Part shown: positions 1-29,713 of the stretch, in pieces
Layout of the letters: every line of letters begins with the position of its first letter
Position numbering within the stretch: the stretch's first letter is position 1
Source of the DNA: Clostridia bacterium
Lineage (GTDB): Bacteria; Bacillota; Clostridia; Christensenellales; Aristaeellaceae
DNA length: 29,713 bases
Direction of reading: 5' to 3'
Assembly (NCBI GenBank): GCA_045617125.1
Contig: JAZLIA010000109.1
Span: 1-29,713 of the forward strand
Program-made: the position numbers and the translations under genes
Notes under the pieces: model-generated
Databases searched by the model: none
What the model saw: the letters and a program-made list of their open reading frames with translations, nothing else
Told to the model about the DNA's origin: nothing

Positions 1-636
1 CTGGAAAGGGAAGAGCGGGAGGCCGCCGGGCGCTGGGTGCTTGAGGATATGCAAAAATACGGCGGCATCACCTGGGGCACCGCCACGACCCCCATTGCCC
101 TGCACGGCCTTTGCTGCTTGGGGCTGGAAAAGGAGGCAAGCACGTTTTTGAGGAGGGATACCTATCCTTCCATTGGCTATATGTACCGCTGCGGAGCCAC
201 TACCGTGTGGGAACGCTGGGATGCCATCATGGAAAACCGTTTCCATCCGCATCAGATGAACGCATTCAGCCACATCGGGCTGGCTACGGTGGGGGAGTGG
301 ATGGTGTCCCGTATGGCAGGGATCCAGCCCGCTTCGCCCGGGTATCGGGATGTGCTTTTCAAACCGGTTTTTGACCGGGAAACGGGCTTTGCGGAGGCGG
401 TATATGAGTGCCCCTTTGGTCCCATTCACGTAAAATGGGAATTTGTTGGCGAAAGTGTCCATTATTTTGCGGATCTGCCAGAGGGGACCGGGGGAACGCT
501 CATTCTGCCTTATCCTGCGCAGAAGATCACCCGGAAAAGCACGGAGGCCGATGAATCGATCCTGGAAAATGGCAGCACGGAAACGAAGCTGCGGCTGGGA
601 TCCGGCTGCCATGAGCTGGTGATCCTTTTCCAGTGA
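1..636 (+). CDS. alpha-L-rhamnosidase-like (GH78) protein, C-terminal part; 5' end lies outside the window
   Basis: Frame 1 is open from base 1 (LEREEREAAGRWVLEDMQ...), with the stop at 634-636. The blocks GATTVWERWD and HIGLATVGEWM...GIQPASPGY resemble conserved C-terminal blocks of bacterial GH78 rhamnosidases (recalled, not searched). Confidence 0.6.
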   Translation: MEREEREAAGRWVLEDMQKYGGITWGTATTPIALHGLCCLGLEKEASTFLRRDTYPSIGYMYRCGATTVWERWDAIMENRFHPHQMNAFSHIGLATVGEWMVSRMAGIQPASPGYRDVLFKPVFDRETGFAEAVYECPFGPIHVKWEFVGESVHYFADLPEGTGGTLILPYPAQKITRKSTEADESILENGSTETKLRLGSGCHELVILFQ

Positions 637-790
637 GGGACGGTATCACCGTGCTTTCGTATTCAAATCCTGAGGAGGGATGTGCTTGTGACTTTTGAAA
701 GGCCGGGGAATGACGATCAATAATGCGCCGCCTGCAGTGGATAAAGCAGATCTGAAGGGATCCGGCAGGCAGACATCTTTACAGAAATTC

Positions 791-836
791 GAGCCCTGCG
801 CCGTGATGACAGGAATGCCATCACGGCACAGGGCTC
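791..836. terminator. long hairpin between convergent genes; possible bidirectional terminator
   Basis: gagccctgcgccgtgatg / catcacggcacagggctc form an 18-bp stem with one mismatch and a 10-nt loop. It sits between the rhamnosidase stop (636) and the GH1 stop (849). The flanking T-tracts are imperfect on both strands. Confidence 0.5.
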
Positions 837-848
837 GGATGCGTTATT

Positions 849-2195
849 TTACAGGTTTTCCCCGTTTGTTTCGATCACGCTTTTGTACCACCACGCGGAA
901 TCCTTCACGATCCTTTCCTGCGTATCATAATCCACATATATCATTCCAAAGCGCTGGCTGTATCCGCTGGACCATTCAAAGTTATCCATCAAACTCCACT
1001 GATAGTATCCCAGCACATCCACCCCGTCCTCAGCTGCTTTTTTCAGACAGATCAGGCAGCGGTGGAGATAGTCTTCCCTTTGGGGATCATGCACCTTTCC
1101 ATCCAGATGTACAAGATCCAAACCGGCAATTCCGTTTTCTGTAATGATAAATGGCAGCTTGTAACGCTCATACAAAAACTTTGGTCCCCAATACAGCGCT
1201 TCCGGAACCAGATACCAGCCAAAGGCGGATCTGGGATGACCTGGTTTCTTCATCACATGTTCCGGTCCATTCTTTCCAGAGCGGATGTACTCACCGAAAT
1301 AGATATTCTGACAGTAGAAATCCAGCGGCTGGCAGATCACTTTCATATCTTCCTTCCAGGTTTTCGGAAGAAACTGTTCCCTTTGCTTCAGCCCATCCTC
1401 CGGATAGGTGCCAAGCACGACCGGATCGCTCATCCAGCTGACGCCAAAGGATGAATGCTCGCCGTTAAAATAGGCTTTTTTTGCGGCTTCAATGTCTTCA
1501 ACGCTGTTGGTGTAAGGGATCAGTGAAAAAGCGCAGGGCGCATAACCTACACGGATATCCCTGCAGGCAGAACGAATCTCTTTAACGGCCAGGCCGTGAG
1601 CCATCAGCAGATGATGGATCATCACGGTGATCTCCGCCTCGCTCTTTTTATATCCTGGAGCAAAATTTCCCATGGCGTATCCGTTTCCGATGATGCACTG
1701 AGGTTCGTTGAAGGTGATCATGTCCTTCACTCTGTCTCCGTAGCGGCGTGCGCAGAAAGCGGCGTATTCACGGAACCATTCCGGACTCTCATCGTTCAAC
1801 CAGGAGCCTTTCTTTTCCAGCGTCGAGGGATAATCCCAGTGGAAAAGGGTCATCATGGGGCGAATGTCGTATTTGAGCAGCACATCGATCAGCCGATCAT
1901 AGAACGCGGCTCCCTTCTCGTTTACCTTGCCGATCCCTTCAGGGAAAATACGCGGCCACGATACGGAAAAACGGTAGCTCTTCAAGCCCAGTTCGGCCAT
2001 GAGCTTCACGTCCTCTTCCATGCGGTGATAATGATCGCAGGCGATGTCACCCGTGTGTCCTTCAAAGATCGCATCGGGCTTTTCATGACAAAAATCATCC
2101 CAGATGCTCGGCCCCTTGCCGTCTTCGTTCCATGCGCCCTCAATCTGAAATGCCGCGGTCGCGGCGCCCCAGATAAAATCCTTTCTGAAACTCAT
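849..2195 (-). CDS. GH1 beta-glucosidase / 6-phospho-beta-glucosidase
   Basis: GH1 signatures are present: FIWGAATAAFQIEGA near the N-terminus, TFNEP (acid/base Glu) and ITENG (nucleophile Glu). I moved the start to the ATG at 2195 (MSFRKDF...), which is preceded by GGGAGGAA and a 4-nt spacer. The track start at 2267 lies inside the promoter. Confidence 0.9.
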   Translation of the reverse strand: MSFRKDFIWGAATAAFQIEGAWNEDGKGPSIWDDFCHEKPDAIFEGHTGDIACDHYHRMEEDVKLMAELGLKSYRFSVSWPRIFPEGIGKVNEKGAAFYDRLIDVLLKYDIRPMMTLFHWDYPSTLEKKGSWLNDESPEWFREYAAFCARRYGDRVKDMITFNEPQCIIGNGYAMGNFAPGYKKSEAEITVMIHHLLMAHGLAVKEIRSACRDIRVGYAPCAFSLIPYTNSVEDIEAAKKAYFNGEHSSFGVSWMSDPVVLGTYPEDGLKQREQFLPKTWKEDMKVICQPLDFYCQNIYFGEYIRSGKNGPEHVMKKPGHPRSAFGWYLVPEALYWGPKFLYERYKLPFIITENGIAGLDLVHLDGKVHDPQREDYLHRCLICLKKAAEDGVDVLGYYQWSLMDNFEWSSGYSQRFGMIYVDYDTQERIVKDSAWWYKSVIETNGENL

Positions 2196-2238
2196 ATCGT
2201 TCCTCCCGCTATGGCTGATAAATTGATCTCCTGTCTGC

Positions 2239-2267
2239 ATTATAGGGGCTATCGTCTGCTGTGTCAA
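2239..2267 (-). promoter_or_regulatory. sigma-A-type promoter of the GH1 gene
   Basis: Minus strand: TTGACA (2262-2267), 17 nt, TATAAT (2239-2244). Both hexamers are consensus, about 40 nt upstream of the ATG. Confidence 0.7.
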
Positions 2268-2312
2268 TGCGGTTTATTCTGTCCGGCTGTTTACGACAGG
2301 AGCAATGTTAAC

Positions 2313-2368
2313 AGAATAAAACAGCCCCGTTCCGATTCACAAGTAAATGTGAACCGAAACGGGGCTGT
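2313..2368 (-). terminator. intrinsic terminator after glgP
   Basis: Minus strand: acagccccgtttcggttcac / gtgaatcggaacggggctgt form a roughly 20-bp stem (two G-U pairs), followed by TTTTATT. It lies 17 nt after the glgP stop. Confidence 0.85.
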
Positions 2369-2384
2369 ATCCTGTTTCATATTA

Positions 2385-4808
2385 TCAGATGTGCCAGATA
2401 AGGTCGTTGTATTCCCGGATCGTTCTGTCACTGGAGAAGATGCCGCTCTTTGCGGTGTTGATCACAGCCATACGCAGCCACTTGTCCCGGTCGGCATAAT
2501 CCCGGTCCACTCTGCGCTGGGCCATGGAATAGCTGCCGAAATCCTTGAGAACGAAGTAAGGATCGGAGAAGAGCAGGTTGTGATAAATATCCTGCAGCGT
2601 GGCGGGGGCATCGGGGAAGAGCGTGCCGTCGATGATTTGCATCAGAGCCCGTCTGAGCTCGCCATTCGTTTCAAAAATGTGCATCGGGCTGTAGTTGCCT
2701 TCTTTATAGAGGGCGGATACCGTGTCGGCCCGCATGCCGAAAATGTAGATGTTGTCGTCGCCTACAGCGTCATAGATTTCCACATTGGCGCCGTCCATGG
2801 TGCCGATCGTGACCGCGCCGTTCATCATGAACTTCATGTTGCCGGTGCCGCTGGCTTCCTTGCCGGCGGTGGAGAGCTGCTCGCTCAGGTCTGCCGCGGG
2901 GATCAGGAATTCCGCGCTGGAAACATCGTAATTCTCCAGGAACACCACCTTCAGCATACGTTTGGCCCGAGGAGTGCGGTCGATCAGCTTGCTGATCGAG
3001 ATGATCAGGCGGATGATCTGTTTGGCCATATAGTAGCTGGGGCTGGCTTTGGCGCCAAAGATGAAGGTGCGGGGAGTCATTTCGTAGTTGGGATCATCCA
3101 TGATGCGGTTGTAAAGCACCAGGATGTGCAGGGCATTGAGCATCTGCCGCTTGTATTCGTGAAGGCGCTTGGCCTGAACGTCAAACATGAAATCCGGGTC
3201 CACACTCATCTTCTGCCGCTGCATCAGCATGTTGCTGAAGGCTTCCTTGTTTTTACGCTTCACCGTGTCAAATTCAGCCCGGAAAGCGGCGTCATCGGCG
3301 TAGGGGGTAAGGTCGTTCAGATACTCCGGTTCCTTTATCCATCTGTCGCCGATGGTTTCGAGCAGAAGGTGTTTCAGGTTGCGGTTGGCTGCCATCAGCC
3401 AGCGGCGATGGGTGATGCCGTTGGTGATCGAGCTGAATTTTTCGGGCATGACGCTGTAATAATCCCGGAAGGTATCCTGCTTGAGGATCTCACCGTGCAG
3501 CTGGCTCACACCGTTCACGGAATGGCTCATTGCCACGCACAGGTTGGCCATGTGCACCATATCGTAGGCCGTGACCGCCATGCCCGCGATGCGGGGATCA
3601 CACCCGTTGTTGAAATGATGGGCCAGACGCTCGCATACCCGGCGGTTGATTTCCTGAAGGATCATATAGATGCGGGGCACCACGTTTTTCATCATTTCCT
3701 CGGGCCAGCGTTCCAGGGCTTCGCTCATTACGGTGTGATTGGTGTAGGCGATGGTGTTGCGTACGATCAGGCTGGCTTCATCCCAGCCGAGGCCTTCTTC
3801 ATCGATCAAAAGCCTCATCAGCTCGGGAATGGCAAGGCCGGGATGGGTGTCGTTGATATGAATGGCCATTTTTTCCGGGATCAGGCGGAAATTGTTGCCG
3901 AAACGGCGCTTAAAATCCTTCAGAGCATACTGCAGTGTGGCACTGGTGAAAAAGTAGTGCTGCTTGAGACGCAGCTCGCGGCCTTCGTAGTGATTGTCAT
4001 CGGGATAGAGCACGCGGCTGATCACGGTGGCCAGGTCTTCCTCCTGCATGCTGCGCAGATAATCTCCGCCGCCGAACTGCAGAAGGCCTGTGGGGTTGGG
4101 AGATTTTGCGCGCCATGTGCGCAGGGAATTGACGGTGTCGTTGTCATAGCCGATCACGGGCATATCATAAGGAACGGCCAGAACCGTGCGGTAATCCTTC
4201 AGCTCGAATACCTGACGGCCATCTCTCACATTTTCATCGACCCGGCCATAGAAGTGCACCTCCATCGTGTCCTCGGGAGCGGCCACTTCCCACACGTTGC
4301 CGTTATCCAGCCAGCTGTCCGGAACCTCGACCTGCTGGCCGTTGATGATCCTCTGGCGGAACAGGCCGTATTCATAGCGGATGGTGCAGCCCATAGCAGG
4401 CAGCCCCAGGGAGGCCAGACTGTCCATGAAGCAGGCGGCCAGACGGCCCAGGCCGCCGTTGCCCAGGGCGGGTTCGGGTTCTTCCGTGAGTACCTGCCGC
4501 CAGTTGATGCCCAGCTCCTTCAGGGCTTCCACGTAGTTCTTGCTGCTGCACAGGTTGAGCATGTTGCAATAAAGGCTGCGGCCGGTAAGAAATTCCACCG
4601 ACAGATAATAGAGACGCTTTCCGGTGTAGCTTTTGTCCTTTTCGCGGGCAGCGGTCCACTTGAGCATGATCTGATCCCTCACCGTGGTGGCTACGGCATT
4701 GTAGATCTGCTGTGGGGTAGCATCATTCAGGGTGCGGCCATTATAGCGCTGCAGCTTGCTCACGATGGAGGTCTTGATGGATTCTTTATCGAAATGAGTG
4801 GTGGGCAT
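2385..4808 (-). CDS. glgP: glycogen/maltodextrin phosphorylase (GT35)
   Basis: About 807 aa, with the pyridoxal-phosphate site block EASGTGNMKFMMNGA and GT35-like sequence throughout. I moved the start to the ATG at 4808 (MPTTHFDKESIK), which is preceded by GGAGGA. Confidence 0.92.
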   Translation of the reverse strand: MPTTHFDKESIKTSIVSKLQRYNGRTLNDATPQQIYNAVATTVRDQIMLKWTAAREKDKSYTGKRLYYLSVEFLTGRSLYCNMLNLCSSKNYVEALKELGINWRQVLTEEPEPALGNGGLGRLAACFMDSLASLGLPAMGCTIRYEYGLFRQRIINGQQVEVPDSWLDNGNVWEVAAPEDTMEVHFYGRVDENVRDGRQVFELKDYRTVLAVPYDMPVIGYDNDTVNSLRTWRAKSPNPTGLLQFGGGDYLRSMQEEDLATVISRVLYPDDNHYEGRELRLKQHYFFTSATLQYALKDFKRRFGNNFRLIPEKMAIHINDTHPGLAIPELMRLLIDEEGLGWDEASLIVRNTIAYTNHTVMSEALERWPEEMMKNVVPRIYMILQEINRRVCERLAHHFNNGCDPRIAGMAVTAYDMVHMANLCVAMSHSVNGVSQLHGEILKQDTFRDYYSVMPEKFSSITNGITHRRWLMAANRNLKHLLLETIGDRWIKEPEYLNDLTPYADDAAFRAEFDTVKRKNKEAFSNMLMQRQKMSVDPDFMFDVQAKRLHEYKRQMLNALHILVLYNRIMDDPNYEMTPRTFIFGAKASPSYYMAKQIIRLIISISKLIDRTPRAKRMLKVVFLENYDVSSAEFLIPAADLSEQLSTAGKEASGTGNMKFMMNGAVTIGTMDGANVEIYDAVGDDNIYIFGMRADTVSALYKEGNYSPMHIFETNGELRRALMQIIDGTLFPDAPATLQDIYHNLLFSDPYFVLKDFGSYSMAQRRVDRDYADRDKWLRMAVINTAKSGIFSSDRTIREYNDLIWHI

Positions 4809-4867
4809 GACGGAAATCCTCCGGATATAATGATAAATGAAGATGATGCCGAAAAAGCACCATTCAC

Positions 4868-4896
4868 ATTTTATCATATCAGTCGTTTTGTTTCAA
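4868..4896 (-). promoter_or_regulatory. sigma-A-type promoter of glgP
   Basis: Minus strand: TTGAAA (4891-4896), 17 nt, TGaTAAAAT (extended -10, hexamer 4868-4873). Confidence 0.6.
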
Positions 4897-4937
4897 TGTG
4901 CAGACCGGGCCAATTCTGCCCTCTTCAGCCTGTTTTG

Positions 4938-6503
4938 TCAGTAATCGTAACCGAAATAGAAGCCGGGGTCGTTCAGCTGATATTTTTGTCCGTTAAAGAA
5001 GAACATGGAGCCGTAGGCCGGGAGGAACTCTTCTTCAGGATCGGAACCGTTTTCCATTTCAAGGTTCCACCAGCTTTCAAAGTCCGGTACTCCCAGAGCT
5101 GCTTTGGGAGTGAACCCGGAAAGATCAGTGGAGCCGTACCCGGACGCGCGGCAATCCAGCTTTACGGCAAGCTCATGCTGAATATCGCCTTCCACGGTCA
5201 CCATAAACACGGCTTCGCCGTTTACGCCTGTAAGGCGGCCCTGCGTGTCGGAGGTGAAAACGAGATCAACCTTTTTAAATCGGATCTGCTGCATCAGATA
5301 CATCAGGCTCTGGAAGGGTGTGAAACGCTCTCTCGCTGCGCGCAATTGATCGGGCATGGTGATCACTTCCGCCATTCCGTCCGCATAAATGTGCACTCCC
5401 AGGGCGTCTGGAACCTCTCTGGCCGCGGCCAGGTATTTTTCACACATGCCGCTCAGCATTTCCAGATAGGCCTGTTCCAGATTGGGGTCGCTGATCGGTC
5501 CGAACACAGCATATTCTGCTTCCCGGCTCATTTCTTCGCCGGTCACTTCCTGATAATAGGCGCGGAAAGCGGCGTCACGGTTATCCCAGATAAGCGGGAT
5601 ATCGTTGGACAGATGCAGATATTCTTCCTCTGTGTCAAAGGTGACGATGCTGCCGTCCTTCAGGATCACGGAATACATTTTTCCGGTAAGCCAGGCCTGC
5701 TGCTCCGTTTCGCCGATCTTGTCCGTCACGGTGAACCAGGCTTCCATTTCGGGGGTGTTTTCCTGATCGCTTGTCTGGATGCGATCCCAGAAATACTCCG
5801 GAAGAGGTTGCCCGTACATTTGTTCGTAGGTGTTGGCAAACAGGATGTCATAATCCTCATAGATCACCTGGGGTACCGGCTCCCAGTCATAGCCGACAAA
5901 CATGCCGGGATTGCCGTAACCCAGCTCCCAGGAAACCGAAGCGAGCATTTCCGGCAGAAATACCTGGATCGCTTCCGGAATGTTTTCTTCATCGGCCTTC
6001 AGCTGAACGCGGAGGGAACCGTCTTTAGTGCTTTCACTGCTTACGATGCCGGGAGAAAGCAGACTGCCCACATTGGCGATCACGGTGCCCGCGGCAGTGA
6101 AGGCTTCTTTCAGAATGCTGCTGCGGATCACGCTGCGGGACGGATCCACGCCGCAGTCGCCGTAATATTCCGTATCAAAATCGTGAAACCAGGCCAGACC
6201 GTCCTTTCCCAGCACGGAGTAGCCGCTGTGCCTGGTTGAACCGTCATGCAGGGGGGTGAACACGTTGATGCTCAGAAGCGAATCCAGCCCATCCTTGCTG
6301 ATTTCGGCTTCCACCTGCTTGAAGCTTTTTCCGTCCAGAAAAAACTCCGCCTTGCCGGAGAGGGATACGTTTTCCGTGTCGAAGGCCAGGGCACAGCCCT
6401 GCTTAAAAAGGGTGGAAAGTTCGGTCTCCGCCAGGGCAAGAGAAAGCACCATGAGCAGGATCCCCAAAGTGGTGAAAAGGGAAATTCGTTTTGCTTTTTT
6501 CAT
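4938..6503 (-). CDS. secreted protein of unknown function (about 521 aa)
   Basis: I set the start at the ATG at 6503 (MKKAKRISLFTTLGILLMVLSLALA ETEL). This gives a basic n-region, a hydrophobic core and an ALA-E signal-peptidase I-like site, with a GAGG SD 6 nt upstream. The track start at 6743 would overlap the upstream peptidase gene. I recognise no domain. Confidence 0.7.
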   Translation of the reverse strand: MKKAKRISLFTTLGILLMVLSLALAETELSTLFKQGCALAFDTENVSLSGKAEFFLDGKSFKQVEAEISKDGLDSLLSINVFTPLHDGSTRHSGYSVLGKDGLAWFHDFDTEYYGDCGVDPSRSVIRSSILKEAFTAAGTVIANVGSLLSPGIVSSESTKDGSLRVQLKADEENIPEAIQVFLPEMLASVSWELGYGNPGMFVGYDWEPVPQVIYEDYDILFANTYEQMYGQPLPEYFWDRIQTSDQENTPEMEAWFTVTDKIGETEQQAWLTGKMYSVILKDGSIVTFDTEEEYLHLSNDIPLIWDNRDAAFRAYYQEVTGEEMSREAEYAVFGPISDPNLEQAYLEMLSGMCEKYLAAAREVPDALGVHIYADGMAEVITMPDQLRAARERFTPFQSLMYLMQQIRFKKVDLVFTSDTQGRLTGVNGEAVFMVTVEGDIQHELAVKLDCRASGYGSTDLSGFTPKAALGVPDFESWWNLEMENGSDPEEEFLPAYGSMFFFNGQKYQLNDPGFYFGYDY

Positions 6504-6525
6504 GATCTGCCTCATCCTGTGTGAT

Positions 6526-7560
6526 TTATTCGTTTTCACTGTCGCTTTCAACAAAGGCCTTTGCCAGCATAAGGGTATTCCTGATGCCGTCCAGATGGGT
6601 GCGCTCGTAGCCGTGGGAGGCAAACACTCCGGGCCCGATGAGGGTATACCTGATGTCGTTTCCGCTGCGCAGAGCGGTCGAGCAGTCGGAGGAATAGGAG
6701 GGATACACGTCCACAGCGTAGGAAAGACGGTTTTCTTCGGCAAGAGAGATCAACCGGTGAGTGAGAATGTGATCGTAGGGGCCGGCGCTGTCCTTTGCAC
6801 AGATGGACACCATGTTTTCTCTGCAGCCCAGATCGTCTCCCACGCACCCCATATCGATGGCCAGCATGTCCCGGATGTTTTCCGGCAGCTTCATGCTGGC
6901 CCCGTGACCGACCTCCTCATAAACCGAGAACAGCAGCGTCACGTGCCGTTTCAGCTGAACTTCTCCGCTCCTGACCCCTTTGGCCAGGGAAAGCAATATG
7001 CCGCTGGAGGCTTTGTCATCCAAATGGCGGCTCTTGATGAACCCGGAGGGGGTCACACGCGTGCGGGGATCCCATGCAATGAAGCAGCCGGGGCGGATGC
7101 CAAGGGCTTCCGTGTCCGCTGCGGAGGATACGTTTTCATCCAGCACGATCTCCATCGTTTCTTCTTCCCGGCTGTCCTTGCCCATGCCGGGATACACGTG
7201 CTGACTGGCCTTCACATGCTGAACGGTGCCGGAATACTCTTTTCCGTCATAGGTAAAGACGGTGCAGTTTTCTGTTTCCACGGTCGCATCCTGCCAGCCG
7301 CCGATGTGAGTGTAACGCAGGCGGCCGTTTGGCTTCACCGAGCGCACCATTGCGCCGAGCGTATCCACATGGCTTGCCAGCAGTGTGCCTGTGCCTTCGC
7401 CGCCAAGGTCGCACATGACGGCGCCCTTACGGGTCTTTACAGGGGAAAAGCCCATTTCCAACAGGGTATTCATAAGATAATCCGTTACTTTGAACGTATA
7501 TCCCGTTGGGGAGGGAATAGAAAGCAAATGGGAGATCTGTTCGACAGCATAATCGATCAT
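6526..7560 (-). CDS. M42 family metallo-aminopeptidase (FrvX/CelM/PepA-like)
   Basis: The N-terminus LLSIPSPTGYT and the metal-ligand blocks SHVDTLG, HLDDKASSG, EEVGHGAS and IDMGCVGDD are typical of M42. The SD is GGAGG. Confidence 0.85.
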   Translation of the reverse strand: MIDYAVEQISHLLSIPSPTGYTFKVTDYLMNTLLEMGFSPVKTRKGAVMCDLGGEGTGTLLASHVDTLGAMVRSVKPNGRLRYTHIGGWQDATVETENCTVFTYDGKEYSGTVQHVKASQHVYPGMGKDSREEETMEIVLDENVSSAADTEALGIRPGCFIAWDPRTRVTPSGFIKSRHLDDKASSGILLSLAKGVRSGEVQLKRHVTLLFSVYEEVGHGASMKLPENIRDMLAIDMGCVGDDLGCRENMVSICAKDSAGPYDHILTHRLISLAEENRLSYAVDVYPSYSSDCSTALRSGNDIRYTLIGPGVFASHGYERTHLDGIRNTLMLAKAFVESDSENE

Positions 7561-7583
7561 TATTTATCGCCTCCAATCATTCA

Positions 7584-7616
7584 ATAAAAAGACGGCGGAT
7601 CATTTTTACCCGCCGT
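7584..7616 (-). terminator. intrinsic terminator after the CofE-like gene
   Basis: Minus strand: ACGGCGG, an 11-nt loop, CCGCCGT, then CTTTTTATT. Confidence 0.6.
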
Positions 7617-7622
7617 ATGGGA

Positions 7623-8363
7623 TCATTTTTTGAGGGGCCGGATCAGGATGAACGGGGTGAGCTCGTCTCCCTGGCCGGAGGGATTATCCTTCATGGCTTC
7701 CTGGATCTGGGCATCGGAAAGCGGGAAACGGGTGCCCTTGCCCAGCTGGTTCTGGTCAAAATCGTTGGCGTCCATCACCACAGTGGGAACGCCGGTCGCT
7801 TTCTCGATCTCGTCGCACAATTCGGGCGAGTTCTGCGGGTTGATCACGCCCATATTGTGATAAACCTCAAAGCTGCTGTCGGGATAGAAACCGTCAATGC
7901 CCGCCACGTCGTGTCCGCAGATCTTGTAGAACAGCCCCTTCACACCGAAGGGACGGGTGACAGCGGAAATGAGGGCGGCAAAGAGCACCCGGGGCAGGCC
8001 GCAGATCTCGATCACCAATTGCATTTTATGCTCGCTGTGCATTCCGATGCCGGTGGAATTGTGCCCGGCGAAAGGGGCCAGATGCCGGGCCCACCAGCCG
8101 GGATGAGTGTCTTCCAGCGTGCGCACGTTGTTTGTGCACATGCCCATCACCTTGGCTGTGAAGGAAAGACAGTCGCCCTTTTCGTAAAGGGGCAGTACAT
8201 ATTTGCGTACCAGCTCGCATTGATCCTCACCGGGGTTCACAAAGTGGGTCTGGATCGCGAAACGCTGATAGCTCCGGCCTTCAGCACCCTGAATGACGCC
8301 GCGGTCAAAATAAATGATGCCGTCCTTTTCCCGGCGCTGCTGCTGTGTGTTGCGGTTGCTCAT
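7623..8363 (-). CDS. F420-0:gamma-glutamyl ligase (CofE)-like domain protein
   Basis: The overall pattern (....GD.LSFTAKVMGM..., C-terminal DNPSGQGDELTPFILIRP) resembles the CofE/F420-ligase fold family that is widely mis-annotated in Firmicutes. I moved the start to the ATG at 8363 (MSNRNTQQ), preceded by GGAGGAG. Confidence 0.5.
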   Translation of the reverse strand: MSNRNTQQQRREKDGIIYFDRGVIQGAEGRSYQRFAIQTHFVNPGEDQCELVRKYVLPLYEKGDCLSFTAKVMGMCTNNVRTLEDTHPGWWARHLAPFAGHNSTGIGMHSEHKMQLVIEICGLPRVLFAALISAVTRPFGVKGLFYKICGHDVAGIDGFYPDSSFEVYHNMGVINPQNSPELCDEIEKATGVPTVVMDANDFDQNQLGKGTRFPLSDAQIQEAMKDNPSGQGDELTPFILIRPLKK

Positions 8364-8419
8364 CGTATTCTCCTCCGGAATATACGGATACACGTTTTCC
8401 GTACCTTGTTTCCGAATGC

Positions 8420-8448
8420 ATTTTACACCCCGGGAACGGGGATGTCAA
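8420..8448 (-). promoter_or_regulatory. sigma-A-type promoter of the CofE-like gene
   Basis: Minus strand: TTGACA (8443-8448), 17 nt, TAAAAT (8420-8425). Confidence 0.6.
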
Positions 8449-8492
8449 CGATGCTGATCTGTAAGTCTTCCTTTTTTATGCATCAAAAAAAC

Positions 8493-8521
8493 TTGATACC
8501 GGCTTTACGTATGGTTATAAT
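8493..8521 (+). promoter_or_regulatory. sigma-A-type promoter of the NUDIX gene
   Basis: TTGATA (8493-8498), 17 nt, TATAAT (8516-8521). It lies back-to-back with the minus-strand promoter about 45 nt away. Confidence 0.6.
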
Positions 8522-8631
8522 ATATACGTGGATTTGTTTGCATTCAGAAATCATGACCGGCTTTTCCTATCCTCTCTGCAGGGGGACGGATCCATATCCC
8601 AAAGAAAGAGAAGAGAACTCGGGAGGCATTT

Positions 8632-9159
8632 ATGGCAGAGGTATTTGATCTGCTGGATAAAAACCGGATTCCCACTGGAGAAAAGATCTTCCGGGGAAGT
8701 CATTTCAGCAAAGGGCAGTATCACCAGGTGGTACATATCTGTATTTTCAACCAGGCCGGGCAAATGCTCATCCAGCAGCGTCAGCCCTTTAAGGAAGGCT
8801 GGCCCGGTTTCTGGGATATCACCCTGGGCGGAAGCGCTGTTCAGGGAGAAGACCCCTGTGCGGGCGCTCACAGGGAACTGATGGAGGAACTGGGGATCGA
8901 TTATGACTTTACGGATGCCCGTCCTCAGCTGACGATCAACTTTGAACACGGGTTTGATGATTATTTCATCCTGGGGATGGAACTGGACCCGTCCGAGCTG
9001 CACCTTCAGCCGGAGGAAGTGCAATCCGCCCGCTGGGCTGCCAGGGATGAGATTCATGAAATGATCGACAGGGGCGTTTTCATTCCCTACTGGCATGAGC
9101 TTATCGACCTTCTTTTTGCCAGCCGGTTCCATTGGGGCGCGCATCAGCCCCATGATTGA
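8632..9159 (+). CDS. NUDIX hydrolase
   Basis: The Nudix box GX5EX7REUXEEXGU is present as GGSAVQGEDPCAGAHRELMEELGI. The SD is GGGAGG, 5 nt upstream of the ATG. Confidence 0.85.
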   Translation: MAEVFDLLDKNRIPTGEKIFRGSHFSKGQYHQVVHICIFNQAGQMLIQQRQPFKEGWPGFWDITLGGSAVQGEDPCAGAHRELMEELGIDYDFTDARPQLTINFEHGFDDYFILGMELDPSELHLQPEEVQSARWAARDEIHEMIDRGVFIPYWHELIDLLFASRFHWGAHQPHD

Positions 9160-9191
9160 TAACTGGGATCATTTCGGAAAAAAACCGTATG

Positions 9192-9219
9192 ATTTCACAA
9201 TTTGGCCATAATTGTATAG
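9192..9219 (+). promoter_or_regulatory. possible promoter of the ABC/Hsp70 gene string
   Basis: TTTCAC (9192-9197), 16 nt, TATAGT (9214-9219). The -35 match is weak. Confidence 0.3.
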
Positions 9220-9264
9220 TATGATATAGATGATCCGGTGAAATATCCGGGTCTGGGAGGGAAA

Positions 9265-11874
9265 ATGCTTAAGCTCAAAGGAATCAGAAAAGTGTATGAT
9301 GCGGGCGATACCCGCGTGGAAGCGCTCAAGGGCGTGGATCTGAACTTTCGCCGCAGCGAGTTCGTGGCTGTGCTGGGGCCTTCCGGCTGCGGAAAGACCA
9401 CTCTGCTCAACCTGATCGGCGGCCTGGACGGCTACACCGAGGGAGATCTGGTGATACGCGGCCGTTCCACCAAGGATTATAAGGACCGGGACTGGGACAG
9501 CTACCGCAACCATTCTGTCGGTTTTGTGTTCCAAAGCTATAACCTGATCCCGCACCAGACGGTGCTGCGCAATGTGGAGCTTGCTCTCACACTCAGCGGT
9601 GTGGGCAAGCGGGAGCGCCGCCGCCGGGCGGAGGAAGCCCTGAAAAACGTGGGTCTTGGCGATCAGCTTCATAAAAAACCCGCGCAGATGAGCGGCGGTC
9701 AGATGCAGCGTGTTGCCATTGCCAGGGCGCTGGTGAACGATCCGGAGATTTTGCTGGCAGATGAGCCTACCGGCGCACTGGACAGCGCAACCAGCGTGCA
9801 GGTGATGGACCTGCTGGCCCAGATCGCGAAAAACCGTCTGGTGATCATGGTGACGCACAACCCTGAACTGGCCGATCGGTATGCGAACCGCATTATCCGC
9901 CTTCTGGACGGAAAAGTGGTGGGAGACACCGCTCCCTATGACGGCAGGGATGAGGAAACGGAAAAGACAGGACGGGAAAAGAAGCCCTCGATGAGCTTCA
10001 CGACCGCTCTGGGCCTTTCTCTCAACAACCTGATGACCAAAAAGGCCAGGACCTTCCTTACCGCGTTTGCGGGATCGATCGGTATTATCGGCATTGCCCT
10101 GATCCTGGCGCTTTCCAACGGCGTGAACAACTATATTGATCGGGTGCAGGAGGACACGCTTTCCTCCTATCCGCTGAAGATCGAAGGCTCCACCGTGGAT
10201 ATGTCCGGCATGATGGAAGCCATGATGGGCGAGGTGAGCGAGAGCCGGGCGGAGCATGAGAATGACCGGGTGTATGCTAACAGCATCCTTACCCAGATGT
10301 TCTCCTCCATGATTTCCAATGTGACCGAAAATAACCTTGCCGCGTTCAAGGTCTACCTGGACAATGCCGACACGAAGGATCTGGTGAGCGACATCAAATA
10401 CGGTTATTCCACCCCGCTTACCCTGTATTACGACAGCCCGGATTACGGTATGGTGCAGGTGAACCCCTCCGCTGTGTTTTCCAACATGGGCATGCTCAGC
10501 GGCGCGGGTGTGGGCGCGATGAACAGCTTTTCTTCCTCCAGTCTCTTTTCTTCCGGAATGGAACAGATGGACGTGTGGGAGGAACTGATGGATAATGAAG
10601 CCCTGCTGAACCTTCAGTTTGACGTGGTGGCGGGGCGTATGCCGAAAAAATACGACGAAGCGGTGGTGATCGTCAATTCCCGCAACGAGGTCAGCGATTA
10701 TGCGCTGTATGCCCTGGGCCTGAGGGATCCTGATGAACCGGCCAGGATCATGCAGGAACTGGCGATGGGCAGGGAAATTCAGGCGGATACCTCTCTTTCC
10801 TACAGCTTCGATGAGATCCTGGGCCTCAACTTCACCTACATTCCCAGGGCGCTGACATATGAGCAGCAGGGAAATGTGTGGGTGGACCGCAGCGGCGATC
10901 CCGAATACCTGCGCAGTATGACGGAGCGGGGCCTGACGGTTCGCGTGGTTGGTATCATCCGCCCCTCTGATCAGGCTGTGGCGACCTCCACATCCTCCAG
11001 GGGCGGCATAGGTTACCTTTCCTCTTTGACCGAAATGGCGCTGGAAATGACGGCTCAGACCCCCGCGGTGAAGGCTCAGATGGAGCAGCCGGACCGTGAC
11101 ATTTTTACCGGCCTTCCCTTTGCCGGCAGCGAACCCGCGATGGATATGAGCACGTTTGACATAAGCACGCTTCCCGCGTCCCAGCAGGCGATGCTTCAGG
11201 GCATGAGCCCGGAGCAGATCCAGGCGCTGGCTGAAAAGTATATGAAGAGCAGTGTGTCGGAAAATACCTATAAGGATAATATGACCCTGCTTGGCATGAC
11301 CACGAGGGATAAGCCCTCCTCCATTTCCATTTATCCCAGAAGCTTTGAAGCCAAGGACACGATCATCAATATGATCGACCGGTATAATGAGCAGGCCGAA
11401 GAAAAAGACCGTATCCGCTACACCGATTATGTGGGCCTGCTGATGAGCTCGGTTACCACGATCATCAACGCGATCAGCTACATCCTCGTGGCCTTCGTTG
11501 CGATCTCGCTGGTGGTAAGCTCCATCATGATCGGCATCATCACTTACATCAGCGTACTCGAGCGCACCAAGGAGATCGGTATCCTGCGTGCCATCGGCGC
11601 CAGCAAGCGCGATATCAGCCGTGTGTTCAATGCGGAAACGCTGATCGAAGGCTTTGCTGCCGGGATCATCGGGATCGGTGTTACATTGCTGCTGGTGATC
11701 CTGGTCAACGTGATTTTGCTGGATCTTACCTCTATTGCCAACCTGGCAGGGCTGCCTGTGGAGGCTGCTGTCGCGCTCGTTGTGATCAGCATGGTGCTCA
11801 CCTTTATTGCCGGTCTCATCCCCAGCCGCATTGCCAGCAGGAAAGACCCTGTGATCGCGCTGAGAAGCGAGTGA
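9265..11874 (+). CDS. fused ABC ATPase / FtsX-family permease (MacB-type architecture)
   Basis: The N-terminal part has Walker [10 protein letters not shown], signature [14 protein letters not shown] and Walker [16 protein letters not shown] helix follows, then an extracytoplasmic domain of roughly 400 aa and a C-terminal FtsX-like 3-TM block ([19 protein letters not shown]). I set the start at the ATG at 9265 ([11 protein letters not shown]), after GGGAGGG. Confidence 0.88.
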
Positions 11875-11912
11875 CGGAAAATGACACCGATAACAGAAAC
11901 GGAGATAATCAC

Positions 11913-13709
11913 ATGGGAAAACTGATCGGTATTGACCTGGGAACCACCAACAGCTGCATGGCCGCTATGGAGGGCAGCGAAAAAATCATCATTCCCAACA
12001 GCGAGGGGGGGCGCACCACGCCTTCTGTGGTGGCCTTCACCAAGGAGGGAGAACGCCTGGTAGGCATGGCGGCCCGCAGACAGGCGGCTGTTCATCCGGA
12101 CAGGACGATCAGCTCCATCAAGCGTGATATGGGTACGGACCGGCGTGTTACGATCGACGGGCGGAAGTATACTCCCCAGGAGATCAGTGCGATGATCCTG
12201 CAAAAGCTGAAGATCGACGCGGAAGCGTATCTGGGTGAGCAGGTGACCGATGCGGTGATCACCGTGCCCGCGTACTTTACCGACAGTCAGCGCCAGGCTA
12301 CCAAGGACGCCGGACGCATTGCCGGGTTGAACGTGCAGCGCATCATCAACGAGCCTACTGCCGCGGCTCTGGCCTACGGGGTCGATAAGGAACAGGATCA
12401 GAAGGTGATGGTGTACGACCTGGGCGGCGGCACATTCGATGTGAGTGTGCTGGATATCAGCAGCGGTGTGATCCAGGTGCTGGCTACCGCGGGAAATAAC
12501 CGCCTGGGCGGAGACGATTTTGACGAATGCATCGTGCAGTATATTCTGGAGGCCTTCAAACGGGAGAACGGGGTGGATCTTAAAACCGATATGGCTGCGC
12601 TGCAGCGGGTGCGTGAGGCTGCTGAAAAAGCCAAGATCGAGCTTTCCGCCGCCACAGTGACCGAGATCAATCTTCCCTTTATCGCCCAAAAGCAGGGAAC
12701 CCCTCTGCATCTTTCCCTGTCGCTTACCCGGGCAAAATTCAACGAGCTTACCAGACATCTGGTGGATTCCACGCTGGGACCGGTGCAGCAGGCTCTGAGA
12801 GACAGCGGCCTGAGCGCCAGCCAGTTGGGCAAGGTGCTTCTGGTGGGCGGAAGCACCCGCATTCCCGCCGTGCAGGAGGAAGTGCGGAAACTGACCGGAA
12901 AGGAGCCCTTCAGAGGGATCAACCCGGATGAATGCGTCGCGATGGGCGCCTGTCTGCAGGGAGGCGTGCTTACCGGAAAGGTGGGCGGGCTGCTTTTGCT
13001 GGATGTGACCCCGCTTTCCCTTGGCATCGAAACCCTGGGCGGCGTCACCACCCGTTTGATCGAACGCAACACCACATTGCCTGTCAAGCGCAGTCAGGTG
13101 TTTACCACAGCAGCCAATTTCCAGACCTCGGTGGATATTCACGTTCTTCAGGGCGAAAGACAGATGGCTGACCAGAACAAAACTCTGGGCCGTTTCCGGC
13201 TCACCGGCATCAAACGGGCGCTGAGAGGCATTCCGCAGATCGAAGTGACCTTTGCGATCGACGCGAACGGCATCGTGAATGTTTCCGCCCGGGATTTGGG
13301 TACCGGACATGCTCAGGAGATCACCATCACGGCTTCCTCCAATCTGAGCCGGGAGGAGATCGACCGTGCGGTGCGGGAAGCCCAGCAGTATGCTGAGGAG
13401 GATGCCCGCAGGAAGGCCGAGGCAACTGCCAAAAACGATATGGAGCAGATGGAGTACCGGGCGTCGCTTCTCATGAAAAAGCTGGACAGGGGAGAAAAGC
13501 AGGAGCTGGCCGAGGCCCTTCAGCGTGTGAAGCACGCGAAAAAGAGCAAGGATGACGGCCGTCTGGCGGATGCCAACCGGGAGCTTCAGTATCTGCTGGA
13601 TCGACTGGAGGCCAAGTATGCCGCTCAGGGCGGGAACGACCCCGAAAACAGCGGCAGCGCGGATAAGAACAGCGAACAGGAGTTCTATGACGCGGATTTC
13701 AGCAATTGA
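11913..13709 (+). CDS. Hsp70 family chaperone, DnaK paralog in a non-canonical context
   Basis: Motifs [36 protein letters not shown], the linker [14 protein letters not shown] and a helical lid are all present. I set the start at the ATG at 11913 ([10 protein letters not shown]), after GGAGA and a 7-nt spacer. There is no hrcA or grpE nearby. Confidence 0.92.
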
Positions 13710-13742
13710 TCCGCCTGAAAGCACGCGGAAAGGGGAAACGAC

Positions 13743-14561
13743 ATGTTTGGTTTTGTGACGGCGGATGTGGAAAAGCTGTCTCAGGAGCAGAAGGAAGTTT
13801 ACCGTGCCTTTTACTGCGGAGTGTGCCGGTCGCTCAAGGCCCGTCACGGAACGGCATGCGAGCTTGCTCTTTCCTACGACATGGTGTTCCTTACGATGCT
13901 GCTGATGAGTGTATACGGGGAGGAGCCGGAGGAGCATTTTGCCCGCTGTGTGCCTCATCCCGGAAAGCGTCACCGGTTTTACAAAAGTGAACTGATCGAT
14001 TATGCGGCGGATATGGGACTTATTCTCATGTACTATAAGCTCATGGATGACTGGACGGATGATCGGGACCCTGTCCGTTATGCCGGTAGCCGTATGATCC
14101 TGAGAAAGGCACGGGGGGCTGAGAATAAATGGCCCCGGCAGGCGGAGAAAATAAAGCAGTGCCTGAAGGAGCTTTCCGAGGCTGAAAAACGGGATGAAAG
14201 ACAGATCGATGTGCCTGCCCGCATATTCGGGGCGCTGATGGGGGAGCTGTTCGTTTACAGGGAAGATGGGTTTTCCCCGCTTTTATGGGAAACAGGCAGA
14301 TGCCTTGGCATGTATGTGTATCTTTGCGACGCTGCGCTGGACTTGAAGGAGGATCTGAAAAAGAAGCACTATAATCCCTTCGCAGGCTACGGAAGCAGCG
14401 GTGCATACGAAAGCCTGTGTGCGGTAATGGGACAGTGCAGCGCGGTTTATAGGCAATTACCGGTTGACAAAAACAAGGCGATTCTGGATAATATTCTGTA
14501 TTCAGGCGTGTGGGGCCGATGGAATCTGGCCCACGCACCCCGAAAGCAGGGTAAAAAATGA
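13743..14561 (+). CDS. DUF5685-like protein (uncharacterised; Cys cluster plus Asp-rich motifs)
   Basis: The N-terminus MFGFV....YRAFYCGVCRSL....LSYDMVFL matches my recollection of the DUF5685 family. It also has CVPHP, DDWTDD and DLKEDLKKKHYNPF. The SD is AAGGGGA. Confidence 0.75.
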   Translation: MFGFVTADVEKLSQEQKEVYRAFYCGVCRSLKARHGTACELALSYDMVFLTMLLMSVYGEEPEEHFARCVPHPGKRHRFYKSELIDYAADMGLILMYYKLMDDWTDDRDPVRYAGSRMILRKARGAENKWPRQAEKIKQCLKELSEAEKRDERQIDVPARIFGALMGELFVYREDGFSPLLWETGRCLGMYVYLCDAALDLKEDLKKKHYNPFAGYGSSGAYESLCAVMGQCSAVYRQLPVDKNKAILDNILYSGVWGRWNLAHAPRKQGKK

Positions 14562-14616
14562 TCCGGGCAGATGTTCCGGCTGAAAAAGACCGGCAGCCCG
14601 AAGGAGGACCGGACCG

Positions 14617-15393
14617 TTGAGCGATCCGTATCAGGTGCTTGGTGTGTCCCGCACAGCCAGTGAAGAGGAGATCAAGCGCGCCTACAGGAATCTGGCTAAA
14701 AAATATCATCCCGATCTGAATCCAAATGATCCCACTGCAGCCAAGAAGATGGAAGAGATCAATGCTGCCTATGATGCGATCAAATCCGGCAAGGCTGACA
14801 GCTACAGCTACTCCGGCAATTCCGGAAGCGGGAACCCCTACGGCAATCCGTATGGCAACCCCTACGGCAACGGTGGGAACAGCGGCTATGGCGGATATCA
14901 GAACGGGTATCAGAATAGCGGTTATTCCGGAAACGACCGTTATGCCGATCAGGAGGGGGATCCCTTTGGCGGCTTTGGTCCTTTCGGCTTTGGCCCCTTT
15001 GGCTTTGGCGGCTATCAGAGACGGCCGCAGTATCAGCCATCGGGGAGGTACCGCGGCGCCTGGCAGTATGTTCAAAGCGGTTCCTATCCGGATGCCATGC
15101 GCATCCTGAACAGCATATCAGACCGGGATGCGGAATGGTATTACGTTGCCGCGCGGGCACAGCAGGGGATGGGCAATGAAGTGACCGCGCTCAATTACGC
15201 CCGCACTGCGAGCCAGATGGCGCCGGATAATGAGGTGTTCCGTCAGTTTATGCAGGAAATGACGGGAGAGGGTGAAAGCTACCGTCAGCAGCAGAGCGGA
15301 ATGGGATTTTCCGCGTCGGGGGTATCCCGGATCTGCATCGGTTTGTGCCTGGCCAACATGTGCTGCCGCTATGGCGGCTGTTTCTTCTGCTGA
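14617..15393 (+). CDS. J-domain protein with G/Y/N/F-rich linker, TPR-like region and Cys-rich C-terminal tail
   Basis: The start is a TTG at 14617, 8 nt after AAGGAGGA. The J domain reads DPYQVLGV...[15 protein letters not shown] (HPD motif). It has no CxxCxGxG zinc-finger domain. The C-terminus is [20 protein letters not shown]. Confidence 0.88.
14830..14871 (+). repeat. in-frame 12-nt tandem repeat encoding (GNPY)x3
   Basis: ggg aac ccc tac / ggc aat ccg tat / ggc aac ccc tac / ggc aac, inside the J-protein gene. Confidence 0.9.
14965..15012 (+). repeat. in-frame repeat encoding [16 protein letters not shown] (G/F region)
   Basis: Repeated ggc ttt ggY ccY ttY units, inside the J-protein gene. 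Confidence 0.85.
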
Positions 15394-15435
15394 CAGGAAA
15401 TACAGGCAGGGCAATGCAAAAAGAGGAGGTTCATA

Positions 15436-15876
15436 ATGGGACAGAAATTCAGGATGTGGCTGATCCGCGTGATGGAGGGCCGCTATGGCACCAGAGGAAT
15501 AGATCCGTTCAATCGTTTTCTGATCATTGCTTATTTTGCGCTTACGGTTTTGAATCTGATCCTTGCCGGAGTGCTTGGAGGCACGCTTCTGCTGCCCACG
15601 GTGCTGAGTTGGGCAGCGTTCATCCTGTTTCTGTTTCGTACTTTCAGCCGCAACATTCCAAAGCGTGAGATGGAAAATGAAAAATACCTCGCTGTTTCCC
15701 AGAATGTGAAGCGTTTTTTCCGCCGTCAGGTGAACCGGGTGAAGGAAGTTAAGACCCATCGCTACCGTAAATGTACTCACTGCAAAGCGGTGCTGCGCCT
15801 GCCGCGCAAAAAGGGCACCCTGAAGGTGAACTGCCCCCGGTGCAAGCAGGAATTTTCGGTCAAAATATGGTTCTGA
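15436..15876 (+). CDS. membrane protein with C-terminal zinc ribbon
   Basis: The SD is AGAGGAGG, 7 nt upstream. Two hydrophobic helices are present (FLIIAYFALTVLNLILAGVLGG, LLPTVLSWAAFILFLF), followed by a basic linker and then CTHC...(16 aa)...CPRC. Confidence 0.8.
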   Translation: MGQKFRMWLIRVMEGRYGTRGIDPFNRFLIIAYFALTVLNLILAGVLGGTLLLPTVLSWAAFILFLFRTFSRNIPKREMENEKYLAVSQNVKRFFRRQVNRVKEVKTHRYRKCTHCKAVLRLPRKKGTLKVNCPRCKQEFSVKIWF

Positions 15877-15880
15877 TGAT

Positions 15881-15922
15881 ACAGTAAAAGGAGCCGCATG
15901 AAGGCTCCTTTACTGTATTTTA
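15881..15922 (+). terminator. intrinsic terminator closing the Hsp70 operon
   Basis: acagtaaaaggagcc / ggctcctttactgt form a 14-bp stem with one bulged A and a 7-nt loop, followed by ATTTTA. It starts 5 nt after the stop codon. Confidence 0.7.
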
Positions 15923-15993
15923 GGCTGTAGCCCTTGGAAAGCAATGGTCGTATAAACAAATGGACTGGCAGGATCAGGATCGGAGGTATCGTT

Positions 15994-16320
15994 ATGAAAG
16001 AAAAGACGGTCAAAGCATTAAAACTGGATGACAGCTTGCTTGATATGGTTCATGGAGGAAATGGTGATGCGATGCTTGATATGAATTGCATCCTCGAAGG
16101 GGGCAAAGATGCGATGCCTGACATGAATAGCAACCTCGCATCGGTTTCCTCGGTGCCATCCGTGATATTATTATATCAGACACATGAGGGGGATTGCTTC
16201 TCTGTTCTGGCGGAAAAATACAATACGTCAGTGGCGATGATTCTAAGCTTGAACCATATTGCAGATCCAGACCATGTTGAATCCGGTAGATGGATCCGGA
16301 TCCCGTGTAATCAAAAATAA
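15994..16320 (+). CDS. small LysM-domain protein with a double-glycine-type N-terminal leader
   Basis: The ATG at 15994 is preceded by GGAGG and a 7-nt spacer. The N-terminus MKEKTVKALKLDDSLLDMVHGG has no hydrophobic Sec core. The C-terminal segment YQTHEGDCFSVLAEKYNTSVAMILSLNHIADPDHVESGRWIRIP fits the LysM consensus (Y.V..GD.L..IA.KY..S...L...N.......I..GQ.L.IP). Confidence 0.75.
   Translation: MKEKTVKALKLDDSLLDMVHGGNGDAMLDMNCILEGGKDAMPDMNSNLASVSSVPSVILLYQTHEGDCFSVLAEKYNTSVAMILSLNHIADPDHVESGRWIRIPCNQK
16066..16138 (+). repeat. imperfect 42-nt in-frame tandem duplication inside the LysM gene
   Basis: gatgcgatgcttgatatgaattgcatcctcg (16066-16096) versus gatgcgatgcctgacatgaatagcaacctcg (16108-16138) match at 27/31 positions. 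A third partial copy, cttgatatg, lies at 16039-16047. Confidence 0.85.
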
Positions 16321-16394
16321 GGATCTGCGGATCTAAGGCTGGGTGAAAACTCATTATGGGAAAACCTCCGTTATGACGAACGGAAACCCTATGG

Positions 16395-16424
16395 CAGAAG
16401 TGCGTCATCTTCAGAGGTTTTTTT
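16395..16424 (+). terminator. weak candidate terminator after the LysM gene
   Basis: cagaag / cttcag form a 6-bp stem with one mismatch, followed by aggTTTTTTT. The stem is short. Confidence 0.25.
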
Positions 16425-16641
16425 CCTTTTCATAGAATGCACGGAAAAGCAGGGCATACTCCCGGCCGTTTTCACAGGCGCTGCGGCATTGCTGCTGCTT
16501 TTGGATAAGCCATTGCTTAAATTCATCGAATGACAAACCGTTTGCTCTATTCTGCAAACCGTTTTCTTCTCTTGGAATCTGCTGCAGCAGATTGTAAATA
16601 TCCATACCGTCATCCGGTGATCTTCTTTTCAGCTCGATCAT
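16411..16641 (-). pseudogene. truncated GNAT-family N-acetyltransferase remnant (N-terminal ~45 aa recognisable)
   Basis: MIELKRRSPDDGMDIYNLLQQIPREENGLQNRANGLSFDEFKQWL resembles the N-terminus of a Firmicute GNAT family that is normally about 170 aa. The ORF ends after 76 aa with unrelated sequence, and no continuation appears in the other frames. Confidence 0.5.
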
Positions 16642-16733
16642 TGTTGAGTGTCCTTCTTTTATTGCTGCCGAACCGGATCCGGCTGTTTCCTGTCCGACCG
16701 GTTATTAGTCCACGGTTCAGCGGTAAATATGCT

Positions 16734-17558
16734 CTATTCCGGAACGACATCAACGACGACTAACTCCGGGCGATTGTAAAACCTCGGAACGTGTGTTGAT
16801 TCCTTAGCCAAACCGCGGCTTATGATCATCTGAGTATTGCCCTGCTGATGAATACCGTATGTATACCTGGGAAATACTCCCTGATGCGGAGCATATATGC
16901 CGCTTAAAAGGAACGGCAACCGCCACTGCCCGCCATGCGCGTGCCCTGTCAGTACAAGATCAAACGGATATCTGCAGTAATCCTCAAACAGCTCGGGTCT
17001 ATGTGATAGCAGTATGGTAAAATAGCCGTTTGCGGATACCTGTGCAGTATTTTCGAGCGCAATTTGAAGCTCTGCGTGGCTGTCCGTTTTGTACGCGTAA
17101 GGATCATTAACACCGCAGAGGTTAATGCCGATATCTTCCAGTGTTACGCAGGCATCATCCAGCCGCGTTATATGATTCTCTTCAAGAATATGCATTTGCT
17201 GTGCAAAACGTTCGTCCGTCCCCCAGCATTCATGATTACCGGTGACATAAAAGCACGGGAAATGCCCACTGATGCCCTTGAGCAATGCCGACGCGTTATC
17301 GTCAGGCAGAATATCATCAAATATATCGCCGCCGAGCAGCACGAGATCGGGATGCTGGTTTTCTACCGCTTTTATCAGTGCCTGAGCGTTTTCACCGTAA
17401 TTGCAAGAATGCATATCAGAAACCAGCACAAGACGAAACGGTTTTTTGACTTTTGCCGAACGGATCGTATACGTTGTGACTTCCAGACCGTTATATAACC
17501 CGATCAGTATAAACGCGAGTATGATTACTGCAATGCCGATCAATACCTTCCTGCGCAA
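16734..17558 (-). CDS. membrane-anchored metallophosphoesterase (calcineurin-like)
   Basis: The motifs SDMHS, GGDIFDD, TGNHE, LSHRP and GHAHGGQ are present, with an N-terminal TM helix. I favour the TTG at 17558, which is 7 nt after GGGAGG. The GTG at 17573 used by the track overlaps that SD. Confidence 0.85.
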   Translation of the reverse strand: MRRKVLIGIAVIILAFILIGLYNGLEVTTYTIRSAKVKKPFRLVLVSDMHSCNYGENAQALIKAVENQHPDLVLLGGDIFDDILPDDNASALLKGISGHFPCFYVTGNHECWGTDERFAQQMHILEENHITRLDDACVTLEDIGINLCGVNDPYAYKTDSHAELQIALENTAQVSANGYFTILLSHRPELFEDYCRYPFDLVLTGHAHGGQWRLPFLLSGIYAPHQGVFPRYTYGIHQQGNTQMIISRGLAKESTHVPRFYNRPELVVVDVVPE

Positions 17559-17783
17559 GACAGTACCTCCCACACAAATTCCTGTTGCCGCAATTCAACA
17601 ATATTTGATTGAATTGTAATCCGAACATGGATAACTTTCGCTATCAAAACAAAGATTTTCCTTGTCTTTCTCTTTTACAAGACAGGAATCTATGCGTTCA
17701 CTGATCAAAACTCTGACTCTTTCCGTTGACTGTTGAATATTCCTTCCTTCTTCTGTCTGTGCAGAATGGGTGTTATGACTGTG

Positions 17784-19373
17784 TTACTCCGTCACTTCGA
17801 CCTTGTCCCGGCCAAACATGGCAAAAAGCTGCTGCTGAGTGTCTTCCTTCAGCTTTTCCTGGTCCTTATTTACCGTTTCAGGTTTGGGCATGGCCTCGAA
17901 GCCGCAGTCATCGCCGCCTGAGCGGCGCAGGAAGCCCACCATTTTTTCTTTTTTATCGGGCTTTTGCAGCATGGTGATCATCAGCTGATTGCTTTTATCA
18001 AAGAAGACCCGGTAAACATGGTTCAGGTAGCCCCCATAAGTTCCCAGGTTGATCAGGCTGAACAGCACGGGATCCTCTTTGCCCACCAGCTTCAGGGTGT
18101 CGTTCCACACTTCCTTGGGCGTTTTCTGCCCGGCGGGAACCGTGTCCTCCACAAGGGGAGGTTCTGCGGGCACGGAGGCTTTTTCCGGGGCAGGCTTTGC
18201 GCTTGCGCTGCGGGCGGCTGCCGCCGGTCTTACTCCGTTTTTCTCCAGCTCCCGCAGCTTCATTTCCACTTCCGCCAGGCGTTCCAGCAGGGCGGAGCTG
18301 TTTTCAGCCTGAACTTCCTGACAGCATTTGAGCACGCTCAGCTCCAGCACGTTCCGCGCGGAGGGGGCCCAACGGGTATCCCCCTGCGCATGAAGGAAAA
18401 TATCCATCATGCGCATCAGCTTTTCCGATGAAAACCGGGAAGCCTGTTCCACATAAGCCGTTCCTCCGGGCACCGCGTCCGGGCCGCACAGGCGCACCAG
18501 GGAAAGATTGCGCAGATGGTTGCCGATATCCTTGAGGAACACGGTCACATCCTGACCGGAACGCATCAGCTCGCCGCATCTTGTGAGCGCCGCAGCGCTG
18601 TCGCCTGCGGCCAGAGCATCGGCAAAAGCAAAAAGGAAGTGTTTATCGGCGCTTCCCAGAGTTCTGCGCACACGTTCATCGGTGATCTCGCCCTCGGTGT
18701 TCATGCACATATCCAGAATGCTGAGGGCGTCACGCATGCCGCCTTCAGCGGCGGAAGCGATCAGATGAAGCGCTTCCTCGGAGGCCTTCGCGCCGGAGGA
18801 ATCCAGAATATGCTTCATGCGGCCGGTGAGCTCTTCCTCTGTGAAACGGCCGAAATCGAAGCGCTGGCAGCGGGAAAGTATGGTGGCGGGGATCTTCTGA
18901 GGCTCAGTGGTGGCCAGGATGAACACCATGTAGGAAGGGGGTTCTTCCAGGGTCTTGAGCAACGCATTGAAGGCGGAATTGGAGAGCATGTGTACTTCGT
19001 CGATGATATACACCTTGTATTTGCCGAACTGAGGAGGGTAATCCACCTTTTCGAGCAGGTCACGGGTCTCTTCCACGCGGCTGTTGCTGGCGGCGTCCAT
19101 TTCAAATACGTCCAGAGAAGCATCGTTTAATATGGCCCGGCAGGATTCACATTCTCCGCAGGGGTCTCCGTTTTGCGGGTTCAGACAATTGATCGCCCTG
19201 GCCATGATCTTGGCCGCGCTGGTCTTGCCTGTGCCGCGGCTGCCGCAGAAAAGATAGGCGTGGGCGATGCGTCCGGTGCGCACCTGGGTGCGCAGGGTCT
19301 GCACGACGGCCTCCTGGCCTACCATATCGGAAAAGGTGCGGGGACGCCACACCCGGTACAGCGCCTGATACAT
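17784..19373 (-). CDS. dnaX: DNA polymerase III subunit gamma/tau
   Basis: The N-terminus is YQALYRVWRPRTFSDMVGQE. Walker A (GSRGTGKTS), the Cys4 zinc module (C..C....C..C), Walker B (IIDEVHML) and the sensor block SRCQRF are present. The SD is AGGAGG. Confidence 0.92.
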   Translation of the reverse strand: MYQALYRVWRPRTFSDMVGQEAVVQTLRTQVRTGRIAHAYLFCGSRGTGKTSAAKIMARAINCLNPQNGDPCGECESCRAILNDASLDVFEMDAASNSRVEETRDLLEKVDYPPQFGKYKVYIIDEVHMLSNSAFNALLKTLEEPPSYMVFILATTEPQKIPATILSRCQRFDFGRFTEEELTGRMKHILDSSGAKASEEALHLIASAAEGGMRDALSILDMCMNTEGEITDERVRRTLGSADKHFLFAFADALAAGDSAAALTRCGELMRSGQDVTVFLKDIGNHLRNLSLVRLCGPDAVPGGTAYVEQASRFSSEKLMRMMDIFLHAQGDTRWAPSARNVLELSVLKCCQEVQAENSSALLERLAEVEMKLRELEKNGVRPAAAARSASAKPAPEKASVPAEPPLVEDTVPAGQKTPKEVWNDTLKLVGKEDPVLFSLINLGTYGGYLNHVYRVFFDKSNQLMITMLQKPDKKEKMVGFLRRSGGDDCGFEAMPKPETVNKDQEKLKEDTQQQLFAMFGRDKVEVTE

Positions 19374-19403
19374 GATAACCTCCTGATCAGTCCGGAGCAG
19401 GGT

Positions 19404-20315
19404 TCAGCTTTTCTTTTTGCGGGCCTTTTGCTCCCAAATCGGCCCCAGCTGAGTAAACAGCACCGCGATAAGCATGACAAAGCAGCCCAGATACTCCCTC
19501 GGCTGCATTCTTTCACCGAGGATGATGGCGCCGCCCACCACGCTGAACACCGATTCCATGCTCATCATCACCGACACCACTGCCGGGTCGCCGCCGCCCT
19601 GCTGGGCAAGGATCTGCAGCGTGTAGGCAATGCCGGAGGAACCGATGCCGAGAAACAGGATCGGGAACAGGTTCTCCTTCAGCAGCGAAAGGGAAAAACC
19701 ACGCTCGAAGATCCCGGCTGCAAGGATGGATACTGCGAATACCGTGAGAAACTGGATGCAGCTCATGCGAACCCCGTTGATCCCCGGTGAAAAGTGATCG
19801 ATCAACAGGATCTGCACAGCAAACATCAGCGCGGCTGCCATCACGGAAAGGTCACGTATGTCCACACGGAAATCCTCCCCGATGCACAGGAGATACAAAG
19901 CTCCCACAGCCAGAAACACGGCGCACCACACGGTGAACGAGGTTTTTCGGCCCAGGAACAGCCCCAGCAGCGGCACCAGCATCAGGTAAAGCGCAGTGAT
20001 GAACCCGGCCTTGCCTGCGGTCAGACCGCTGTCGATGCCATGCTGCTGCAAAAAGCTTGCGGCTGACAGGGCAATGCCTGCCAGCACTCCGCCCAGCCAC
20101 AGCTGCTTTGTGAGCGCGGGGGTCTTTTCTTTAAGAAGCGGGCCTTTACCGGAGAAGATCCTGATCACAGGAAGCAGAAAAAGAAATGCGATCAGCGACC
20201 GCATGGCGTTCAGGGTAAAGGTGCCCATTGTGTTTTGCGTTTGCGCAACAAATGCGAAGCCCCAGATCACGGAAGCCATCAGCGCGGTCAGGCTGCTTTT
20301 CAAATTGTTTTTCAT
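19404..20315 (-). CDS. DMT superfamily (EamA-like) transporter
   Basis: About 10 predicted hydrophobic helices and the N-terminus LTALMASVIWGFAFVAQ are typical of EamA repeats. Confidence 0.8.
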   Translation of the reverse strand: MKNNLKSSLTALMASVIWGFAFVAQTQNTMGTFTLNAMRSLIAFLFLLPVIRIFSGKGPLLKEKTPALTKQLWLGGVLAGIALSAASFLQQHGIDSGLTAGKAGFITALYLMLVPLLGLFLGRKTSFTVWCAVFLAVGALYLLCIGEDFRVDIRDLSVMAAALMFAVQILLIDHFSPGINGVRMSCIQFLTVFAVSILAAGIFERGFSLSLLKENLFPILFLGIGSSGIAYTLQILAQQGGGDPAVVSVMMSMESVFSVVGGAIILGERMQPREYLGCFVMLIAVLFTQLGPIWEQKARKKKS

Positions 20316-20395
20316 GGGAAAAGCTCCGGTGCCGGTCCCTTAAAGCAAACCCGGGCCTGCCCGCCTTTTGTGCCGGGAAAGCCCGGAGAGTCCGG

Positions 20396-21463
20396 TCATT
20401 TCTTTTTTTCAATTTCGTGGATCAGCTCCAGAATCTTCTGCGTGCCATTCAGTGTACCTTCCTGAGAAAGGGCTCCGGAAAGCTGCTCCCGGTTGACATA
20501 CAGATTTTTCAGGGCTTCCAGCAGGGTCTTTTCATTCATGTTTTCCTGAAGCAGCACATGGCTCAATCCTCTTGCCCGGTAGCTTTCGGCGTTGAGGATC
20601 TGGTCGCCCCGACTGGCTCCCTTGGGATAGGGTACAAGCAGCATGGGCTTGTGAAGGGCGGCAAATTCGCACAGCGCATTGCTGCCGGCGCGGGAAAGCA
20701 CAAGATCAGCGGCTGCGATCACATCGGGAAGCTCGTCCTGAACGAATTCCGCCTGAAAATAGCCTGCCCTGCCCTTTAATTTTTCATCCAGGTTGCCCTT
20801 TCCGCAGATGTGGATCACATCCATTTCCCGGGTAAGCTCAGGCAGAATTGCCCGCAGCACCCGGTTCACGCTCTGGGCTCCCAGAGAACCGCCCATCATG
20901 AGCAGCACCGGTTTTTTTCCGTCAAAGCCCGCGAAGGCGAGGCCTTTTTCACGTTTTCCGAGGAACAGACCGTCCCTGAGGGGCGTGCCGGTGAGTACGC
21001 CCTTTTTGCCCAGGGTCTTTGCGCATTCCGGGAAGGTGGCAGCCACCTTATCGGCAAAGCGGCTGCAGATCCGGTTGGCGAGGCCGGGGGTCAGGTCGCT
21101 TTCATGGCACAGGGTGGGAACACGGTGAAGCCAGGCGCCGAATACCACCGGCACGCTTACGAAGCCGCCCTTGGAGAACAGCACGTCCGGCCTGAGCGTT
21201 CTCATGAGCCGGGCACTCTGGAAGGCTCCCGCGATCACACGGAAGGGGTCGGTAAAATTTTTCCAGTCATGATAGCGGCGCAGTTTTCCGCTTTTTACGG
21301 TATGATAGGTGACACATGGAAGGTCCATCAGCTGATGCTCGATGCCGTCCCTGGTGCCGATATAGTGCACGTCATAGCCTTCCTTCAGCAGGTAAGGAAG
21401 CACGGCCAGATGAGGGCTTACATGACCGGCGGTGCCCCCGCCGGTCAGAACGATCCTTTTCAT
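20396..21463 (-). CDS. murG: UDP-N-acetylglucosamine--N-acetylmuramyl-(pentapeptide) pyrophosphoryl-undecaprenol GlcNAc transferase
   Basis: The N-terminus is MKRIVLTGGGTAGHVSPHLAV. It has GT28 architecture, including the block MMGGSLGAQSVN. Confidence 0.9.
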   Translation of the reverse strand: MKRIVLTGGGTAGHVSPHLAVLPYLLKEGYDVHYIGTRDGIEHQLMDLPCVTYHTVKSGKLRRYHDWKNFTDPFRVIAGAFQSARLMRTLRPDVLFSKGGFVSVPVVFGAWLHRVPTLCHESDLTPGLANRICSRFADKVAATFPECAKTLGKKGVLTGTPLRDGLFLGKREKGLAFAGFDGKKPVLLMMGGSLGAQSVNRVLRAILPELTREMDVIHICGKGNLDEKLKGRAGYFQAEFVQDELPDVIAAADLVLSRAGSNALCEFAALHKPMLLVPYPKGASRGDQILNAESYRARGLSHVLLQENMNEKTLLEALKNLYVNREQLSGALSQEGTLNGTQKILELIHEIEKKK

Positions 21464-21470
21464 AGGCGCT

Positions 21471-23861
21471 TTACTGCCTCAATTCTGCGCTGAACTGATC
21501 CTTGCTCACTTTCAGCGCCTTATTCATCAGGCGGTTTATCTCATCCTCCTGCATCGTGTGATCCTCAGCACGGAACAGCAGCGAGAAGGCGACGCTCTTT
21601 TTGCACTCGCCCACCTGAGCGCCCCGGAACACATCGAATAGACGGATGCTTTTCATCATGCTGCCGCAGGCCTTTTCGATGGCGCGCATCACCGGCCCAA
21701 CAGGCTGATCCTCATTCATCACCAGTGCGATGTCGCGGCTTACTGCGGGGAAGCGGGCGATAGAAGATACGGCGCCCATCGGAGTAACAAGCTCAAGCAG
21801 CCGGCTCACGTTGATCTCGGCAACACATGCGCGGGTGCCGATATCCATTTTTTCGCACAAATCGGGATGAAGCTCGCCCACGTTGGCGATCACTTCGCCC
21901 TCATAGAGCAGTTCTGCACGGCGGCCGGGATGCAGGAAATTCTCCTTTCCGGGCTCGATGTCCGGACGGATGCCGCACAGGGCAAACATCTTTTCCACCG
22001 CGGCGCGAACGGAGAAGAAGTCGCCGCCCTCGCCGTAAGCGCCCATGGCCAGCATCACGCGCTGCAGGGGAAGGCCTTCCTCGGTTTTTTCCGTGCCGTC
22101 AAAGGCGTCAGCCAGCTCATAGATTCGGCCGTTCGCGTTGCCGGCATTCACGTTGGTCTGCAGGGTGCGGATCAGGCCGGGCAGCAGGGTGGTGCGCATG
22201 CACTGGGTGTCCTCTCCCAGAGGATTGCGCACGGTCACACAGCTAAGGCGGGGGTCGTTTTCATCCAGTCCCAGTGCTTCCAGCGAACGGTGGCTGATGA
22301 AAGAGAAGGTCATCGTTTCGTAATATCCCAGGCCTGTGAGCAGCTGTCTCAGCTCATTTTCAAAGCGCTGCTTCCGATTGAGGCCGCCCATCGGCGTTTC
22401 GCCGCGCAGCCTGGTTGCGGGGATCAGGTCATATCCGGCGTAGCGGAGCACTTCCTCGCAAATATCGGCTTCCTGGTCGATATCCTGACGGAAAATGGGG
22501 GCGGTAACGGTCATGCTGTCTCCGTCACGGGTGACCGTGAAGCACAGCTTTTCCAGGATCTGCTGCATTTTTTCGGGTTCCACCTTTACCCCGGCGCGGT
22601 GGGAGATGCGTTCGCAGCTCACCTTCAGCGTGGCGGGTACGATGGGGGAAGGGTACAGGTCGATCACGCCGCCCAGAACATCACCGGCGTCCAGCTCATT
22701 CACCATCTGGCAGGCACGCATCAGAGCGTCCATCACGGTGGCGGGAGACACGCCGCGTTCAAACCTGCCGGAGGCCTCGGTGCGGATGCCCATGGCACGG
22801 GAGGTAAGGCGGATGGAGGTACGGTCGAAGGAAGCGCATTCAAACAGGATCTCCTTCGTGTTTTCGGTGATCTCGCTTTCTTCGCCGCCCATGATGCCGG
22901 CAAGGCCGGTGGGGCCTTCTTCATCACAGATAAGCAGAGCGCTGGCGGGAAGGTCGTGATGCTTTCCATCCAGCGTGGTGAGAGTCTCGCCCTTCTCCGC
23001 CCTGCGCACGATGATGTGCCTGCCGCGCACCCGGCTCAGGTCAAACGCGTGCATGGGATGGCCGGTTTCCAGCATGATGAAGTTGGTGATATCCACGATA
23101 TTGTTGATGGAGCGCATGCCGGCGGCAAACAGATATTCCCTCAGCCAAAGGGGAGAGGGCCCGATGCGCACGTTTCGCACCACCTTGGCGGCATAGCGGG
23201 GGCAAAGCTCCGCGTCCATCACGTCCACTTTCACGCAGTCGCTGATGCTGCCGTCTGCTTCGGTCACATGGATTTCGGGCAGCTTCAGTTCTGTTCCCAT
23301 CGCGGCGGCGGTCTCTCTTGCCACGCCCCAAACGCAAAGGCAATCCGGGCGGTTGGCCAGTATCTCAAAATCCACCGCGGTATCATTCAAACGGAACACC
23401 TCCGCCACAGGGGTGCCGGGAGCGTATTCTTCATTGAAAATGAGCAGGCCGGCATCGCCGACGGAAGGGTAGAGCTCGGTGGGAACGCCGATCTCAGGCC
23501 CGGAACAGAGCATGCCGCAGCTGTCCACACCGCGGAGACGGCCTTTTTTGATCTCGCCTCCGGAAAGCCTGGCGCCCACTTTGGCCACAGGCACCAGCAG
23601 GCCTTCCTTCACGTTTGGCGCGCCGCACACGATCTGCAGGGGTTCAGCTTCTCCAACATCTACACGGCATACATGCAGATGGTCGCTGTTTTCATGCGGG
23701 ACGCAGGAGAGTACCCGGCCCACCACCACGTGATTCAATCCGGCAGCCAGATCTTCCGTGCCTTCCACGCCGGTGCCGGTCATGATCATACGGCTTTCAT
23801 ATTCCGCCGCGGTCATGGGAATAGCGGCATACTGCTTTATCCAGTTCATTGAAACTTTCAT
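21471..23861 (-). CDS. pheT: phenylalanine--tRNA ligase beta subunit
   Basis: The N-terminus is MKVSMNWIKQY. The length is about 796 aa, and the tRNA-binding, B3/4, B5 and FDX-ACB-like regions are recognisable. Confidence 0.92.
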   Translation of the reverse strand: MKVSMNWIKQYAAIPMTAAEYESRMIMTGTGVEGTEDLAAGLNHVVVGRVLSCVPHENSDHLHVCRVDVGEAEPLQIVCGAPNVKEGLLVPVAKVGARLSGGEIKKGRLRGVDSCGMLCSGPEIGVPTELYPSVGDAGLLIFNEEYAPGTPVAEVFRLNDTAVDFEILANRPDCLCVWGVARETAAAMGTELKLPEIHVTEADGSISDCVKVDVMDAELCPRYAAKVVRNVRIGPSPLWLREYLFAAGMRSINNIVDITNFIMLETGHPMHAFDLSRVRGRHIIVRRAEKGETLTTLDGKHHDLPASALLICDEEGPTGLAGIMGGEESEITENTKEILFECASFDRTSIRLTSRAMGIRTEASGRFERGVSPATVMDALMRACQMVNELDAGDVLGGVIDLYPSPIVPATLKVSCERISHRAGVKVEPEKMQQILEKLCFTVTRDGDSMTVTAPIFRQDIDQEADICEEVLRYAGYDLIPATRLRGETPMGGLNRKQRFENELRQLLTGLGYYETMTFSFISHRSLEALGLDENDPRLSCVTVRNPLGEDTQCMRTTLLPGLIRTLQTNVNAGNANGRIYELADAFDGTEKTEEGLPLQRVMLAMGAYGEGGDFFSVRAAVEKMFALCGIRPDIEPGKENFLHPGRRAELLYEGEVIANVGELHPDLCEKMDIGTRACVAEINVSRLLELVTPMGAVSSIARFPAVSRDIALVMNEDQPVGPVMRAIEKACGSMMKSIRLFDVFRGAQVGECKKSVAFSLLFRAEDHTMQEDEINRLMNKALKVSKDQFSAELRQ

Positions 23862-23890
23862 TGATCTTTACCTGTCCTTTCCCGTTCTTT

Positions 23891-24919
23891 TCAGCGGAAC
23901 TGCCTGAGGAAGCGCAGATCGCCCTCATAAAGCAGACGCATATCCTTGATCCCGTAGCGCAGCATGGTGATGCGTTCAAGGCCGATACCGAAAGCGAAGC
24001 CGCTGTAAACGCTGCTGTCGATGCCGCACATTTCGAGCACCTTGGGGTTGACCATGCCGCAGCCCAGCACCTCGATCCACCCCGTGCCCTTGCATACGCG
24101 GCAGCCCTTGCCATGACAGTTGAAGCAGGTGAGATCCACCTCGGCACTGGGCTCGGTGAAGGGAAAGAAGGAAGGACGGAAACGGGTGTCGATATCCGCG
24201 CCGTACAGGCGCTTGGCAAAGGCATCCAGGGTGCCTCTCAGATCGCCCATCGTTACGTCCTTGTCGATCACAAGTCCTTCGATCTGGTGGAAAACGGGGC
24301 TGTGGGTGGCGTCAACTTCATCGGCACGGAACACGCGGCCAGGACACACGATGCGGATGGGAGGCTTGCGGGAAAGCATGGTGCGGGCCTGTACGGGAGA
24401 GGTGTGGGTGCGCAGCACGATATTGTCATCGACATAGAAGGTGTCCTGGGCATCCCGGGCGGGATGGTTCTTGGGCAGGTTCAGAAGCTCAAAATTGAAC
24501 CGGTCCAGCTCGATCTGCGGGCCTTCCACCGCCTCGAAGCCCATGGAAGTGAAGCAATCCAGCACCTCGGAGAGCACCGCGTTGATGGGGTGCACCATGC
24601 CGGTGCCGGGAAGATCACGGGGCTCGGTCACATCCAGCTTTTCGGAAAGGAGACGGGCTTCCTTTTCAAGCTGTGTCAGCTTTCCTGCCTTTTCATCCAA
24701 CAGCTCGGTCAGCTTTCCACGGGTTTCGTTGATCATCTGGCCTGCGGCGGGACGATCCTCCGGGCTGATCTGCCCCAGGGAACGGAGCAGCGCGGTGAGG
24801 CTGCCCTTTTTACCCAGCACTTTCACGCGCAGATCCTCCAGGGCACGGCTGTTTTCGACTGTGCTCAGTTCGGTTTTTACACTTTCCTCGATCTCATTCA
24901 GGCTTTCCCTGATGCCCAT
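23891..24919 (-). CDS. pheS: phenylalanine--tRNA ligase alpha subunit
   Basis: Class II aaRS motifs are present (HPARDAQDTFY, GRVFRADEVDATHSPVFHQIEG, GFAFGIGLERI). I moved the start to the ATG at 24919 (MGIRESLNEIE), after AGGAGGAA. The track start at 25006 lies inside the T-box leader. Confidence 0.92.
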   Translation of the reverse strand: MGIRESLNEIEESVKTELSTVENSRALEDLRVKVLGKKGSLTALLRSLGQISPEDRPAAGQMINETRGKLTELLDEKAGKLTQLEKEARLLSEKLDVTEPRDLPGTGMVHPINAVLSEVLDCFTSMGFEAVEGPQIELDRFNFELLNLPKNHPARDAQDTFYVDDNIVLRTHTSPVQARTMLSRKPPIRIVCPGRVFRADEVDATHSPVFHQIEGLVIDKDVTMGDLRGTLDAFAKRLYGADIDTRFRPSFFPFTEPSAEVDLTCFNCHGKGCRVCKGTGWIEVLGCGMVNPKVLEMCGIDSSVYSGFAFGIGLERITMLRYGIKDMRLLYEGDLRFLRQFR

Positions 24920-24954
24920 GATGTTTTCCTCCTGCAAATTTGATACCCGTTTAC

Positions 24955-25196
24955 CGGATAAAAAACACCCCGTGCCTGTGCACGGGGCGTGAATACGCGG
25001 TACCACCCGGGTTCGCCGGTGCCTGATCGGCAGCGGCCTTGGGCCCCTTAACGCGGGGAAGACGGCAGCGGCTGAATGATTTCACCGTGCGGCTCCGGAG
25101 TGAATTTCCCGCTGCTTTCCGGAACGGCTTTCAGCCGGTGACCGTTCCTCTCTTTTGAAAGCACCAACCCGGGTTTTGCTCTCCTTCAGCGCCTTT
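24955..25196 (-). promoter_or_regulatory. T-box riboswitch leader, Phe-specific
   Basis: The minus strand carries the T-box sequence AACCCGGGTGGTACCGCGT (24995-25013). The UGGU bulge would pair with an ACCA acceptor end. The specifier-loop context is GGGAAAUUCACUCC, with the UUC (Phe) codon at 25102-25104 followed by A. GGAGAG/AGAGAGG purine-rich elements lie at the base of stem I, and a terminator hairpin follows. Confidence 0.88.
24959..24987 (-). terminator. T-box attenuator terminator
   Basis: Minus strand: CCCCGTGC, a 4-nt loop, GCACGGGG, then TGTTTTTTAT. The 5' arm overlaps the region that could alternatively pair with the T-box antiterminator. Confidence 0.85.
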
Positions 25197-25203
25197 CCGG
25201 GGG

Positions 25204-25233
25204 ATTATACCATGCGGACTGAGGATAAGTCAA
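25204..25233 (-). promoter_or_regulatory. sigma-A-type promoter of the pheST T-box leader
   Basis: Minus strand: TTGACT (25228-25233), 18 nt, TGgTATAAT (hexamer 25204-25209). Confidence 0.65.
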
Positions 25234-25278
25234 GCTTTTTCGGGAAACAGGAATAGGAAGGCTTCTATTTAGATATCT

Positions 25279-27447
25279 TCAACGGCTGTTTTGTTCGCTT
25301 TCCTGTGACTTGACGAGCTGTTCAAACAGACCATGCTGGTTCATTAATTGGCTGTAGGTTCCTTCTTCTACGATCCCGCCGTTTTCCATCACGATGATCC
25401 GATCACAATCTTTGATGGTAGATAGACGATGCGCGACCATGATGACGGTCGCTTTGGTCTTGCAAATCTCCTCCATCACCGCCGATTGGGTGTTGTTATC
25501 CAGAGCGGATGTCGCCTCATCCAGAATCAGCAGCGCAGGTTTTCGGACAAACGCTCTTGCCAGCAGCATACACTGCTTCTGACCGCCGGAAAACCCGCCG
25601 GACATCGTTTCGGATATGATGGAATCAAGCCCGTCCGGAAGCGCGGAGATCACATCGGCGATCTGTGCCTTTTTCAGTGCTTCCCAAACCTCTTCATCGG
25701 AGATGTCATCATTCCCTAAGGTGATGTTGTAACGTACAGAGCCCGGCATCAGCGAGCTGTACTGTGCCAGAAAGCCAATGCGCCTGTTCACGAAACGCAT
25801 ATTCAGGGTCTCGATCGGATGATCGTCGAGATATACCGTACCTGAAAGCGGCTTGTTGATCCCGACGATCATGCTCAGCAACGTACTTTTGCCGCAGCCG
25901 CTCCTGCCTGTGATCCCGATGATTTCGCCGGGCGTGGCCGAGAAATTGATGCCTTCGATGCTGAACGAATCAGAAGGATTGTAGGAAAAATTGATATTTT
26001 CAAGTTTGACGCTGCCACGAATATTTCTGAGGATCTTCTGATCCGGGCTGATCTCGCTTTCCGCCTGGAACAGCTTCGAGATGTGCCGGACATATTCCGA
26101 TGCTCTGAAAGACGCGGAAAACAAATCGGTGGCTTCCAGTGCCGCGGCGGACATGATGGCATAGCTCGCGCTGAACGCGATGAAACCAGCCGCGGAAACA
26201 TGGCAGTACCAGGCTGTGATATAGAAGACCGCGACCGAAATGGCCGGCACAAAGATGCCTTTCAACTTGACGATGAGCGGAAGGTCAAAAGAATATTCAA
26301 GCCGTCTTTTGAAGATCGAAGCCCATTTGACATAGATCCGCTTTTCCGCGCCAGCGGTCTTGATCTTCTGGATGCCCTGCAAAGTGGAGAAAATGTTGTT
26401 GCGAAGCTCGGAATCCGTTTCCATTTCCATTTTCAGGATCTTCGCGTAAATTCTCTCCGATATTCCGATCCAGGACAGCTGAAGCGCCATCAACAGAAGC
26501 CCTGCCAGTGCCAGAGGACCGGACATGTGGATCATCTGCGGAATATTGACCAGTGAAAAAGCCAGGGTGACCGATGTGCAGAAAACCATTTCCACAATGA
26601 TCTCGGCAAGCGTTCTGGCGTGACGGACATAGGTGGCGACACGTCCGCTCTTGTTCTTCCGGAAAAAGGAGACCGGAAGGCACAACACTCTCGCGATCAC
26701 CGAGATCTGGGACTGTTTCGTGATCCTGAGCCTGTACAGATCCACCGTGTATTTTTTGACAGCGTTCAGGAAGCAGCGGATCAGCCCGGCAGCCGTATAG
26801 ATAAAGATCGCGGAAACGATCAGCGGGATCGCGGTGCTGCCGGCCGGAACATATTCCTTCAGAACGGTATGGCTGACAGAGGGCGTTGCCAGGTTCAGCC
26901 CCGCCACCAGCGCAGACAGAATACAGATCACAGCCCAGAATTTGCGCGGAATGATCTTCAGAATATATCTCAGAAAACCCGGAAAACCGTCGACTTTCCA
27001 GTCCAAAGGCCGATAGACCGCGTAACCGGCAGCGCCGAGCCTGACTTTGCCTGTCAGATGGCTTTTTTTGTTTTGCCCGGGGCGCAGAAAGCTGTGACCG
27101 ATTACCGCGTTTGTGATCAGGATCGGAGAACCGTTGTCCAGAAAGCCGATGATGAAATCGGTGCTGTCTTTCCATCCGGGATCCGTCATATCGATCTTTT
27201 CATACAGGATCCCGCAGGGTTCAAAGGTATATTCCAGCATTTCATCCGGATCATCCGTATCATATTCGTTGCCGGGAGTCAATCCATAGGCGTTCAGAAT
27301 ATACCGGAGGATATACCGAAGTCCTTCCGTCCTGTCACAGGCTTCCTGATCGGGAGACAGTGTGCCGAACAGGGCGGCATCGGCTTTCTGTACTGCTTCT
27401 TCGTCCTGGGCGGCCCGCCTTTTGATCGTTTCTGTATAAAGTCCCAT
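25279..27447 (-). CDS. ABC exporter (TMD-NBD half transporter) with a ~160-aa N-terminal accessory domain
   Basis: A six-TM exporter domain is followed by Walker A GRSGCGKST, signature FSGGQKQ, Walker B LILDEATSALD and H-loop VAHRLST. The N-terminal domain has no Cys/His peptidase motifs. The start lies 3 nt after the upstream stop and has a GGGAG SD. Confidence 0.88.
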   Translation of the reverse strand: MGLYTETIKRRAAQDEEAVQKADAALFGTLSPDQEACDRTEGLRYILRYILNAYGLTPGNEYDTDDPDEMLEYTFEPCGILYEKIDMTDPGWKDSTDFIIGFLDNGSPILITNAVIGHSFLRPGQNKKSHLTGKVRLGAAGYAVYRPLDWKVDGFPGFLRYILKIIPRKFWAVICILSALVAGLNLATPSVSHTVLKEYVPAGSTAIPLIVSAIFIYTAAGLIRCFLNAVKKYTVDLYRLRITKQSQISVIARVLCLPVSFFRKNKSGRVATYVRHARTLAEIIVEMVFCTSVTLAFSLVNIPQMIHMSGPLALAGLLLMALQLSWIGISERIYAKILKMEMETDSELRNNIFSTLQGIQKIKTAGAEKRIYVKWASIFKRRLEYSFDLPLIVKLKGIFVPAISVAVFYITAWYCHVSAAGFIAFSASYAIMSAAALEATDLFSASFRASEYVRHISKLFQAESEISPDQKILRNIRGSVKLENINFSYNPSDSFSIEGINFSATPGEIIGITGRSGCGKSTLLSMIVGINKPLSGTVYLDDHPIETLNMRFVNRRIGFLAQYSSLMPGSVRYNITLGNDDISDEEVWEALKKAQIADVISALPDGLDSIISETMSGGFSGGQKQCMLLARAFVRKPALLILDEATSALDNNTQSAVMEEICKTKATVIMVAHRLSTIKDCDRIIVMENGGIVEEGTYSQLMNQHGLFEQLVKSQESEQNSR

Positions 27448-27450
27448 TTT

Positions 27451-29583
27451 TCAACTCCCACTGTCCACCAGCTGTCTGAATATACCGTCTCTGTTGTAGA
27501 GCTCCGACGGCGGTCCTTCCTCGGCGATTCTGCCTTTTTCAATAACCAGAACTTTGTCGCACAGCATCACAGTGGAAAGCCTGTGCGCGGCCAGGACGCA
27601 GACGCCCGCGTTCCGGTTCCGGATGGCCTCAAAGACTTTTTTCTCCGTAATGACGTCCAGTGCGGATGTGAATTCATCCAGGATCAGGATGGTCGGTTCC
27701 GCGGAAAGCGCTCTCGCCAGCGCCAGCCGCTGCAGTTCTCCGCCGGAGAAATTGCAGCCGTGCTCCTGGATCATGCCGTCATATCCATCCGGAGATGAGA
27801 TGATCCTCGGATGGATCTGCGCGTCTCTCGCGGCCAGGATCATTTCATAGTCTTCAATACAGTCATCCCACAGCTTCAGGTTGTTCCGCACCGTATCAAA
27901 ATAGGTCATGACATCCTGATCCACCGTGGCGATTGAAGCGTGCAAAACCGCGGTGGGGATCTCTCCGATCGGTTTTCCGTCGATCAAGATACTGCCGGAT
28001 TCCTGCGTATACAGGTCTGACAGCAGTTTCAGGATCGTGCTTTTGCCTGATCCCGTTTTTCCGACAAGAGCAACGATCTCGCCCTTTCTGACAGTGAAGG
28101 AAACATCCTTGAGCGCGGGTTCGTCGCCCTTGTTATAGCGGAATGTGACATGGTCAAACACAATATCTCCGGAAAGCTTGTCCGGTTCTTCCGGAATCGC
28201 GACCTCTCCGCGGGATTCACGCTGCAGGATATCATCCGAACGGTCGATGTTTGCTTTGATTCTCTGATAGTCTTTCATCATAAGAAGGGACTTGCGGACG
28301 TTTTTTTGCAGCTGGTTGACCAGGGTCTGGAACACCGCCATCACGCCGAAGGAGAAGCTACCGTTGATCATCATAAAAGCGCCGATGAACAGAAGGGCTC
28401 CCTGCGCGAAAAAATCGCTGAGATCGTTCAGCAGCGAAGCCAGCGCATTCAGCTTCAGCAAACTTTTCTGTTTATTGTCATAGTCGGTTTCCGACCGGCA
28501 CCAGACCTTGAAAAAGCTTCTTTCCGCACCGGTCGTTTTAATGGTTTCGATCAGGTTGATCCCGTTCAGCGTGTTGGATGTCACGTTGCTCTGCAGGACA
28601 GAAAGGCTTCGGGAAACGACCCCGACCCGGGAGACAACGGCCATATACAGGACAACGGAAATGATCTCCACGGCCAGACAGATGGCTGCCATGACCGGAT
28701 CAAACAGAAACAGAACAAGCAGGAAAGCAAAGATCAGGATCAGGTCAATAAGCTTCGATATAATATCACTGAGAAATCTTTTACCCAGCGTGATATTATC
28801 CATCGTCCGGTCGATCAGATCTCCGTTAATATGTGTTTCAAAAAAATGCATGGGCAGGCTGAGGAGCTTTTTGTACAGCGCGCTGCTCGACCGCGCCGCG
28901 ATTTTCCGGCTGCTCCCGAAAACGATCAGCGGCGTGATGACGGCAGCCGCGATATCCAGGACCGCGATGCACGCGATCACAGCCATGAGAAAGGGTGCCC
29001 GGGCGGCGTTGCCTTCGGACAGGCACTCATCCATCATTGCCCTGGAAGCAAAAAGCATACCGACGGTTGCTCCCGCGGAAAGGAGATAAAGCAACAGAAG
29101 AACAATGCAGTCTTTTTTATTTTCCCTGAAGCGACGGATAACAGGCGCGAAAAAACTTTCCGGCTTTCCCTCCGGCGCAAAGCCTTCCGCGGGAGTAAAT
29201 ACGATCGCCGTACTTCCCTCAAGTTTCTTTTCAAACGCTTCCCCGGTGATGTTGTATCTGCCGTAGCTCGAGCTGTTCAGACAGATCTTCCCGTTTTTGT
29301 ATCCGGTAACGATTTCATAATATCGTCCGGAACGGATCACGACCGGTGTATTCTGAGCCCGGATGATGTCGGGCGCCGGATTCCGGATAACCTCCGCCGA
29401 AAGCCCGAAAGCCGCACCGGCCGCGATCATCTGTCTGACCGATGTATTGTTGCGTGACGCAAGGCATTCCTGGCGGATCATTTCCGCCGATGGATACTTT
29501 TTATACCATGCCAGGATCATCGCGAGGGTCGCCATGCCGTTCTCCCCGGTATGAAGCTGCATGATCAACGGTACTTTATACAT
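27451..29583 (-). CDS. ABC exporter with N-terminal C39 peptidase-like domain whose catalytic residues are substituted
   Basis: The N-terminus YKVPLIMQLHTGENGMATLAMILAWY aligns by eye with the C39 block Q.....ECG..CLAMIL, with Asn in place of the catalytic Cys. A 6-TM domain follows, then Walker A GKTGSGKST, signature FSGGELQ, Walker B LILDEFTSALD and H-loop AAHRLST. I set the start at the ATG at 29583, which overlaps the upstream gene's stop (ATGTATAA). Confidence 0.85.
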   Translation of the reverse strand: MYKVPLIMQLHTGENGMATLAMILAWYKKYPSAEMIRQECLASRNNTSVRQMIAAGAAFGLSAEVIRNPAPDIIRAQNTPVVIRSGRYYEIVTGYKNGKICLNSSSYGRYNITGEAFEKKLEGSTAIVFTPAEGFAPEGKPESFFAPVIRRFRENKKDCIVLLLLYLLSAGATVGMLFASRAMMDECLSEGNAARAPFLMAVIACIAVLDIAAAVITPLIVFGSSRKIAARSSSALYKKLLSLPMHFFETHINGDLIDRTMDNITLGKRFLSDIISKLIDLILIFAFLLVLFLFDPVMAAICLAVEIISVVLYMAVVSRVGVVSRSLSVLQSNVTSNTLNGINLIETIKTTGAERSFFKVWCRSETDYDNKQKSLLKLNALASLLNDLSDFFAQGALLFIGAFMMINGSFSFGVMAVFQTLVNQLQKNVRKSLLMMKDYQRIKANIDRSDDILQRESRGEVAIPEEPDKLSGDIVFDHVTFRYNKGDEPALKDVSFTVRKGEIVALVGKTGSGKSTILKLLSDLYTQESGSILIDGKPIGEIPTAVLHASIATVDQDVMTYFDTVRNNLKLWDDCIEDYEMILAARDAQIHPRIISSPDGYDGMIQEHGCNFSGGELQRLALARALSAEPTILILDEFTSALDVITEKKVFEAIRNRNAGVCVLAAHRLSTVMLCDKVLVIEKGRIAEEGPPSELYNRDGIFRQLVDSGS

Positions 29584-29713
29584 TTTTATACATATTGTGG
29601 TACAGATGAACAAGGCTGACATAGCCAAGCGATTTCAGTTCGCTGTAGGAAGCCCTGTACTGTGCCTTTCCCCATTTCTCTGTCAGCACATAACGCGCGC
29701 AGTGCTGGATCCA
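29576..29713 (-). CDS. 3' end of an unidentified gene, translationally coupled to the ABC exporter; 5' part lies outside the window
   Basis: The minus-strand frame is open from the window edge: WIQHCARYVLTEKWGKAQYRASYSELKSLGYVSLVHLYHNMYKNV, with the stop at 29576-29578. It overlaps the next start codon by 8 nt. I recognise no family. Confidence 0.45.
   Translation of the reverse strand, partial: WIQHCARYVLTEKWGKAQYRASYSELKSLGYVSLVHLYHNMYKNV

Follow-up and report, generated by a model that had tools for sequence, protein, structure and literature searches.

The locus lies in a 29.7-kb window, the whole stretch of Clostridia bacterium DNA that was analysed, and comprises four genes on the + strand. 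They encode a full-length Hsp70 of the DnaK type (598 amino acids, 11913..13709), a DUF5685 protein (272 amino acids, 13743..14561), a class C J-protein (258 amino acids with a TTG start, 14617..15393) and a small zinc-ribbon membrane protein with two transmembrane (TM) helices (146 amino acids, 15436..15876). All four open reading frames were verified at these coordinates, with spacers of 33, 55 and 42 nt in order and a Shine-Dalgarno sequence of GGAG/GGAGG type 6-10 nt before each gene. An intrinsic terminator closes the unit (15878..15921, + strand); it consists of a 17-bp stem with one bulge followed by UUUU, and its predicted fold (MFE -24.5 kcal/mol, z = -6.7) was equalled by 0 of 200 shuffled sequences. 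A scan of the + strand found no terminator-like matches in the intergenic spacers, the in-gene ones being located at 12967-12987, 14260-14277, 15362-15378 and 15600-15620, and the total (10 versus 7.1 expected) was near chance. The picture drawn by the first-pass annotation, of four closely spaced genes with their own ribosome-binding sites, uninterrupted spacers and a terminator after the last gene, was therefore confirmed.

The dnaK start is preceded, at a distance of 38 nt, by the stop codon (11874) of a gene encoding a MacB-like fusion of an ABC ATPase and an FtsX-type permease (9265..11874, + strand; Pfam ABC_tran and FtsX), and the terminator scan found no terminator-like site between the two. 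This gene is possibly the first of the operon, which could then start at a sigma-70-like promoter candidate upstream of it (TTCACA-17-TAGTAT, 9194..9222, + strand; 9/12, a consensus match only). It is nevertheless outside the conserved core of the module: a same-strand ABC gene immediately 5' of dnaK was found only at loci L001 and L003, and locus L029 carries a 52%-identical copy on the opposite strand. Another promoter candidate (TTGACA-17-GATAAT, 14464..14492, + strand; 11/12, likewise a consensus match only) lies within the 3' end of the DUF5685 gene. As the annotation had noted, the usual neighbours of a housekeeping dnaK are missing, with hrcA, grpE and a full-length dnaJ absent from the 29.7-kb window; a CIRCE element was searched for and not found.

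The genes encoding DUF5685 and the J-protein adjoined each other on the same strand at 80 of 80 genome loci (GTDB species), and a reciprocal search using the C-terminal half of the J-protein as a query placed DUF5685 directly 5' of the J gene at 57 of 58 metagenome loci. This pairing persists at only ~30% identity, in homologs on Pusillibacter and Subdoligranulum replicons, and the stop codon of DUF5685 and the start codon of the J gene overlap at 101 of 143 loci (~70%), with 39 others having the two genes ≤20 nt apart. The zinc-ribbon gene adjoins the pair, following the J gene or preceding DUF5685, at 33 of the 59 genome loci with adequate flanks (~56%) and at 35 of 35 wide metagenome loci, and the DnaK gene does so at 9 of the 59 (~15%) and 12 of the 35, respectively. 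Wherever DnaK is present (9/9 genome and 12/12 metagenome loci), the zinc-ribbon gene is present too. The order DnaK-DUF5685-J-zinc-ribbon recurs in Clostridium frigoris, Sedimentibacter, Peptococcaceae, Eubacteriales mix99 and Sediminispirochaeta smaragdinae, as well as on many metagenome contigs, and some variants of the module have a small GrpE of their own (locus L091).

The obligate, invariant core of the module is thus the DUF5685 and J-protein gene pair, DnaK being an optional accessory and the zinc-ribbon membrane protein a frequent one. The first-pass annotation had presented the locus as a four-gene Hsp70 module; the recurrence of the gene order bears out the four-gene unit, while the emphasis on Hsp70 has to be given up, since adjacency holds throughout for the core pair and fails for DnaK and zinc-ribbon at many loci. 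The cysteine-tailed J-protein/DUF5685 module is real, widespread and uncharacterised, and we found no published description of it in the literature.

The DnaK of the locus scored 738 bits against HSP70 (PF00012) and passed the NCBIfam DnaK equivalog models, PRK00290 with 859 against 648 and TIGR02350, narrowly, with 836 against 822.6. It is indeed a full-length Hsp70 with intact ATPase motifs and linker, retaining every E. coli DnaK catalytic, J-interaction and linker residue checked and most pocket residues (K70, E171, D194, T199, D201, R167, N170, T173, LLLD, F426 and V436 among those kept), with the arch residue M404 replaced by L. It belongs to a group of DnaKs of 565-604 amino acids encoded beside DUF5685/J or J(TM)-GrpE, in which the Spirochaete cluster DnaK is 74-78% identical to the Clostridial cluster DnaKs. 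Two DnaKs are listed for S. smaragdinae, which carries the same cluster, and a tabulation of paired DnaKs includes C. frigoris (PMC11019930 Data Sets S1/S2). Because S. smaragdinae has two DnaKs, close relatives lie outside hrcA-grpE-dnaK-dnaJ in 8 of the 8 cases with context examined, and no CIRCE element was found, the data support the annotated view that this DnaK is a paralog, distinct from the general heat-shock copy, a status that rests on related genomes.

The J-protein matched the Pfam DnaJ J-domain only, and the DnaJ_CXXCXGXG and DnaJ_C domains were absent in the domain search, in agreement with the earlier description of a J domain lacking the zinc-finger domain. The J-domain (PF00226, residues 3-56, 14623..14784, + strand) harbors H31-P32-D33, a motif invariant in its homologs (alignment A2), and its Foldseek matches include 5nro_B, 2ctw and 5vso. 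A disordered linker rich in Gly, Tyr, Phe and Asn follows (residues 64-134, 14806..15018, + strand; pLDDT below 50), which differs in length between homologs in the same alignment, and then a TPR-like helical domain (15043..15264, + strand; pLDDT 94-97), which matched the TPR domains of Fis1, MamA, PcrH and SPAG1 in Foldseek and gave weak TPR/Fis1_TPR_C Pfam matches in 21 of 26 homologs. The protein ends in a cysteine string (15331..15390, + strand) with 7 Cys in 20 residues. Among 131 unique homologs the median Cys count was 6 within the C-terminal 30 residues and 0 in the rest of the protein, with Cys as the final residue in 91, CC in 31 and Cys among the last three residues in 111; C240 is invariant in alignment A2. 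Most tails are strongly hydrophobic, with L/I/F/M/A between the cysteines, yet their median 19-residue KD value of 1.45 is under a normal TM score, and such a tail would therefore need help to anchor. In a subset (loci L056, L067, L071 and L095 among them) Asp or Glu lie between the cysteines, and by their sequence these tails look more like metal-binding than membrane-inserting segments.

The DUF5685 protein (PF18937, 280 bits) yielded a confident AF2 model (pLDDT 92.1, pTM 0.90), and the best 50 Foldseek matches in the PDB were all isoprenoid synthases or prenyltransferases, including MoeN5 (top), Ord1, FPPS, OPPS and GGPPS, with TM scores of 0.5-0.62 and modest E-values (3e-3). Sequence searches linked DUF5685 significantly neither to PF00348 nor to terpene-synthase families. 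Across 248 sequences of 30-92% identity, the first Asp-rich motif (L-D102-D103-W-x-D106-D107, 14046..14063, + strand), located at the FARM/DDxxD position at the C-terminal end of helix 83-107, has D102 and D106 invariant (248/248), D103 in 225 and D/E107 in 242. The second acidic motif (D196-A-x-x-D200-x-x-x-D204, 14328..14354, + strand) occupies the SARM or NSE/DTE position and reads DAxxD rather than DDxxD; D196, D200 and D204, and also E148, are 100% conserved. In the model, both motifs sit at helix ends with three helices between them, as FARM and SARM do. The sole local match of DUF5685 to E. coli IspB and to IspA in hhalign fell on their SARM, and in hmmsearch the second motif aligned to NDLASYERD of the class I diterpene synthase Sat1646, each of these alignments being non-significant. 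Given the modelled fold and the invariant Asp motifs, we place DUF5685 in the isoprenoid-synthase superfamily, as a divergent trans-isoprenyl-diphosphate-synthase/class I terpenoid-synthase fold and a putative Mg2+-diphosphate-dependent alkyl (prenyl) transferase.

DUF5685 further carries a candidate Zn site (13815..13958, + strand; from conservation and the AF2 model), formed by C25-x2-C28 in helix 1 and, at the tip of a beta hairpin (residues 63-81), C69-x2-H72. All 248 sequences have C25, C28 and C69, and 239 of the 248 have H72; the site presumably binds metal (Zn) and may be purely structural. At the C-terminal end, an invariant hydrophobic NILYSGVW is followed by a Lys/Arg-rich tail. The zinc-ribbon membrane protein is composed of a conserved N-terminal GRYGxD, two TM helices (~28-67), SRNxxKRxxEN and a C113xxC...C133xxC zinc ribbon on the cytoplasmic side. 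Of the two genes that the first-pass annotation had left without a function, that of DUF5685 can now be described by its fold, and the last gene still has only sub-threshold zinc-ribbon matches. In sister systems that use a DnaK of the same group, the J-protein has a true TM tail and DUF5685 is absent nearby. These TM-tailed J-proteins, together with the hydrophobicity of the Cys tail and the presence of a 2-TM partner, make a membrane-directed role plausible; this part of the proposed Hsp70/J-protein machine is supported to that extent, and its centring on Hsp70 is not, DnaK being optional.

The reading that we favour, at a probability of about 0.4, is that DUF5685 S-prenylates the cysteine tail of the J-protein and anchors this DnaK-recruiting protein at the membrane. 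On this view the locus is a single representative of a module that is widespread and horizontally mobile, built on a translationally coupled gene pair. DUF5685 would bind an isoprenyl diphosphate via Mg2+ held by D102/D106 and D196/D200/D204 and pass the prenyl group to thiols of the cysteine string; the lipidated tail would fix the J-protein to the membrane on its cytoplasmic side, where it may dock on the zinc-ribbon membrane protein. There, the HPD J-domain would recruit DnaK and trigger its ATPase, using the module's own paralog if present and otherwise the housekeeping DnaK, on membrane-proximal clients chosen by the TPR-like domain. The catalytic activity, the Cys tail as its acceptor, the anchoring and the identity of the clients we infer from several lines of evidence: the obligate DUF5685-J adjacency with its start/stop overlap, for which comQ/comX offers an adjacent-gene precedent; the isoprenoid-synthase fold, with invariant Asp motifs and three weak alignments on SARM or NSE/DTE; and the clustering of Cys in the J tail, together with the TM-tailed sister J-proteins that do without DUF5685. 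Against it stand the lack of a significant sequence link to PF00348 or terpene synthases, the modest Foldseek scores and the DAxxD motif, as well as the Asp/Glu-containing tails and a CxxC...CxxH site that is possibly structural.

To our knowledge, protein S-prenylation is not known in bacteria, which counts against this reading. Eukaryotes offer established precedents for it: membrane-anchored J-domain co-chaperones are held by a palmitoylated cysteine string (CSP/DNAJC5) or a C-terminal CaaX farnesyl (DNAJA/Ydj1), and Rab -CC/-CXC ends are geranylgeranylated. These co-chaperones resemble the module's J-protein in having an N-terminal J-domain and a Cys-rich hydrophobic segment, but in the bacterial protein the string forms the very C-terminus, after a TPR-like domain, and its lipidation is hypothetical. 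The eukaryotic modifying enzymes, DHHC palmitoyltransferases or an alpha/beta-barrel farnesyltransferase, are unrelated to DUF5685.

Closer in fold are ComQ, PalQ, ChrPC and Ord1, the last serving as structural reference for two peptide prenyltransferases, ComQ and PalQ (PMC13290415), which share the isoprenoid-synthase fold and Asp-rich motifs with DUF5685. The prenyltransferase/substrate pair comQ and comX is adjacent on one strand, within the four adjacent same-strand genes of comQXPA (PMC4008528), so that in this case the enzyme gene adjoins that of the polypeptide which it modifies near the C-terminus. DUF5685 differs from these enzymes in lacking significant sequence similarity to them, in its DAxxDxxxD motif and in its extra CxxC...CxxH hairpin, and its putative acceptor is not a secreted peptide but a Cys string carried by a chaperone cofactor of 200-300 amino acids. 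Moreover, and this too weighs against S-prenylation, the trans-IDS-like peptide prenyltransferases characterised so far all act on Trp and not on Cys, and use a conserved Gln before SARM (PMC13290415) where DUF5685 has an invariant Tyr.

A second reading, which we consider rather unlikely, holds that a specialised J-protein/DnaK pair serves DUF5685 as its private client or regulates it, in the way that HscB/HscA serve IscU: DUF5685 would be bound by the TPR-like domain and remodelled by DnaK, for example in the release of a hydrophobic isoprenoid product or as an on/off enzyme switch at the membrane, and the Cys tail would merely tether the complex. Obligate adjacency and translational coupling equally fit a stable or recurrent complex, TPR-like folds bind proteins or peptides, and HscA/HscB/IscU is an accepted example of an Hsp70 system with a single client (PMC8215388), in which a specialised Hsp70/J-protein pair is encoded together with its client, a protein that binds metal via Cys/His ligands. 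Non-canonical class I terpene synthases (for example BalTS of class IB; classes ID-IF), whose Asp motifs are non-standard and which sequence HMMs miss, are moreover active enzymes by themselves (PMC11234867). Such synthases and MoeN5 share the class I/trans-IDS-like helical fold of DUF5685; they differ in acting on small-molecule isoprenoids without a J-protein partner, and DUF5685's LDDWxDD and DAxxDxxxD motifs are not theirs. NILYSGVW with the Lys/Arg-rich tail resembles a DnaK-binding site, a resemblance only, but is modelled as a folded helix at high pLDDT and not exposed. Product-pathway genes around the module are not conserved, the module has no isc genes, the DUF5685 fold is unrelated to IscU, and the J-protein lacks the HscB C-domain (TIGR00714, 17.7 bits against a cut-off of 46.75). 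This reading also leaves unexplained why a cysteine string is conserved in, and restricted to, DUF5685-paired J-proteins.

A third reading, improbable in our view, is that the J cysteine string and the DUF5685 CxxC...CxxH serve as ligands for metal ions or for an Fe-S cluster, and that the Asp motifs hold metal and not a diphosphate substrate, in a membrane-proximal system for metal handling or metal/thiol stress. Conserved Cys clusters in both core proteins and in the accessory membrane protein would fit, as would J tails rich in Cys and Asp/Glu/Gly, such as CGTGNLCCDLWCADSLCECMGGDLCSCI and GCSCCDMCTAMMCMDMCCGCGRGGC, and the Cd2+ sensitivity of E. coli on loss of HscC or DjlB/DjlC (PMC8215388). 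However, most tails are hydrophobic, without the Gly/Pro/polar spacing typical of metal-binding loops, the DUF5685 fold and motif positions agree with diphosphate-ionising enzymes, and neither metal transporter nor Fe-S assembly genes are conserved nearby. That dnaK is simply the organism's single housekeeping copy, relocated among genes forming no functional unit, would suit its equivalog scores and retained functional residues but is largely refuted, and very improbable, given the identical gene order across phyla, the 74-78% identity between Spirochaete and Clostridial cluster DnaKs, the two DnaKs of S. smaragdinae, the lack of grpE, hrcA and CIRCE in the window, and the zinc-ribbon gene that accompanies DnaK at each of the 9 genome and 12 metagenome loci with a DnaK.

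Among bacterial chaperone systems, the S-prenylated anchor that we favour recalls HscC, the third Hsp70 system of E. coli, whose partners DjlB/DjlC are tail-anchored in the cytoplasmic membrane; there too an Hsp70 paralog gene lies beside class C J-protein genes, the clients are presumed membrane-proximal and heat-shock regulation is absent (PMC8215388). The present module differs in that its Hsp70 scores as DnaK, not HscC, and is optional, in that a TPR-like domain and a cysteine string replace the TM helix of the J-protein, and in that the obligate partner is a protein of isoprenoid-synthase fold. A J-protein with a Cys tail, encoded beside a prenyltransferase-like enzyme, hints at a lipid-anchored chaperone system of a kind undescribed in bacteria.

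The four genes lie on the forward strand and encode a DnaK (11913-13709, 598 aa), a DUF5685 protein (13743-14561, 272 aa), a J-protein (14617-15393, 258 aa, with a TTG start) and a membrane/zinc-ribbon protein (15436-15876, 146 aa), separated by spacers of 33, 55 and 42 nt, with a GGAG or GGAGG Shine-Dalgarno site ahead of every gene. Just 3′ of the last stop codon we found a terminator hairpin, consisting of a 17-bp stem with a single bulge followed by UUUU, with a free energy of -24.5 kcal/mol (z = -6.7; none of 200 shuffled sequences folded as well). Scanning the window revealed no terminator-like sites in the intergenic spacers of the unit and a few such matches within genes, their total being near chance (10 versus 7.1 expected). 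The first-pass annotation, which had described four same-strand genes with terminator-free spacers and a terminator after the last stop, was therefore accurate in its ORFs, spacers, Shine-Dalgarno sites and, as judged by Pfam and NCBIfam, protein domains.

Several other features of this region were recorded. A sigma-70-type match (TTGACA-17-GATAAT, 11/12) is located at 14464-14492 (+), within the 3′-terminal part of the DUF5685 gene and just before the 55-nt DUF5685-J spacer, which is unusually long among the module loci, and so the window copy may have gained a candidate internal promoter from which the J and zinc-ribbon genes could be transcribed. Directly 5′ of dnaK, ending 38 nt upstream of it, lies a MacB-like gene encoding a fused ABC ATPase/FtsX permease (9265-11874, +), and such a gene precedes the module dnaK also in two Clostridium-type loci, where the encoded proteins (L001, 4864-6114, and L003, about 4950-6224) are devoid of the large extracytoplasmic loop; this protein may be a lineage-specific client or a co-transcribed partner of the module. 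The gene that directly follows the module terminator (15934-16320, +) encodes a small protein ending in a LysM domain, an adjacency that is not conserved elsewhere, and two tandem ABC exporters (ABC_membrane and ABC_tran domains) occupy 25279-29628 (-), the second of which (27451-29628, -) carries an N-terminal peptidase C39 domain, a hallmark of bacteriocin/RiPP leader-cleaving exporters. Two very long ORFs without a family match, 1596-6239 (+, 1547 aa) and 11544-13973 (-, 809 aa), were rejected as artefacts of a GC content of roughly 55-60%, lying antisense to a glycogen phosphorylase gene (2385-4877, -) and to dnaK, respectively. Since longest-ORF calling picked such antisense ORFs, genes in GC-rich loci were chosen by homology weighting.

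To define which genes constitute the module, we scanned the DUF5685 alignment against one genome per GTDB species, which yielded at least 588 loci, and inspected the 80 best matches. In all 80, a J-protein gene was located directly downstream of DUF5685 on the same strand, and a J-protein with a cysteine-rich tail still followed DUF5685 homologs of only ~30% identity, found on large Pusillibacter and Subdoligranulum replicons. A reciprocal test, in which metagenome contigs were searched with the C-terminal half of the J-protein alone (best 80 of 209 loci inspected), identified DUF5685 directly upstream of the J gene in 57 of the 58 loci having at least 900 nt of upstream sequence, the sole exception being a 2-kb contig showing a zinc-ribbon gene and then a J gene; a protein-database search with the same half gave no candidates. 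Moreover, of 143 loci, 101 showed an overlap of the DUF5685 stop with the J start and 39 more had the two within 20 nt of each other, these coordinates being approximate, as gene boundaries outside the window were derived from alignments. The zinc-ribbon membrane gene adjoined this pair in 33 of the 59 loci with enough flanking sequence (downstream of the J gene in 20 and upstream of DUF5685 in 13), and DnaK adjoined it in only nine of the 59, all nine of which also contained the zinc-ribbon gene. Thus, of the four-gene co-occurrence initially proposed, the DUF5685/J pair stood and the constancy of the other two members did not: given that the pairing holds in the genome, distant-homolog and reciprocal metagenome samples, the obligate core of the module is DUF5685 and the J-protein, with the zinc-ribbon protein as a frequent third member and DnaK as an occasional fourth. 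YihY, Asp23, DAK2 and RecG, all recurrent neighbours, were excluded as members, their recurrence reflecting lineage-specific synteny.

The module is widespread, occurring in at least 588 GTDB species, including many Oscillospiraceae and Lachnospiraceae from human and animal guts, and DUF5685 itself forms about 2,000 clusters when proteins are grouped at 90% identity. The fullest form was observed in locus L091 (2560-6767), which encodes a zinc-ribbon membrane protein, DUF5685, a cysteine-string J-protein, GrpE (146 aa) and DnaK (588 aa) and is complete in itself as an Hsp70 system, nucleotide-exchange factor included. In Pusillibacter faecalis, the DUF5685-J pair (L094, 1-849) lies on the 504-kb replicon pMM59_01, a ‘plasmid’ that is probably a chromid, among the housekeeping genes cdaA, gmk, rpoZ and priA, with ispD and ispF ~4 kb upstream of the pair. 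The latter two genes belong to the MEP pathway for isoprenoid precursors, and their closeness could be coincidental synteny. DUF5685 homologs of 33-35% identity were also found on two unannotated human-faecal contigs labelled ‘Bacteriophage sp.’ (MT835850.1, 822-1661; MT835652.1, 15937-16758), which could represent mis-binned bacterial DNA or phage-carried copies.

Having established the core pair, we turned to characterize DUF5685. The window protein matched PF18937 with 279.6 bits (gathering threshold 26.7) over model positions 1-270 of 272, and its AlphaFold2 model, built from a 23-sequence alignment (mean pLDDT 92.1, pTM 0.90), was all-helical except for one beta hairpin (residues 63-81). 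When the model was compared to the PDB using Foldseek, the top 50 matches were isoprenoid-synthase-fold proteins only, among them MoeN5, Ord1 and FPP, GGPP, hexaprenyl and octaprenyl diphosphate synthases, with a probability of about 1.0, a TM-score of up to 0.62 (OPPS) and modest E-values (3e-3 to 6e-2). None of 23 DUF5685 members matched a polyprenyl-synthase or terpene-synthase Pfam family (e.g., PF00348) even at E ≤ 10, hmmsearch of the PDB with DUF5685 yielded nothing significant, and the fetched loci contained no homologs of polyprenyl synthases.

Across 248 unique DUF5685 sequences, which are 30-92% identical to the window protein, the invariant residues were G3, Y24, C25, G26, C28, C69, D102, D106, E148, G189, Y193, D196, D200, D204, N211 and G255, and H72 was found in 96%; the CxxC...CxxH residues look like a putative zinc site. 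A first Asp-rich motif, D102-D103-W-x-D106-D107 (D102 and D106 in 248/248), closes helix 83-107, whose equivalence to helix D, the helix of the first motif in this fold, was judged by helix order and without superposition. A second, invariant acidic motif, D196-A-x-x-D200-x-x-x-D204, a candidate variant of the second metal-binding motif expected on helix H, closes helix 178-199, three helices after the first. In the model, this spacing matches that of the first and second Asp-rich motifs (FARM/SARM) of trans-IDS enzymes, or of DDxxD and the second metal motif (NSE/DTE) of class I terpene synthases. Local matches, all non-significant and used solely to check motif register, fell on the second motif as well: hhalign to E. 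coli IspB and IspA placed ‘GxxLGRFIYxMDAxxD’ on ‘GxxLGxaFQxxDDxxD’, and in the PDB hmmsearch it was paired with NDLASYERD of Sat1646, a class I diterpene synthase (PMC9814573). Enzymatic activity has been demonstrated for non-canonical class I terpene synthases whose Asp motifs deviate from the standard (PMC11234867). Taken together, the predicted fold and the conservation pattern lead us to place DUF5685, on structural grounds, in the isoprenoid-synthase superfamily, and a metal-diphosphate is very probably the substrate that it binds. Its nearest enzymatic analogues are ComQ, PalQ, Ord1 and MoeN5, and it falls within none of their families. The trans-IDS-like peptide prenyltransferases are defined by a Gln before SARM and a Trp acceptor (PMC13290415), and in ComQ, PalQ and ChrPC this Gln lies just before SARM and the Trp acceptor resides in the adjacent gene product, whereas DUF5685 has the invariant Y193 at the equivalent residue and the tail of its partner J-protein contains no conserved Trp, its conserved nucleophiles being cysteines.

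The window J-protein matched PF00226 with 74.8 bits, and its H31-P32-D33 motif was invariant in the J-protein alignment. It matched neither PF00684 nor PF01556 and scored 75.7 bits against TIGR02349 (cut-off 377), and since it lacks the CxxCxGxG zinc-finger and the DnaJ C-terminal beta-sandwich domains, we assign it by domain content to class C, in keeping with its initial description as a J-protein without that zinc finger. A single-sequence structural model, confident for the J-domain and a TPR-like domain only, together with the alignment, predicted a disordered Gly/Tyr/Phe/Asn-rich linker (residues 64-134) followed by a helical domain (residues 143-216, pLDDT 94-97), whose fold neighbours are the TPRs of Fis1, MamA, PcrH and SPAG1 and for which 21 of 26 homologs gave weak TPR/Fis1 Pfam matches. 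The C-terminal part comprises a GGxxYxQ...FGxP motif and then a hydrophobic cysteine string: among 131 unique homologs, the last 30 residues contain a median of six cysteines (range 0-10, the low-Cys tails being outliers with C-terminal extensions), and the rest of the protein a median of none. The protein ends with Cys in 91 of the 131 and with CC in 31, and a Cys is found within the last three residues in 111. The best 19-residue hydropathy of these tails has a median of 1.45, which is below that of a typical TM helix. The zinc-ribbon protein had sub-threshold zinc-ribbon matches only and no curated-family match in Pfam or NCBIfam; its conserved features run from fMxGRYGxD at the N terminus through two TM helices and the juxtamembrane motif fRxxSRNxxKRxxEN to a CPxC-x16-CPxC ribbon.

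A sister system was observed in two Oscillospiraceae-like contigs (L085, 4937-7815; L090, 3977-6791), consisting of a J-protein, a small GrpE (about 145 aa) and a DnaK from the short-DnaK group to which that of the module also belongs. Its J-proteins (178-200 aa) harbor a J-domain, a Q/Y-rich linker, one C-terminal TM helix and a Tyr-rich end, with no TPR domain, no cysteine string and no DUF5685 nearby, and the triad looks like another uncharacterised membrane-anchored Hsp70 system. A cysteine string was confined to J-proteins having DUF5685 as their partner; in the sister triads a plain TM anchor takes its place.

The best explanation of the module as a whole, to which we tentatively assign a probability of about 40%, is that DUF5685 prenylates the cysteine string of the J-protein, yielding a membrane-anchored J-protein that recruits DnaK. 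DUF5685 would alkylate thiols in its partner's cysteine string, the lipidated tail would attach the J-protein to the inner membrane face, the zinc-ribbon protein perhaps taking part, and the J-domain would then recruit DnaK to clients picked by the TPR-like domain. This reading is favoured by the restriction of the cysteine string to DUF5685-paired J-proteins and by the eukaryotic precedent, as the J-proteins CSP and Ydj1 are anchored by lipidated cysteines. It is further favoured by the strict coupling of the DUF5685 and J genes, resembling the adjacent comQ and comX genes of the comQXPA locus (PMC4008528), and by trans-IDS-like enzymes being an established bacterial class of peptide prenyltransferases, whose structural reference, Ord1 (PMC13290415), is among the Foldseek matches. 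Against it, the known enzymes of this class target Trp via the Gln that is replaced by Tyr in DUF5685, the fold statistics are moderate, and some J tails resemble metal-binding sequences. We also know of no protein S-prenylation in bacteria. The stricter claim, that DUF5685 is the founding trans-IDS-fold bacterial protein S-prenyltransferase, multiply prenylating the cysteine string and tethering a dedicated Hsp70 cycle to the membrane, is less probable, and a categorically new protein-lipidation system is a realistic possibility, though not the likelier one; we rate it as a combination of known kinds, a specialised Hsp70/J system and a trans-IDS-like enzyme. A rival reading, less probable than prenylation of the tail, is that DUF5685 is a dedicated client of the J-protein/DnaK pair. 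Still less probable is a metal- or redox-handling system, which the metal-binding appearance of some tails would fit; Asp or Glu occurs in a minority of the 131 tails.

We also examined whether the DnaK component could be the general chaperone. The window DnaK is itself present in the protein database, on an NCBI contig of 29,714 nt, so the window is a complete MAG contig. The protein is full-length (NBD-linker-SBD-lid; PF00012, 738 bits, model positions 2-595) and scores above the NCBIfam equivalog cut-offs, by a wide margin for PRK00290 (859.5 versus 648) and narrowly for TIGR02350 (836.1 versus 822.55). All checked catalytic, J-contact and linker residues are kept (E. coli K70, E171, D194, T199, D201, R167, N170 and T173; linker LLLLD versus 389-VLLLD-393 in E. 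coli), and the pocket mostly so (M404 is replaced by L). Its neighbours are the ABC/FtsX gene and DUF5685 and not those of the canonical hrcA-grpE-dnaK-dnaJ arrangement, with no grpE or hrcA in the 29.7-kb window. Control of the module by HrcA/CIRCE was rejected, as no CIRCE element was found in the window within three mismatches, nor close to a module in any of 175 loci. Among the closest relatives of the window DnaK, the gene context of eight was looked up: five were linked to DUF5685/J (L081 of S. smaragdinae, L083/L084 of Eubacteriales mix99, L091 and L092), two belonged to the J-GrpE-DnaK triads (L085 and L090), one was solitary (L089) and none was in an hrcA-grpE-dnaK-dnaJ context. A published survey lists two DnaKs for S. 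smaragdinae DSM 11293 (GCA_000143985, the source assembly of L081; PMC11019930 Data Set S1) and includes this species and Clostridium frigoris, the species of L001 (a link at species level), in its table of DnaK pairs (Data Set S2). A neighbour-joining tree of the DnaKs, midpoint-rooted and without canonical references, cannot alone prove paralogy for that reason, and it is the gene contexts and published counts that support the module DnaK as a paralog; the early proposal that it is not the sole genomic dnaK was borne out in related genomes, S. smaragdinae carrying two DnaKs and the same cluster. That the window gene is a relocated housekeeping dnaK, as its equivalog scores might suggest, is in light of these contexts and counts highly improbable. 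A role in defence was rejected as well, PADLOC giving no family for any of the four proteins. The module has moved between phyla, into Spirochaetes, and the 74-78% identity that the Spirochaete cluster DnaK shares with several of the Clostridial ones (71% with the window DnaK) indicates that it was transferred together with its DnaK.

The module was absent from surveys of bacterial Hsp70s, J-proteins and DnaK duplications, and our literature searches found no study of it, as had been supposed at the outset, and a single paper on DUF5685, merely listing it in C. difficile R20291. Few specialised Hsp70 systems are known from bacteria, and our literature searches turned up none from Clostridia. 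In HscA/HscB and HscC/DjlC, J-proteins steer the generic Hsp70 ATPase to particular tasks. By function only, the module comes nearest to HscC of E. coli and its tail-anchored partners DjlB and DjlC (PMC8215388), yet the Hsp70 of that system belongs to the HscC subfamily, whereas that of the module scores as a DnaK equivalog and matched no HscC model, and the J-proteins of that system have a TM tail anchor in place of a cysteine string that does not form a standard TM helix. Architecturally, the module J-protein is closest to the eukaryotic cysteine string protein (CSP/DNAJC5), without being a member of that family.

To summarize, these data provide DUF5685 with a structural and mechanistic hypothesis, that of a metal-dependent, prenyl-diphosphate-type enzyme, and describe a bacterial ‘cysteine-string’ J-protein. 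If the tail is indeed lipidated, protein S-prenylation would extend to bacteria, with DUF5685 forming a Cys-directed branch of the trans-IDS-like prenyltransferases, enzymes currently sought as biocatalysts, and the module would be the first system native to bacteria for prenylating protein cysteines, as well as a counterpart of the lipid-anchored eukaryotic J-proteins CSP/DNAJC5 and Ydj1. Even without lipidation, the strict coupling of enzyme and J-protein would offer a tractable, single-partner Hsp70 system.

Follow-up and report, generated by a model that had tools for sequence, protein, structure and literature searches.

A conserved gene module around DUF5685

The window, which is the whole stretch of 29,713 nucleotides analysed here, carries on its forward strand a gene of the family DUF5685 followed by a gene for a J-protein. 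The genes and non-coding features of this region are:

9238..11874, + strand: fused ABC ATPase and FtsX-type permease, 878 aa (Pfam ABC_tran and FtsX), an occasional neighbour
11871..13709, + strand: Hsp70/DnaK-type chaperone, 612 aa (Pfam HSP70, E 7e-222), an accessory cluster member
13743..14561, + strand: DUF5685 gene, 272 aa, predicted class I isoprenoid-synthase fold (ORF, Pfam, AF2 and Foldseek)
14617..15393, + strand: J-protein gene, 258 aa, with a TTG start and a GAAGGAGG Shine-Dalgarno site (Pfam DnaJ, E 6e-21)
15325..15390, + strand: Cys-rich hydrophobic C-terminal tail of the J-protein, residues 237-258, with 6 Cys, the candidate acceptor (tail statistics)
15436..15876, + strand: 146-aa small membrane protein whose C-terminal part carries a CxxC...CxxC zinc ribbon, the third conserved member of the module
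15887..15911, + strand: terminator-like hairpin followed by a T run, just 3' of the last module gene

The DUF5685 open reading frame starts with ATG, and an AAGGGG Shine-Dalgarno-like site lies 9 nt 5' of the start. Its product belongs to the Pfam family DUF5685 (PF18937), scoring 279.6 bits (E 3.3e-83) over residues 1-260 of 272, above the gathering cut-off of 26.7; in Pfam and NCBIfam scans of the protein, and of 42 aligned family members at E<=10, this was the sole match. The family comprises 6353 clusters (50% identity, E<=1e-3) and occurs in Faecalibacterium, Lachnospiraceae, Oscillospiraceae, Clostridium and Dehalobacter, among others; gut and environmental Clostridia widely carry the system. 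In the literature we found no functional study of DUF5685/PF18937 or of bacterial cysteine-string J-proteins. Elsewhere in the window, a 1547-aa open reading frame at 1596-6239 (+) was dismissed as spurious, since it runs antisense to real genes.

A J-protein with a cysteine-rich tail had been noticed directly downstream of DUF5685 in the original prediction, and this arrangement proves to be general. In 80/80 genome loci a Cys-tail J gene lies directly downstream of DUF5685 on the same strand, with a median gap of 29 nt. Reciprocally, when metagenome loci were chosen by the J-protein C-terminal domain alone, using a narrow alignment, DUF5685 was immediately upstream of the Cys-tail J-protein in 65 of 69. 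MAGs labelled Spirochaetes (L032, L051) share this gene order. In one lineage (L115, L116, L117 and L121), the membrane protein and the Cys-tail J-protein are present but no DUF5685 gene adjoins them. Intergenic gaps in the module are short and some genes overlap; no natural fusions of DUF5685 to the J-protein were present among the 270 homologues listed. A functional link between the two proteins is strongly supported by this reciprocal conservation of gene neighbourhood.

The J-protein is composed of a J domain with the HPD motif, a linker rich in G, Y and N, a TPR-like helical domain and the Cys-string tail. H31-P32-D33 of the J domain (PF00226) is invariant in 36 homologues, and family members are 190-300 aa long with 4-9 Cys within about 25 hydrophobic residues. 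Across 114 distinct tails, the last 30 residues hold a median of 6 Cys; Cys makes up 19.8% of the tail versus 0.6% upstream, Trp is only 1.4%, and charged residues are almost absent. The tails often end in C, CC or CxC, the last residue being Cys in 72 of the 114 (63%), and C240 is nearly invariant. On these comparisons, the defining feature of the DUF5685-linked J-protein, and the only one specific to the family, is the Cys-string tail. A protein search with the C-terminal domain of the window J-protein returned no candidates.

The 146-aa protein contains hydrophobic segments that probably span the membrane, as judged by reading its sequence, and has weak matches to zinc-ribbon/IBR Pfam models. 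It is encoded on the same strand within 3.5 kb of DUF5685 in 46/80 genome loci (18 upstream, 28 downstream) and is also present in most metagenome loci. The Hsp70 exceeds the cut-offs of NCBIfam DnaK models and adjoins the module in 12/80 genome loci; neither grpE nor hrcA adjoins its gene in the window.

A predicted isoprenoid synthase fold

The original prediction held that DUF5685 may adopt a class I isoprenoid-synthase fold, and structure prediction agrees. The AlphaFold (AF2) model has a pLDDT of 92.9 and a pTM of 0.90 and is all-helical except for a single beta-hairpin (residues 63-81); the all-alpha bundle with class I topology is recovered, in a predicted structure only. One superfamily fills the best 50 Foldseek matches of this model in the PDB: all have the class I prenyl/terpenoid synthase fold, among them MoeN5, FPPS, GGPPS/CrtE, OPPS, HexPPS and SPS. 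The alignments cover nearly the whole protein with TM scores of 0.45-0.60 and probabilities of ~1.0; the E-values are modest (best 1.2e-3, none <1e-3, ranging to 5e-2) and the rmsd is 6-8 Å.

Two acidic motifs, also pointed out originally, lie on the helices that this fold would require:

14046..14063, + strand: first Asp-rich motif, of the DDxxD type: D102-D103-W-T-D106-D107, which closes helix 83-107 at its C terminus (conservation, hhalign)
14328..14378, + strand: second acidic motif, located on helices 178-199 and 201-206: D196-A-x-x-D200-x-x-x-D204-x4-(R/H)209-Y210-N211-P212 (conservation, register)

Translation reproduces the residues reported for both. In the window protein the first reads Y97-Y-K-L-M-D102-D103-W-T-D106-D107 and the second L194-C-D196-A-A-L-D200-L-K-E-D204-L-K-K-K-H-Y210-N211-P212-F213, its core (residues 196-212) being DAALDLKEDLKKKHYNP; about 94 residues separate them. 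Conservation was counted over 150 DUF5685 representatives with <50% identity to each other. D106, D196, D200 and D204, together with Y193, are each present in 150/150, D102 in 149/150 and N211 in 147/150, with lower counts for D107 (D or E in 142/150) and D103 (127/150). No residues of the family are better conserved than those of the Asp motifs, and no case of a degenerate Asp motif was seen among the 150 diverse members. Chance alone should yield a single DDxxD in a few percent of proteins as long as this one (~272 aa), as estimated from Asp frequency; it is their conservation that makes the DUF5685 motifs meaningful. Basic residues, which usually contribute to diphosphate binding, are seldom conserved: K/R is found at position 190 in 89% and at K206 in 83%, and the window protein itself has M190 and H209.

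At the level of sequence profiles the relationship is faint. None of the Pfam isoprenoid-family HMMs matches any of 42 aligned DUF5685 members, even at E<=10 (0/42 for both PF00348, polyprenyl_synt, and PF00494, SQS_PSY), and an hmmsearch of the DUF5685 profile against PDB sequences gave nothing significant. Because no Pfam isoprenoid model matches any member, DUF5685 is regarded as a new and very divergent branch outside the named families. In profile-profile alignments (hhalign), the 150-sequence DUF5685 profile scored 33.4 against a polyprenyl-synthase profile (P 6.4e-4, probability 28%) and 29.3 against a squalene/phytoene-synthase profile (P 2.7e-3, probability 11%). Reversed templates scored 15.0 and 14.5, respectively, and the maxima over 30 column shuffles were 19.2 and 23.3, so that the real scores, weak as they are, exceed all controls. 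Both template profiles were diversified from plasmid-borne genes; a low-diversity CrtB profile had given only P 0.02, which is why more diverse profiles were built, and a single IspA sequence gave a probability of 0.07.

When extended, the hhalign alignments run colinearly from end to end, with both Asp motifs falling on the FARM/SARM and CrtB motifs. The first motif falls on IspA FARM DDlpamDD and on CrtB DDvID, with only moderate posterior confidence, and D196/D200 fall on the polyprenyl-synthase SARM. The D196/D200/D204 triad is also in register with the NSE/DTE (N..S..D) motif of the diterpene synthase Sat1646, in an hmmsearch against PDB sequences with an E-value of 2.

[quoted passage not shown] Unlike these enzymes, DUF5685 has DAxxDxxxD rather than DDxxD as its second motif, is shorter (272 aa) and contains an inserted beta-hairpin with a Cys3-His site; HMM-level similarity to them is absent. 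The conserved basic residues with which trans-IDS bind IPP are also lacking, and the protein falls outside PF00348.

At the motif level, the closest families are the squalene/phytoene synthases (CrtB, CrtM, HpnC/D and SQS; PF00494), a resemblance that had been noted for both acidic motifs and holds residue for residue, with weak statistics (P 0.003, probability 11%). The DUF5685 'YykxxDDWxD' corresponds to 'YawCRxxDDivD', with DDWxD on CrtB DDvID; 'AxxFGxLmgE' corresponds to 'VAGvVGlMma'; and 'LGrFIYLmDAxxDLxxDxKxxRYNP' corresponds to 'LGxAfQLTNIlRDIxeDxxxGRxYLP'. D196/D200/D204 take the place of N..D..D with identical triad spacing (D/N-x3-D-x3-D), and R/H209-Y-N-P resembles R-x-Y-L-P but lies one residue closer to the triad. 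The signature Arg residues of squalene/phytoene synthases are not conserved in DUF5685, which matches the PF00494 signatures in outline only and is not a member of that family; its genomic context is also unrelated to carotenoid or hopanoid genes. Taken with the model and its matches, the predicted fold and a relationship of DUF5685 to the isoprenoid-synthase superfamily are well supported and very probably correct.

A putative Cys3-His metal site

A possible metal site formed by C25, C28, C39, C69 and H72 had also been proposed. Four of these residues make up two conserved elements:

13815..13826, + strand: C25-G-V-C28 on helix 14-35, one of the two halves of the putative Cys3-His metal site (C25 and C28 each in 149/150)
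13947..13958, + strand: C69-V-P-H72, the other half, in the turn of beta-hairpin 63-81 (conservation, AF2)

C69 is present in 150/150 representatives and H72 in 131/150, with R, N, K or S in the remainder. The fifth residue, C39, is Cys in only 8/150 members and was rejected as a metal ligand. The Cys3(-His) site could hold a structural Zn pinning the inserted beta-hairpin onto helix 1, or alternatively a Zn that activates a thiolate. With four protein ligands, the site looks structural. It may also lie far from the active-site mouth, since it topologically precedes the N-terminal end of the DDxxD helix in the model.

A possible prenyltransferase for the J-protein tail

Gene order, predicted fold, the conservation and register of the motifs and the conservation of the tail are the observations and predictions described above; from here we infer the ligand, chemistry, acceptor and cellular role of DUF5685. 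It is likely that DUF5685 is an enzyme that uses a prenyl diphosphate. Its gene nearly always immediately precedes that of a co-chaperone with a Cys tail, and DUF5685 may therefore lipidate that tail. The protein would bind an allylic prenyl diphosphate, most plausibly FPP or GGPP, whose diphosphate would be held by a Mg2+ cluster on D102/D103/D106 and D196-x3-D200-x3-D204. Ionisation of the bound substrate would then allow transfer of the prenyl group to one or more Cys thiols in the C-terminal Cys-string tail of the adjacent J-protein. The lipidated J-protein would sit at the membrane beside the co-conserved zinc-ribbon membrane protein, and its HPD J domain would recruit DnaK/Hsp70, of which some genomes have a dedicated copy, to membrane-proximal clients. 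We offer the full model, a Mg2+-dependent prenyltransferase that S-prenylates the J-protein tail and so produces a lipid-anchored co-chaperone, as a tentative proposal in which the evidence for the substrate is circumstantial. Several observations weigh against it: genes for CaaX-protease-like (CPBP) proteins, methyltransferases or the isoprenoid pathway are not conserved near DUF5685, conserved basic residues that could assist diphosphate binding are scarce, and one lineage carries the Cys-tail J-protein with no DUF5685 gene beside it.

Class I enzymes that modify a peptide are known, as the original prediction noted for ComQ. ComQ, PalQ and ChrPC are described as trans-IDS-like peptide prenyltransferases (PMC13290415), and for ComQ, PalQ and ChrPC-P the acceptor is a ribosomal peptide encoded alongside the enzyme (PMC13290415, PMC10853753). 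PalQ requires its acceptor residue to be at the peptide terminus (PMC13290415, PMC10853753). By analogy, the candidate acceptor of DUF5685 is encoded beside it, and the candidate tail is C-terminal and usually ends in Cys. All characterised ComQ-type peptide prenyltransferases modify Trp, not Cys, and a conserved Gln before the SARM serves this modification in the ComQ/PalQ type (PMC13290415). In DUF5685, by contrast, no conserved Gln precedes D196, the residues there being an invariant Y193, L194 and a variable one, and the candidate acceptor of DUF5685 is a chaperone co-factor of 190-300 aa rather than a secreted signal peptide or RiPP.

Lipidated J-proteins occur in eukaryotes. Ydj1/DNAJA1 and plant J2/J3 are farnesylated (PMC10939075, PMC5769771) and the cysteine-string protein (DNAJC5) is palmitoylated (PMC4447612), the lipid on a C-terminal Cys or Cys string leading to placement at the membrane (PMC10939075, PMC5769771, PMC4447612). 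The bacterial J-protein resembles these, by analogy only, in having an N-terminal J domain and a Cys string. The eukaryotic modifiers, alpha/alpha-barrel CaaX prenyltransferases and DHHC acyltransferases, have folds unrelated to that of DUF5685, and no alpha/alpha-barrel match to CaaX FTase/GGTase appeared in the Foldseek top 50. With the CaaX prenyltransferases, DUF5685 and its partner have in common only a putative Zn site and the frequent C, CC or CxC ending of the tails. It is rather doubtful, on present evidence, that DUF5685 and the J-protein constitute the first native bacterial system for protein S-prenylation, possibly with a Cys3 zinc site that activates the thiolate; as part of the same doubtful reading, the prenylated J-protein could be a convergent bacterial counterpart of farnesylated Ydj1/DNAJA and the palmitoylated cysteine-string protein. 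To our knowledge, no native protein S-prenylation is known in bacteria.

An alternative that we regard as unlikely is that DUF5685 is a class I prenyltransferase or terpene synthase acting on a small molecule or membrane lipid rather than on the J-protein; the J-protein, Hsp70 and zinc-ribbon protein would then have the task of assembling, localising or regulating the enzyme, or of dealing with the hydrophobic product it makes. Such an enzyme would equally account for the class I fold and the invariant Asp motifs. The best Foldseek matches, MoeN5 and chain-elongating synthases, include none that modifies a protein, and MoeN5, the closest of them, prenylates a lipid-linked intermediate. Motif 2 has the form D/N-x3-D/S-x3-D/E, as in squalene/phytoene synthases and terpene cyclases, and the Gln for Trp recognition is absent (PMC13290415). 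This alternative leaves unexplained, however, why the partner is constantly a Cys-string J-protein and why the adjacency is reciprocal and near-obligate (80/80 and 65/69), and no other biosynthetic or isoprenoid genes are conserved nearby. If the product were nevertheless a lipid or terpenoid, the family would represent unrecognised isoprenoid chemistry in anaerobic Firmicutes.

It is quite improbable that DUF5685 is no enzyme at all and instead serves a specialised J-protein/Hsp70 system as its dedicated client, adaptor or ligand-binding partner. The arrangement would then parallel IscU with HscB/HscA, IscU likewise having a Cys3-plus-one metal site; a metal or Fe-S cluster would be handled through the Cys3-His site and the Cys-string tail, or the hydrophobic tail could dock into an isoprenoid-like cavity. 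A DnaK-type Hsp70 without grpE or hrcA lies in the same operon here and at 12/80 loci, and the gaps and overlaps between genes fit stoichiometric partners; three (near-)invariant Cys and a mostly conserved His in DUF5685, a Cys-rich J-protein tail and the scarcity of conserved basic residues for diphosphate binding are also compatible with this role. Against it, five (near-)invariant Asp occupy the catalytic-Mg2+ positions of every class I family compared, which is hard to account for without diphosphate chemistry. The 150 diverse members show none of the motif decay of a pseudo-enzyme, and no IscU-type scaffold appears in the Foldseek top 50.

That the resemblance is fortuitous, DUF5685 being a generic helical bundle whose Asp stretches are unrelated to isoprenoid chemistry and whose structural matches stem from helix packing alone, would suit the Foldseek E-values of only 1e-3 to 5e-2 at an rmsd of 6-8 Å, the hhalign probabilities of 11-28% and the missing HMM-level match to any isoprenoid family, but it is very improbable given that a single superfamily supplies all of the best 50 structural matches, that comparisons with polyprenyl, phytoene and diterpene synthases put the same residues on metal-binding motifs, that the real hhalign scores lie above every reversed and shuffled control and that the motif residues are the most conserved in DUF5685.

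Placement in the superfamily gives DUF5685 a testable chemistry, and the obligate pairing with the J-protein gives it a testable substrate. Were the J-protein tail prenylated, as we tentatively propose, protein S-prenylation would extend to bacteria, and Cys would become a new class of acceptor for class I fold peptide prenyltransferases, which so far modify Trp only. Prenylation of the tail would also reveal the way in which some bacteria anchor an Hsp70 system at the membrane, and DUF5685 would then be available as a small, soluble enzyme of 272 aa for protein lipidation in vitro.

Other genes near DUF5685

The remaining neighbours are less constant. In the window, the stop of the ABC ATPase-FtsX permease gene overlaps the start of the Hsp70 gene, and the permease is found at 7/80 loci. 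Other neighbours are lineage-specific housekeeping genes, such as those for BrkB/YihY, FakA, Asp23, a histidine kinase and ABC exporters.

Gene neighbourhood of the DUF5685 protein

The DUF5685 gene lies within a tight, same-strand run that ends in a terminator-like hairpin:

9238-11874 (+), fused ABC-ATPase/FtsX permease; its stop overlaps the Hsp70 start
11871-13709 (+), Hsp70/DnaK-type protein, above the NCBIfam DnaK cut-offs
13743-14561 (+), DUF5685 protein, 272 aa (ORF and translation), with a plausible ribosome-binding site
14617-15393 (+), J-protein; TTG start, GAAGGAGG ribosome-binding site
15325-15390 (+), Cys-rich hydrophobic tail of the J-protein
15436-15876 (+), zinc-ribbon membrane protein, 146 aa; GRYG-type N-terminal segment, hydrophobic segments, C-terminal CxxC...CxxC
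15887-15911 (+), terminator-like hairpin

No grpE or hrcA gene was found beside the Hsp70 gene, and Pfam gave only weak IBR/zinc-ribbon matches to the membrane protein. The order ABC, Hsp70, DUF5685, J-protein was seen again in two of the compared loci (L001 and L003). A sigma-70-like promoter match at 14464-14492 (+) (11/12 positions; TTGACA, 17-nt spacer, GATAAT) falls within the 3'-terminal part of the DUF5685 coding sequence, ahead of the J-protein gene, and may be either a genuine internal promoter or a coincidence.

Conservation of the acidic motifs

Pfam DUF5685 matches nearly the full length of the protein (E 3.3e-83), and no NCBIfam model names it. The family is large: a 90%-clustered database yields 1998 matches, and when 1.84 billion representatives were searched with a profile, 6353 clusters passed E<=1e-3, of which 4566 also passed E<=1e-10. 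All of the residues quoted in the original prediction are present in the translation: a first acidic motif (D102-D103-W-T-D106-D107), a second (D196-A-A-L-D200-L-K-E-D204-L-K-K-K-H-Y210-N211-P212) and a set of Cys and His residues (C25xxC28, C39, C69xxH72). Conservation was assessed with the window protein and 149 profile-search representatives, mutually <50% identical (n=150).

Table. Residue conservation in the DUF5685 alignment
C69, D106, G189, Y193, D196, D200, D204, G255: 150/150 each
D102, C25, C28, Y24: 149/150 each
E148: 148/150
D46, N211: 147/150 each
D107 as D or E: 142/150
H72: 131/150, otherwise R/N/K/S
D103: 127/150
C39: 8/150

A lone DDxxD is unremarkable; what is noteworthy is its conservation, and both Asp motifs hold across the family, with D106, D196, D200 and D204 invariant and D102 nearly so. 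The proposed Cys/His cluster survives in part: C25, C28 and C69 are conserved and H72 largely so, but C39 lies outside any site because it is Cys in so few members. The remaining putative Cys3-His site, whose fourth ligand is swapped in 13% of members, would fit a structural or a thiolate-activating Zn. Conserved basic residues are scarce: K/R occupies position 190 in 89% of members, the window protein having Met there, and the position of K206 in 83%.

Predicted fold and distant relationships

An AlphaFold2 model built from a 42-sequence alignment is confident (mean pLDDT 92.9, pTM 0.90) and helical throughout, bar a beta-hairpin at 63-81. Helix 83-107 carries the DDxxD motif at its C-terminal end, and four helices further on the second motif spans helices 178-199 and 201-206; C25 and C28 are on helix 14-35, with C69 and H72 at the hairpin turn. 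D-to-H helix spacing is the known topology of class I isoprenoid-synthase enzymes, and we infer that the four-helix step in the model corresponds to it.

In line with the fold originally proposed, all of the best 50 Foldseek matches in the PDB are proteins of the class I isoprenoid-synthase fold, headed by the prenyltransferase MoeN5 (E 1.2e-3) and including farnesyl, geranylgeranyl, hexaprenyl, octaprenyl and solanesyl diphosphate synthases. Most have a probability of ~1.0, TM-scores of 0.45-0.60 and alignments of 280-340 columns. None of these 50 has E <1e-3, and the fold match is therefore clear in kind yet distant. On the model, DUF5685 very probably belongs to this superfamily.

Sequence profiles place it far from the known families. 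Pfam isoprenoid models (polyprenyl_synt, SQS_PSY and terpene synthase families) matched 0/42 members even at E<=10, so membership in the polyprenyl-synthase or squalene/phytoene-synthase family was rejected. An hmmsearch of the DUF5685 profile against all PDB sequences gave nothing significant; the third match (E 2) was Sat1646, a class I diterpene synthase (PMC9814573), and in this non-significant alignment D196/D200/D204 fall on its N-x3-S-x3-D metal-binding triad. The 150-sequence profile was also compared by local hhalign with small but diverse profiles of 10 polyprenyl synthases and 17 squalene/phytoene synthases, drawn from annotated plasmid genes and database matches.

Table. Profile comparisons (hhalign)
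DUF5685 vs polyprenyl synthases: P 6.4e-4, probability 28%, 166-252 on IspA 192-291
DUF5685 vs squalene/phytoene synthases: P 2.7e-3, probability 11%, 158-209 on CrtB 138-185
Polyprenyl vs squalene/phytoene synthases (positive control): P 1.9e-6, probability 89.5%, same region
Polyprenyl-synthase template: real score 33.4, reversed 15.0, best of 30 column shuffles 19.2
Squalene/phytoene-synthase template: real score 29.3, reversed 14.5, best of 30 column shuffles 23.3

Both real scores lie above those of the reversed and shuffled profiles. In extended alignments (mact 0) both comparisons are colinear across the whole protein. D102D103--xD106D107 pairs with IspA DDlpamDD and CrtB DDvID, D196/D200 with the second Asp-rich motif (DDxxD) of polyprenyl synthases, D196/D200/D204 with CrtB N..D..D, and (R/H)209-Y-N-P with CrtB R-x-Y-L-P. 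Because these alignments place the motifs together, the likeness to squalene/phytoene synthases originally pointed out is right in register. DUF5685 is a separate, highly divergent branch of the isoprenoid-synthase superfamily.

Association with a cysteine-string J-protein

Among 80 genome loci found via DUF5685, a same-strand J-protein gene lies directly downstream in all 80 (median gap 29 nt, overlapping in some). A gene for the zinc-ribbon membrane protein lies no more than 3.5 kb away in 46/80 (downstream in 28, upstream in 18). Hsp70 is present in 12/80 loci and an ABC/FtsX protein in 7/80. For the reverse test, 80 metagenome loci were chosen by the J-protein C-terminal domain alone; 69 of them extend 1.5 kb or more upstream of the J gene, and DUF5685 immediately precedes it in 65 of these. 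In the four exceptions (L115, L116, L117 and L121, from a human-gut lineage) the membrane protein adjoins the Cys-tail J-protein (e.g. 3095-4348 in L116), and no DUF5685 occurs within 4 kb either side of the pair. These look like one lineage keeping only those two genes at that place; DUF5685 may have been lost from it or may lie at another genomic site. Loci L032 and L051, which share the DUF5685/J arrangement, come from MAGs with a Spirochaetes label.

In the J-protein family, a canonical J domain whose HPD is invariant is followed by a linker rich in G/Y/N, a helical domain of TPR-like type and a hydrophobic C-terminal tail of consensus C-x-x-L-C-L-A-N-L-x-C-x-x-C. Among 114 distinct tails, the median number of Cys in the last 30 residues is 6 (19.8% Cys vs 0.6% in the preceding domain); charged residues are almost absent there, and 72/114 tails end in Cys. 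The tail does not look like an ordinary transmembrane helix, since it is too short and too often broken by Arg/Asn. Judged from its sequence, the protein amounts to a bacterial cysteine-string J-protein, a family that no paper found in our literature search describes.

Possible function

The best-supported reading is a new divergent variant in a known superfamily, within a new, strikingly conserved genetic partnership; our literature search found DUF5685 named once, in a list, and PF18937 nowhere. The fold, Asp register, operon and reciprocal synteny with the cysteine-string J-protein are each shown or predicted, and DUF5685 is probably an enzyme using a prenyl diphosphate. The two acidic motifs would hold a Mg2+ cluster, at which an allylic prenyl diphosphate would be bound and ionised; FPP, the primer for undecaprenyl diphosphate, is generally present in bacteria. 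A cysteine of the J-protein tail, tentatively the acceptor, would capture the resulting carbocation, and the lipidated J-protein could then sit at the membrane near the zinc-ribbon protein and recruit DnaK/Hsp70.

The ComQ precedent originally invoked is sound: ComQ, like PalQ and ChrPC, is a class I fold prenyltransferase of a peptide encoded alongside it (PMC13290415, PMC10853753). Unlike the Cys acceptor proposed here, however, the residue modified by these characterised enzymes is always Trp (PMC13290415, PMC10853753). Eukaryotic J-proteins bearing lipid are known (PMC10939075, PMC5769771, PMC4447612). Near DUF5685 loci, genes for the isoprenoid pathway, CaaX-protease-like proteins or methyltransferases are not conserved. 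Native bacterial protein S-prenylation by this pair is a somewhat doubtful proposal. An alternative in which the enzyme's substrate is a small molecule or lipid and the chaperone genes supply helper functions is unlikely. That DUF5685 is non-catalytic, serving a specialised J/Hsp70 pair as its adaptor or client and perhaps handling metal, is quite improbable. That the likeness to isoprenoid synthases is fortuitous is hardly credible beside the uniform Foldseek matches.

Other genes in the window

The remaining genes are ordinary chromosomal ones (dnaX, murG, pheST, glycogen phosphorylase, GH1 and others). A 1547-aa ORF at 1596-6239 (+), antisense to real genes (GH1, 849-2267 (-); glycogen phosphorylase, 2385-4877 (-)) and lacking a family match, is an artefact of G+C-rich sequence; the Hsp70 gene is likewise overlapped by an antisense ORF of 809 aa. 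Two neighbouring ABC exporter genes occupy 25279-29628 (-), one of them encoding a peptidase C39 domain at the N terminus, as in bacteriocin/peptide exporters.

Follow-up and report, generated by a model that had tools for sequence, protein, structure and literature searches.

The attachment of prenyl or acyl groups to cysteines of cytosolic proteins after translation (S-prenylation and S-acylation) is regarded as a eukaryotic trait. Among the J-domain co-chaperones, cysteine-string protein (CSP, DNAJC5) carries about 14 cysteines in 24 residues in an internal segment which is S-palmitoylated by DHHC enzymes; the unmodified string already has an affinity for membranes, and lipidation stabilises the attachment. 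The farnesylated class A proteins Ydj1 and DNAJA1/2 are tethered to membranes through a C-terminal S-prenyl cysteine, the kind of tether also proposed in this study. The eukaryotic protein prenyltransferases are built on alpha-alpha barrel beta-subunits and not on the isoprenoid-synthase fold.

Bacteria possess membrane-associated J-proteins as well. In E. coli, these include DjlA and the tail-anchored class C proteins DjlB and DjlC, which act with the specialised Hsp70 HscC (PMC8215388). DjlB and DjlC are encoded beside this dedicated Hsp70 paralog and are presumed to be chaperones of membrane proteins, and HscC/DjlB/DjlC mutants are Cd-sensitive (PMC8215388). The prenylation of peptides by isoprenoid-synthase-fold enzymes is likewise known from Firmicutes, where it is carried out by ComQ, PalQ and ChrPC (PMC13290415). 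Known bacterial cases are restricted to Trp residues in small pheromones and RiPPs, and the characterised trans-IDS-like peptide prenyltransferases all modify Trp, not Cys (PMC13290415).

The window analysed here is a complete stretch of 29,713 nt from a Clostridia bacterium (Christensenellales; Aristaeellaceae; assembly GCA_045617125.1, contig JAZLIA010000109.1). It contains an Hsp70 paralog, a DUF5685 protein, a J-protein and a small membrane protein termed G4, encoded in this order on the plus strand and closed as a four-gene unit by a terminator-like hairpin:

11871..13709, + strand: DnaK-type Hsp70 paralog, the first cassette gene (PF00012, E=6.8e-222)
13743..14561, + strand: DUF5685 protein (PF18937, E=3e-83)
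14601..14607, + strand: Shine-Dalgarno sequence AAGGAGG, read from the sequence, 9 nt before the TTG start
14617..15393, + strand: J-protein ORF of 258 aa, TTG start at 14617
14617..14808, + strand: J domain, aa 1-64, with the HPD motif at 14707..14715 (PF00226, AF2, Foldseek)
14809..15018, + strand: disordered Gly/Tyr/Asn/Phe linker, aa 65-134 (TRF arrays; AF2 pLDDT < 50)
15043..15300, + strand: TPR-like helical domain, aa 143-228 (AF2, Pfam matches of the family, Foldseek)
15322..15390, + strand: C-terminal Cys-rich hydrophobic helix, aa 236-258 (conservation, AF2), a proposed lipidated membrane anchor
15436..15876, + strand: G4, small membrane protein (family defined by jackhmmer; weak zinc-ribbon Pfam matches)
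15887..15911, + strand: terminator-like hairpin and T tract (9-bp stem with 5 G-C pairs, then ACTGTATTTT)

The explanation preferred here, which is held tentatively and at somewhat less than even chances, is that the C-terminal tail of the J-protein anchors it to the membrane and that DUF5685 S-lipidates the cysteines of this tail, probably with prenyl groups. Two other roles were dismissed: heat-shock regulation of the cassette, as the whole window is devoid of a CIRCE/HrcA operator even when 3 mismatches are allowed, and anti-phage defence, as PADLOC returned zero matches for any of the four cassette proteins.

The product of 14617..15393 is a J-domain co-chaperone of class C, and its family is spread across the Clostridia. 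Its N-terminus, counted from the TTG, lines up with the N-termini of homologs in the alignment. The J domain matches PF00226 (E=6e-21, aa 3-56), is modelled by AF2 with pLDDT > 90 and retrieves J-domain structures in Foldseek, including DnaJ bound to DnaK (5nro) and 2ctw, while H31, P32 and D33 of the HPD motif (aa 31-33) are invariant throughout the family. The class C assignment follows from the absence of matches to the C-terminal beta-sandwich (PF01556) and zinc finger (PF00684) of classes A and B, and from a TIGR02349 score of 75.7 bits, far below the cut-off of 377 and with only aa 4-77 aligned. Even though the protein is not of class A or B, it contains a G/F-like stretch. Tandem DNA repeats were found in this linker by TRF at three sites (12 nt x3.6 at 14829..14871, 12 nt x2 at 14892..14915 and 15 nt x2.7 at 14970..15009); they are in frame and encode (GNPY)x3 among others. 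Linker length and sequence vary widely among homologs, but a G/F-type core, DPFG..FGPFG, is conserved.

Behind the linker, AlphaFold2 predicts five helices in aa 143-228 (pLDDT 94-98), for which Foldseek retrieves the TPR domains of Cyp40, PP5, SPAG1, Sec72 and Fis1. In Pfam searches the window protein itself stays below threshold (TPR_19, E=0.018); 24 of 40 family members match Fis1_TPR_C, and others match TPR_2, TPR_14 or TPR_19. W174, Y175 and Y176 are conserved within the block, and the module of TPR domain plus tail alone comprises 776 clusters at 50% identity. As modelled, the protein fits the DnaJ-TPR architecture, which is common among class C J-proteins (PMC10410713). The initial annotation, made from the DNA letters, had thus read this part of the gene correctly: the TTG start with its strong Shine-Dalgarno sequence, the HPD J domain, the in-frame (GNPY)x3 and GFGPF-type repeats and the TPR-like segment are all borne out, the last by structure prediction and by the family rather than by the window protein's own sub-threshold match.

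The tail of the window protein ends in CFFC and has 6 Cys in its last 20 residues, a count that had also been remarked upon. It is not a chance feature, since 117 of the 120 best homologs carry 4-8 Cys in the same span; orthologs were found to conserve both the tail and the TPR block, so that one condition named in the initial annotation as refuting its reading, a tail missing or Cys-poor in orthologs, did not arise. In 199 relatives, 23% of the residues in the last 25 positions are cysteines, as opposed to 0.36% elsewhere. The tails consist otherwise of Leu, Phe, Ile, Met and Gly, with His (0.2%), Asp (1.3%) and Glu (0.6%) being scarce, and the spacing of the cysteines differs from one subfamily to another. 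AF2 places a helix at aa 236-252 (pLDDT ~80). A Lachnospiraceae variant, CCDLWCxDxLCECMGGDLCxCM, is acidic and resembles a metal site, and is still paired with DUF5685.

Hydrophobicity was summed over the best 19 residues on the Hessa scale, with the values of Hessa et al. 2005 and without regard to residue position. By this measure the window tail scores +3.95 and 177 Cys-type tails have a median of +4.4, none falling below +0.9, compared with a median of -0.3 for the transmembrane segments of the neighbouring G4 proteins. Because Cys-type tails fail these sums, an unmodified transmembrane anchor appears unlikely from their composition, and this candidate was dropped. A CaaX box is not conserved either, and no single C-terminal motif is kept across the 199 members: 43 end in xxCC, 30 in xxxC, 18 in xCxC and 14 in CxxC, 30 have no Cys in the last four residues, and only ~14% have Cys at position -4. 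The endings CC, CxC and C, reminiscent of Rab termini, are found in many members. Compared with Ydj1, there are several cysteines in place of one conserved CaaX cysteine, and some members continue for ~40 aa of hydrophilic sequence beyond the Cys segment, so that the modification cannot need a CaaX-type C-terminal position.

The likeness to CSP lies in the order of an N-terminal J domain, a linker and a hydrophobic Cys-dense segment, which attaches CSP to membranes, and in the structural similarity of the J domains (2ctw being among the Foldseek matches). Homology is confined to the J domain, so the likeness is one of analogy and not of membership. The string of CSP is internal and has more Cys, whereas the family described here has 4-8 Cys (6 in the window protein) at or near the C-terminus, a TPR domain, and a lipidation that we infer. 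The candidate modifier has an isoprenoid-synthase fold instead of being a DHHC enzyme, and no DHHC-type gene is present within the cassette.

The predicted structure of DUF5685 (pLDDT 93, pTM 0.90) was compared with the PDB. All 50 top Foldseek matches in the PDB belong to the isoprenoid-synthase superfamily (probability up to 1.00, TM 0.45-0.59); MoeN5 is the best of them, and FPPS, the hexaprenyl- and solanesyl-PP synthases (HexPPS, SPS) and GGPPS are also among the top matches. The model thereby displays an all-alpha class I isoprenoid synthase/prenyltransferase fold. The model has two Asp-rich motifs, DDWTDD at aa 102-107 (family form DDWxD(D/E)) and DAALDLKED at aa 196-204 (family form DAxxDxxxD). 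Each is found where a long helix ends on its C-terminal side, which is also the position of FARM and SARM, the DDxxD motifs that in this superfamily face the active-site cavity and bind Mg-diphosphate. In an alignment of 40 sequences at a family identity of ~40%, D102, D103, D106, D196, D200 and D204 are invariant, as is a Cys3His site (C25, C28, C69, H72) which probably binds zinc. Four protein ligands are typical of structural zinc, and this was counted against the lipidation reading.

The assignment rests on structure comparison, since sequence searches gave none. Among 40 DUF5685 members searched against Pfam at E up to 10, PF18937 was the only match, with no polyprenyl_synt, SQS_PSY or ComQ; a PDB profile search returned noise at E=0.2-1.5 and a weak match to the terpene synthase Sat1646 (E=1.5). 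With hhalign, the sole local match to E. coli IspA and IspB sets the second motif on SARM at a probability of 0.5%. The second motif reads DAxxD and departs from DDxxD. These two points, the lack of significant sequence similarity to polyprenyl synthases or ComQ and the DAxxD motif, were counted against lipidation together with the Trp-only precedents.

DUF5685 is predicted to share the isoprenoid-synthase fold with ComQ, PalQ, ChrPC and MoeN5. These enzymes prenylate peptides or other non-isoprenoid acceptors, which in Firmicutes are encoded by a neighbouring gene. It differs from them in lacking significant sequence similarity and in having the additional Cys3His site and a beta-hairpin. The acceptors differ as well: ComQ, PalQ and ChrPC target Trp (PMC13290415) and MoeN5 a lipid, whereas the proposed acceptor of DUF5685 would be Cys in a folded protein of ~250 aa.

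The ComQ/ComX-type pairing of such an enzyme with a small modified peptide raises another explanation, namely that the Cys-rich C-terminus is a RiPP-like core peptide, with the J and TPR domains as its leader, which DUF5685 modifies before cleavage and release. That Clostridia commonly make Cys-rich peptides such as SCIFF would suit this idea. We nevertheless consider it extremely improbable: a leader of ~235 aa with functional J and TPR domains would be unprecedented, no protease, exporter or radical-SAM gene is conserved beside the pair, and a clade with Cys-less tails (see below) has the same architecture without DUF5685.

DUF5685 is present in at least 579 species genomes. In ~75 of the 77 genomes that are informative on this point, its gene immediately precedes the J gene, and the two often overlap by 4 nt. 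The pairing of DUF5685 with the J gene is near-obligate. G4 adjoins the pair, upstream or downstream, in ~36 of the 77 DUF5685-anchored loci. It has an N-terminal GRYG, two predicted TM segments, an FSRN..KR..EN motif and a C-terminal CxxC...CxxC zinc ribbon, and is likely a membrane partner or client of the J-protein. The Hsp70 paralog of the window (NF001413 DnaK, 859 bits) probably starts at the ATG at 11913. In an NJ tree the cassette-linked Hsp70s form a clade apart from the canonical DnaKs of dnaK-dnaJ operons. Hsp70 adjoins the DUF5685-J pair in only ~8 of 77 loci and was therefore dropped as an obligate cassette member.

With its Hsp70 paralog, a J-protein that is proposed to be membrane-directed and a membrane protein, the window resembles the DjlB/DjlC-HscC system. 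The tails of DjlB and DjlC are, however, genuine C-terminal TM helices, while the tail described here fails the TM test; the cassette Hsp70 is DnaK-like and not HscC-like; and that system lacks anything comparable to the TPR domain, the Cys string or DUF5685. The view that nothing equivalent is described from bacteria, expressed in the initial annotation, accordingly needs to be divided: it does not hold for membrane-tethered J-proteins (DjlA, DjlB and DjlC; PMC8215388) or for DnaJ-TPR proteins (PMC10410713), but it stands for a Cys string with a DUF5685 partner, which appears undescribed in the searched literature. Searches for DUF5685, for a bacterial cysteine string and for a J-protein with a prenyltransferase yielded nothing relevant. 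The system may be seen as a variant of membrane-tethered J-proteins and possibly as a new bacterial protein-lipidation system.

A third homolog search recovered ~19 J-protein members whose tails are Cys-less. Here every Cys is replaced by Ile, Phe, Leu or Val, position for position, as illustrated by the Cys-less tail GRIILGFFVANILLSFFARLFF against the Cys-type tail ICLGLCLANLCCMFCGRPF. DUF5685 is missing from 6 of 6 Cys-less loci examined, so that tail cysteines and DUF5685 are jointly absent, and G4 directly follows the J gene in all six. The locus L173, for instance, reads RR/HK, Hsp70-J-G4 and otherwise mirrors L001, which reads RR/HK, Hsp70-DUF5685-J-G4. The zinc-ribbon membrane protein noted early on downstream of the J gene is thus a conserved neighbour in loci of both types. 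The Cys-less tails are far more hydrophobic than the Cys type (Hessa-scale median +0.8, p=2e-10) and borderline as TM segments, which fits a compensation for the lost lipid. The clade has a common RLFF terminus. Its loci probably go back to a single loss or to two and are therefore no statistically independent cases of the association between cysteines and DUF5685. A metagenome scan that started from Cys-less members and used J-domain patterns returned mostly ordinary DnaJ loci and zero new Cys-less examples. The non-independence of this association was counted against lipidation, as were the acidic Lachnospiraceae tail and the members with extensions of ~40 aa.

The Cys-less relatives, which work with a purely hydrophobic tail, also speak for an explanation in which the tail binds membranes by itself, as a hydrophobic or amphipathic helix without any modification. 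DUF5685 would then not be an enzyme acting on the tail; it would be a stoichiometric partner, for example an escort shielding the Cys helix in its hydrophobic pocket, or else depend on the J-protein as its client or act as its effector. Genes for J-proteins often occur together with those of their clients or modulators, as in HscB-IscU and CbpA-CbpM. The tail is indeed predicted to be helical, isoprenoid-synthase folds possess deep hydrophobic pockets, and DUF5685 is without sequence-level membership of any catalytic family. This explanation leaves open why Cys is kept at 5-6 positions where DUF5685 is present and replaced where it is not; furthermore, on the Hessa scale the Cys-type tails show little hydrophobicity, and the invariance of D102, D106, D196, D200 and D204 at ~40% identity argues for catalysis or metal-diphosphate binding. 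It is therefore considered unlikely, while retaining some weight.

In three loci, Cys-less J-G4 pairs lie beside the copper genes csoR-copA-copZ. This is one of several points in favour of a metal (Zn, Fe-S, Cu) or redox-sensing site in the Cys cluster, possibly completed by the Cys3His of DUF5685, through which oxidative or metal stress would activate the co-chaperone in these anaerobes, in the manner of the zinc centre of Hsp33 or the zinc fingers of DnaJ. The density of the cysteines, the metal-site-like Lachnospiraceae variant, the invariant C25, C28, C69 and H72 of DUF5685 and the Cd-sensitivity of the E. coli HscC/DjlB/DjlC mutants likewise speak for it. Conversely, the residues between the cysteines are hydrophobic, with the scarcity of His, Asp and Glu given above, and Cys spacing varies by subfamily; the Cys-less clade keeps its tail with hydrophobic replacements instead of losing it; and the Asp-rich motifs and prenyltransferase fold of DUF5685 go unexplained. 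A metal or redox site, one of the alternatives offered in the initial annotation, is for these reasons disfavoured and rated as quite improbable.

The lipidation reading, in turn, draws on the tail being conserved and Cys-enriched and yet, in its Cys type, not TM-like; on a DUF5685 model that matches only isoprenoid-synthase-fold prenyltransferases in the PDB; on Asp residues that are invariant and placed like FARM and SARM; on the position of DUF5685 upstream of the J gene in ~75 of 77 genomes; on the joint absence of cysteines and DUF5685 from the Cys-less clade; and on the Firmicutes precedent of ComQ, PalQ and ChrPC. Of the two forms of membrane anchor suggested at the outset, the lipid-modified one thus gains indirect support from the fold of DUF5685 and its tracking of the tail cysteines, whereas an unmodified TM form is made unlikely by the hydrophobicity median of +4.4. 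That DUF5685 represents a new type of protein prenyltransferase with a possible zinc site, S-prenylating several tail cysteines of a dedicated J-protein, is possible, with the balance tilted rather more against than for it.

Under the lipidation reading, the J domain would stimulate a DnaK-type Hsp70 through its HPD motif. In the window this partner would be the dedicated paralog two genes upstream of the J gene, and in most genomes it would necessarily be the housekeeping DnaK. The flexible G/F-type repeat linker would join the J domain to the small TPR domain, a putative protein-protein interaction module that may bind the cytosolic zinc-ribbon domain of the 2-TM protein G4 or an acidic Hsp70 C-terminus. 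The Cys-rich amphipathic helix, too short and polar to cross the bilayer unaided, would pin the J-protein to the cytoplasmic face of the membrane once its cysteines were S-alkylated, the most likely group being a prenyl moiety donated by FPP or GGPP. Modification would fall to DUF5685, whose gene directly precedes the J gene, often with translational coupling, and which combines a predicted isoprenoid-synthase fold with two Asp-rich motifs of the Mg-diphosphate type and a Cys3His site probably holding zinc. As a result, a DnaK-type Hsp70 would be brought to the membrane.

If this is true, Clostridia, including many gut commensals, would possess an endogenous system for the S-lipidation of cytosolic proteins, as well as a bacterial protein that matches cysteine-string protein or farnesylated Ydj1 in function. 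The system would tether Hsp70 at the membrane beside a small zinc-ribbon membrane protein. The two-gene cassette of DUF5685 and the J-protein makes bacterial protein lipidation directly testable and gives the Pfam DUF PF18937 a concrete functional hypothesis. The analysis also defines a large uncharacterised family of class C J-proteins, and it suggests that Clostridia direct an Hsp70 pathway to the membrane, for which some lineages encode a dedicated DnaK paralog. In a related Clostridial locus, the partner of a cassette-clade Hsp70 is a J-protein with a genuine TM helix, which was counted in favour of the membrane-anchor reading.

The J-protein is encoded by the third of four consecutive genes, whose order recurs identically in Acetivibrio cellulolyticus and on other contigs.

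Features of the four-gene row (window coordinates) and of the J-protein (aa)
11871..13709: DnaK-type Hsp70, first gene
13743..14561: DUF5685 (PF18937), second gene
14617..15393, forward strand: J-protein, third gene, 258 aa, TTG start, with AAGGAGG read in the sequence 9 nt upstream on the same strand
14829..14871: 12-nt tandem repeat, 3.6 copies, in frame, J-protein linker
14892..14915: 12-nt tandem repeat, 2 copies, in frame, J-protein linker
14970..15009: 15-nt tandem repeat, 2.7 copies, in frame, J-protein linker
15436..15876: fourth gene, membrane protein of 146 aa, two TM segments, zinc ribbon (CxxC...CxxC) at the C-terminus
15887..15911: terminator-like hairpin closing the row
aa 3-56: J domain (PF00226, E=6e-21), HPD motif at aa 31-33
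aa 1-64: J domain in the AlphaFold2 model, pLDDT above 90
aa 65-134: disordered linker in the model, pLDDT below 50
aa 143-228: five-helix repeat domain in the model, pLDDT 94-98
aa 236-252: terminal helix in the model, pLDDT about 80

The TTG start with its Shine-Dalgarno sequence, already read in the initial annotation, is supported by the N-termini of homologs, which line up with that of the J-protein. The HPD-bearing J domain and the repeats described there are likewise confirmed, with (GNPY)x3, (GYQN)x2 and FGPFG encoded by genuine in-frame DNA repeats. Among homologs, the linker varies strongly in length and sequence around a constant G/F-type core, DPFGGFxPFGxFG. The TPR-like segment corresponds to the five-helix domain of the AlphaFold2 model (40-sequence alignment), which Foldseek matches to the TPR domains of Cyp40, PP5, SPAG1, Sec72 and Fis1. 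Those of Cyp40, PP5, SPAG1 and Sec72 are of the type clamping the C-terminal peptides of Hsp70 and Hsp90. Within the family, 24 of 40 members match Fis1_TPR_C and others TPR_2, TPR_14 or TPR_19. Since the domain search of the J-protein found neither DnaJ_C nor a zinc-finger domain, and DnaJ equivalog models cover only its J/G-F part, it is a class C member of the J-domain family, with the DnaJ-TPR architecture common in that class (PMC10410713).

The Cys-rich C-terminus, with six Cys in a 20-residue tail, proved to be conserved. A search of 5.8 billion proteins gave thousands of J-domain matches, and the best 120 relatives are all full-length (208-283 aa) and from Clostridia; 117 carry 4-8 Cys within the last 20 residues, and in the remaining three this Cys-rich hydrophobic segment is also present but continues into a hydrophilic extension of ~40 aa. 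Across 199 members, 23% of the last 25 residues are Cys, compared with 0.36% elsewhere in the protein; the tail otherwise consists mostly of Leu, Gly, Phe, Asn, Ile, Arg and Met, with His, Asp and Glu nearly absent. The TPR-plus-tail module as query retrieved 776 cluster representatives (50% identity), 316 of them with E≤1e-10. The outcome named in the initial annotation as refuting, orthologs whose tail is missing or poor in Cys, is thus not what the homologs show. Tail hydrophobicity was scored by adding up Hessa-scale values (Hessa et al., 2005) irrespective of position and taking the best window of 19 residues. It amounts to +3.95 for the tail in the window and a median of +4.4 for 177 Cys-type tails, none below +0.9, as opposed to a median of -0.3 for the TM segments of the small zinc-ribbon protein. 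These sums, together with a conserved hydrophobic run of only ~12-15 residues and a central conserved Asn, Arg or Gln (CLANLCC, CLARLCC), make an ordinary transmembrane anchor unlikely for the Cys-type tail. The hydrophobic context and variable spacing of the cysteines also speak against a metal or redox centre, a reading which is favored by the acidic, non-hydrophobic Lachnospiraceae-type tail CCDLWCxDxLCECMGGDLCxCM. This tail still lies downstream of DUF5685 (loci L022, L039, L052, L057, L058, L061, L063, L067, L074, L076 and L081), and the zinc-ribbon gene is mostly missing within 7 kb of it.

A DUF5685 profile scan of one genome per species identified at least 579 carriers, spanning Clostridium, Dehalobacter, Oscillospiraceae, Lachnospiraceae, Eubacterium, Dorea, Blautia and a few Spirochaetes MAGs. 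Of 80 loci kept, 77 were informative, and in about 75 of these a Cys-tailed J gene directly follows DUF5685, frequently with a 4-nt overlap; of the exceptions, one lacks a J gene, one looks like a pseudogene and one has a MATE transporter between the two genes. The zinc-ribbon gene adjoins, upstream or downstream, in about 36/77 loci and the Hsp70 gene in only about 8/77, so that the DUF5685-J pair forms the invariant core. A RiPP-like nature of the Cys tail finds no supporting genes in this neighborhood.

Two representatives with hydrophobic, Cys-free tails led, by further homolog search, to about 19 such proteins. Compared with the Cys-type ending KICLGLCLANLCCMFCGRPF, endings such as GRIILGFFVANILLSFFARLFF and HIVRNIAFAILIWNFLTLFFGRLFF retain the Gly and Ala-Asn positions, and each Cys gives way to Ile, Phe, Leu or Val; these tails are much the more hydrophobic, their Hessa-scale median being +0.8 versus +4.4 for the Cys type (Mann-Whitney p=2e-10). 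DUF5685 was detected in no frame in the six Cys-less loci examined, all of which carry the zinc-ribbon gene directly downstream. A naive locus count (0/6 versus about 80/82 for the Cys type, Fisher p=5e-8) overstates independence, as an RLFF terminus is common to the Cys-less proteins, which probably descend from one or two loss events. Especially telling is the Cys-less locus L173, where a response regulator and kinase precede Hsp70-J-zinc ribbon, while the same regulators precede Hsp70-DUF5685-J-zinc ribbon in L001 and L178. A tail with three Cys is still accompanied by DUF5685, as are tails with a C-terminal extension. Because the tail survives replacement of all its cysteines by bulky hydrophobic residues, its basic role is established as hydrophobic, and the functional tie of the cysteines to DUF5685 is established as well. 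The existence of the Cys-less clade further weakens the metal or redox reading, which draws some support from the copper-operon surroundings of one subclade (L088, L089, L174 and L175), where the copper-efflux genes csoR-copA-copZ immediately precede the J/zinc-ribbon pair, itself back-to-back with the canonical grpE-dnaK-dnaJ operon. We regard it as quite probable that the tail, hydrophobic or membrane-bound, is coupled in function to DUF5685.

The searchable literature yielded no paper describing the J-protein family, its tail or DUF5685, which is merely listed for Clostridioides difficile R20291 in one in-silico survey. Invariant in 40 aligned DUF5685 sequences are M1-F2-G3, C25-G-x-C28 and C69 (with near-invariant H72), Y87-A-A-D90, D102-D103-W with D106, and D196-A-x-x-D200-x-x-x-D204 followed by Y210-N-P. 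The Met-Phe-Gly start, unusual for an N-terminus in being identical in 40/40, suggests a structural or catalytic role as judged from the alignment, and the Cys3His site would also suit a metal or redox function. The AlphaFold2 model (pLDDT 93, pTM 0.90) is all-alpha with one beta-hairpin, and all 50 top Foldseek matches in the PDB are prenyltransferases of the isoprenoid-synthase fold, led by MoeN5 (E about 1e-3, TM about 0.5) and followed by FPPS, hexaprenyl- and solanesyl-diphosphate synthases (TM up to 0.59) and GGPPS. MoeN5 and the trans-isoprenyl diphosphate synthases are the closest structural relatives of DUF5685. In the model, each of the two Asp-rich motifs is located where a long helix (83-107 and 178-199) reaches its C-terminal end, like the FARM and SARM of isoprenoid synthases. 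At the sequence level, Pfam returns PF18937 only, a PDB profile search gave nothing significant (a weak terpene-synthase match across the second motif, E=1.5), and hhalign against E. coli IspA and IspB gave a probability of 0.5%, its sole local alignment placing GxxLGrFIYimDAxxD on the SARM segment iGlAFQvqDDiLD. The predicted prenyltransferase-type fold is therefore well supported, whereas catalytic equivalence is only suggested.

Most economically, DUF5685 would S-alkylate, probably prenylate, the tail cysteines and thereby make a membrane anchor of a helix that is itself weakly hydrophobic, and lineages without the enzyme would have compensated via intrinsically greasier residues. DUF5685 could instead escort or partner an unmodified helix, which is consistent with the co-loss of Cys and DUF5685 but accounts neither for the invariant Asp motifs nor for why Cys in particular is required. 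Covalent S-lipidation by DUF5685 is put forward tentatively, as somewhat doubtful. Its closest functional precedent is the ComQ, PalQ and ChrPC group, whose characterized members all prenylate Trp (PMC13290415), whereas Cys is proposed here. The hypothesis that a DUF5685 enzyme S-prenylates protein in bacteria is specific and testable and may prove important. Under S-alkylation, the J domain would activate a DnaK-type Hsp70 at the membrane, and the TPR domain would bind a partner or client, the prime candidate being the co-conserved zinc-ribbon membrane protein, which lies downstream as first annotated, and an alternative the acidic Hsp70 C-terminus.

The cassette-linked Hsp70s form a clade apart from the canonical DnaKs of dnaK-dnaJ operons. 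A member of this clade also directly follows, at L100:4986-7367, the gene for a different J-protein of 208 aa. That protein lacks both TPR domain and Cys tail; its J domain is similar, its linker Gly-rich, and it carries a true TM helix (STLLYILAAFLLLNLLSSFLT). Both observations are consistent with a branch of Hsp70s in Clostridia that is directed to the membrane. The J-protein may be likened in function, not homology, to eukaryotic cysteine-string protein and farnesylated Ydj1/DNAJA, and DjlB and DjlC of E. coli, tail-anchored partners of HscC, appear to be functional analogues (PMC8215388); the Cd sensitivity of hscC/djlBC mutants would accord with a metal or redox role (PMC8215388). Membrane localization and tail chemistry are both inferred. 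The J-protein is a conserved, uncharacterized variant of membrane-directed J-proteins; every sequence feature of the initial observation is confirmed, and the initial interpretation is largely upheld and sharpened.

Cassettes that have or recently had an Hsp70 gene (L001, L090, L172, L173, L178) show a conserved divergent OmpR-type response regulator and HAMP-HisKA kinase directly upstream, absent from the window, a hint that the cassettes may be under an envelope-stress two-component system. In one lineage (L005:7230-9134), a cassette without upstream Hsp70 is directly followed by an HtpG (Hsp90) gene. In the window, an 878-aa fused ABC ATPase-FtsX permease (9238..11874, forward) has a stop overlapping the annotated GTG start of Hsp70, and a sigma-70-like site (11881..11909) immediately precedes the more probable ATG at 11913. 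A near-consensus sigma-70-like promoter (14464..14492, forward; TTGACA-17-GATAAT, 11/12 matches) within the DUF5685 3' end might allow the J-protein and zinc-ribbon genes to be transcribed separately. Three consecutive large ORFs (1596..6239, 6256..7587 and 7617..8648, forward; 1547, 443 and 343 aa) lack any Pfam match at E≤1e-3. Just past the terminator, a TTG-initiated 128-aa LysM-domain protein (15934..16320, forward) weakly resembles the LysM regions of the spore-coat proteins SafA and SpoVID.

Follow-up and report, generated by a model that had tools for sequence, protein, structure and literature searches.

The window analysed here, the whole stretch of 29,713 nucleotides from an under-sampled, uncultured lineage of gut Clostridia, carries a gene for a small protein, P0001, that begins with what looks like a double-glycine (GG) leader and ends in a LysM domain. 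Is such a protein exported, and by which route? The best single reading, to which we give a probability of about 0.4, is that P0001 binds the wall after a PCAT-family exporter has recognised its leader and carried it out of the cell independently of Sec. This proposal had been made in a first-pass annotation of the sequence; the pattern of the leader, the constraint on its codons and the size of the supposed cargo fit it, while the residue at position -8, which is not the expected Glu, and the lack of a transporter adjacent to the gene do not. Tentatively, P0001 may be regarded as an accessory, rapidly diversifying small protein composed of a leader, a linker and one LysM domain.

The gene and its strain-variable segment

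The LysM gene and its immediate surroundings contain the following features.

15887..15911, + strand: intrinsic terminator hairpin of the upstream gene for a Zn-ribbon membrane protein (15436-15876), from a terminator scan
15916..16408, no strand: strain-variable segment of 493 bp, holding the LysM gene alone with its upstream region and the downstream stem, from three-way junction alignments
15926..15958, + strand: candidate promoter, TGTAGC (15926-15931), a 17-nt spacer and CGTATAAACA (15949-15958), from the alignment with locus L001
15982..15986, + strand: Shine-Dalgarno sequence GGAGG, 7 nt 5' of the ATG, read from the sequence
15994..16320, + strand: LysM protein gene (P0001; 108 aa, MKEKTVKALKLDDSLLDMVHGG followed by NGDAML...), from the ORF list
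16358..16426, + strand: long stem (AAAACCUCC ... GGAGGUUUUUUU) and then a U-run, from a minimum-free-energy fold (-29.9 kcal/mol)

P0001 is a real gene, and it is variable between strains. The sole orthologous locus found is L001, a Logan assembly, in which the ortholog begins with GTG at the start position of P0001 behind an identical GGAGG, in keeping with the ribosome-binding site that the first-pass annotation had claimed. Start, Shine-Dalgarno sequence, stop and length are all kept there. Although the two lineages share only about 75% of their nucleotides here, neither has a broken frame; the single indel (3 nt) is in-frame, and the remaining two frames of the locus contain 6-10 stops. 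An alternative start, TTG at 15934, was considered and rejected: it has no Shine-Dalgarno sequence, its extension is not hydrophobic, and this extension evolves in a non-coding-like manner (pN/pS 0.19/0.24), the 60 nt upstream of P0001 behaving as non-coding sequence. For these three reasons the N-terminus is taken to be MKEK...

The gene appears to have a transcription unit of its own. The hairpin at its 5' side (9 pairs, 5 of them G-C, then a T-run) is a strong terminator that is kept in L001 and in the sister locus L084, and it divides the LysM gene from a cluster of Hsp70, DUF5685, DnaJ-like and Zn-ribbon genes. The candidate promoter is inferred from two sequences only; its blocks TGTAGC and CGTATAAACA recur unchanged in L001, where the spacer differs at 6 of its 17 bases. 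The arrangement TGTAGC-N17-CGTATAAACA has what we take to be a loose resemblance to ECF-sigma promoters, and a sigma-70 scan upstream of the LysM ORF gave no match. On the 3' side, the long stem is weakly supported because its energy reaches z = -0.92 against shuffled sequences; its 3' half is kept in L084, and it is possibly a bidirectional terminator shared with a minus-strand DUF3795 remnant. An Rfam search of the whole window returned no riboswitch or other RNA element.

Three sister loci (L084, L085 and L086) have 7 nt, TGGAGTG, in place of the 493-bp segment between the same flanks. According to their gene tables the Zn-ribbon gene is followed by 47 nt and then by the DUF3795 gene, and their Zn-ribbon protein falls into the same 90%-identity cluster as that of the window. 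No flanking direct repeats were seen at this indel. A mobile-element origin of the segment was rejected, as there are neither flanking repeats nor phage or plasmid relatives: scans of metagenome (JGI) and viral contigs with the LysM alignment found no relatives, and plasmid blastn with the 493-bp insert found no match. To come and go as an indel between close strains is typical of genes for secreted competition or signalling factors.

The family is extremely small. It has two members, P0001 and P0002 (107 aa, about 55% identity), in 5.8 billion protein clusters. A word-indexed homolog search had P0002 as its sole match, and what a profile search added was rejected, as these were unrelated LysM proteins with the word 'RYNTSVA' in common. 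An exhaustive HMMER search gave 3217 LysM relatives, with a full-length alignment for P0002 only, and the best 150 of these 3217 matches are dominated by multi-LysM proteins. Synteny was followed with two neighbours. The Zn-ribbon gene as query had no match among genome contigs; dnaX led to at least 80 loci, the best at 49% identity, and there is no LysM gene nearby among the matches listed. The lineage is poorly sampled, its best DnaX match being 49% identical among the GTDB representative matches listed.

Leader, linker and LysM domain

The protein is divided into three parts as follows.

15994..16059, + strand: double-glycine-type leader, residues 1-22 (MKEKTVKALKLDDSLLDMVHGG), with putative cleavage after G22, from matrix score and pN/pS
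16060..16167, + strand: hypervariable Met/Asp-rich linker, residues 23-58, with 50-60% nucleotide identity to L001
16168..16305, + strand: LysM domain, residues 59-104, and then the conserved tail CNQK, from Pfam PF01476

P0001 is predicted to lack any Sec, Tat or lipoprotein signal. No hydrophobic Sec core is found from any start, the extension from TTG 15934 included, and the Kyte-Doolittle mean in a 15-residue frame peaks at 1.41, in the stretch 46-60 that immediately precedes the LysM domain. Since no stretch of 15 residues exceeds this value, a Sec signal, a membrane anchor and a lipobox are all missing from P0001, and the first-pass annotation was right in seeing neither a Sec core nor a lipobox. 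It had also named a conventional signal peptide from an alternative start as an observation that would tell against a GG leader, and none was found.

Residues 11-22 read L-D-D-S-L-L-D-M-V-H-G-G. Counted back from the cleavage site, A8 stands at -15, L11 at -12, L16 at -7 and V19 at -4 before G21G22, with D12, D13 and D17 interspersed, just as these residues had been placed in the first-pass annotation. The structure of PCAT1 with its cargo CtA provides the consensus L(-12)xxxE(-8)L(-7)xxxxG(-2)G(-1), in which the leader is helical from -10 to -4, L(-12) and L(-7) form a hydrophobic knot and the residue at -4 confers specificity (PMC6959990). In both P0001 and P0002, L11, L16 and V19 are invariant, which supplies the two leucines of the knot (-12, -7) and a hydrophobic side chain for position -4, and the pair G21-G22, as G(-2)G(-1) within 15-30 residues of Met1, is kept as well. 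Glu(-8) is replaced by L15 in both proteins, acidic residues being found at -6, -10 and -11 instead. Thus, the statement that the N-terminus follows the established consensus holds for L(-12), L(-7), V(-4) and GG, and it does not hold for position -8. AlphaFold2 puts a helix at residues 13-20 (-10 to -3) with low confidence.

The likeness was scored with an approximate matrix of 14 columns, for which 41 known GG leaders were used. P0001 obtains 13.3 bits and P0002 11.1 bits; the known leaders themselves, scored leave-one-out, range from 4.8 to 31.7 bits with a median of 19.7, so that P0001 lies in their lower quartile. A score of at least 13.3 bits is reached by 1 of 1264 long background ORFs and by 11 of 20000 N-terminus shuffles, and across the six frames of the window P0001 is the sole start-codon-anchored match of at least 8 bits. 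With a rate near 1e-3 per protein, 2-3 GG-like matches are therefore expected by chance in a whole genome. Chance is thus a poor account of the match if one protein or the window is considered, but not if a whole genome is. Curated Pfam and NCBIfam leader models gave no match to residues 1-57 of P0001 at E<=10, and they equally missed a canonical GG peptide on the sister contig L083, so that their silence carries no weight. A scan of metagenome DNA for L[DE][DE]SLL[DE]xVxGG hit mostly chance occurrences within genes, together with a few plausible N-terminal leaders (L103, L148, L170), whose contigs are too short for any transporter to be seen.

None of the 149 closest LysM relatives (of the 3217) has a GG-like N-terminus, the top score among them being 5.3 bits, and 85 of the 149 have no hydrophobic N-terminus, which means that signal-less LysM proteins are common. 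An alternative, raised for a spore protein in the first-pass annotation, is that P0001 is not exported at all, being either a mother-cell protein associated with spore coat or cortex or another intracellular LysM protein; its resemblance to GG leaders would then be fortuitous, and the conserved N-terminal helix would serve as a protein-interaction or localisation motif. We consider this somewhat unlikely. The many relatives without a hydrophobic N-terminus, a good part of which begin directly with a LysM repeat, agree with it, as do the few chance GG-like N-termini expected per genome at about 1e-3 per protein and the failure to find a linked competent PCAT; the best NCBIfam matches of P0001 are, moreover, the LysM models of SpoVID and SafA. 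These matches are far below cutoff, however, at 13.7 bits against 67.85 for SafA (TIGR02899) and 14.0 bits against 169.85 for SpoVID (TIGR02907). A spore protein is further disfavoured because neither the window nor the 20-kb sister loci contain a sporulation gene, and because close strains do without this hypervariable gene, unlike those for core morphogenetic proteins. The conserved upstream blocks show by eye no promoter like those of sigma-E, -K, -F or -G, which is weak evidence in the same direction.

The export reading is favoured by the way in which the protein has diverged. Between P0001 and L001 the leader, codons 1-22, is the most constrained segment (pN/pS 0.15/0.59, Fisher p=0.003), and it is under protein-level purifying selection while synonymous sites diverge freely. 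The first-pass annotation had proposed to collect homologs and see whether the leader is conserved; in the sole homolog, P0002, leader and GG are kept, and the two leaders agree at 16 of 22 positions, whereas the proteins as a whole are 55% identical. As the family has only two members, this conservation rests on one comparison. The linker that begins just after the GG is, on the other hand, the most divergent part of the locus, with 50-60% nucleotide identity against 85-98% in the neighbours. It contains a tandem duplication of 14 codons (16066-16096 and 16108-16138, 87% identical), which encodes DAMLDMN.. and DAMPDMN..., and the motif AMPxMN is kept in P0002. For whole proteins, the neighbours of the window and L001 are 91-96% identical with dN/dS of 0.06-0.09, against 54% and 0.38 for the LysM protein. 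ComC and Blp alleles are known to show such a pattern, their export tag being conserved and the extracellular part behind it diversifying. The combination of a conserved tag and a diversifying segment in P0001 is likewise suggestive of an export signal plus an exposed part.

The LysM domain claimed for the C-terminus is supported by Pfam, where PF01476 matches residues 65-104 (16186-16305) at 27.6 bits (E=2.8e-6), the cutoff being 20.9. Its pN/pS between P0001 and L001, 0.19/0.27, is indistinguishable from neutral; P0001 and P0002 do not differ in the core residues of the domain or in the tail IRIPCNQK. The predicted secondary structure is beta-alpha-alpha-beta (E59-61, H68-75, H80-89, E100-102; AlphaFold2, low confidence). 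The model was made from a two-sequence alignment and has a poor pLDDT of 37, and for this reason neither a fold search nor the proximity of C68 and C105 was judged from it.

The same data bear on whether the gene has much of a function. P0001 might be a lineage-specific gene that is either young or decaying and does little or nothing, in which a stray LysM module came to stand on an arbitrary N-terminus. It would then be natural that 5.8 billion clusters yield just two sequences, that strains are polymorphic for presence and absence, that the LysM domain looks neutral by pN/pS, and that the middle of the protein is internally duplicated and hypervariable. Such a gene would not be expected, however, to keep its frame open on both sides of a split that has changed about 25% of the nucleotides when the other frames have 6-10 stops, nor to conserve start, Shine-Dalgarno sequence, stop and length with an in-frame indel as the sole one. 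The purifying selection seen on codons 1-22 (p=0.003) and the invariance of core LysM residues and of IRIPCNQK also speak against it, and we regard this possibility as unlikely.

Exporters on the contig and possible routes to the wall

An exporter that could handle a GG leader was looked for in the window, and one pair of ABC genes was found.

25279..27447, - strand: partner ABC subunit (TIGR03797-like, 433 bits against a cutoff of 709) with no recognisable peptidase domain
27451..29583, - strand: NHLP-type ABC exporter subunit with an N-terminal C39-like domain, from Pfam Peptidase_C39, ABC_membrane and ABC_tran

These PCAT-family genes go unmentioned in the finding of the first-pass annotation. 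The subunit at 27451..29583 scores 540 bits with TIGR03796, below the cutoff of 853, and in an alignment to LahT150 (PDB 6MPZ) its catalytic triad is changed from Cys to Asn, from His to Tyr and from Asp to Ser; compared with LahT150 and canonical relatives it has ENG for ECG, YYE for NHF and NSS for NDP. These Asn/Tyr/Ser substitutions are common to the exporter clade down to 41% identity, and a competent C39 peptidase is not visible anywhere on the contig. The pair lies 9 kb from the LysM gene, with dnaX, EamA, murG and pheST between, and it also occurs in sister strains without the LysM gene and, elsewhere, in different contexts. A gene for a UG26-class reverse transcriptase precedes the pair, the reading frames overlapping or nearly abutting, and it forms an operon with the two ABC genes. 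A 60-aa ORF upstream of dead-C39 exporters in L089-L091 was considered as their cargo and rejected, as it has no GG leader. On the sister contig L083, the canonical GG-leader peptide mentioned above, which is Cys-rich (...LSDEELEQAAGG followed by ANIDYGCVGEC...; 15.9 bits), is located 5.3 kb from a PCAT-family ABC pair; GG-type export thus exists in the lineage. The first-pass annotation had suggested looking for C39-ABC transporters beside the gene. A C39-like ABC pair is indeed present on the same contig, but it is 9 kb off, has lost the triad and is found in LysM-less strains too, and its link with the LysM gene is weak and ambiguous.

If P0001 is exported, the following course may be proposed, in which every step from recognition by the exporter through cleavage and export to wall binding is inferred. 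P0001 would be transcribed alone, between the two hairpins. Its leader would take the form of a short amphipathic helix (-10 to -4), and L(-12), L(-7) and V(-4) would make the contacts with a PCAT, at its peptidase domain or a peptidase-like one. A PCAT-family exporter would then thread the unfolded cargo of about 86 aa through the membrane, and, provided that the genome encodes a competent C39 domain at some other place, the leader would be cut off behind G22. Once exported, the protein might use its LysM domain to hold the variable linker on the peptidoglycan of the producer or of neighbouring cells. The CtA cargo has 66 aa (PMC6959990), and in the case of MccV 88 aa are carried, a drop being seen at 116 aa (PMC10231218). 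Since cargos of 66 and 88 aa are carried, the mature size of P0001, 86 aa, fits the capacity of PCATs.

P0001 might also reach the wall with its leader uncleaved or by another route, either bound and exported by the dead C39-like ABC pair, the leader being retained, or set free by a lysis- or holin-like release. We think this quite unlikely. The dead-triad domain is kept as QxxxGENGxAxLxMILAxYKKY across the clade down to 41% identity, and this conservation suggests that it retains a binding role; the pair is on the same contig as the LysM gene, and the constraint on the leader would be expected just as well if the leader stays in the mature protein. Against such a route, the ABC pair is also present in LysM-less strains, its operon partner is the UG26 reverse transcriptase rather than cargo genes, and the analysis turned up no sign of GG-leader binding by the dead C39-like domains of this clade. 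The C39-like domain of HlyB binds substrate regions other than a GG leader. Export in its most specific form would mean that a GG leader was recruited so that a PCAT-family exporter sends out a peptidoglycan-binding LysM module together with its diversifying linker. This exporter could be one of the conserved clade, its C39 domain having turned into a receptor that takes leaders without cutting them, and the leader would then be retained; in this full form the proposal is improbable, and we would give it little credence.

Comparison with known cargos, LysM proteins and exporters

Coming back to export by way of the GG leader, P0001 has much in common with known GG cargos such as those of CtA/PCAT1 of C. 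thermocellum, LahA/LahT, ComC/ComA and MccV/CvaB. Like P0001 they have no Sec core and carry a leader of about 22 residues closed by GG, in which the leucines at -12 and -7 and the hydrophobic position -4 are set among acidic residues. The 86 aa behind the leader of P0001 are akin in length to MccV (88) and CtA (66), and a conserved leader followed by a variable N-terminal part of the mature protein is also shared. Unlike these cargos, P0001 ends in a folded, peptidoglycan-binding LysM domain instead of a bacteriocin, pheromone or RiPP core; it has Leu(-8), no adjacent transporter and no match to a curated leader model, and the transporter nearby is without the triad.

If the leader works, PCAT-type exporters would carry wall-targeted domain proteins besides bacteriocins, pheromones and RiPPs, and genome mining for GG cargos should go beyond peptides of less than about 80 aa next to transporters. 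A conserved tag joined to a hypervariable exposed part would further point to strain-level interactions at the cell surface, and, if P0001 is exported in this way, Gram-positive bacteria would have a way of bringing a wall-binding protein to their walls that does not depend on Sec. If the GG resemblance is fortuitous, P0001 is an ordinary lineage-specific LysM gene.

Small single-LysM proteins are well known in Firmicutes, for example the division inhibitor YneA of B. subtilis and the spore proteins SafA, SpoVID and YkzQ. P0001 is like them in having about 100 aa and one LysM domain, and like the spore proteins it has no cleavable Sec signal. YneA has an N-terminal transmembrane anchor, whereas P0001 does not (maximal Kyte-Doolittle mean 1.41); in SafA the LysM domain is at the N-terminus, whereas that of P0001 is C-terminal and its gene is strain-variable, not core. 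The ActS model of NCBIfam matches at noise level. Judged by these features and by the model scores given above, P0001 does not belong to the SafA, SpoVID or YneA families.

Finally, the ABC pair itself (25279-29583) may be compared with the NHLP/Nif11 export pairs (TIGR03796 and TIGR03797). It differs from them in that its scores are below the cutoffs, its triad is replaced and its operon has a UG26 reverse transcriptase without NHLP or Nif11 precursors. It is like them in its two-subunit architecture, they are its best family matches, and LahT150 is the nearest solved peptidase domain to the subunit at 27451-29583.

A reverse transcriptase gene joined to an ABC exporter pair

As a feature, the module at the end of the window may be more unusual than the LysM gene itself. 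Three genes are conserved in it in a fixed order: a reverse transcriptase (RT) of the UG26 class, an NHLP-type ABC subunit whose C39-like domain is dead (Asn/Tyr/Ser in place of the catalytic Cys/His/Asp), and a second ABC subunit.

Loci with the UG26 RT and ABC pair module
25279-29713 (-), window
6401-10882, locus L213
1-4734, locus L082
3-4667, sister contig L083
3-5330, locus L212
446-6274, locus L088

The RT matches the PADLOC model RT_UG26 with E=8e-84 in L213 and E=4.6e-106 in L088, and in the window its stop codon (29578-29576) overlaps the start of the exporter gene (ATG at 29583). In a survey of UG/Abi RTs, the main text describes UG26 as a class of 35 members with an inconclusive role in defence, and ABC transporters are not mentioned in that main text (PMC9226505).

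Multi-copy or repeated sequence is suggested upstream of the exporter, since the window, L082, L083 and L212, which come from four independent assemblies, all end within the RT gene.

29576-29713 (-), RT gene broken at the assembly end in the window; likewise at the ends of L082, L083 and L212

The full-length RT (405 aa) is found only in L213, where it is preceded by a 480-nt stretch without genes (5919-6400), which could encode an ncRNA.

Sister contig L083 also carries a canonical double-glycine, Cys-rich peptide (9972-10154, (-)), which reads MEKNTEKITREELMEKFSLSDEELEQAAGG|ANIDYGCVGECMKRKLWPYLLPACVAECIC and is not recognised by Pfam or NCBIfam. An NRPS gene and three ORFs without a family match lie near it, and the ABC pair with the dead C39-like domain is 5.3 kb away.

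Changes in and around the LysM gene

Within the LysM gene, the linker contains a direct repeat.

16066-16096 and 16108-16138 (+), 31-nt direct repeat, copies 87% identical and 42 nt apart

The copies encode DAMLDMN and DAMPDMN in a segment rich in Met-x-x-Met. They are closer to each other than either is to the orthologous sequence of L001, which suggests that this segment was recently duplicated or underwent gene conversion.

Downstream lie two further features.

16411-16641 (-), 76-aa ORF, a DUF3795 remnant whose C-terminus matches the end of a 137-139-aa DUF3795 protein
16734-17573 (-), membrane-anchored, YaeI-like metallophosphoesterase gene

The DUF3795 protein is intact in L001 and in sister contig L084, and the metallophosphoesterase gene is absent from both; among close strains, these 1.5 kb are a hot spot of rearrangement.

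Upstream neighbourhood

A conserved cluster at 11871-15876 (+) encodes an Hsp70 paralogue, DUF5685, a J-domain protein whose middle is rich in Gly and Tyr and whose hydrophobic C-terminus is rich in Cys, and a membrane protein that ends in a zinc ribbon. Strong purifying selection acts on the cluster (dN/dS 0.06-0.08).

9238-11874, fused ABC-ATPase/FtsX permease, preceding the cluster
1596-8648 (+), three large consecutive ORFs of 1547, 443 and 343 aa

The three ORFs have no match in Pfam or NCBIfam, and their block is another strain-variable one, since L084 has an M42 peptidase and other genes at that position instead.

Follow-up and report, generated by a model that had tools for sequence, protein, structure and literature searches.

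Exporter-type ABC transporter pair with a catalytically dead C39-like domain next to a UG26-class reverse transcriptase gene in a Clostridia bacterium

The window, i.e., the whole analyzed stretch of 29,713 nucleotides, carries at its right end two adjacent genes of exporter-type ABC half-transporters on the minus strand, ABC1 (710 aa, beginning with MYKVPL) and ABC2 (722 aa). The stop codon of ABC1 (27451-27453) and the ATG of ABC2 (27445-27447) are 3 nt apart, and these ORF coordinates bear out the coupled pair proposed in the initial annotation. Upstream of ABC1 the window contains merely the final 138 nt of a reverse transcriptase (RT) gene and none of the noncoding RNA (ncRNA) considered below; the full cassette was inferred from relatives, the ABC1 and ABC2 proteins of which are 84-88% identical to those of the window. 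The features are as follows:

29576..29713, minus strand: 3' end of the RT gene, the last 45 codons and stop of a UG26-class RT gene, cut by the contig end
27451..29583, minus strand: ABC1, half-transporter; C39-like domain followed by an exporter transmembrane domain of six helices and the ATPase domain (Pfam, NCBIfam)
29179..29583, minus strand: catalytically dead C39-like domain, ABC1 residues 1-135 (LahT150 alignment, catalytic columns, AlphaFold2, dN/dS)
29557-29559, minus strand: Gln9 of ABC1, the oxyanion Gln, kept
29539-29541, minus strand: Asn15 of ABC1, Cys column (codon AAC, read directly)
29320-29322, minus strand: Tyr88 of ABC1, His column
29272-29274, minus strand: Ser104 of ABC1, Asp column
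27466..28113, minus strand: ABC1 ATPase domain (motif scan on the translation)
28039-28062 and 27736-27750, minus strand: ABC1 Walker A and signature FSGGE (motif scan)
27673-27690 and 27580-27588, minus strand: ABC1 Walker B with the catalytic Glu, and H-loop (motif scan)
25279..27447, minus strand: ABC2, half-transporter; N-terminal domain of ~165 aa followed by exporter transmembrane and ATPase domains (Pfam, NCBIfam)
26953..27447, minus strand: ABC2 N-terminal domain, residues 1-165, conserved among RT-linked ABC2 homologues (alignment)
25303..25956, minus strand: ABC2 ATPase domain (motif scan on the translation)
25885-25908 and 25579-25593, minus strand: ABC2 Walker A and signature FSGGQ (motif scan)
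25516-25533 and 25426-25434, minus strand: ABC2 Walker B with Glu, and H-loop (motif scan)

Pfam analysis recognized Peptidase_C39, ABC_membrane and ABC_tran domains in ABC1, the first of them over residues 4-131 with 50.4 bits against a gathering score of 22, which confirms the C39-like nature of the first ~140 aa. Residues 3-135 aligned with the double-glycine protease LahT150 (6mpz; phmmer against PDB, E 3e-15, 30% identity), and in this alignment Gln9 is kept, and Asn15, Tyr88 and Ser104 occupy the Cys, His and Asp columns, respectively. The initial annotation had proposed that all three catalytic positions are substituted, with Asn at the nucleophile position and Gln retained; both proposals are upheld by the AAC codon and the LahT150 alignment. 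Its RYYEIV motif does mark the substituted His site, at which it named no residue; the one aligned with His is the first Tyr. The M1 start is supported by the motif MY(K/R)VPL(I/V)MQ, found in frame in all homologues, and none of the alternative start codons restores a Cys/His pair.

The dead C39 domain is still folded and under purifying selection: the AlphaFold2 model of ABC1 residues 1-142 has a mean pLDDT of 93.5 and superimposes on LahT150 (6mpz) with a TM score of 0.85 and an rmsd of 1.6 A, and the dN/dS of the domain (0.13-0.31) is near that of the transmembrane domain. With other structures the model gave TM scores of 0.81-0.87 (PCAT1), 0.77-0.80 (ComA) and 0.73 (HlyB C39-like domain). 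Residues Q9, E14, G16, L20, M22, L24 and Y27 are invariant in active and dead domains alike. The nearest outgroup of the domain (33% identity) has Cys, His and Asp intact, and in both sequence and predicted structure the domain is closer to the active PCAT/LahT peptidases than to HlyB. Since its nearest relatives are active peptidases, its inactivation looks, judging by sequence and modeled structure, like an event independent of HlyB; the HlyB precedent invoked in the initial annotation holds as an analogy, not as kinship. The loss of catalytic residues is a clade trait of RT-linked ABC1 proteins, the distant members of which have Asn at the Cys column (Ser in one), Tyr at the His column and a retained Asp. 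In an exhaustive search with the ABC1 N-terminal domain, the Cys column was occupied by Asn or Ser in 34 of the best 150 cluster representatives (clusters at 50% identity); the full-length ones were ~37-57% identical to RT-linked ABC1, and some fragments up to 79%.

According to the motif scan, both ATPase domains have canonical motifs (GKTGSGKS, DQD, FSGGE, ILILDE, SALD and AHR in ABC1; GRSGCGKS, AQY, FSGGQ, LLILDE, SALD and AHR in ABC2), in agreement with the earlier impression that both are competent. The Pfam domains of ABC2 are ABC_membrane and ABC_tran. Its N-terminal domain (residues 1-165) has neither a Pfam match nor a PDB sequence match, and its similarity to C39 is undetectable (hhalign probability of 1.4% against a C39 alignment); the AlphaFold2 model of this domain was unusable (pLDDT 41.6). 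Among RT-linked ABC2 homologues the domain is conserved and starts with MGLYT..I..R.

The best NCBIfam matches of ABC1 and ABC2 are TIGR03796 (540 bits against a cut-off of 853) and TIGR03797 (433 bits against 709, residues 64-715, i.e., including part of the ABC2 N-terminal domain). The resemblance to the NHLM/NHLP pair suspected previously is thus real as far as the best family matches go, but membership in the NHLP system is not supported, given these sub-cut-off scores and the absence of an HlyD-type partner and an NHLP/Nif11 precursor from every related locus examined. These family matches, together with a C39 fold which is kept under purifying selection and is closest to leader-binding peptidases, would suit a stand-alone NHLP-type RiPP/bacteriocin exporter that recognizes a leader without cutting it and is directly preceded by its precursor and maturation genes. 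We consider this explanation very improbable: the ABC pair of the distant locus L011 likewise scores far under both equivalog cut-offs, and no radical-SAM, cyclodehydratase, NHLP/Nif11 or HlyD gene occupies a conserved position in any locus examined. For the sequence beyond the right edge it is already contradicted, as the gene immediately upstream is that of the RT.

Cargo and maturation genes had been expected just past the right edge; instead, the window ends inside a UG26 RT gene. The translation of the window tail, WIQHCARYVLTEKWGKAQYRASY...LVHLYHNMYKNV followed by the stop, matches the C-terminus of the full-length RTs in the related contigs L002, L003, L004 and L005 and is 93% identical to RT residues 361-405 (tblastn). 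The RT stop codon (TAA, 29576-29578) overlaps the ABC1 ATG (29581-29583) within ATGTATAA; the distance from the RT end to the start of ABC1 called by the gene caller is 13 nt in L002, L003, L004, L005 and L009. The RT of L005 matched the PADLOC model RT_UG26 over its full length (E 8e-84), and its best match is not a retron RT. The ABC-linked RTs constitute a divergent branch of UG26, as they score 280-343 bits versus 532 for a Vsr-linked RT. UG26 was described as a group of class 2 UG/Abi RTs with 35 members, nine of them with a Vsr-like protein, and its association with defence was left inconclusive (Mestre et al., 2022, PMC9226505).

The unit found in the related contigs is a structured ncRNA followed by RT, ABC1 and ABC2. 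In two further-reaching contigs, just the ncRNA and its promoter precede the RT, and unrelated host genes lie beyond. Homology between cassettes extends from the -35 box of the ncRNA promoter to the ABC2 stop codon, the flanks being unrelated host genes, as in L005 and L009, which also speaks against a stand-alone exporter with upstream maturation genes. Cassettes with 84-88% protein identity occur in at least three downstream neighborhoods (pheST; MatE; EamA/GH38) and two upstream ones (SH3 genes; EF-G/Tex), which suggests, as far as sequence comparison goes, that the cassette is mobile. The pair as a free-standing bacteriocin exporter was rejected in favor of a conserved part of an RT-ncRNA cassette.

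In a survey of 80 metagenomic loci with UG26-like RTs, the seven RTs of highest similarity (31-33% identity) included six that adjoin homologues of ABC1 (36-38%) and/or ABC2 (32-33%), with the genes being co-linear in L011, L015 and L016, divergent in L014, and separated by another gene in L010 and L012. UG26 is the best match of these distant ABC-linked RTs, too (E 4e-103 and 2e-101), and they share one deep side of the neighbor-joining tree with the window-type RTs. RT, ABC1 and ABC2 are co-inherited over deep divergence and through rearrangements. The linkage is not absolute: L006, whose ABC1 is 66% identical, lacks an RT within 2 kb upstream of its ABC pair, and L013 has the RT and ncRNA with no ABC pair on its 5.4-kb contig. 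The UG26 branches differ in their partner genes: a ~177-aa protein matching PADLOC RTasCOG2852, the Vsr-like nuclease published as the UG26 partner (PMC9226505), is encoded in 44 of the RT loci; L007 and L008 of a sister branch encode a 962-aa NRPS-like A-T protein, in which adenylation and carrier domains are accompanied by a C-terminal part with no domain assignment; and the branch considered here has the ABC pair. No defence genes were found around the cassettes.

The ncRNA (~230 nt in the two further-reaching contigs) has its own promoter and a terminator hairpin, covaries and always abuts the RT gene. The conserved element adjoins the RT in eight loci: it precedes the RT on the same strand in L005 and L009, follows it in convergent orientation in L007 and L008, and lies upstream in divergent orientation in L010, L011, L013 and L014. 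In the alignment of these loci 95.5% of cells are paired, versus 37-46% in shifted-partner controls, with compensatory changes at 29 of 43 pairs; Rfam yielded no match.

Taken together, these results lead us to favor, with moderate confidence, the explanation that ABC1 and ABC2 form a heterodimeric PCAT/NHLP-type exporter with a non-catalytic docking C39 domain, constituting the conserved downstream half of an RT cassette. The order of the latter would be promoter, ~200-nt structured ncRNA with terminator hairpin, UG26-class RT, ABC1 and ABC2. Partners of the RT-ncRNA core would be interchangeable, as retron/DRT effectors are, and the ABC pair is therefore taken, by the logic of gene neighborhood alone, as the putative membrane/export or output arm of the RT-ncRNA system. 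The dead C39 domain would bind, but not cut, a peptide segment, which could be a leader of the double-glycine type or belong to the RT complex, and the binding would be coupled to ATP-driven membrane transport. As to the setting, defence against phages or other mobile elements would be the most likely one, but is still putative.

Double-glycine (GG)-leader ORFs near several loci are equally consistent with ordinary peptide export. In the window, L003, L005, L006 and L011, the last with two copies, they are no more than ~9 kb away from the ABC genes. Candidate cargo for a non-cleaving exporter of peptides or proteins encoded elsewhere would be the GG-leader/LysM ORF at window positions 15994-16320 and, in L003 and L005, the Cys-rich GG peptides; the RT-ncRNA would then travel with the exporter as a neighbor that has no relation to it, or no more than a regulatory one. 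The residues invariant in active and dead domains fit such a function, as does L006, with its ABC pair and GG peptide but no RT. Nevertheless, the GG ORFs lie outside the cassette boundaries with no fixed position or orientation, and one is present even in L007, which lacks the ABC pair, so that they may represent a background of these genomes. Judged by gene content, the control loci with the RT only belong largely to other taxa, which precludes any claim of enrichment. A chance neighbor would also account neither for RT and ABC genes that stay linked, in several gene orders, at 33% RT identity nor for the overlap of the stop and start codons, and we regard this explanation as rather unlikely.

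That overlap, translationally coupling RT and ABC1, and the conservation of the ncRNA with the RT would also agree with the RT product itself being the cargo, i.e., the dead C39 domain docking an RT-cDNA complex or a cDNA-specified polypeptide (as in DRT2/Neo) for export; a substrate-docking domain is kept, yet the cassette holds no dedicated cargo gene. One ncRNA reading frame, not necessarily the same one in each of the eight loci, is stop-free in five of the eight homologues, a weak argument, as it is interrupted in L008 and has no conserved start. The covariation pattern favors RNA structure over coding, and the nuclease partner of other UG26 branches fits an intracellular effector model better; we find this variant improbable.

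The favored reading makes an ABC exporter pair with a dead peptidase the conserved partner of a little-studied bacterial RT and its structured RNA. We know of no RT system that uses an ABC exporter, and in the literature searched we found neither an earlier description of the RT, ncRNA and ABC pair combination nor an ABC exporter as a retron or DRT effector.

Among known systems, UG26 is represented here by RTs matching its model over the full length, and the published COG2852/Vsr-like partner also prevails in the loci collected; the ABC pair and the ncRNA are both missing from the published description (PMC9226505). The NHLP/NHLM pair (TIGR03796 and TIGR03797) likewise consists of adjacent half-transporters in the same order, the first with an N-terminal C39 domain and the second with a different N-terminal domain, but the window pair has lost the catalytic triad, has no HlyD-type subunit or NHLP/Nif11 precursor and is linked to a reverse transcriptase. 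In HlyB, which needs a membrane-fusion protein and TolC, Tyr replaces Cys and His is kept. Its degenerate C39-like domain (PDB 3zua, 7sgr), kept as a substrate-binding module, is a precedent for binding without cutting, but it is more distant from that of ABC1 (12-13% identity at the TM score of 0.73), and ABC1 scores 342 bits against the TIGR01846 cut-off of 725. Among solved structures, PCAT1 of Clostridium thermocellum and LahT150 (PDB 4ry2, 6v9z, 6mpz) come closest to the ABC1 N-terminal domain; PCAT1 has the same overall domain order as ABC1, but it is a homodimer whose active Cys/His peptidase removes the leader, whereas the window transporter is a predicted heterodimer with Asn, Tyr and Ser at the catalytic columns. 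Finally, the window-type system differs from retrons and ncRNA-dependent DRT (DRT2/UG2, DRT9/UG28) in an RT that is not of retron type by best match and an ncRNA outside Rfam, but all of them have an RT with an adjacent structured ncRNA as the core, which retrons combine with interchangeable effector genes.

Two adjacent exporter-type half-transporters are encoded on the minus strand, their ORFs being separated by 3 nt:

27451-29583, minus strand: ABC1, an ORF of 710 aa starting with MYKVPL
25279-27447, minus strand: ABC2, an ORF of 722 aa

Pfam domains of ABC1 comprise Peptidase_C39 (50.4 bits at a gathering score of 22), ABC_membrane and ABC_tran, and those of ABC2 comprise ABC_membrane and ABC_tran. 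Canonical Walker A, Q-loop, Walker B with its Glu, D-loop and H-loop were found in both ATPase domains, which carry one signature motif each (FSGGE and FSGGQ), and the initial annotation was confirmed in every detail. The N-terminal domain of ABC2 matched no Pfam family and no PDB sequence, and its interpretation as a second degenerate C39 domain received no support (hhalign probability 1.4%); a word-indexed search with this domain retrieved two proteins only, and its AF2 model, built from three sequences, was unusable (pLDDT 41.6). Scanning of the GTDB species genomes with ABC1 revealed no close relative, and exact look-ups of ABC1 (from two start codons) and of ABC2 retrieved no recorded contig.

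The N-terminal part of ABC1 does score as C39, as was presumed from the sequence, both in Pfam and in a phmmer search of solved structures, where LahT150 (6mpz) paired with residues 3-135 (E 3e-15). In this alignment the oxyanion Gln9 is kept, while the nucleophilic Cys is replaced by Asn15 (codon AAC, 29539-29541), His by Tyr88 and Asp by Ser104, in agreement with the proposed loss of all three catalytic residues. The AlphaFold2 model of residues 1-142 (pLDDT 93.5) superimposed well on LahT150 (TM 0.85, rmsd 1.6 A), PCAT1 (TM 0.81-0.87) and ComA (TM 0.77-0.80), and more weakly on the C39-like domain of HlyB (TM 0.73). The domain is hence a C39 member by its sequence and predicted papain-like fold, lacking the Cys, His and Asp residues. 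All ten protein clusters with 59-100% identity to ABC1 have Asn in the Cys column, the His column being filled by Tyr or Asp (Asp in the clusters P0009 and P0010) and the Asp column by Ser or His; in the next-nearest proteins (33% identity) the Cys/His/Asp residues are intact. Pairwise dN/dS values among five cassettes were 0.13-0.31 for the C39-like domain, close to those of the transmembrane domain (0.11-0.19), which argues that the domain is not decaying: it is dead, yet selected. With the C39-like domain as query, 872 matches were obtained from 1.84 billion cluster representatives in an exhaustive HMMER search. Reading of the four columns in the best 150 gave Q-C-H-D for 102 representatives and Asn or Ser in place of Cys for 34, with Q-N-Y-D as the prevailing pattern of the latter; the top dozen matches fall almost entirely into this second group. 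Cys-to-Asn and His-to-Tyr replacements form a clade-wide signature of a second, independent route to a non-catalytic C39 domain on an ABC exporter. The signature could be used for finding and annotating proteins of the ABC1 type, to which automatic annotation now gives the name 'peptidase domain-containing ABC transporter'.

The last 138 nt of the window belong to another open reading frame:

29576-29713, minus strand: 3' end of a reverse transcriptase (RT) gene, open frame with the C-terminus ...WIQHCARYVLTEKWGKAQYRASYSELKSLGYVSLVHLYHNMYKNV*

Its stop codon TAA overlaps the ABC1 ATG inside ATGTATAA, and RT and ABC1 are translationally coupled. As the window is the entire NCBI contig, the gene beyond its right edge was read from relatives. 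The same upstream gene was present in all contigs with ABC1 homologues of 84-86% identity, ending 13 nt before the ABC1 start set by the gene caller (L002, L003, L004, L005 and L009). Where complete (contigs L005 and L009), it encodes a 405-aa RT whose YTDD motif is intact; the last 45 codons, the only part of the RT gene in the window itself, specify a C-terminus sharing 93% identity with that of the L005 protein. The initial annotation had predicted precursor and maturation genes at this place; since the relatives carry the RT there, the prediction was not borne out. Full-length matches to the PADLOC model RT_UG26 were obtained with the RTs of L005 (E 8e-84), L007 (E 1e-82), L011 (E 4e-103) and L016 (E 2e-101). 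UG26 was the best family, followed by UG27 and UG17, and RT_I-B, the sole retron-type model listed, was far weaker; by best match, the RT is not one of the retron clade, which is paired with an msr/msd ncRNA that yields msDNA. The RT of the cassette is a divergent UG26 member. In four independent assemblies (the window, L002, L003 and L004) the right end falls within the RT gene, at a distance of 124-1046 nt upstream from the ABC1 start, which suggests that several RT variants or copies per sample confused the assemblers.

Homology between the cassettes extends from an ncRNA promoter to the stop codon of ABC2, i.e., over ~5.9 kb comprising the ncRNA, RT, ABC1 and ABC2 and no other gene. The downstream neighbours of cassettes whose proteins are 84-88% identical are of at least three kinds (pheST in the window and L002, MatE in L003, EamA/GH38 in L004), and the upstream ones of two (SH3 genes in L005, EF-G/Tex in L009). 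No close RT was detected by RT searches of plasmid and phage collections or by an RT-alignment scan of the IMG/VR viral contigs, so that there is no evident sign of its carriage by phages or plasmids; no defence genes were found around the cassettes. The pheS gene downstream of ABC2 in the window has its own leader features:

25233-25204, minus strand: promoter-like site
24980-25198, minus strand: T-box leader (RF00230, 77.3 bits, E 3e-17), missed by a default scan because the Rfam gathering score is 93
24990-24965, minus strand: terminator hairpin

The upstream flanks of L005 and L009 are unrelated up to a TTGACA / TGnTAnAnT promoter, which is followed by about 230 nt of highly conserved non-coding sequence with a terminator-like hairpin and a T-run at its 3' end, just before the RT start:

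L005 6172-6378: ncRNA
L009 9646-9845: ncRNA

The ncRNA was located at six further loci as well. In L007 and L008 it lies downstream of the RT in convergent orientation (nhmmer E 4e-13 and 2e-19); a covariance model built from L005, L009, L007 and L008 placed it directly upstream of the RT, divergently, in L010, L011, L013 and L014, and gave weak matches next to the RT, on its upstream side, in many more UG26 loci. The ncRNA of ~200 nt has six helices and invariant stretches, among which are, in the four closest loci, CATCTGCAG and TTGCAGATG. In the alignment of eight sequences 95.5% of the cells were paired, versus 37-46% in shifted-partner controls, and compensatory changes occurred in 29 of 43 pairs; a caveat is that this alignment was fitted to the model, and the first four-sequence MAFFT alignment already contained 11 compensatory pairs. 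No Rfam 15 family matched the ncRNA even at E <= 0.1, and a metagenome scan with its conserved pattern returned nothing. A small coding gene at this place was rejected, its frame being broken in L008, its start not conserved and the stem substitutions compensatory, as were DGR-like template/variable repeats, since BLAST of the ncRNA against all loci retrieved homologous ncRNAs and short chance matches only.

A metagenome scan with the RT alignment provided 80 loci out of 405 relatives. The seven RTs among them that most resemble the window type share 31-33% identity with it, and six of these adjoin homologues of ABC1 (36-38% identity) and/or ABC2 (32-33%); the seventh, in L013, is located on a short contig without the ABC pair. 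The order RT-ABC1-ABC2 is kept in L011, L016 and L015 (the last contig being cut), the RT and ABC genes are divergent in L014, and an extra gene separates them in L010 and L012. The distant RT-linked ABC1 proteins have GENG, SENG or SESG around the Cys column, Tyr at the His column and a retained Asp, and are 37-79% identical to the Asn/Ser-bearing representatives from the domain search. In a neighbour-joining tree one deep side held both the distant ABC-linked RTs and the window-type RTs, most of the family being placed elsewhere. The linkage between RT and ABC genes is old and reflects deep co-inheritance. A pair 62-66% identical to that of the window occurs without the RT upstream in L006:

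L006 1-2034: stretch upstream of the ABC1/ABC2 pair, with no RT
L006 1206-1388: ORF with a double-glycine (GG) leader, in the place of the RT, accompanied by apparent remnants of a decayed family-2 glycosyltransferase gene and by a small ORF of VapD-like appearance

Genes following the RT were noted in L010 and L012:

L010 4433-7081: Radical_SAM_N2 and Radical_SAM gene, its start overlapping the RT stop codon
L012 1219-2849: pair of adjoining ORFs at the corresponding site, of which the first resembles by eye the N-terminus of the L010 gene; the copy looks split

This Radical_SAM gene may be an accessory gene or mark a preferred insertion site.

Other partners accompany related RTs. A protein of ~177 aa matching PADLOC RTasCOG2852 (E 2e-7) was found by the RT in 44 metagenomic loci, and this COG2852/Vsr-like endonuclease is absent from the ABC-linked ones. 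A Vsr-like partner was previously reported for nine of 35 UG26 members, no ABC partner or ncRNA being mentioned for UG26 and its association with defence being judged inconclusive (Mestre et al., 2022; PMC9226505). Outside the cassette, the RTs with the highest similarity to the window type (56-57% identity) form a sister branch, that of L007 and L008, in which a 962-aa NRPS-like protein is encoded directly upstream of the RT; it contains adenylation and carrier domains, and its C-terminal part of ~440 aa is unassigned:

L007 7098-11451: NRPS-like protein, RT and downstream convergent ncRNA
L008 7055-11425: NRPS-like protein, RT and downstream convergent ncRNA

This protein is another undescribed partner of UG26. 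As the ABC pair, the Vsr-like protein and the NRPS-like protein each occur beside the RT, no fewer than three different partner modules are combined with a recurring RT-ncRNA core.

No precursor or maturation gene occupies a fixed position around the cassettes. Small ORFs with GG leaders were found in the surroundings:

Window 15994-16320, plus strand: GG-leader ORF of 108 aa, leader MKEKTVKALKLDDSLLDMVHGG, C-terminal part LysM-like
L003 9972-10154, minus strand: Cys-rich GG-leader peptide
L005 1993-2166, plus strand: Cys-rich GG-leader peptide, homologous to the previous one (53% identity)

The leader of the window ORF is a textbook double-glycine one, with hydrophobic residues at -4, -7 and -12; the ORF had no NCBIfam match at E <= 1e-5, and its product may serve as substrate for an exporter of the C39 type. 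The genes of the two Cys-rich peptides are 4-5 kb away from the cassette, on opposite sides of it and in otherwise unrelated neighbourhoods. Further GG-leader ORFs are present in L006 (one), L011 (two) and L007, the latter having no ABC pair. All of them are located beyond the cassette boundaries, their distance and orientation varying, and the small ones are short, class-II-like and not adjacent to the ABC pair; we consider them candidate substrates that do not belong to the system itself. Enrichment of such ORFs near the cassette was considered and dropped, as the RT-only controls belonged, by gene content, largely to other taxa and L007 was also positive.

Considering the whole set of loci, we slightly favour the view that the ABC pair acts as the output module of an RT-ncRNA system. 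In such a system the C39-like domain would bind a peptide segment without cleaving it, by analogy with Cys-mutant PCAT1 and the C39-like domain of HlyB, both of which bind peptide without cleavage, and the heterodimer with its two competent ATP sites would couple this binding to ATP-driven transport. Possible outcomes would be the export of a signal or toxin, the export of an RT product, or an abortive response at the membrane level; any specific cargo is assumed with less confidence than the output role itself. It is improbable that the cassette is a secretion device in which the UG26 RT copies the ncRNA, and the RT-linked cDNA or a cDNA-specified peptide is docked by the C39-like domain and exported by ABC1/ABC2; bacteria would then release RT-made DNA or a new peptide, e.g., as an alarm or interference signal. 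If the RT-ABC linkage is functional, it would offer a testable handle on UG26, an RT class currently without assigned function, in the form of three alternative partner modules and of a conserved ncRNA that is new for this class.

Among known exporters, PCAT/NHLP ones are the nearest relatives of ABC1/ABC2, and to that extent the likeness to an NHLP-type bacteriocin export pair noted in the initial annotation holds. Membership in that pair does not: subunit 1 reached 540.3 bits with TIGR03796 (cut-off 853.3; 603.9 for the L011 homologue) and subunit 2 reached 433.2 bits with TIGR03797 (cut-off 709.4; 463.8 for the L011 homologue), the catalytic residues are replaced, and no HlyD-family partner or NHLP/Nif11 precursor Pfam family was present among the called genes of L002-L009. 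ABC1 and ABC2 presumably work like a PCAT/NHLP exporter. With the HlyB-type model TIGR01846, ABC1 scored 342 bits at a cut-off of 725.55, and genes for HlyB-type membrane-fusion or outer-membrane partners were found in none of the loci; the likeness to HlyB is confined to the pseudo-peptidase, and ABC1 lost its catalytic residues independently. An origin from Firmicutes is suggested by the T-box-regulated pheS of the window and by the RT of L007, the source of which is given as 'Clostridia bacterium'. Our search of the searchable literature, the coverage of which is incomplete, found no description of an RT-ABC exporter, an RT-C39 association or a UG26 ncRNA. Known partners of RT-ncRNA systems, i.e., nucleases, NADases and small membrane proteins, act intracellularly; a functional linkage would extend their range by a dedicated ABC exporter whose pseudo-peptidase docks the substrate, a partner of a kind new to these systems.
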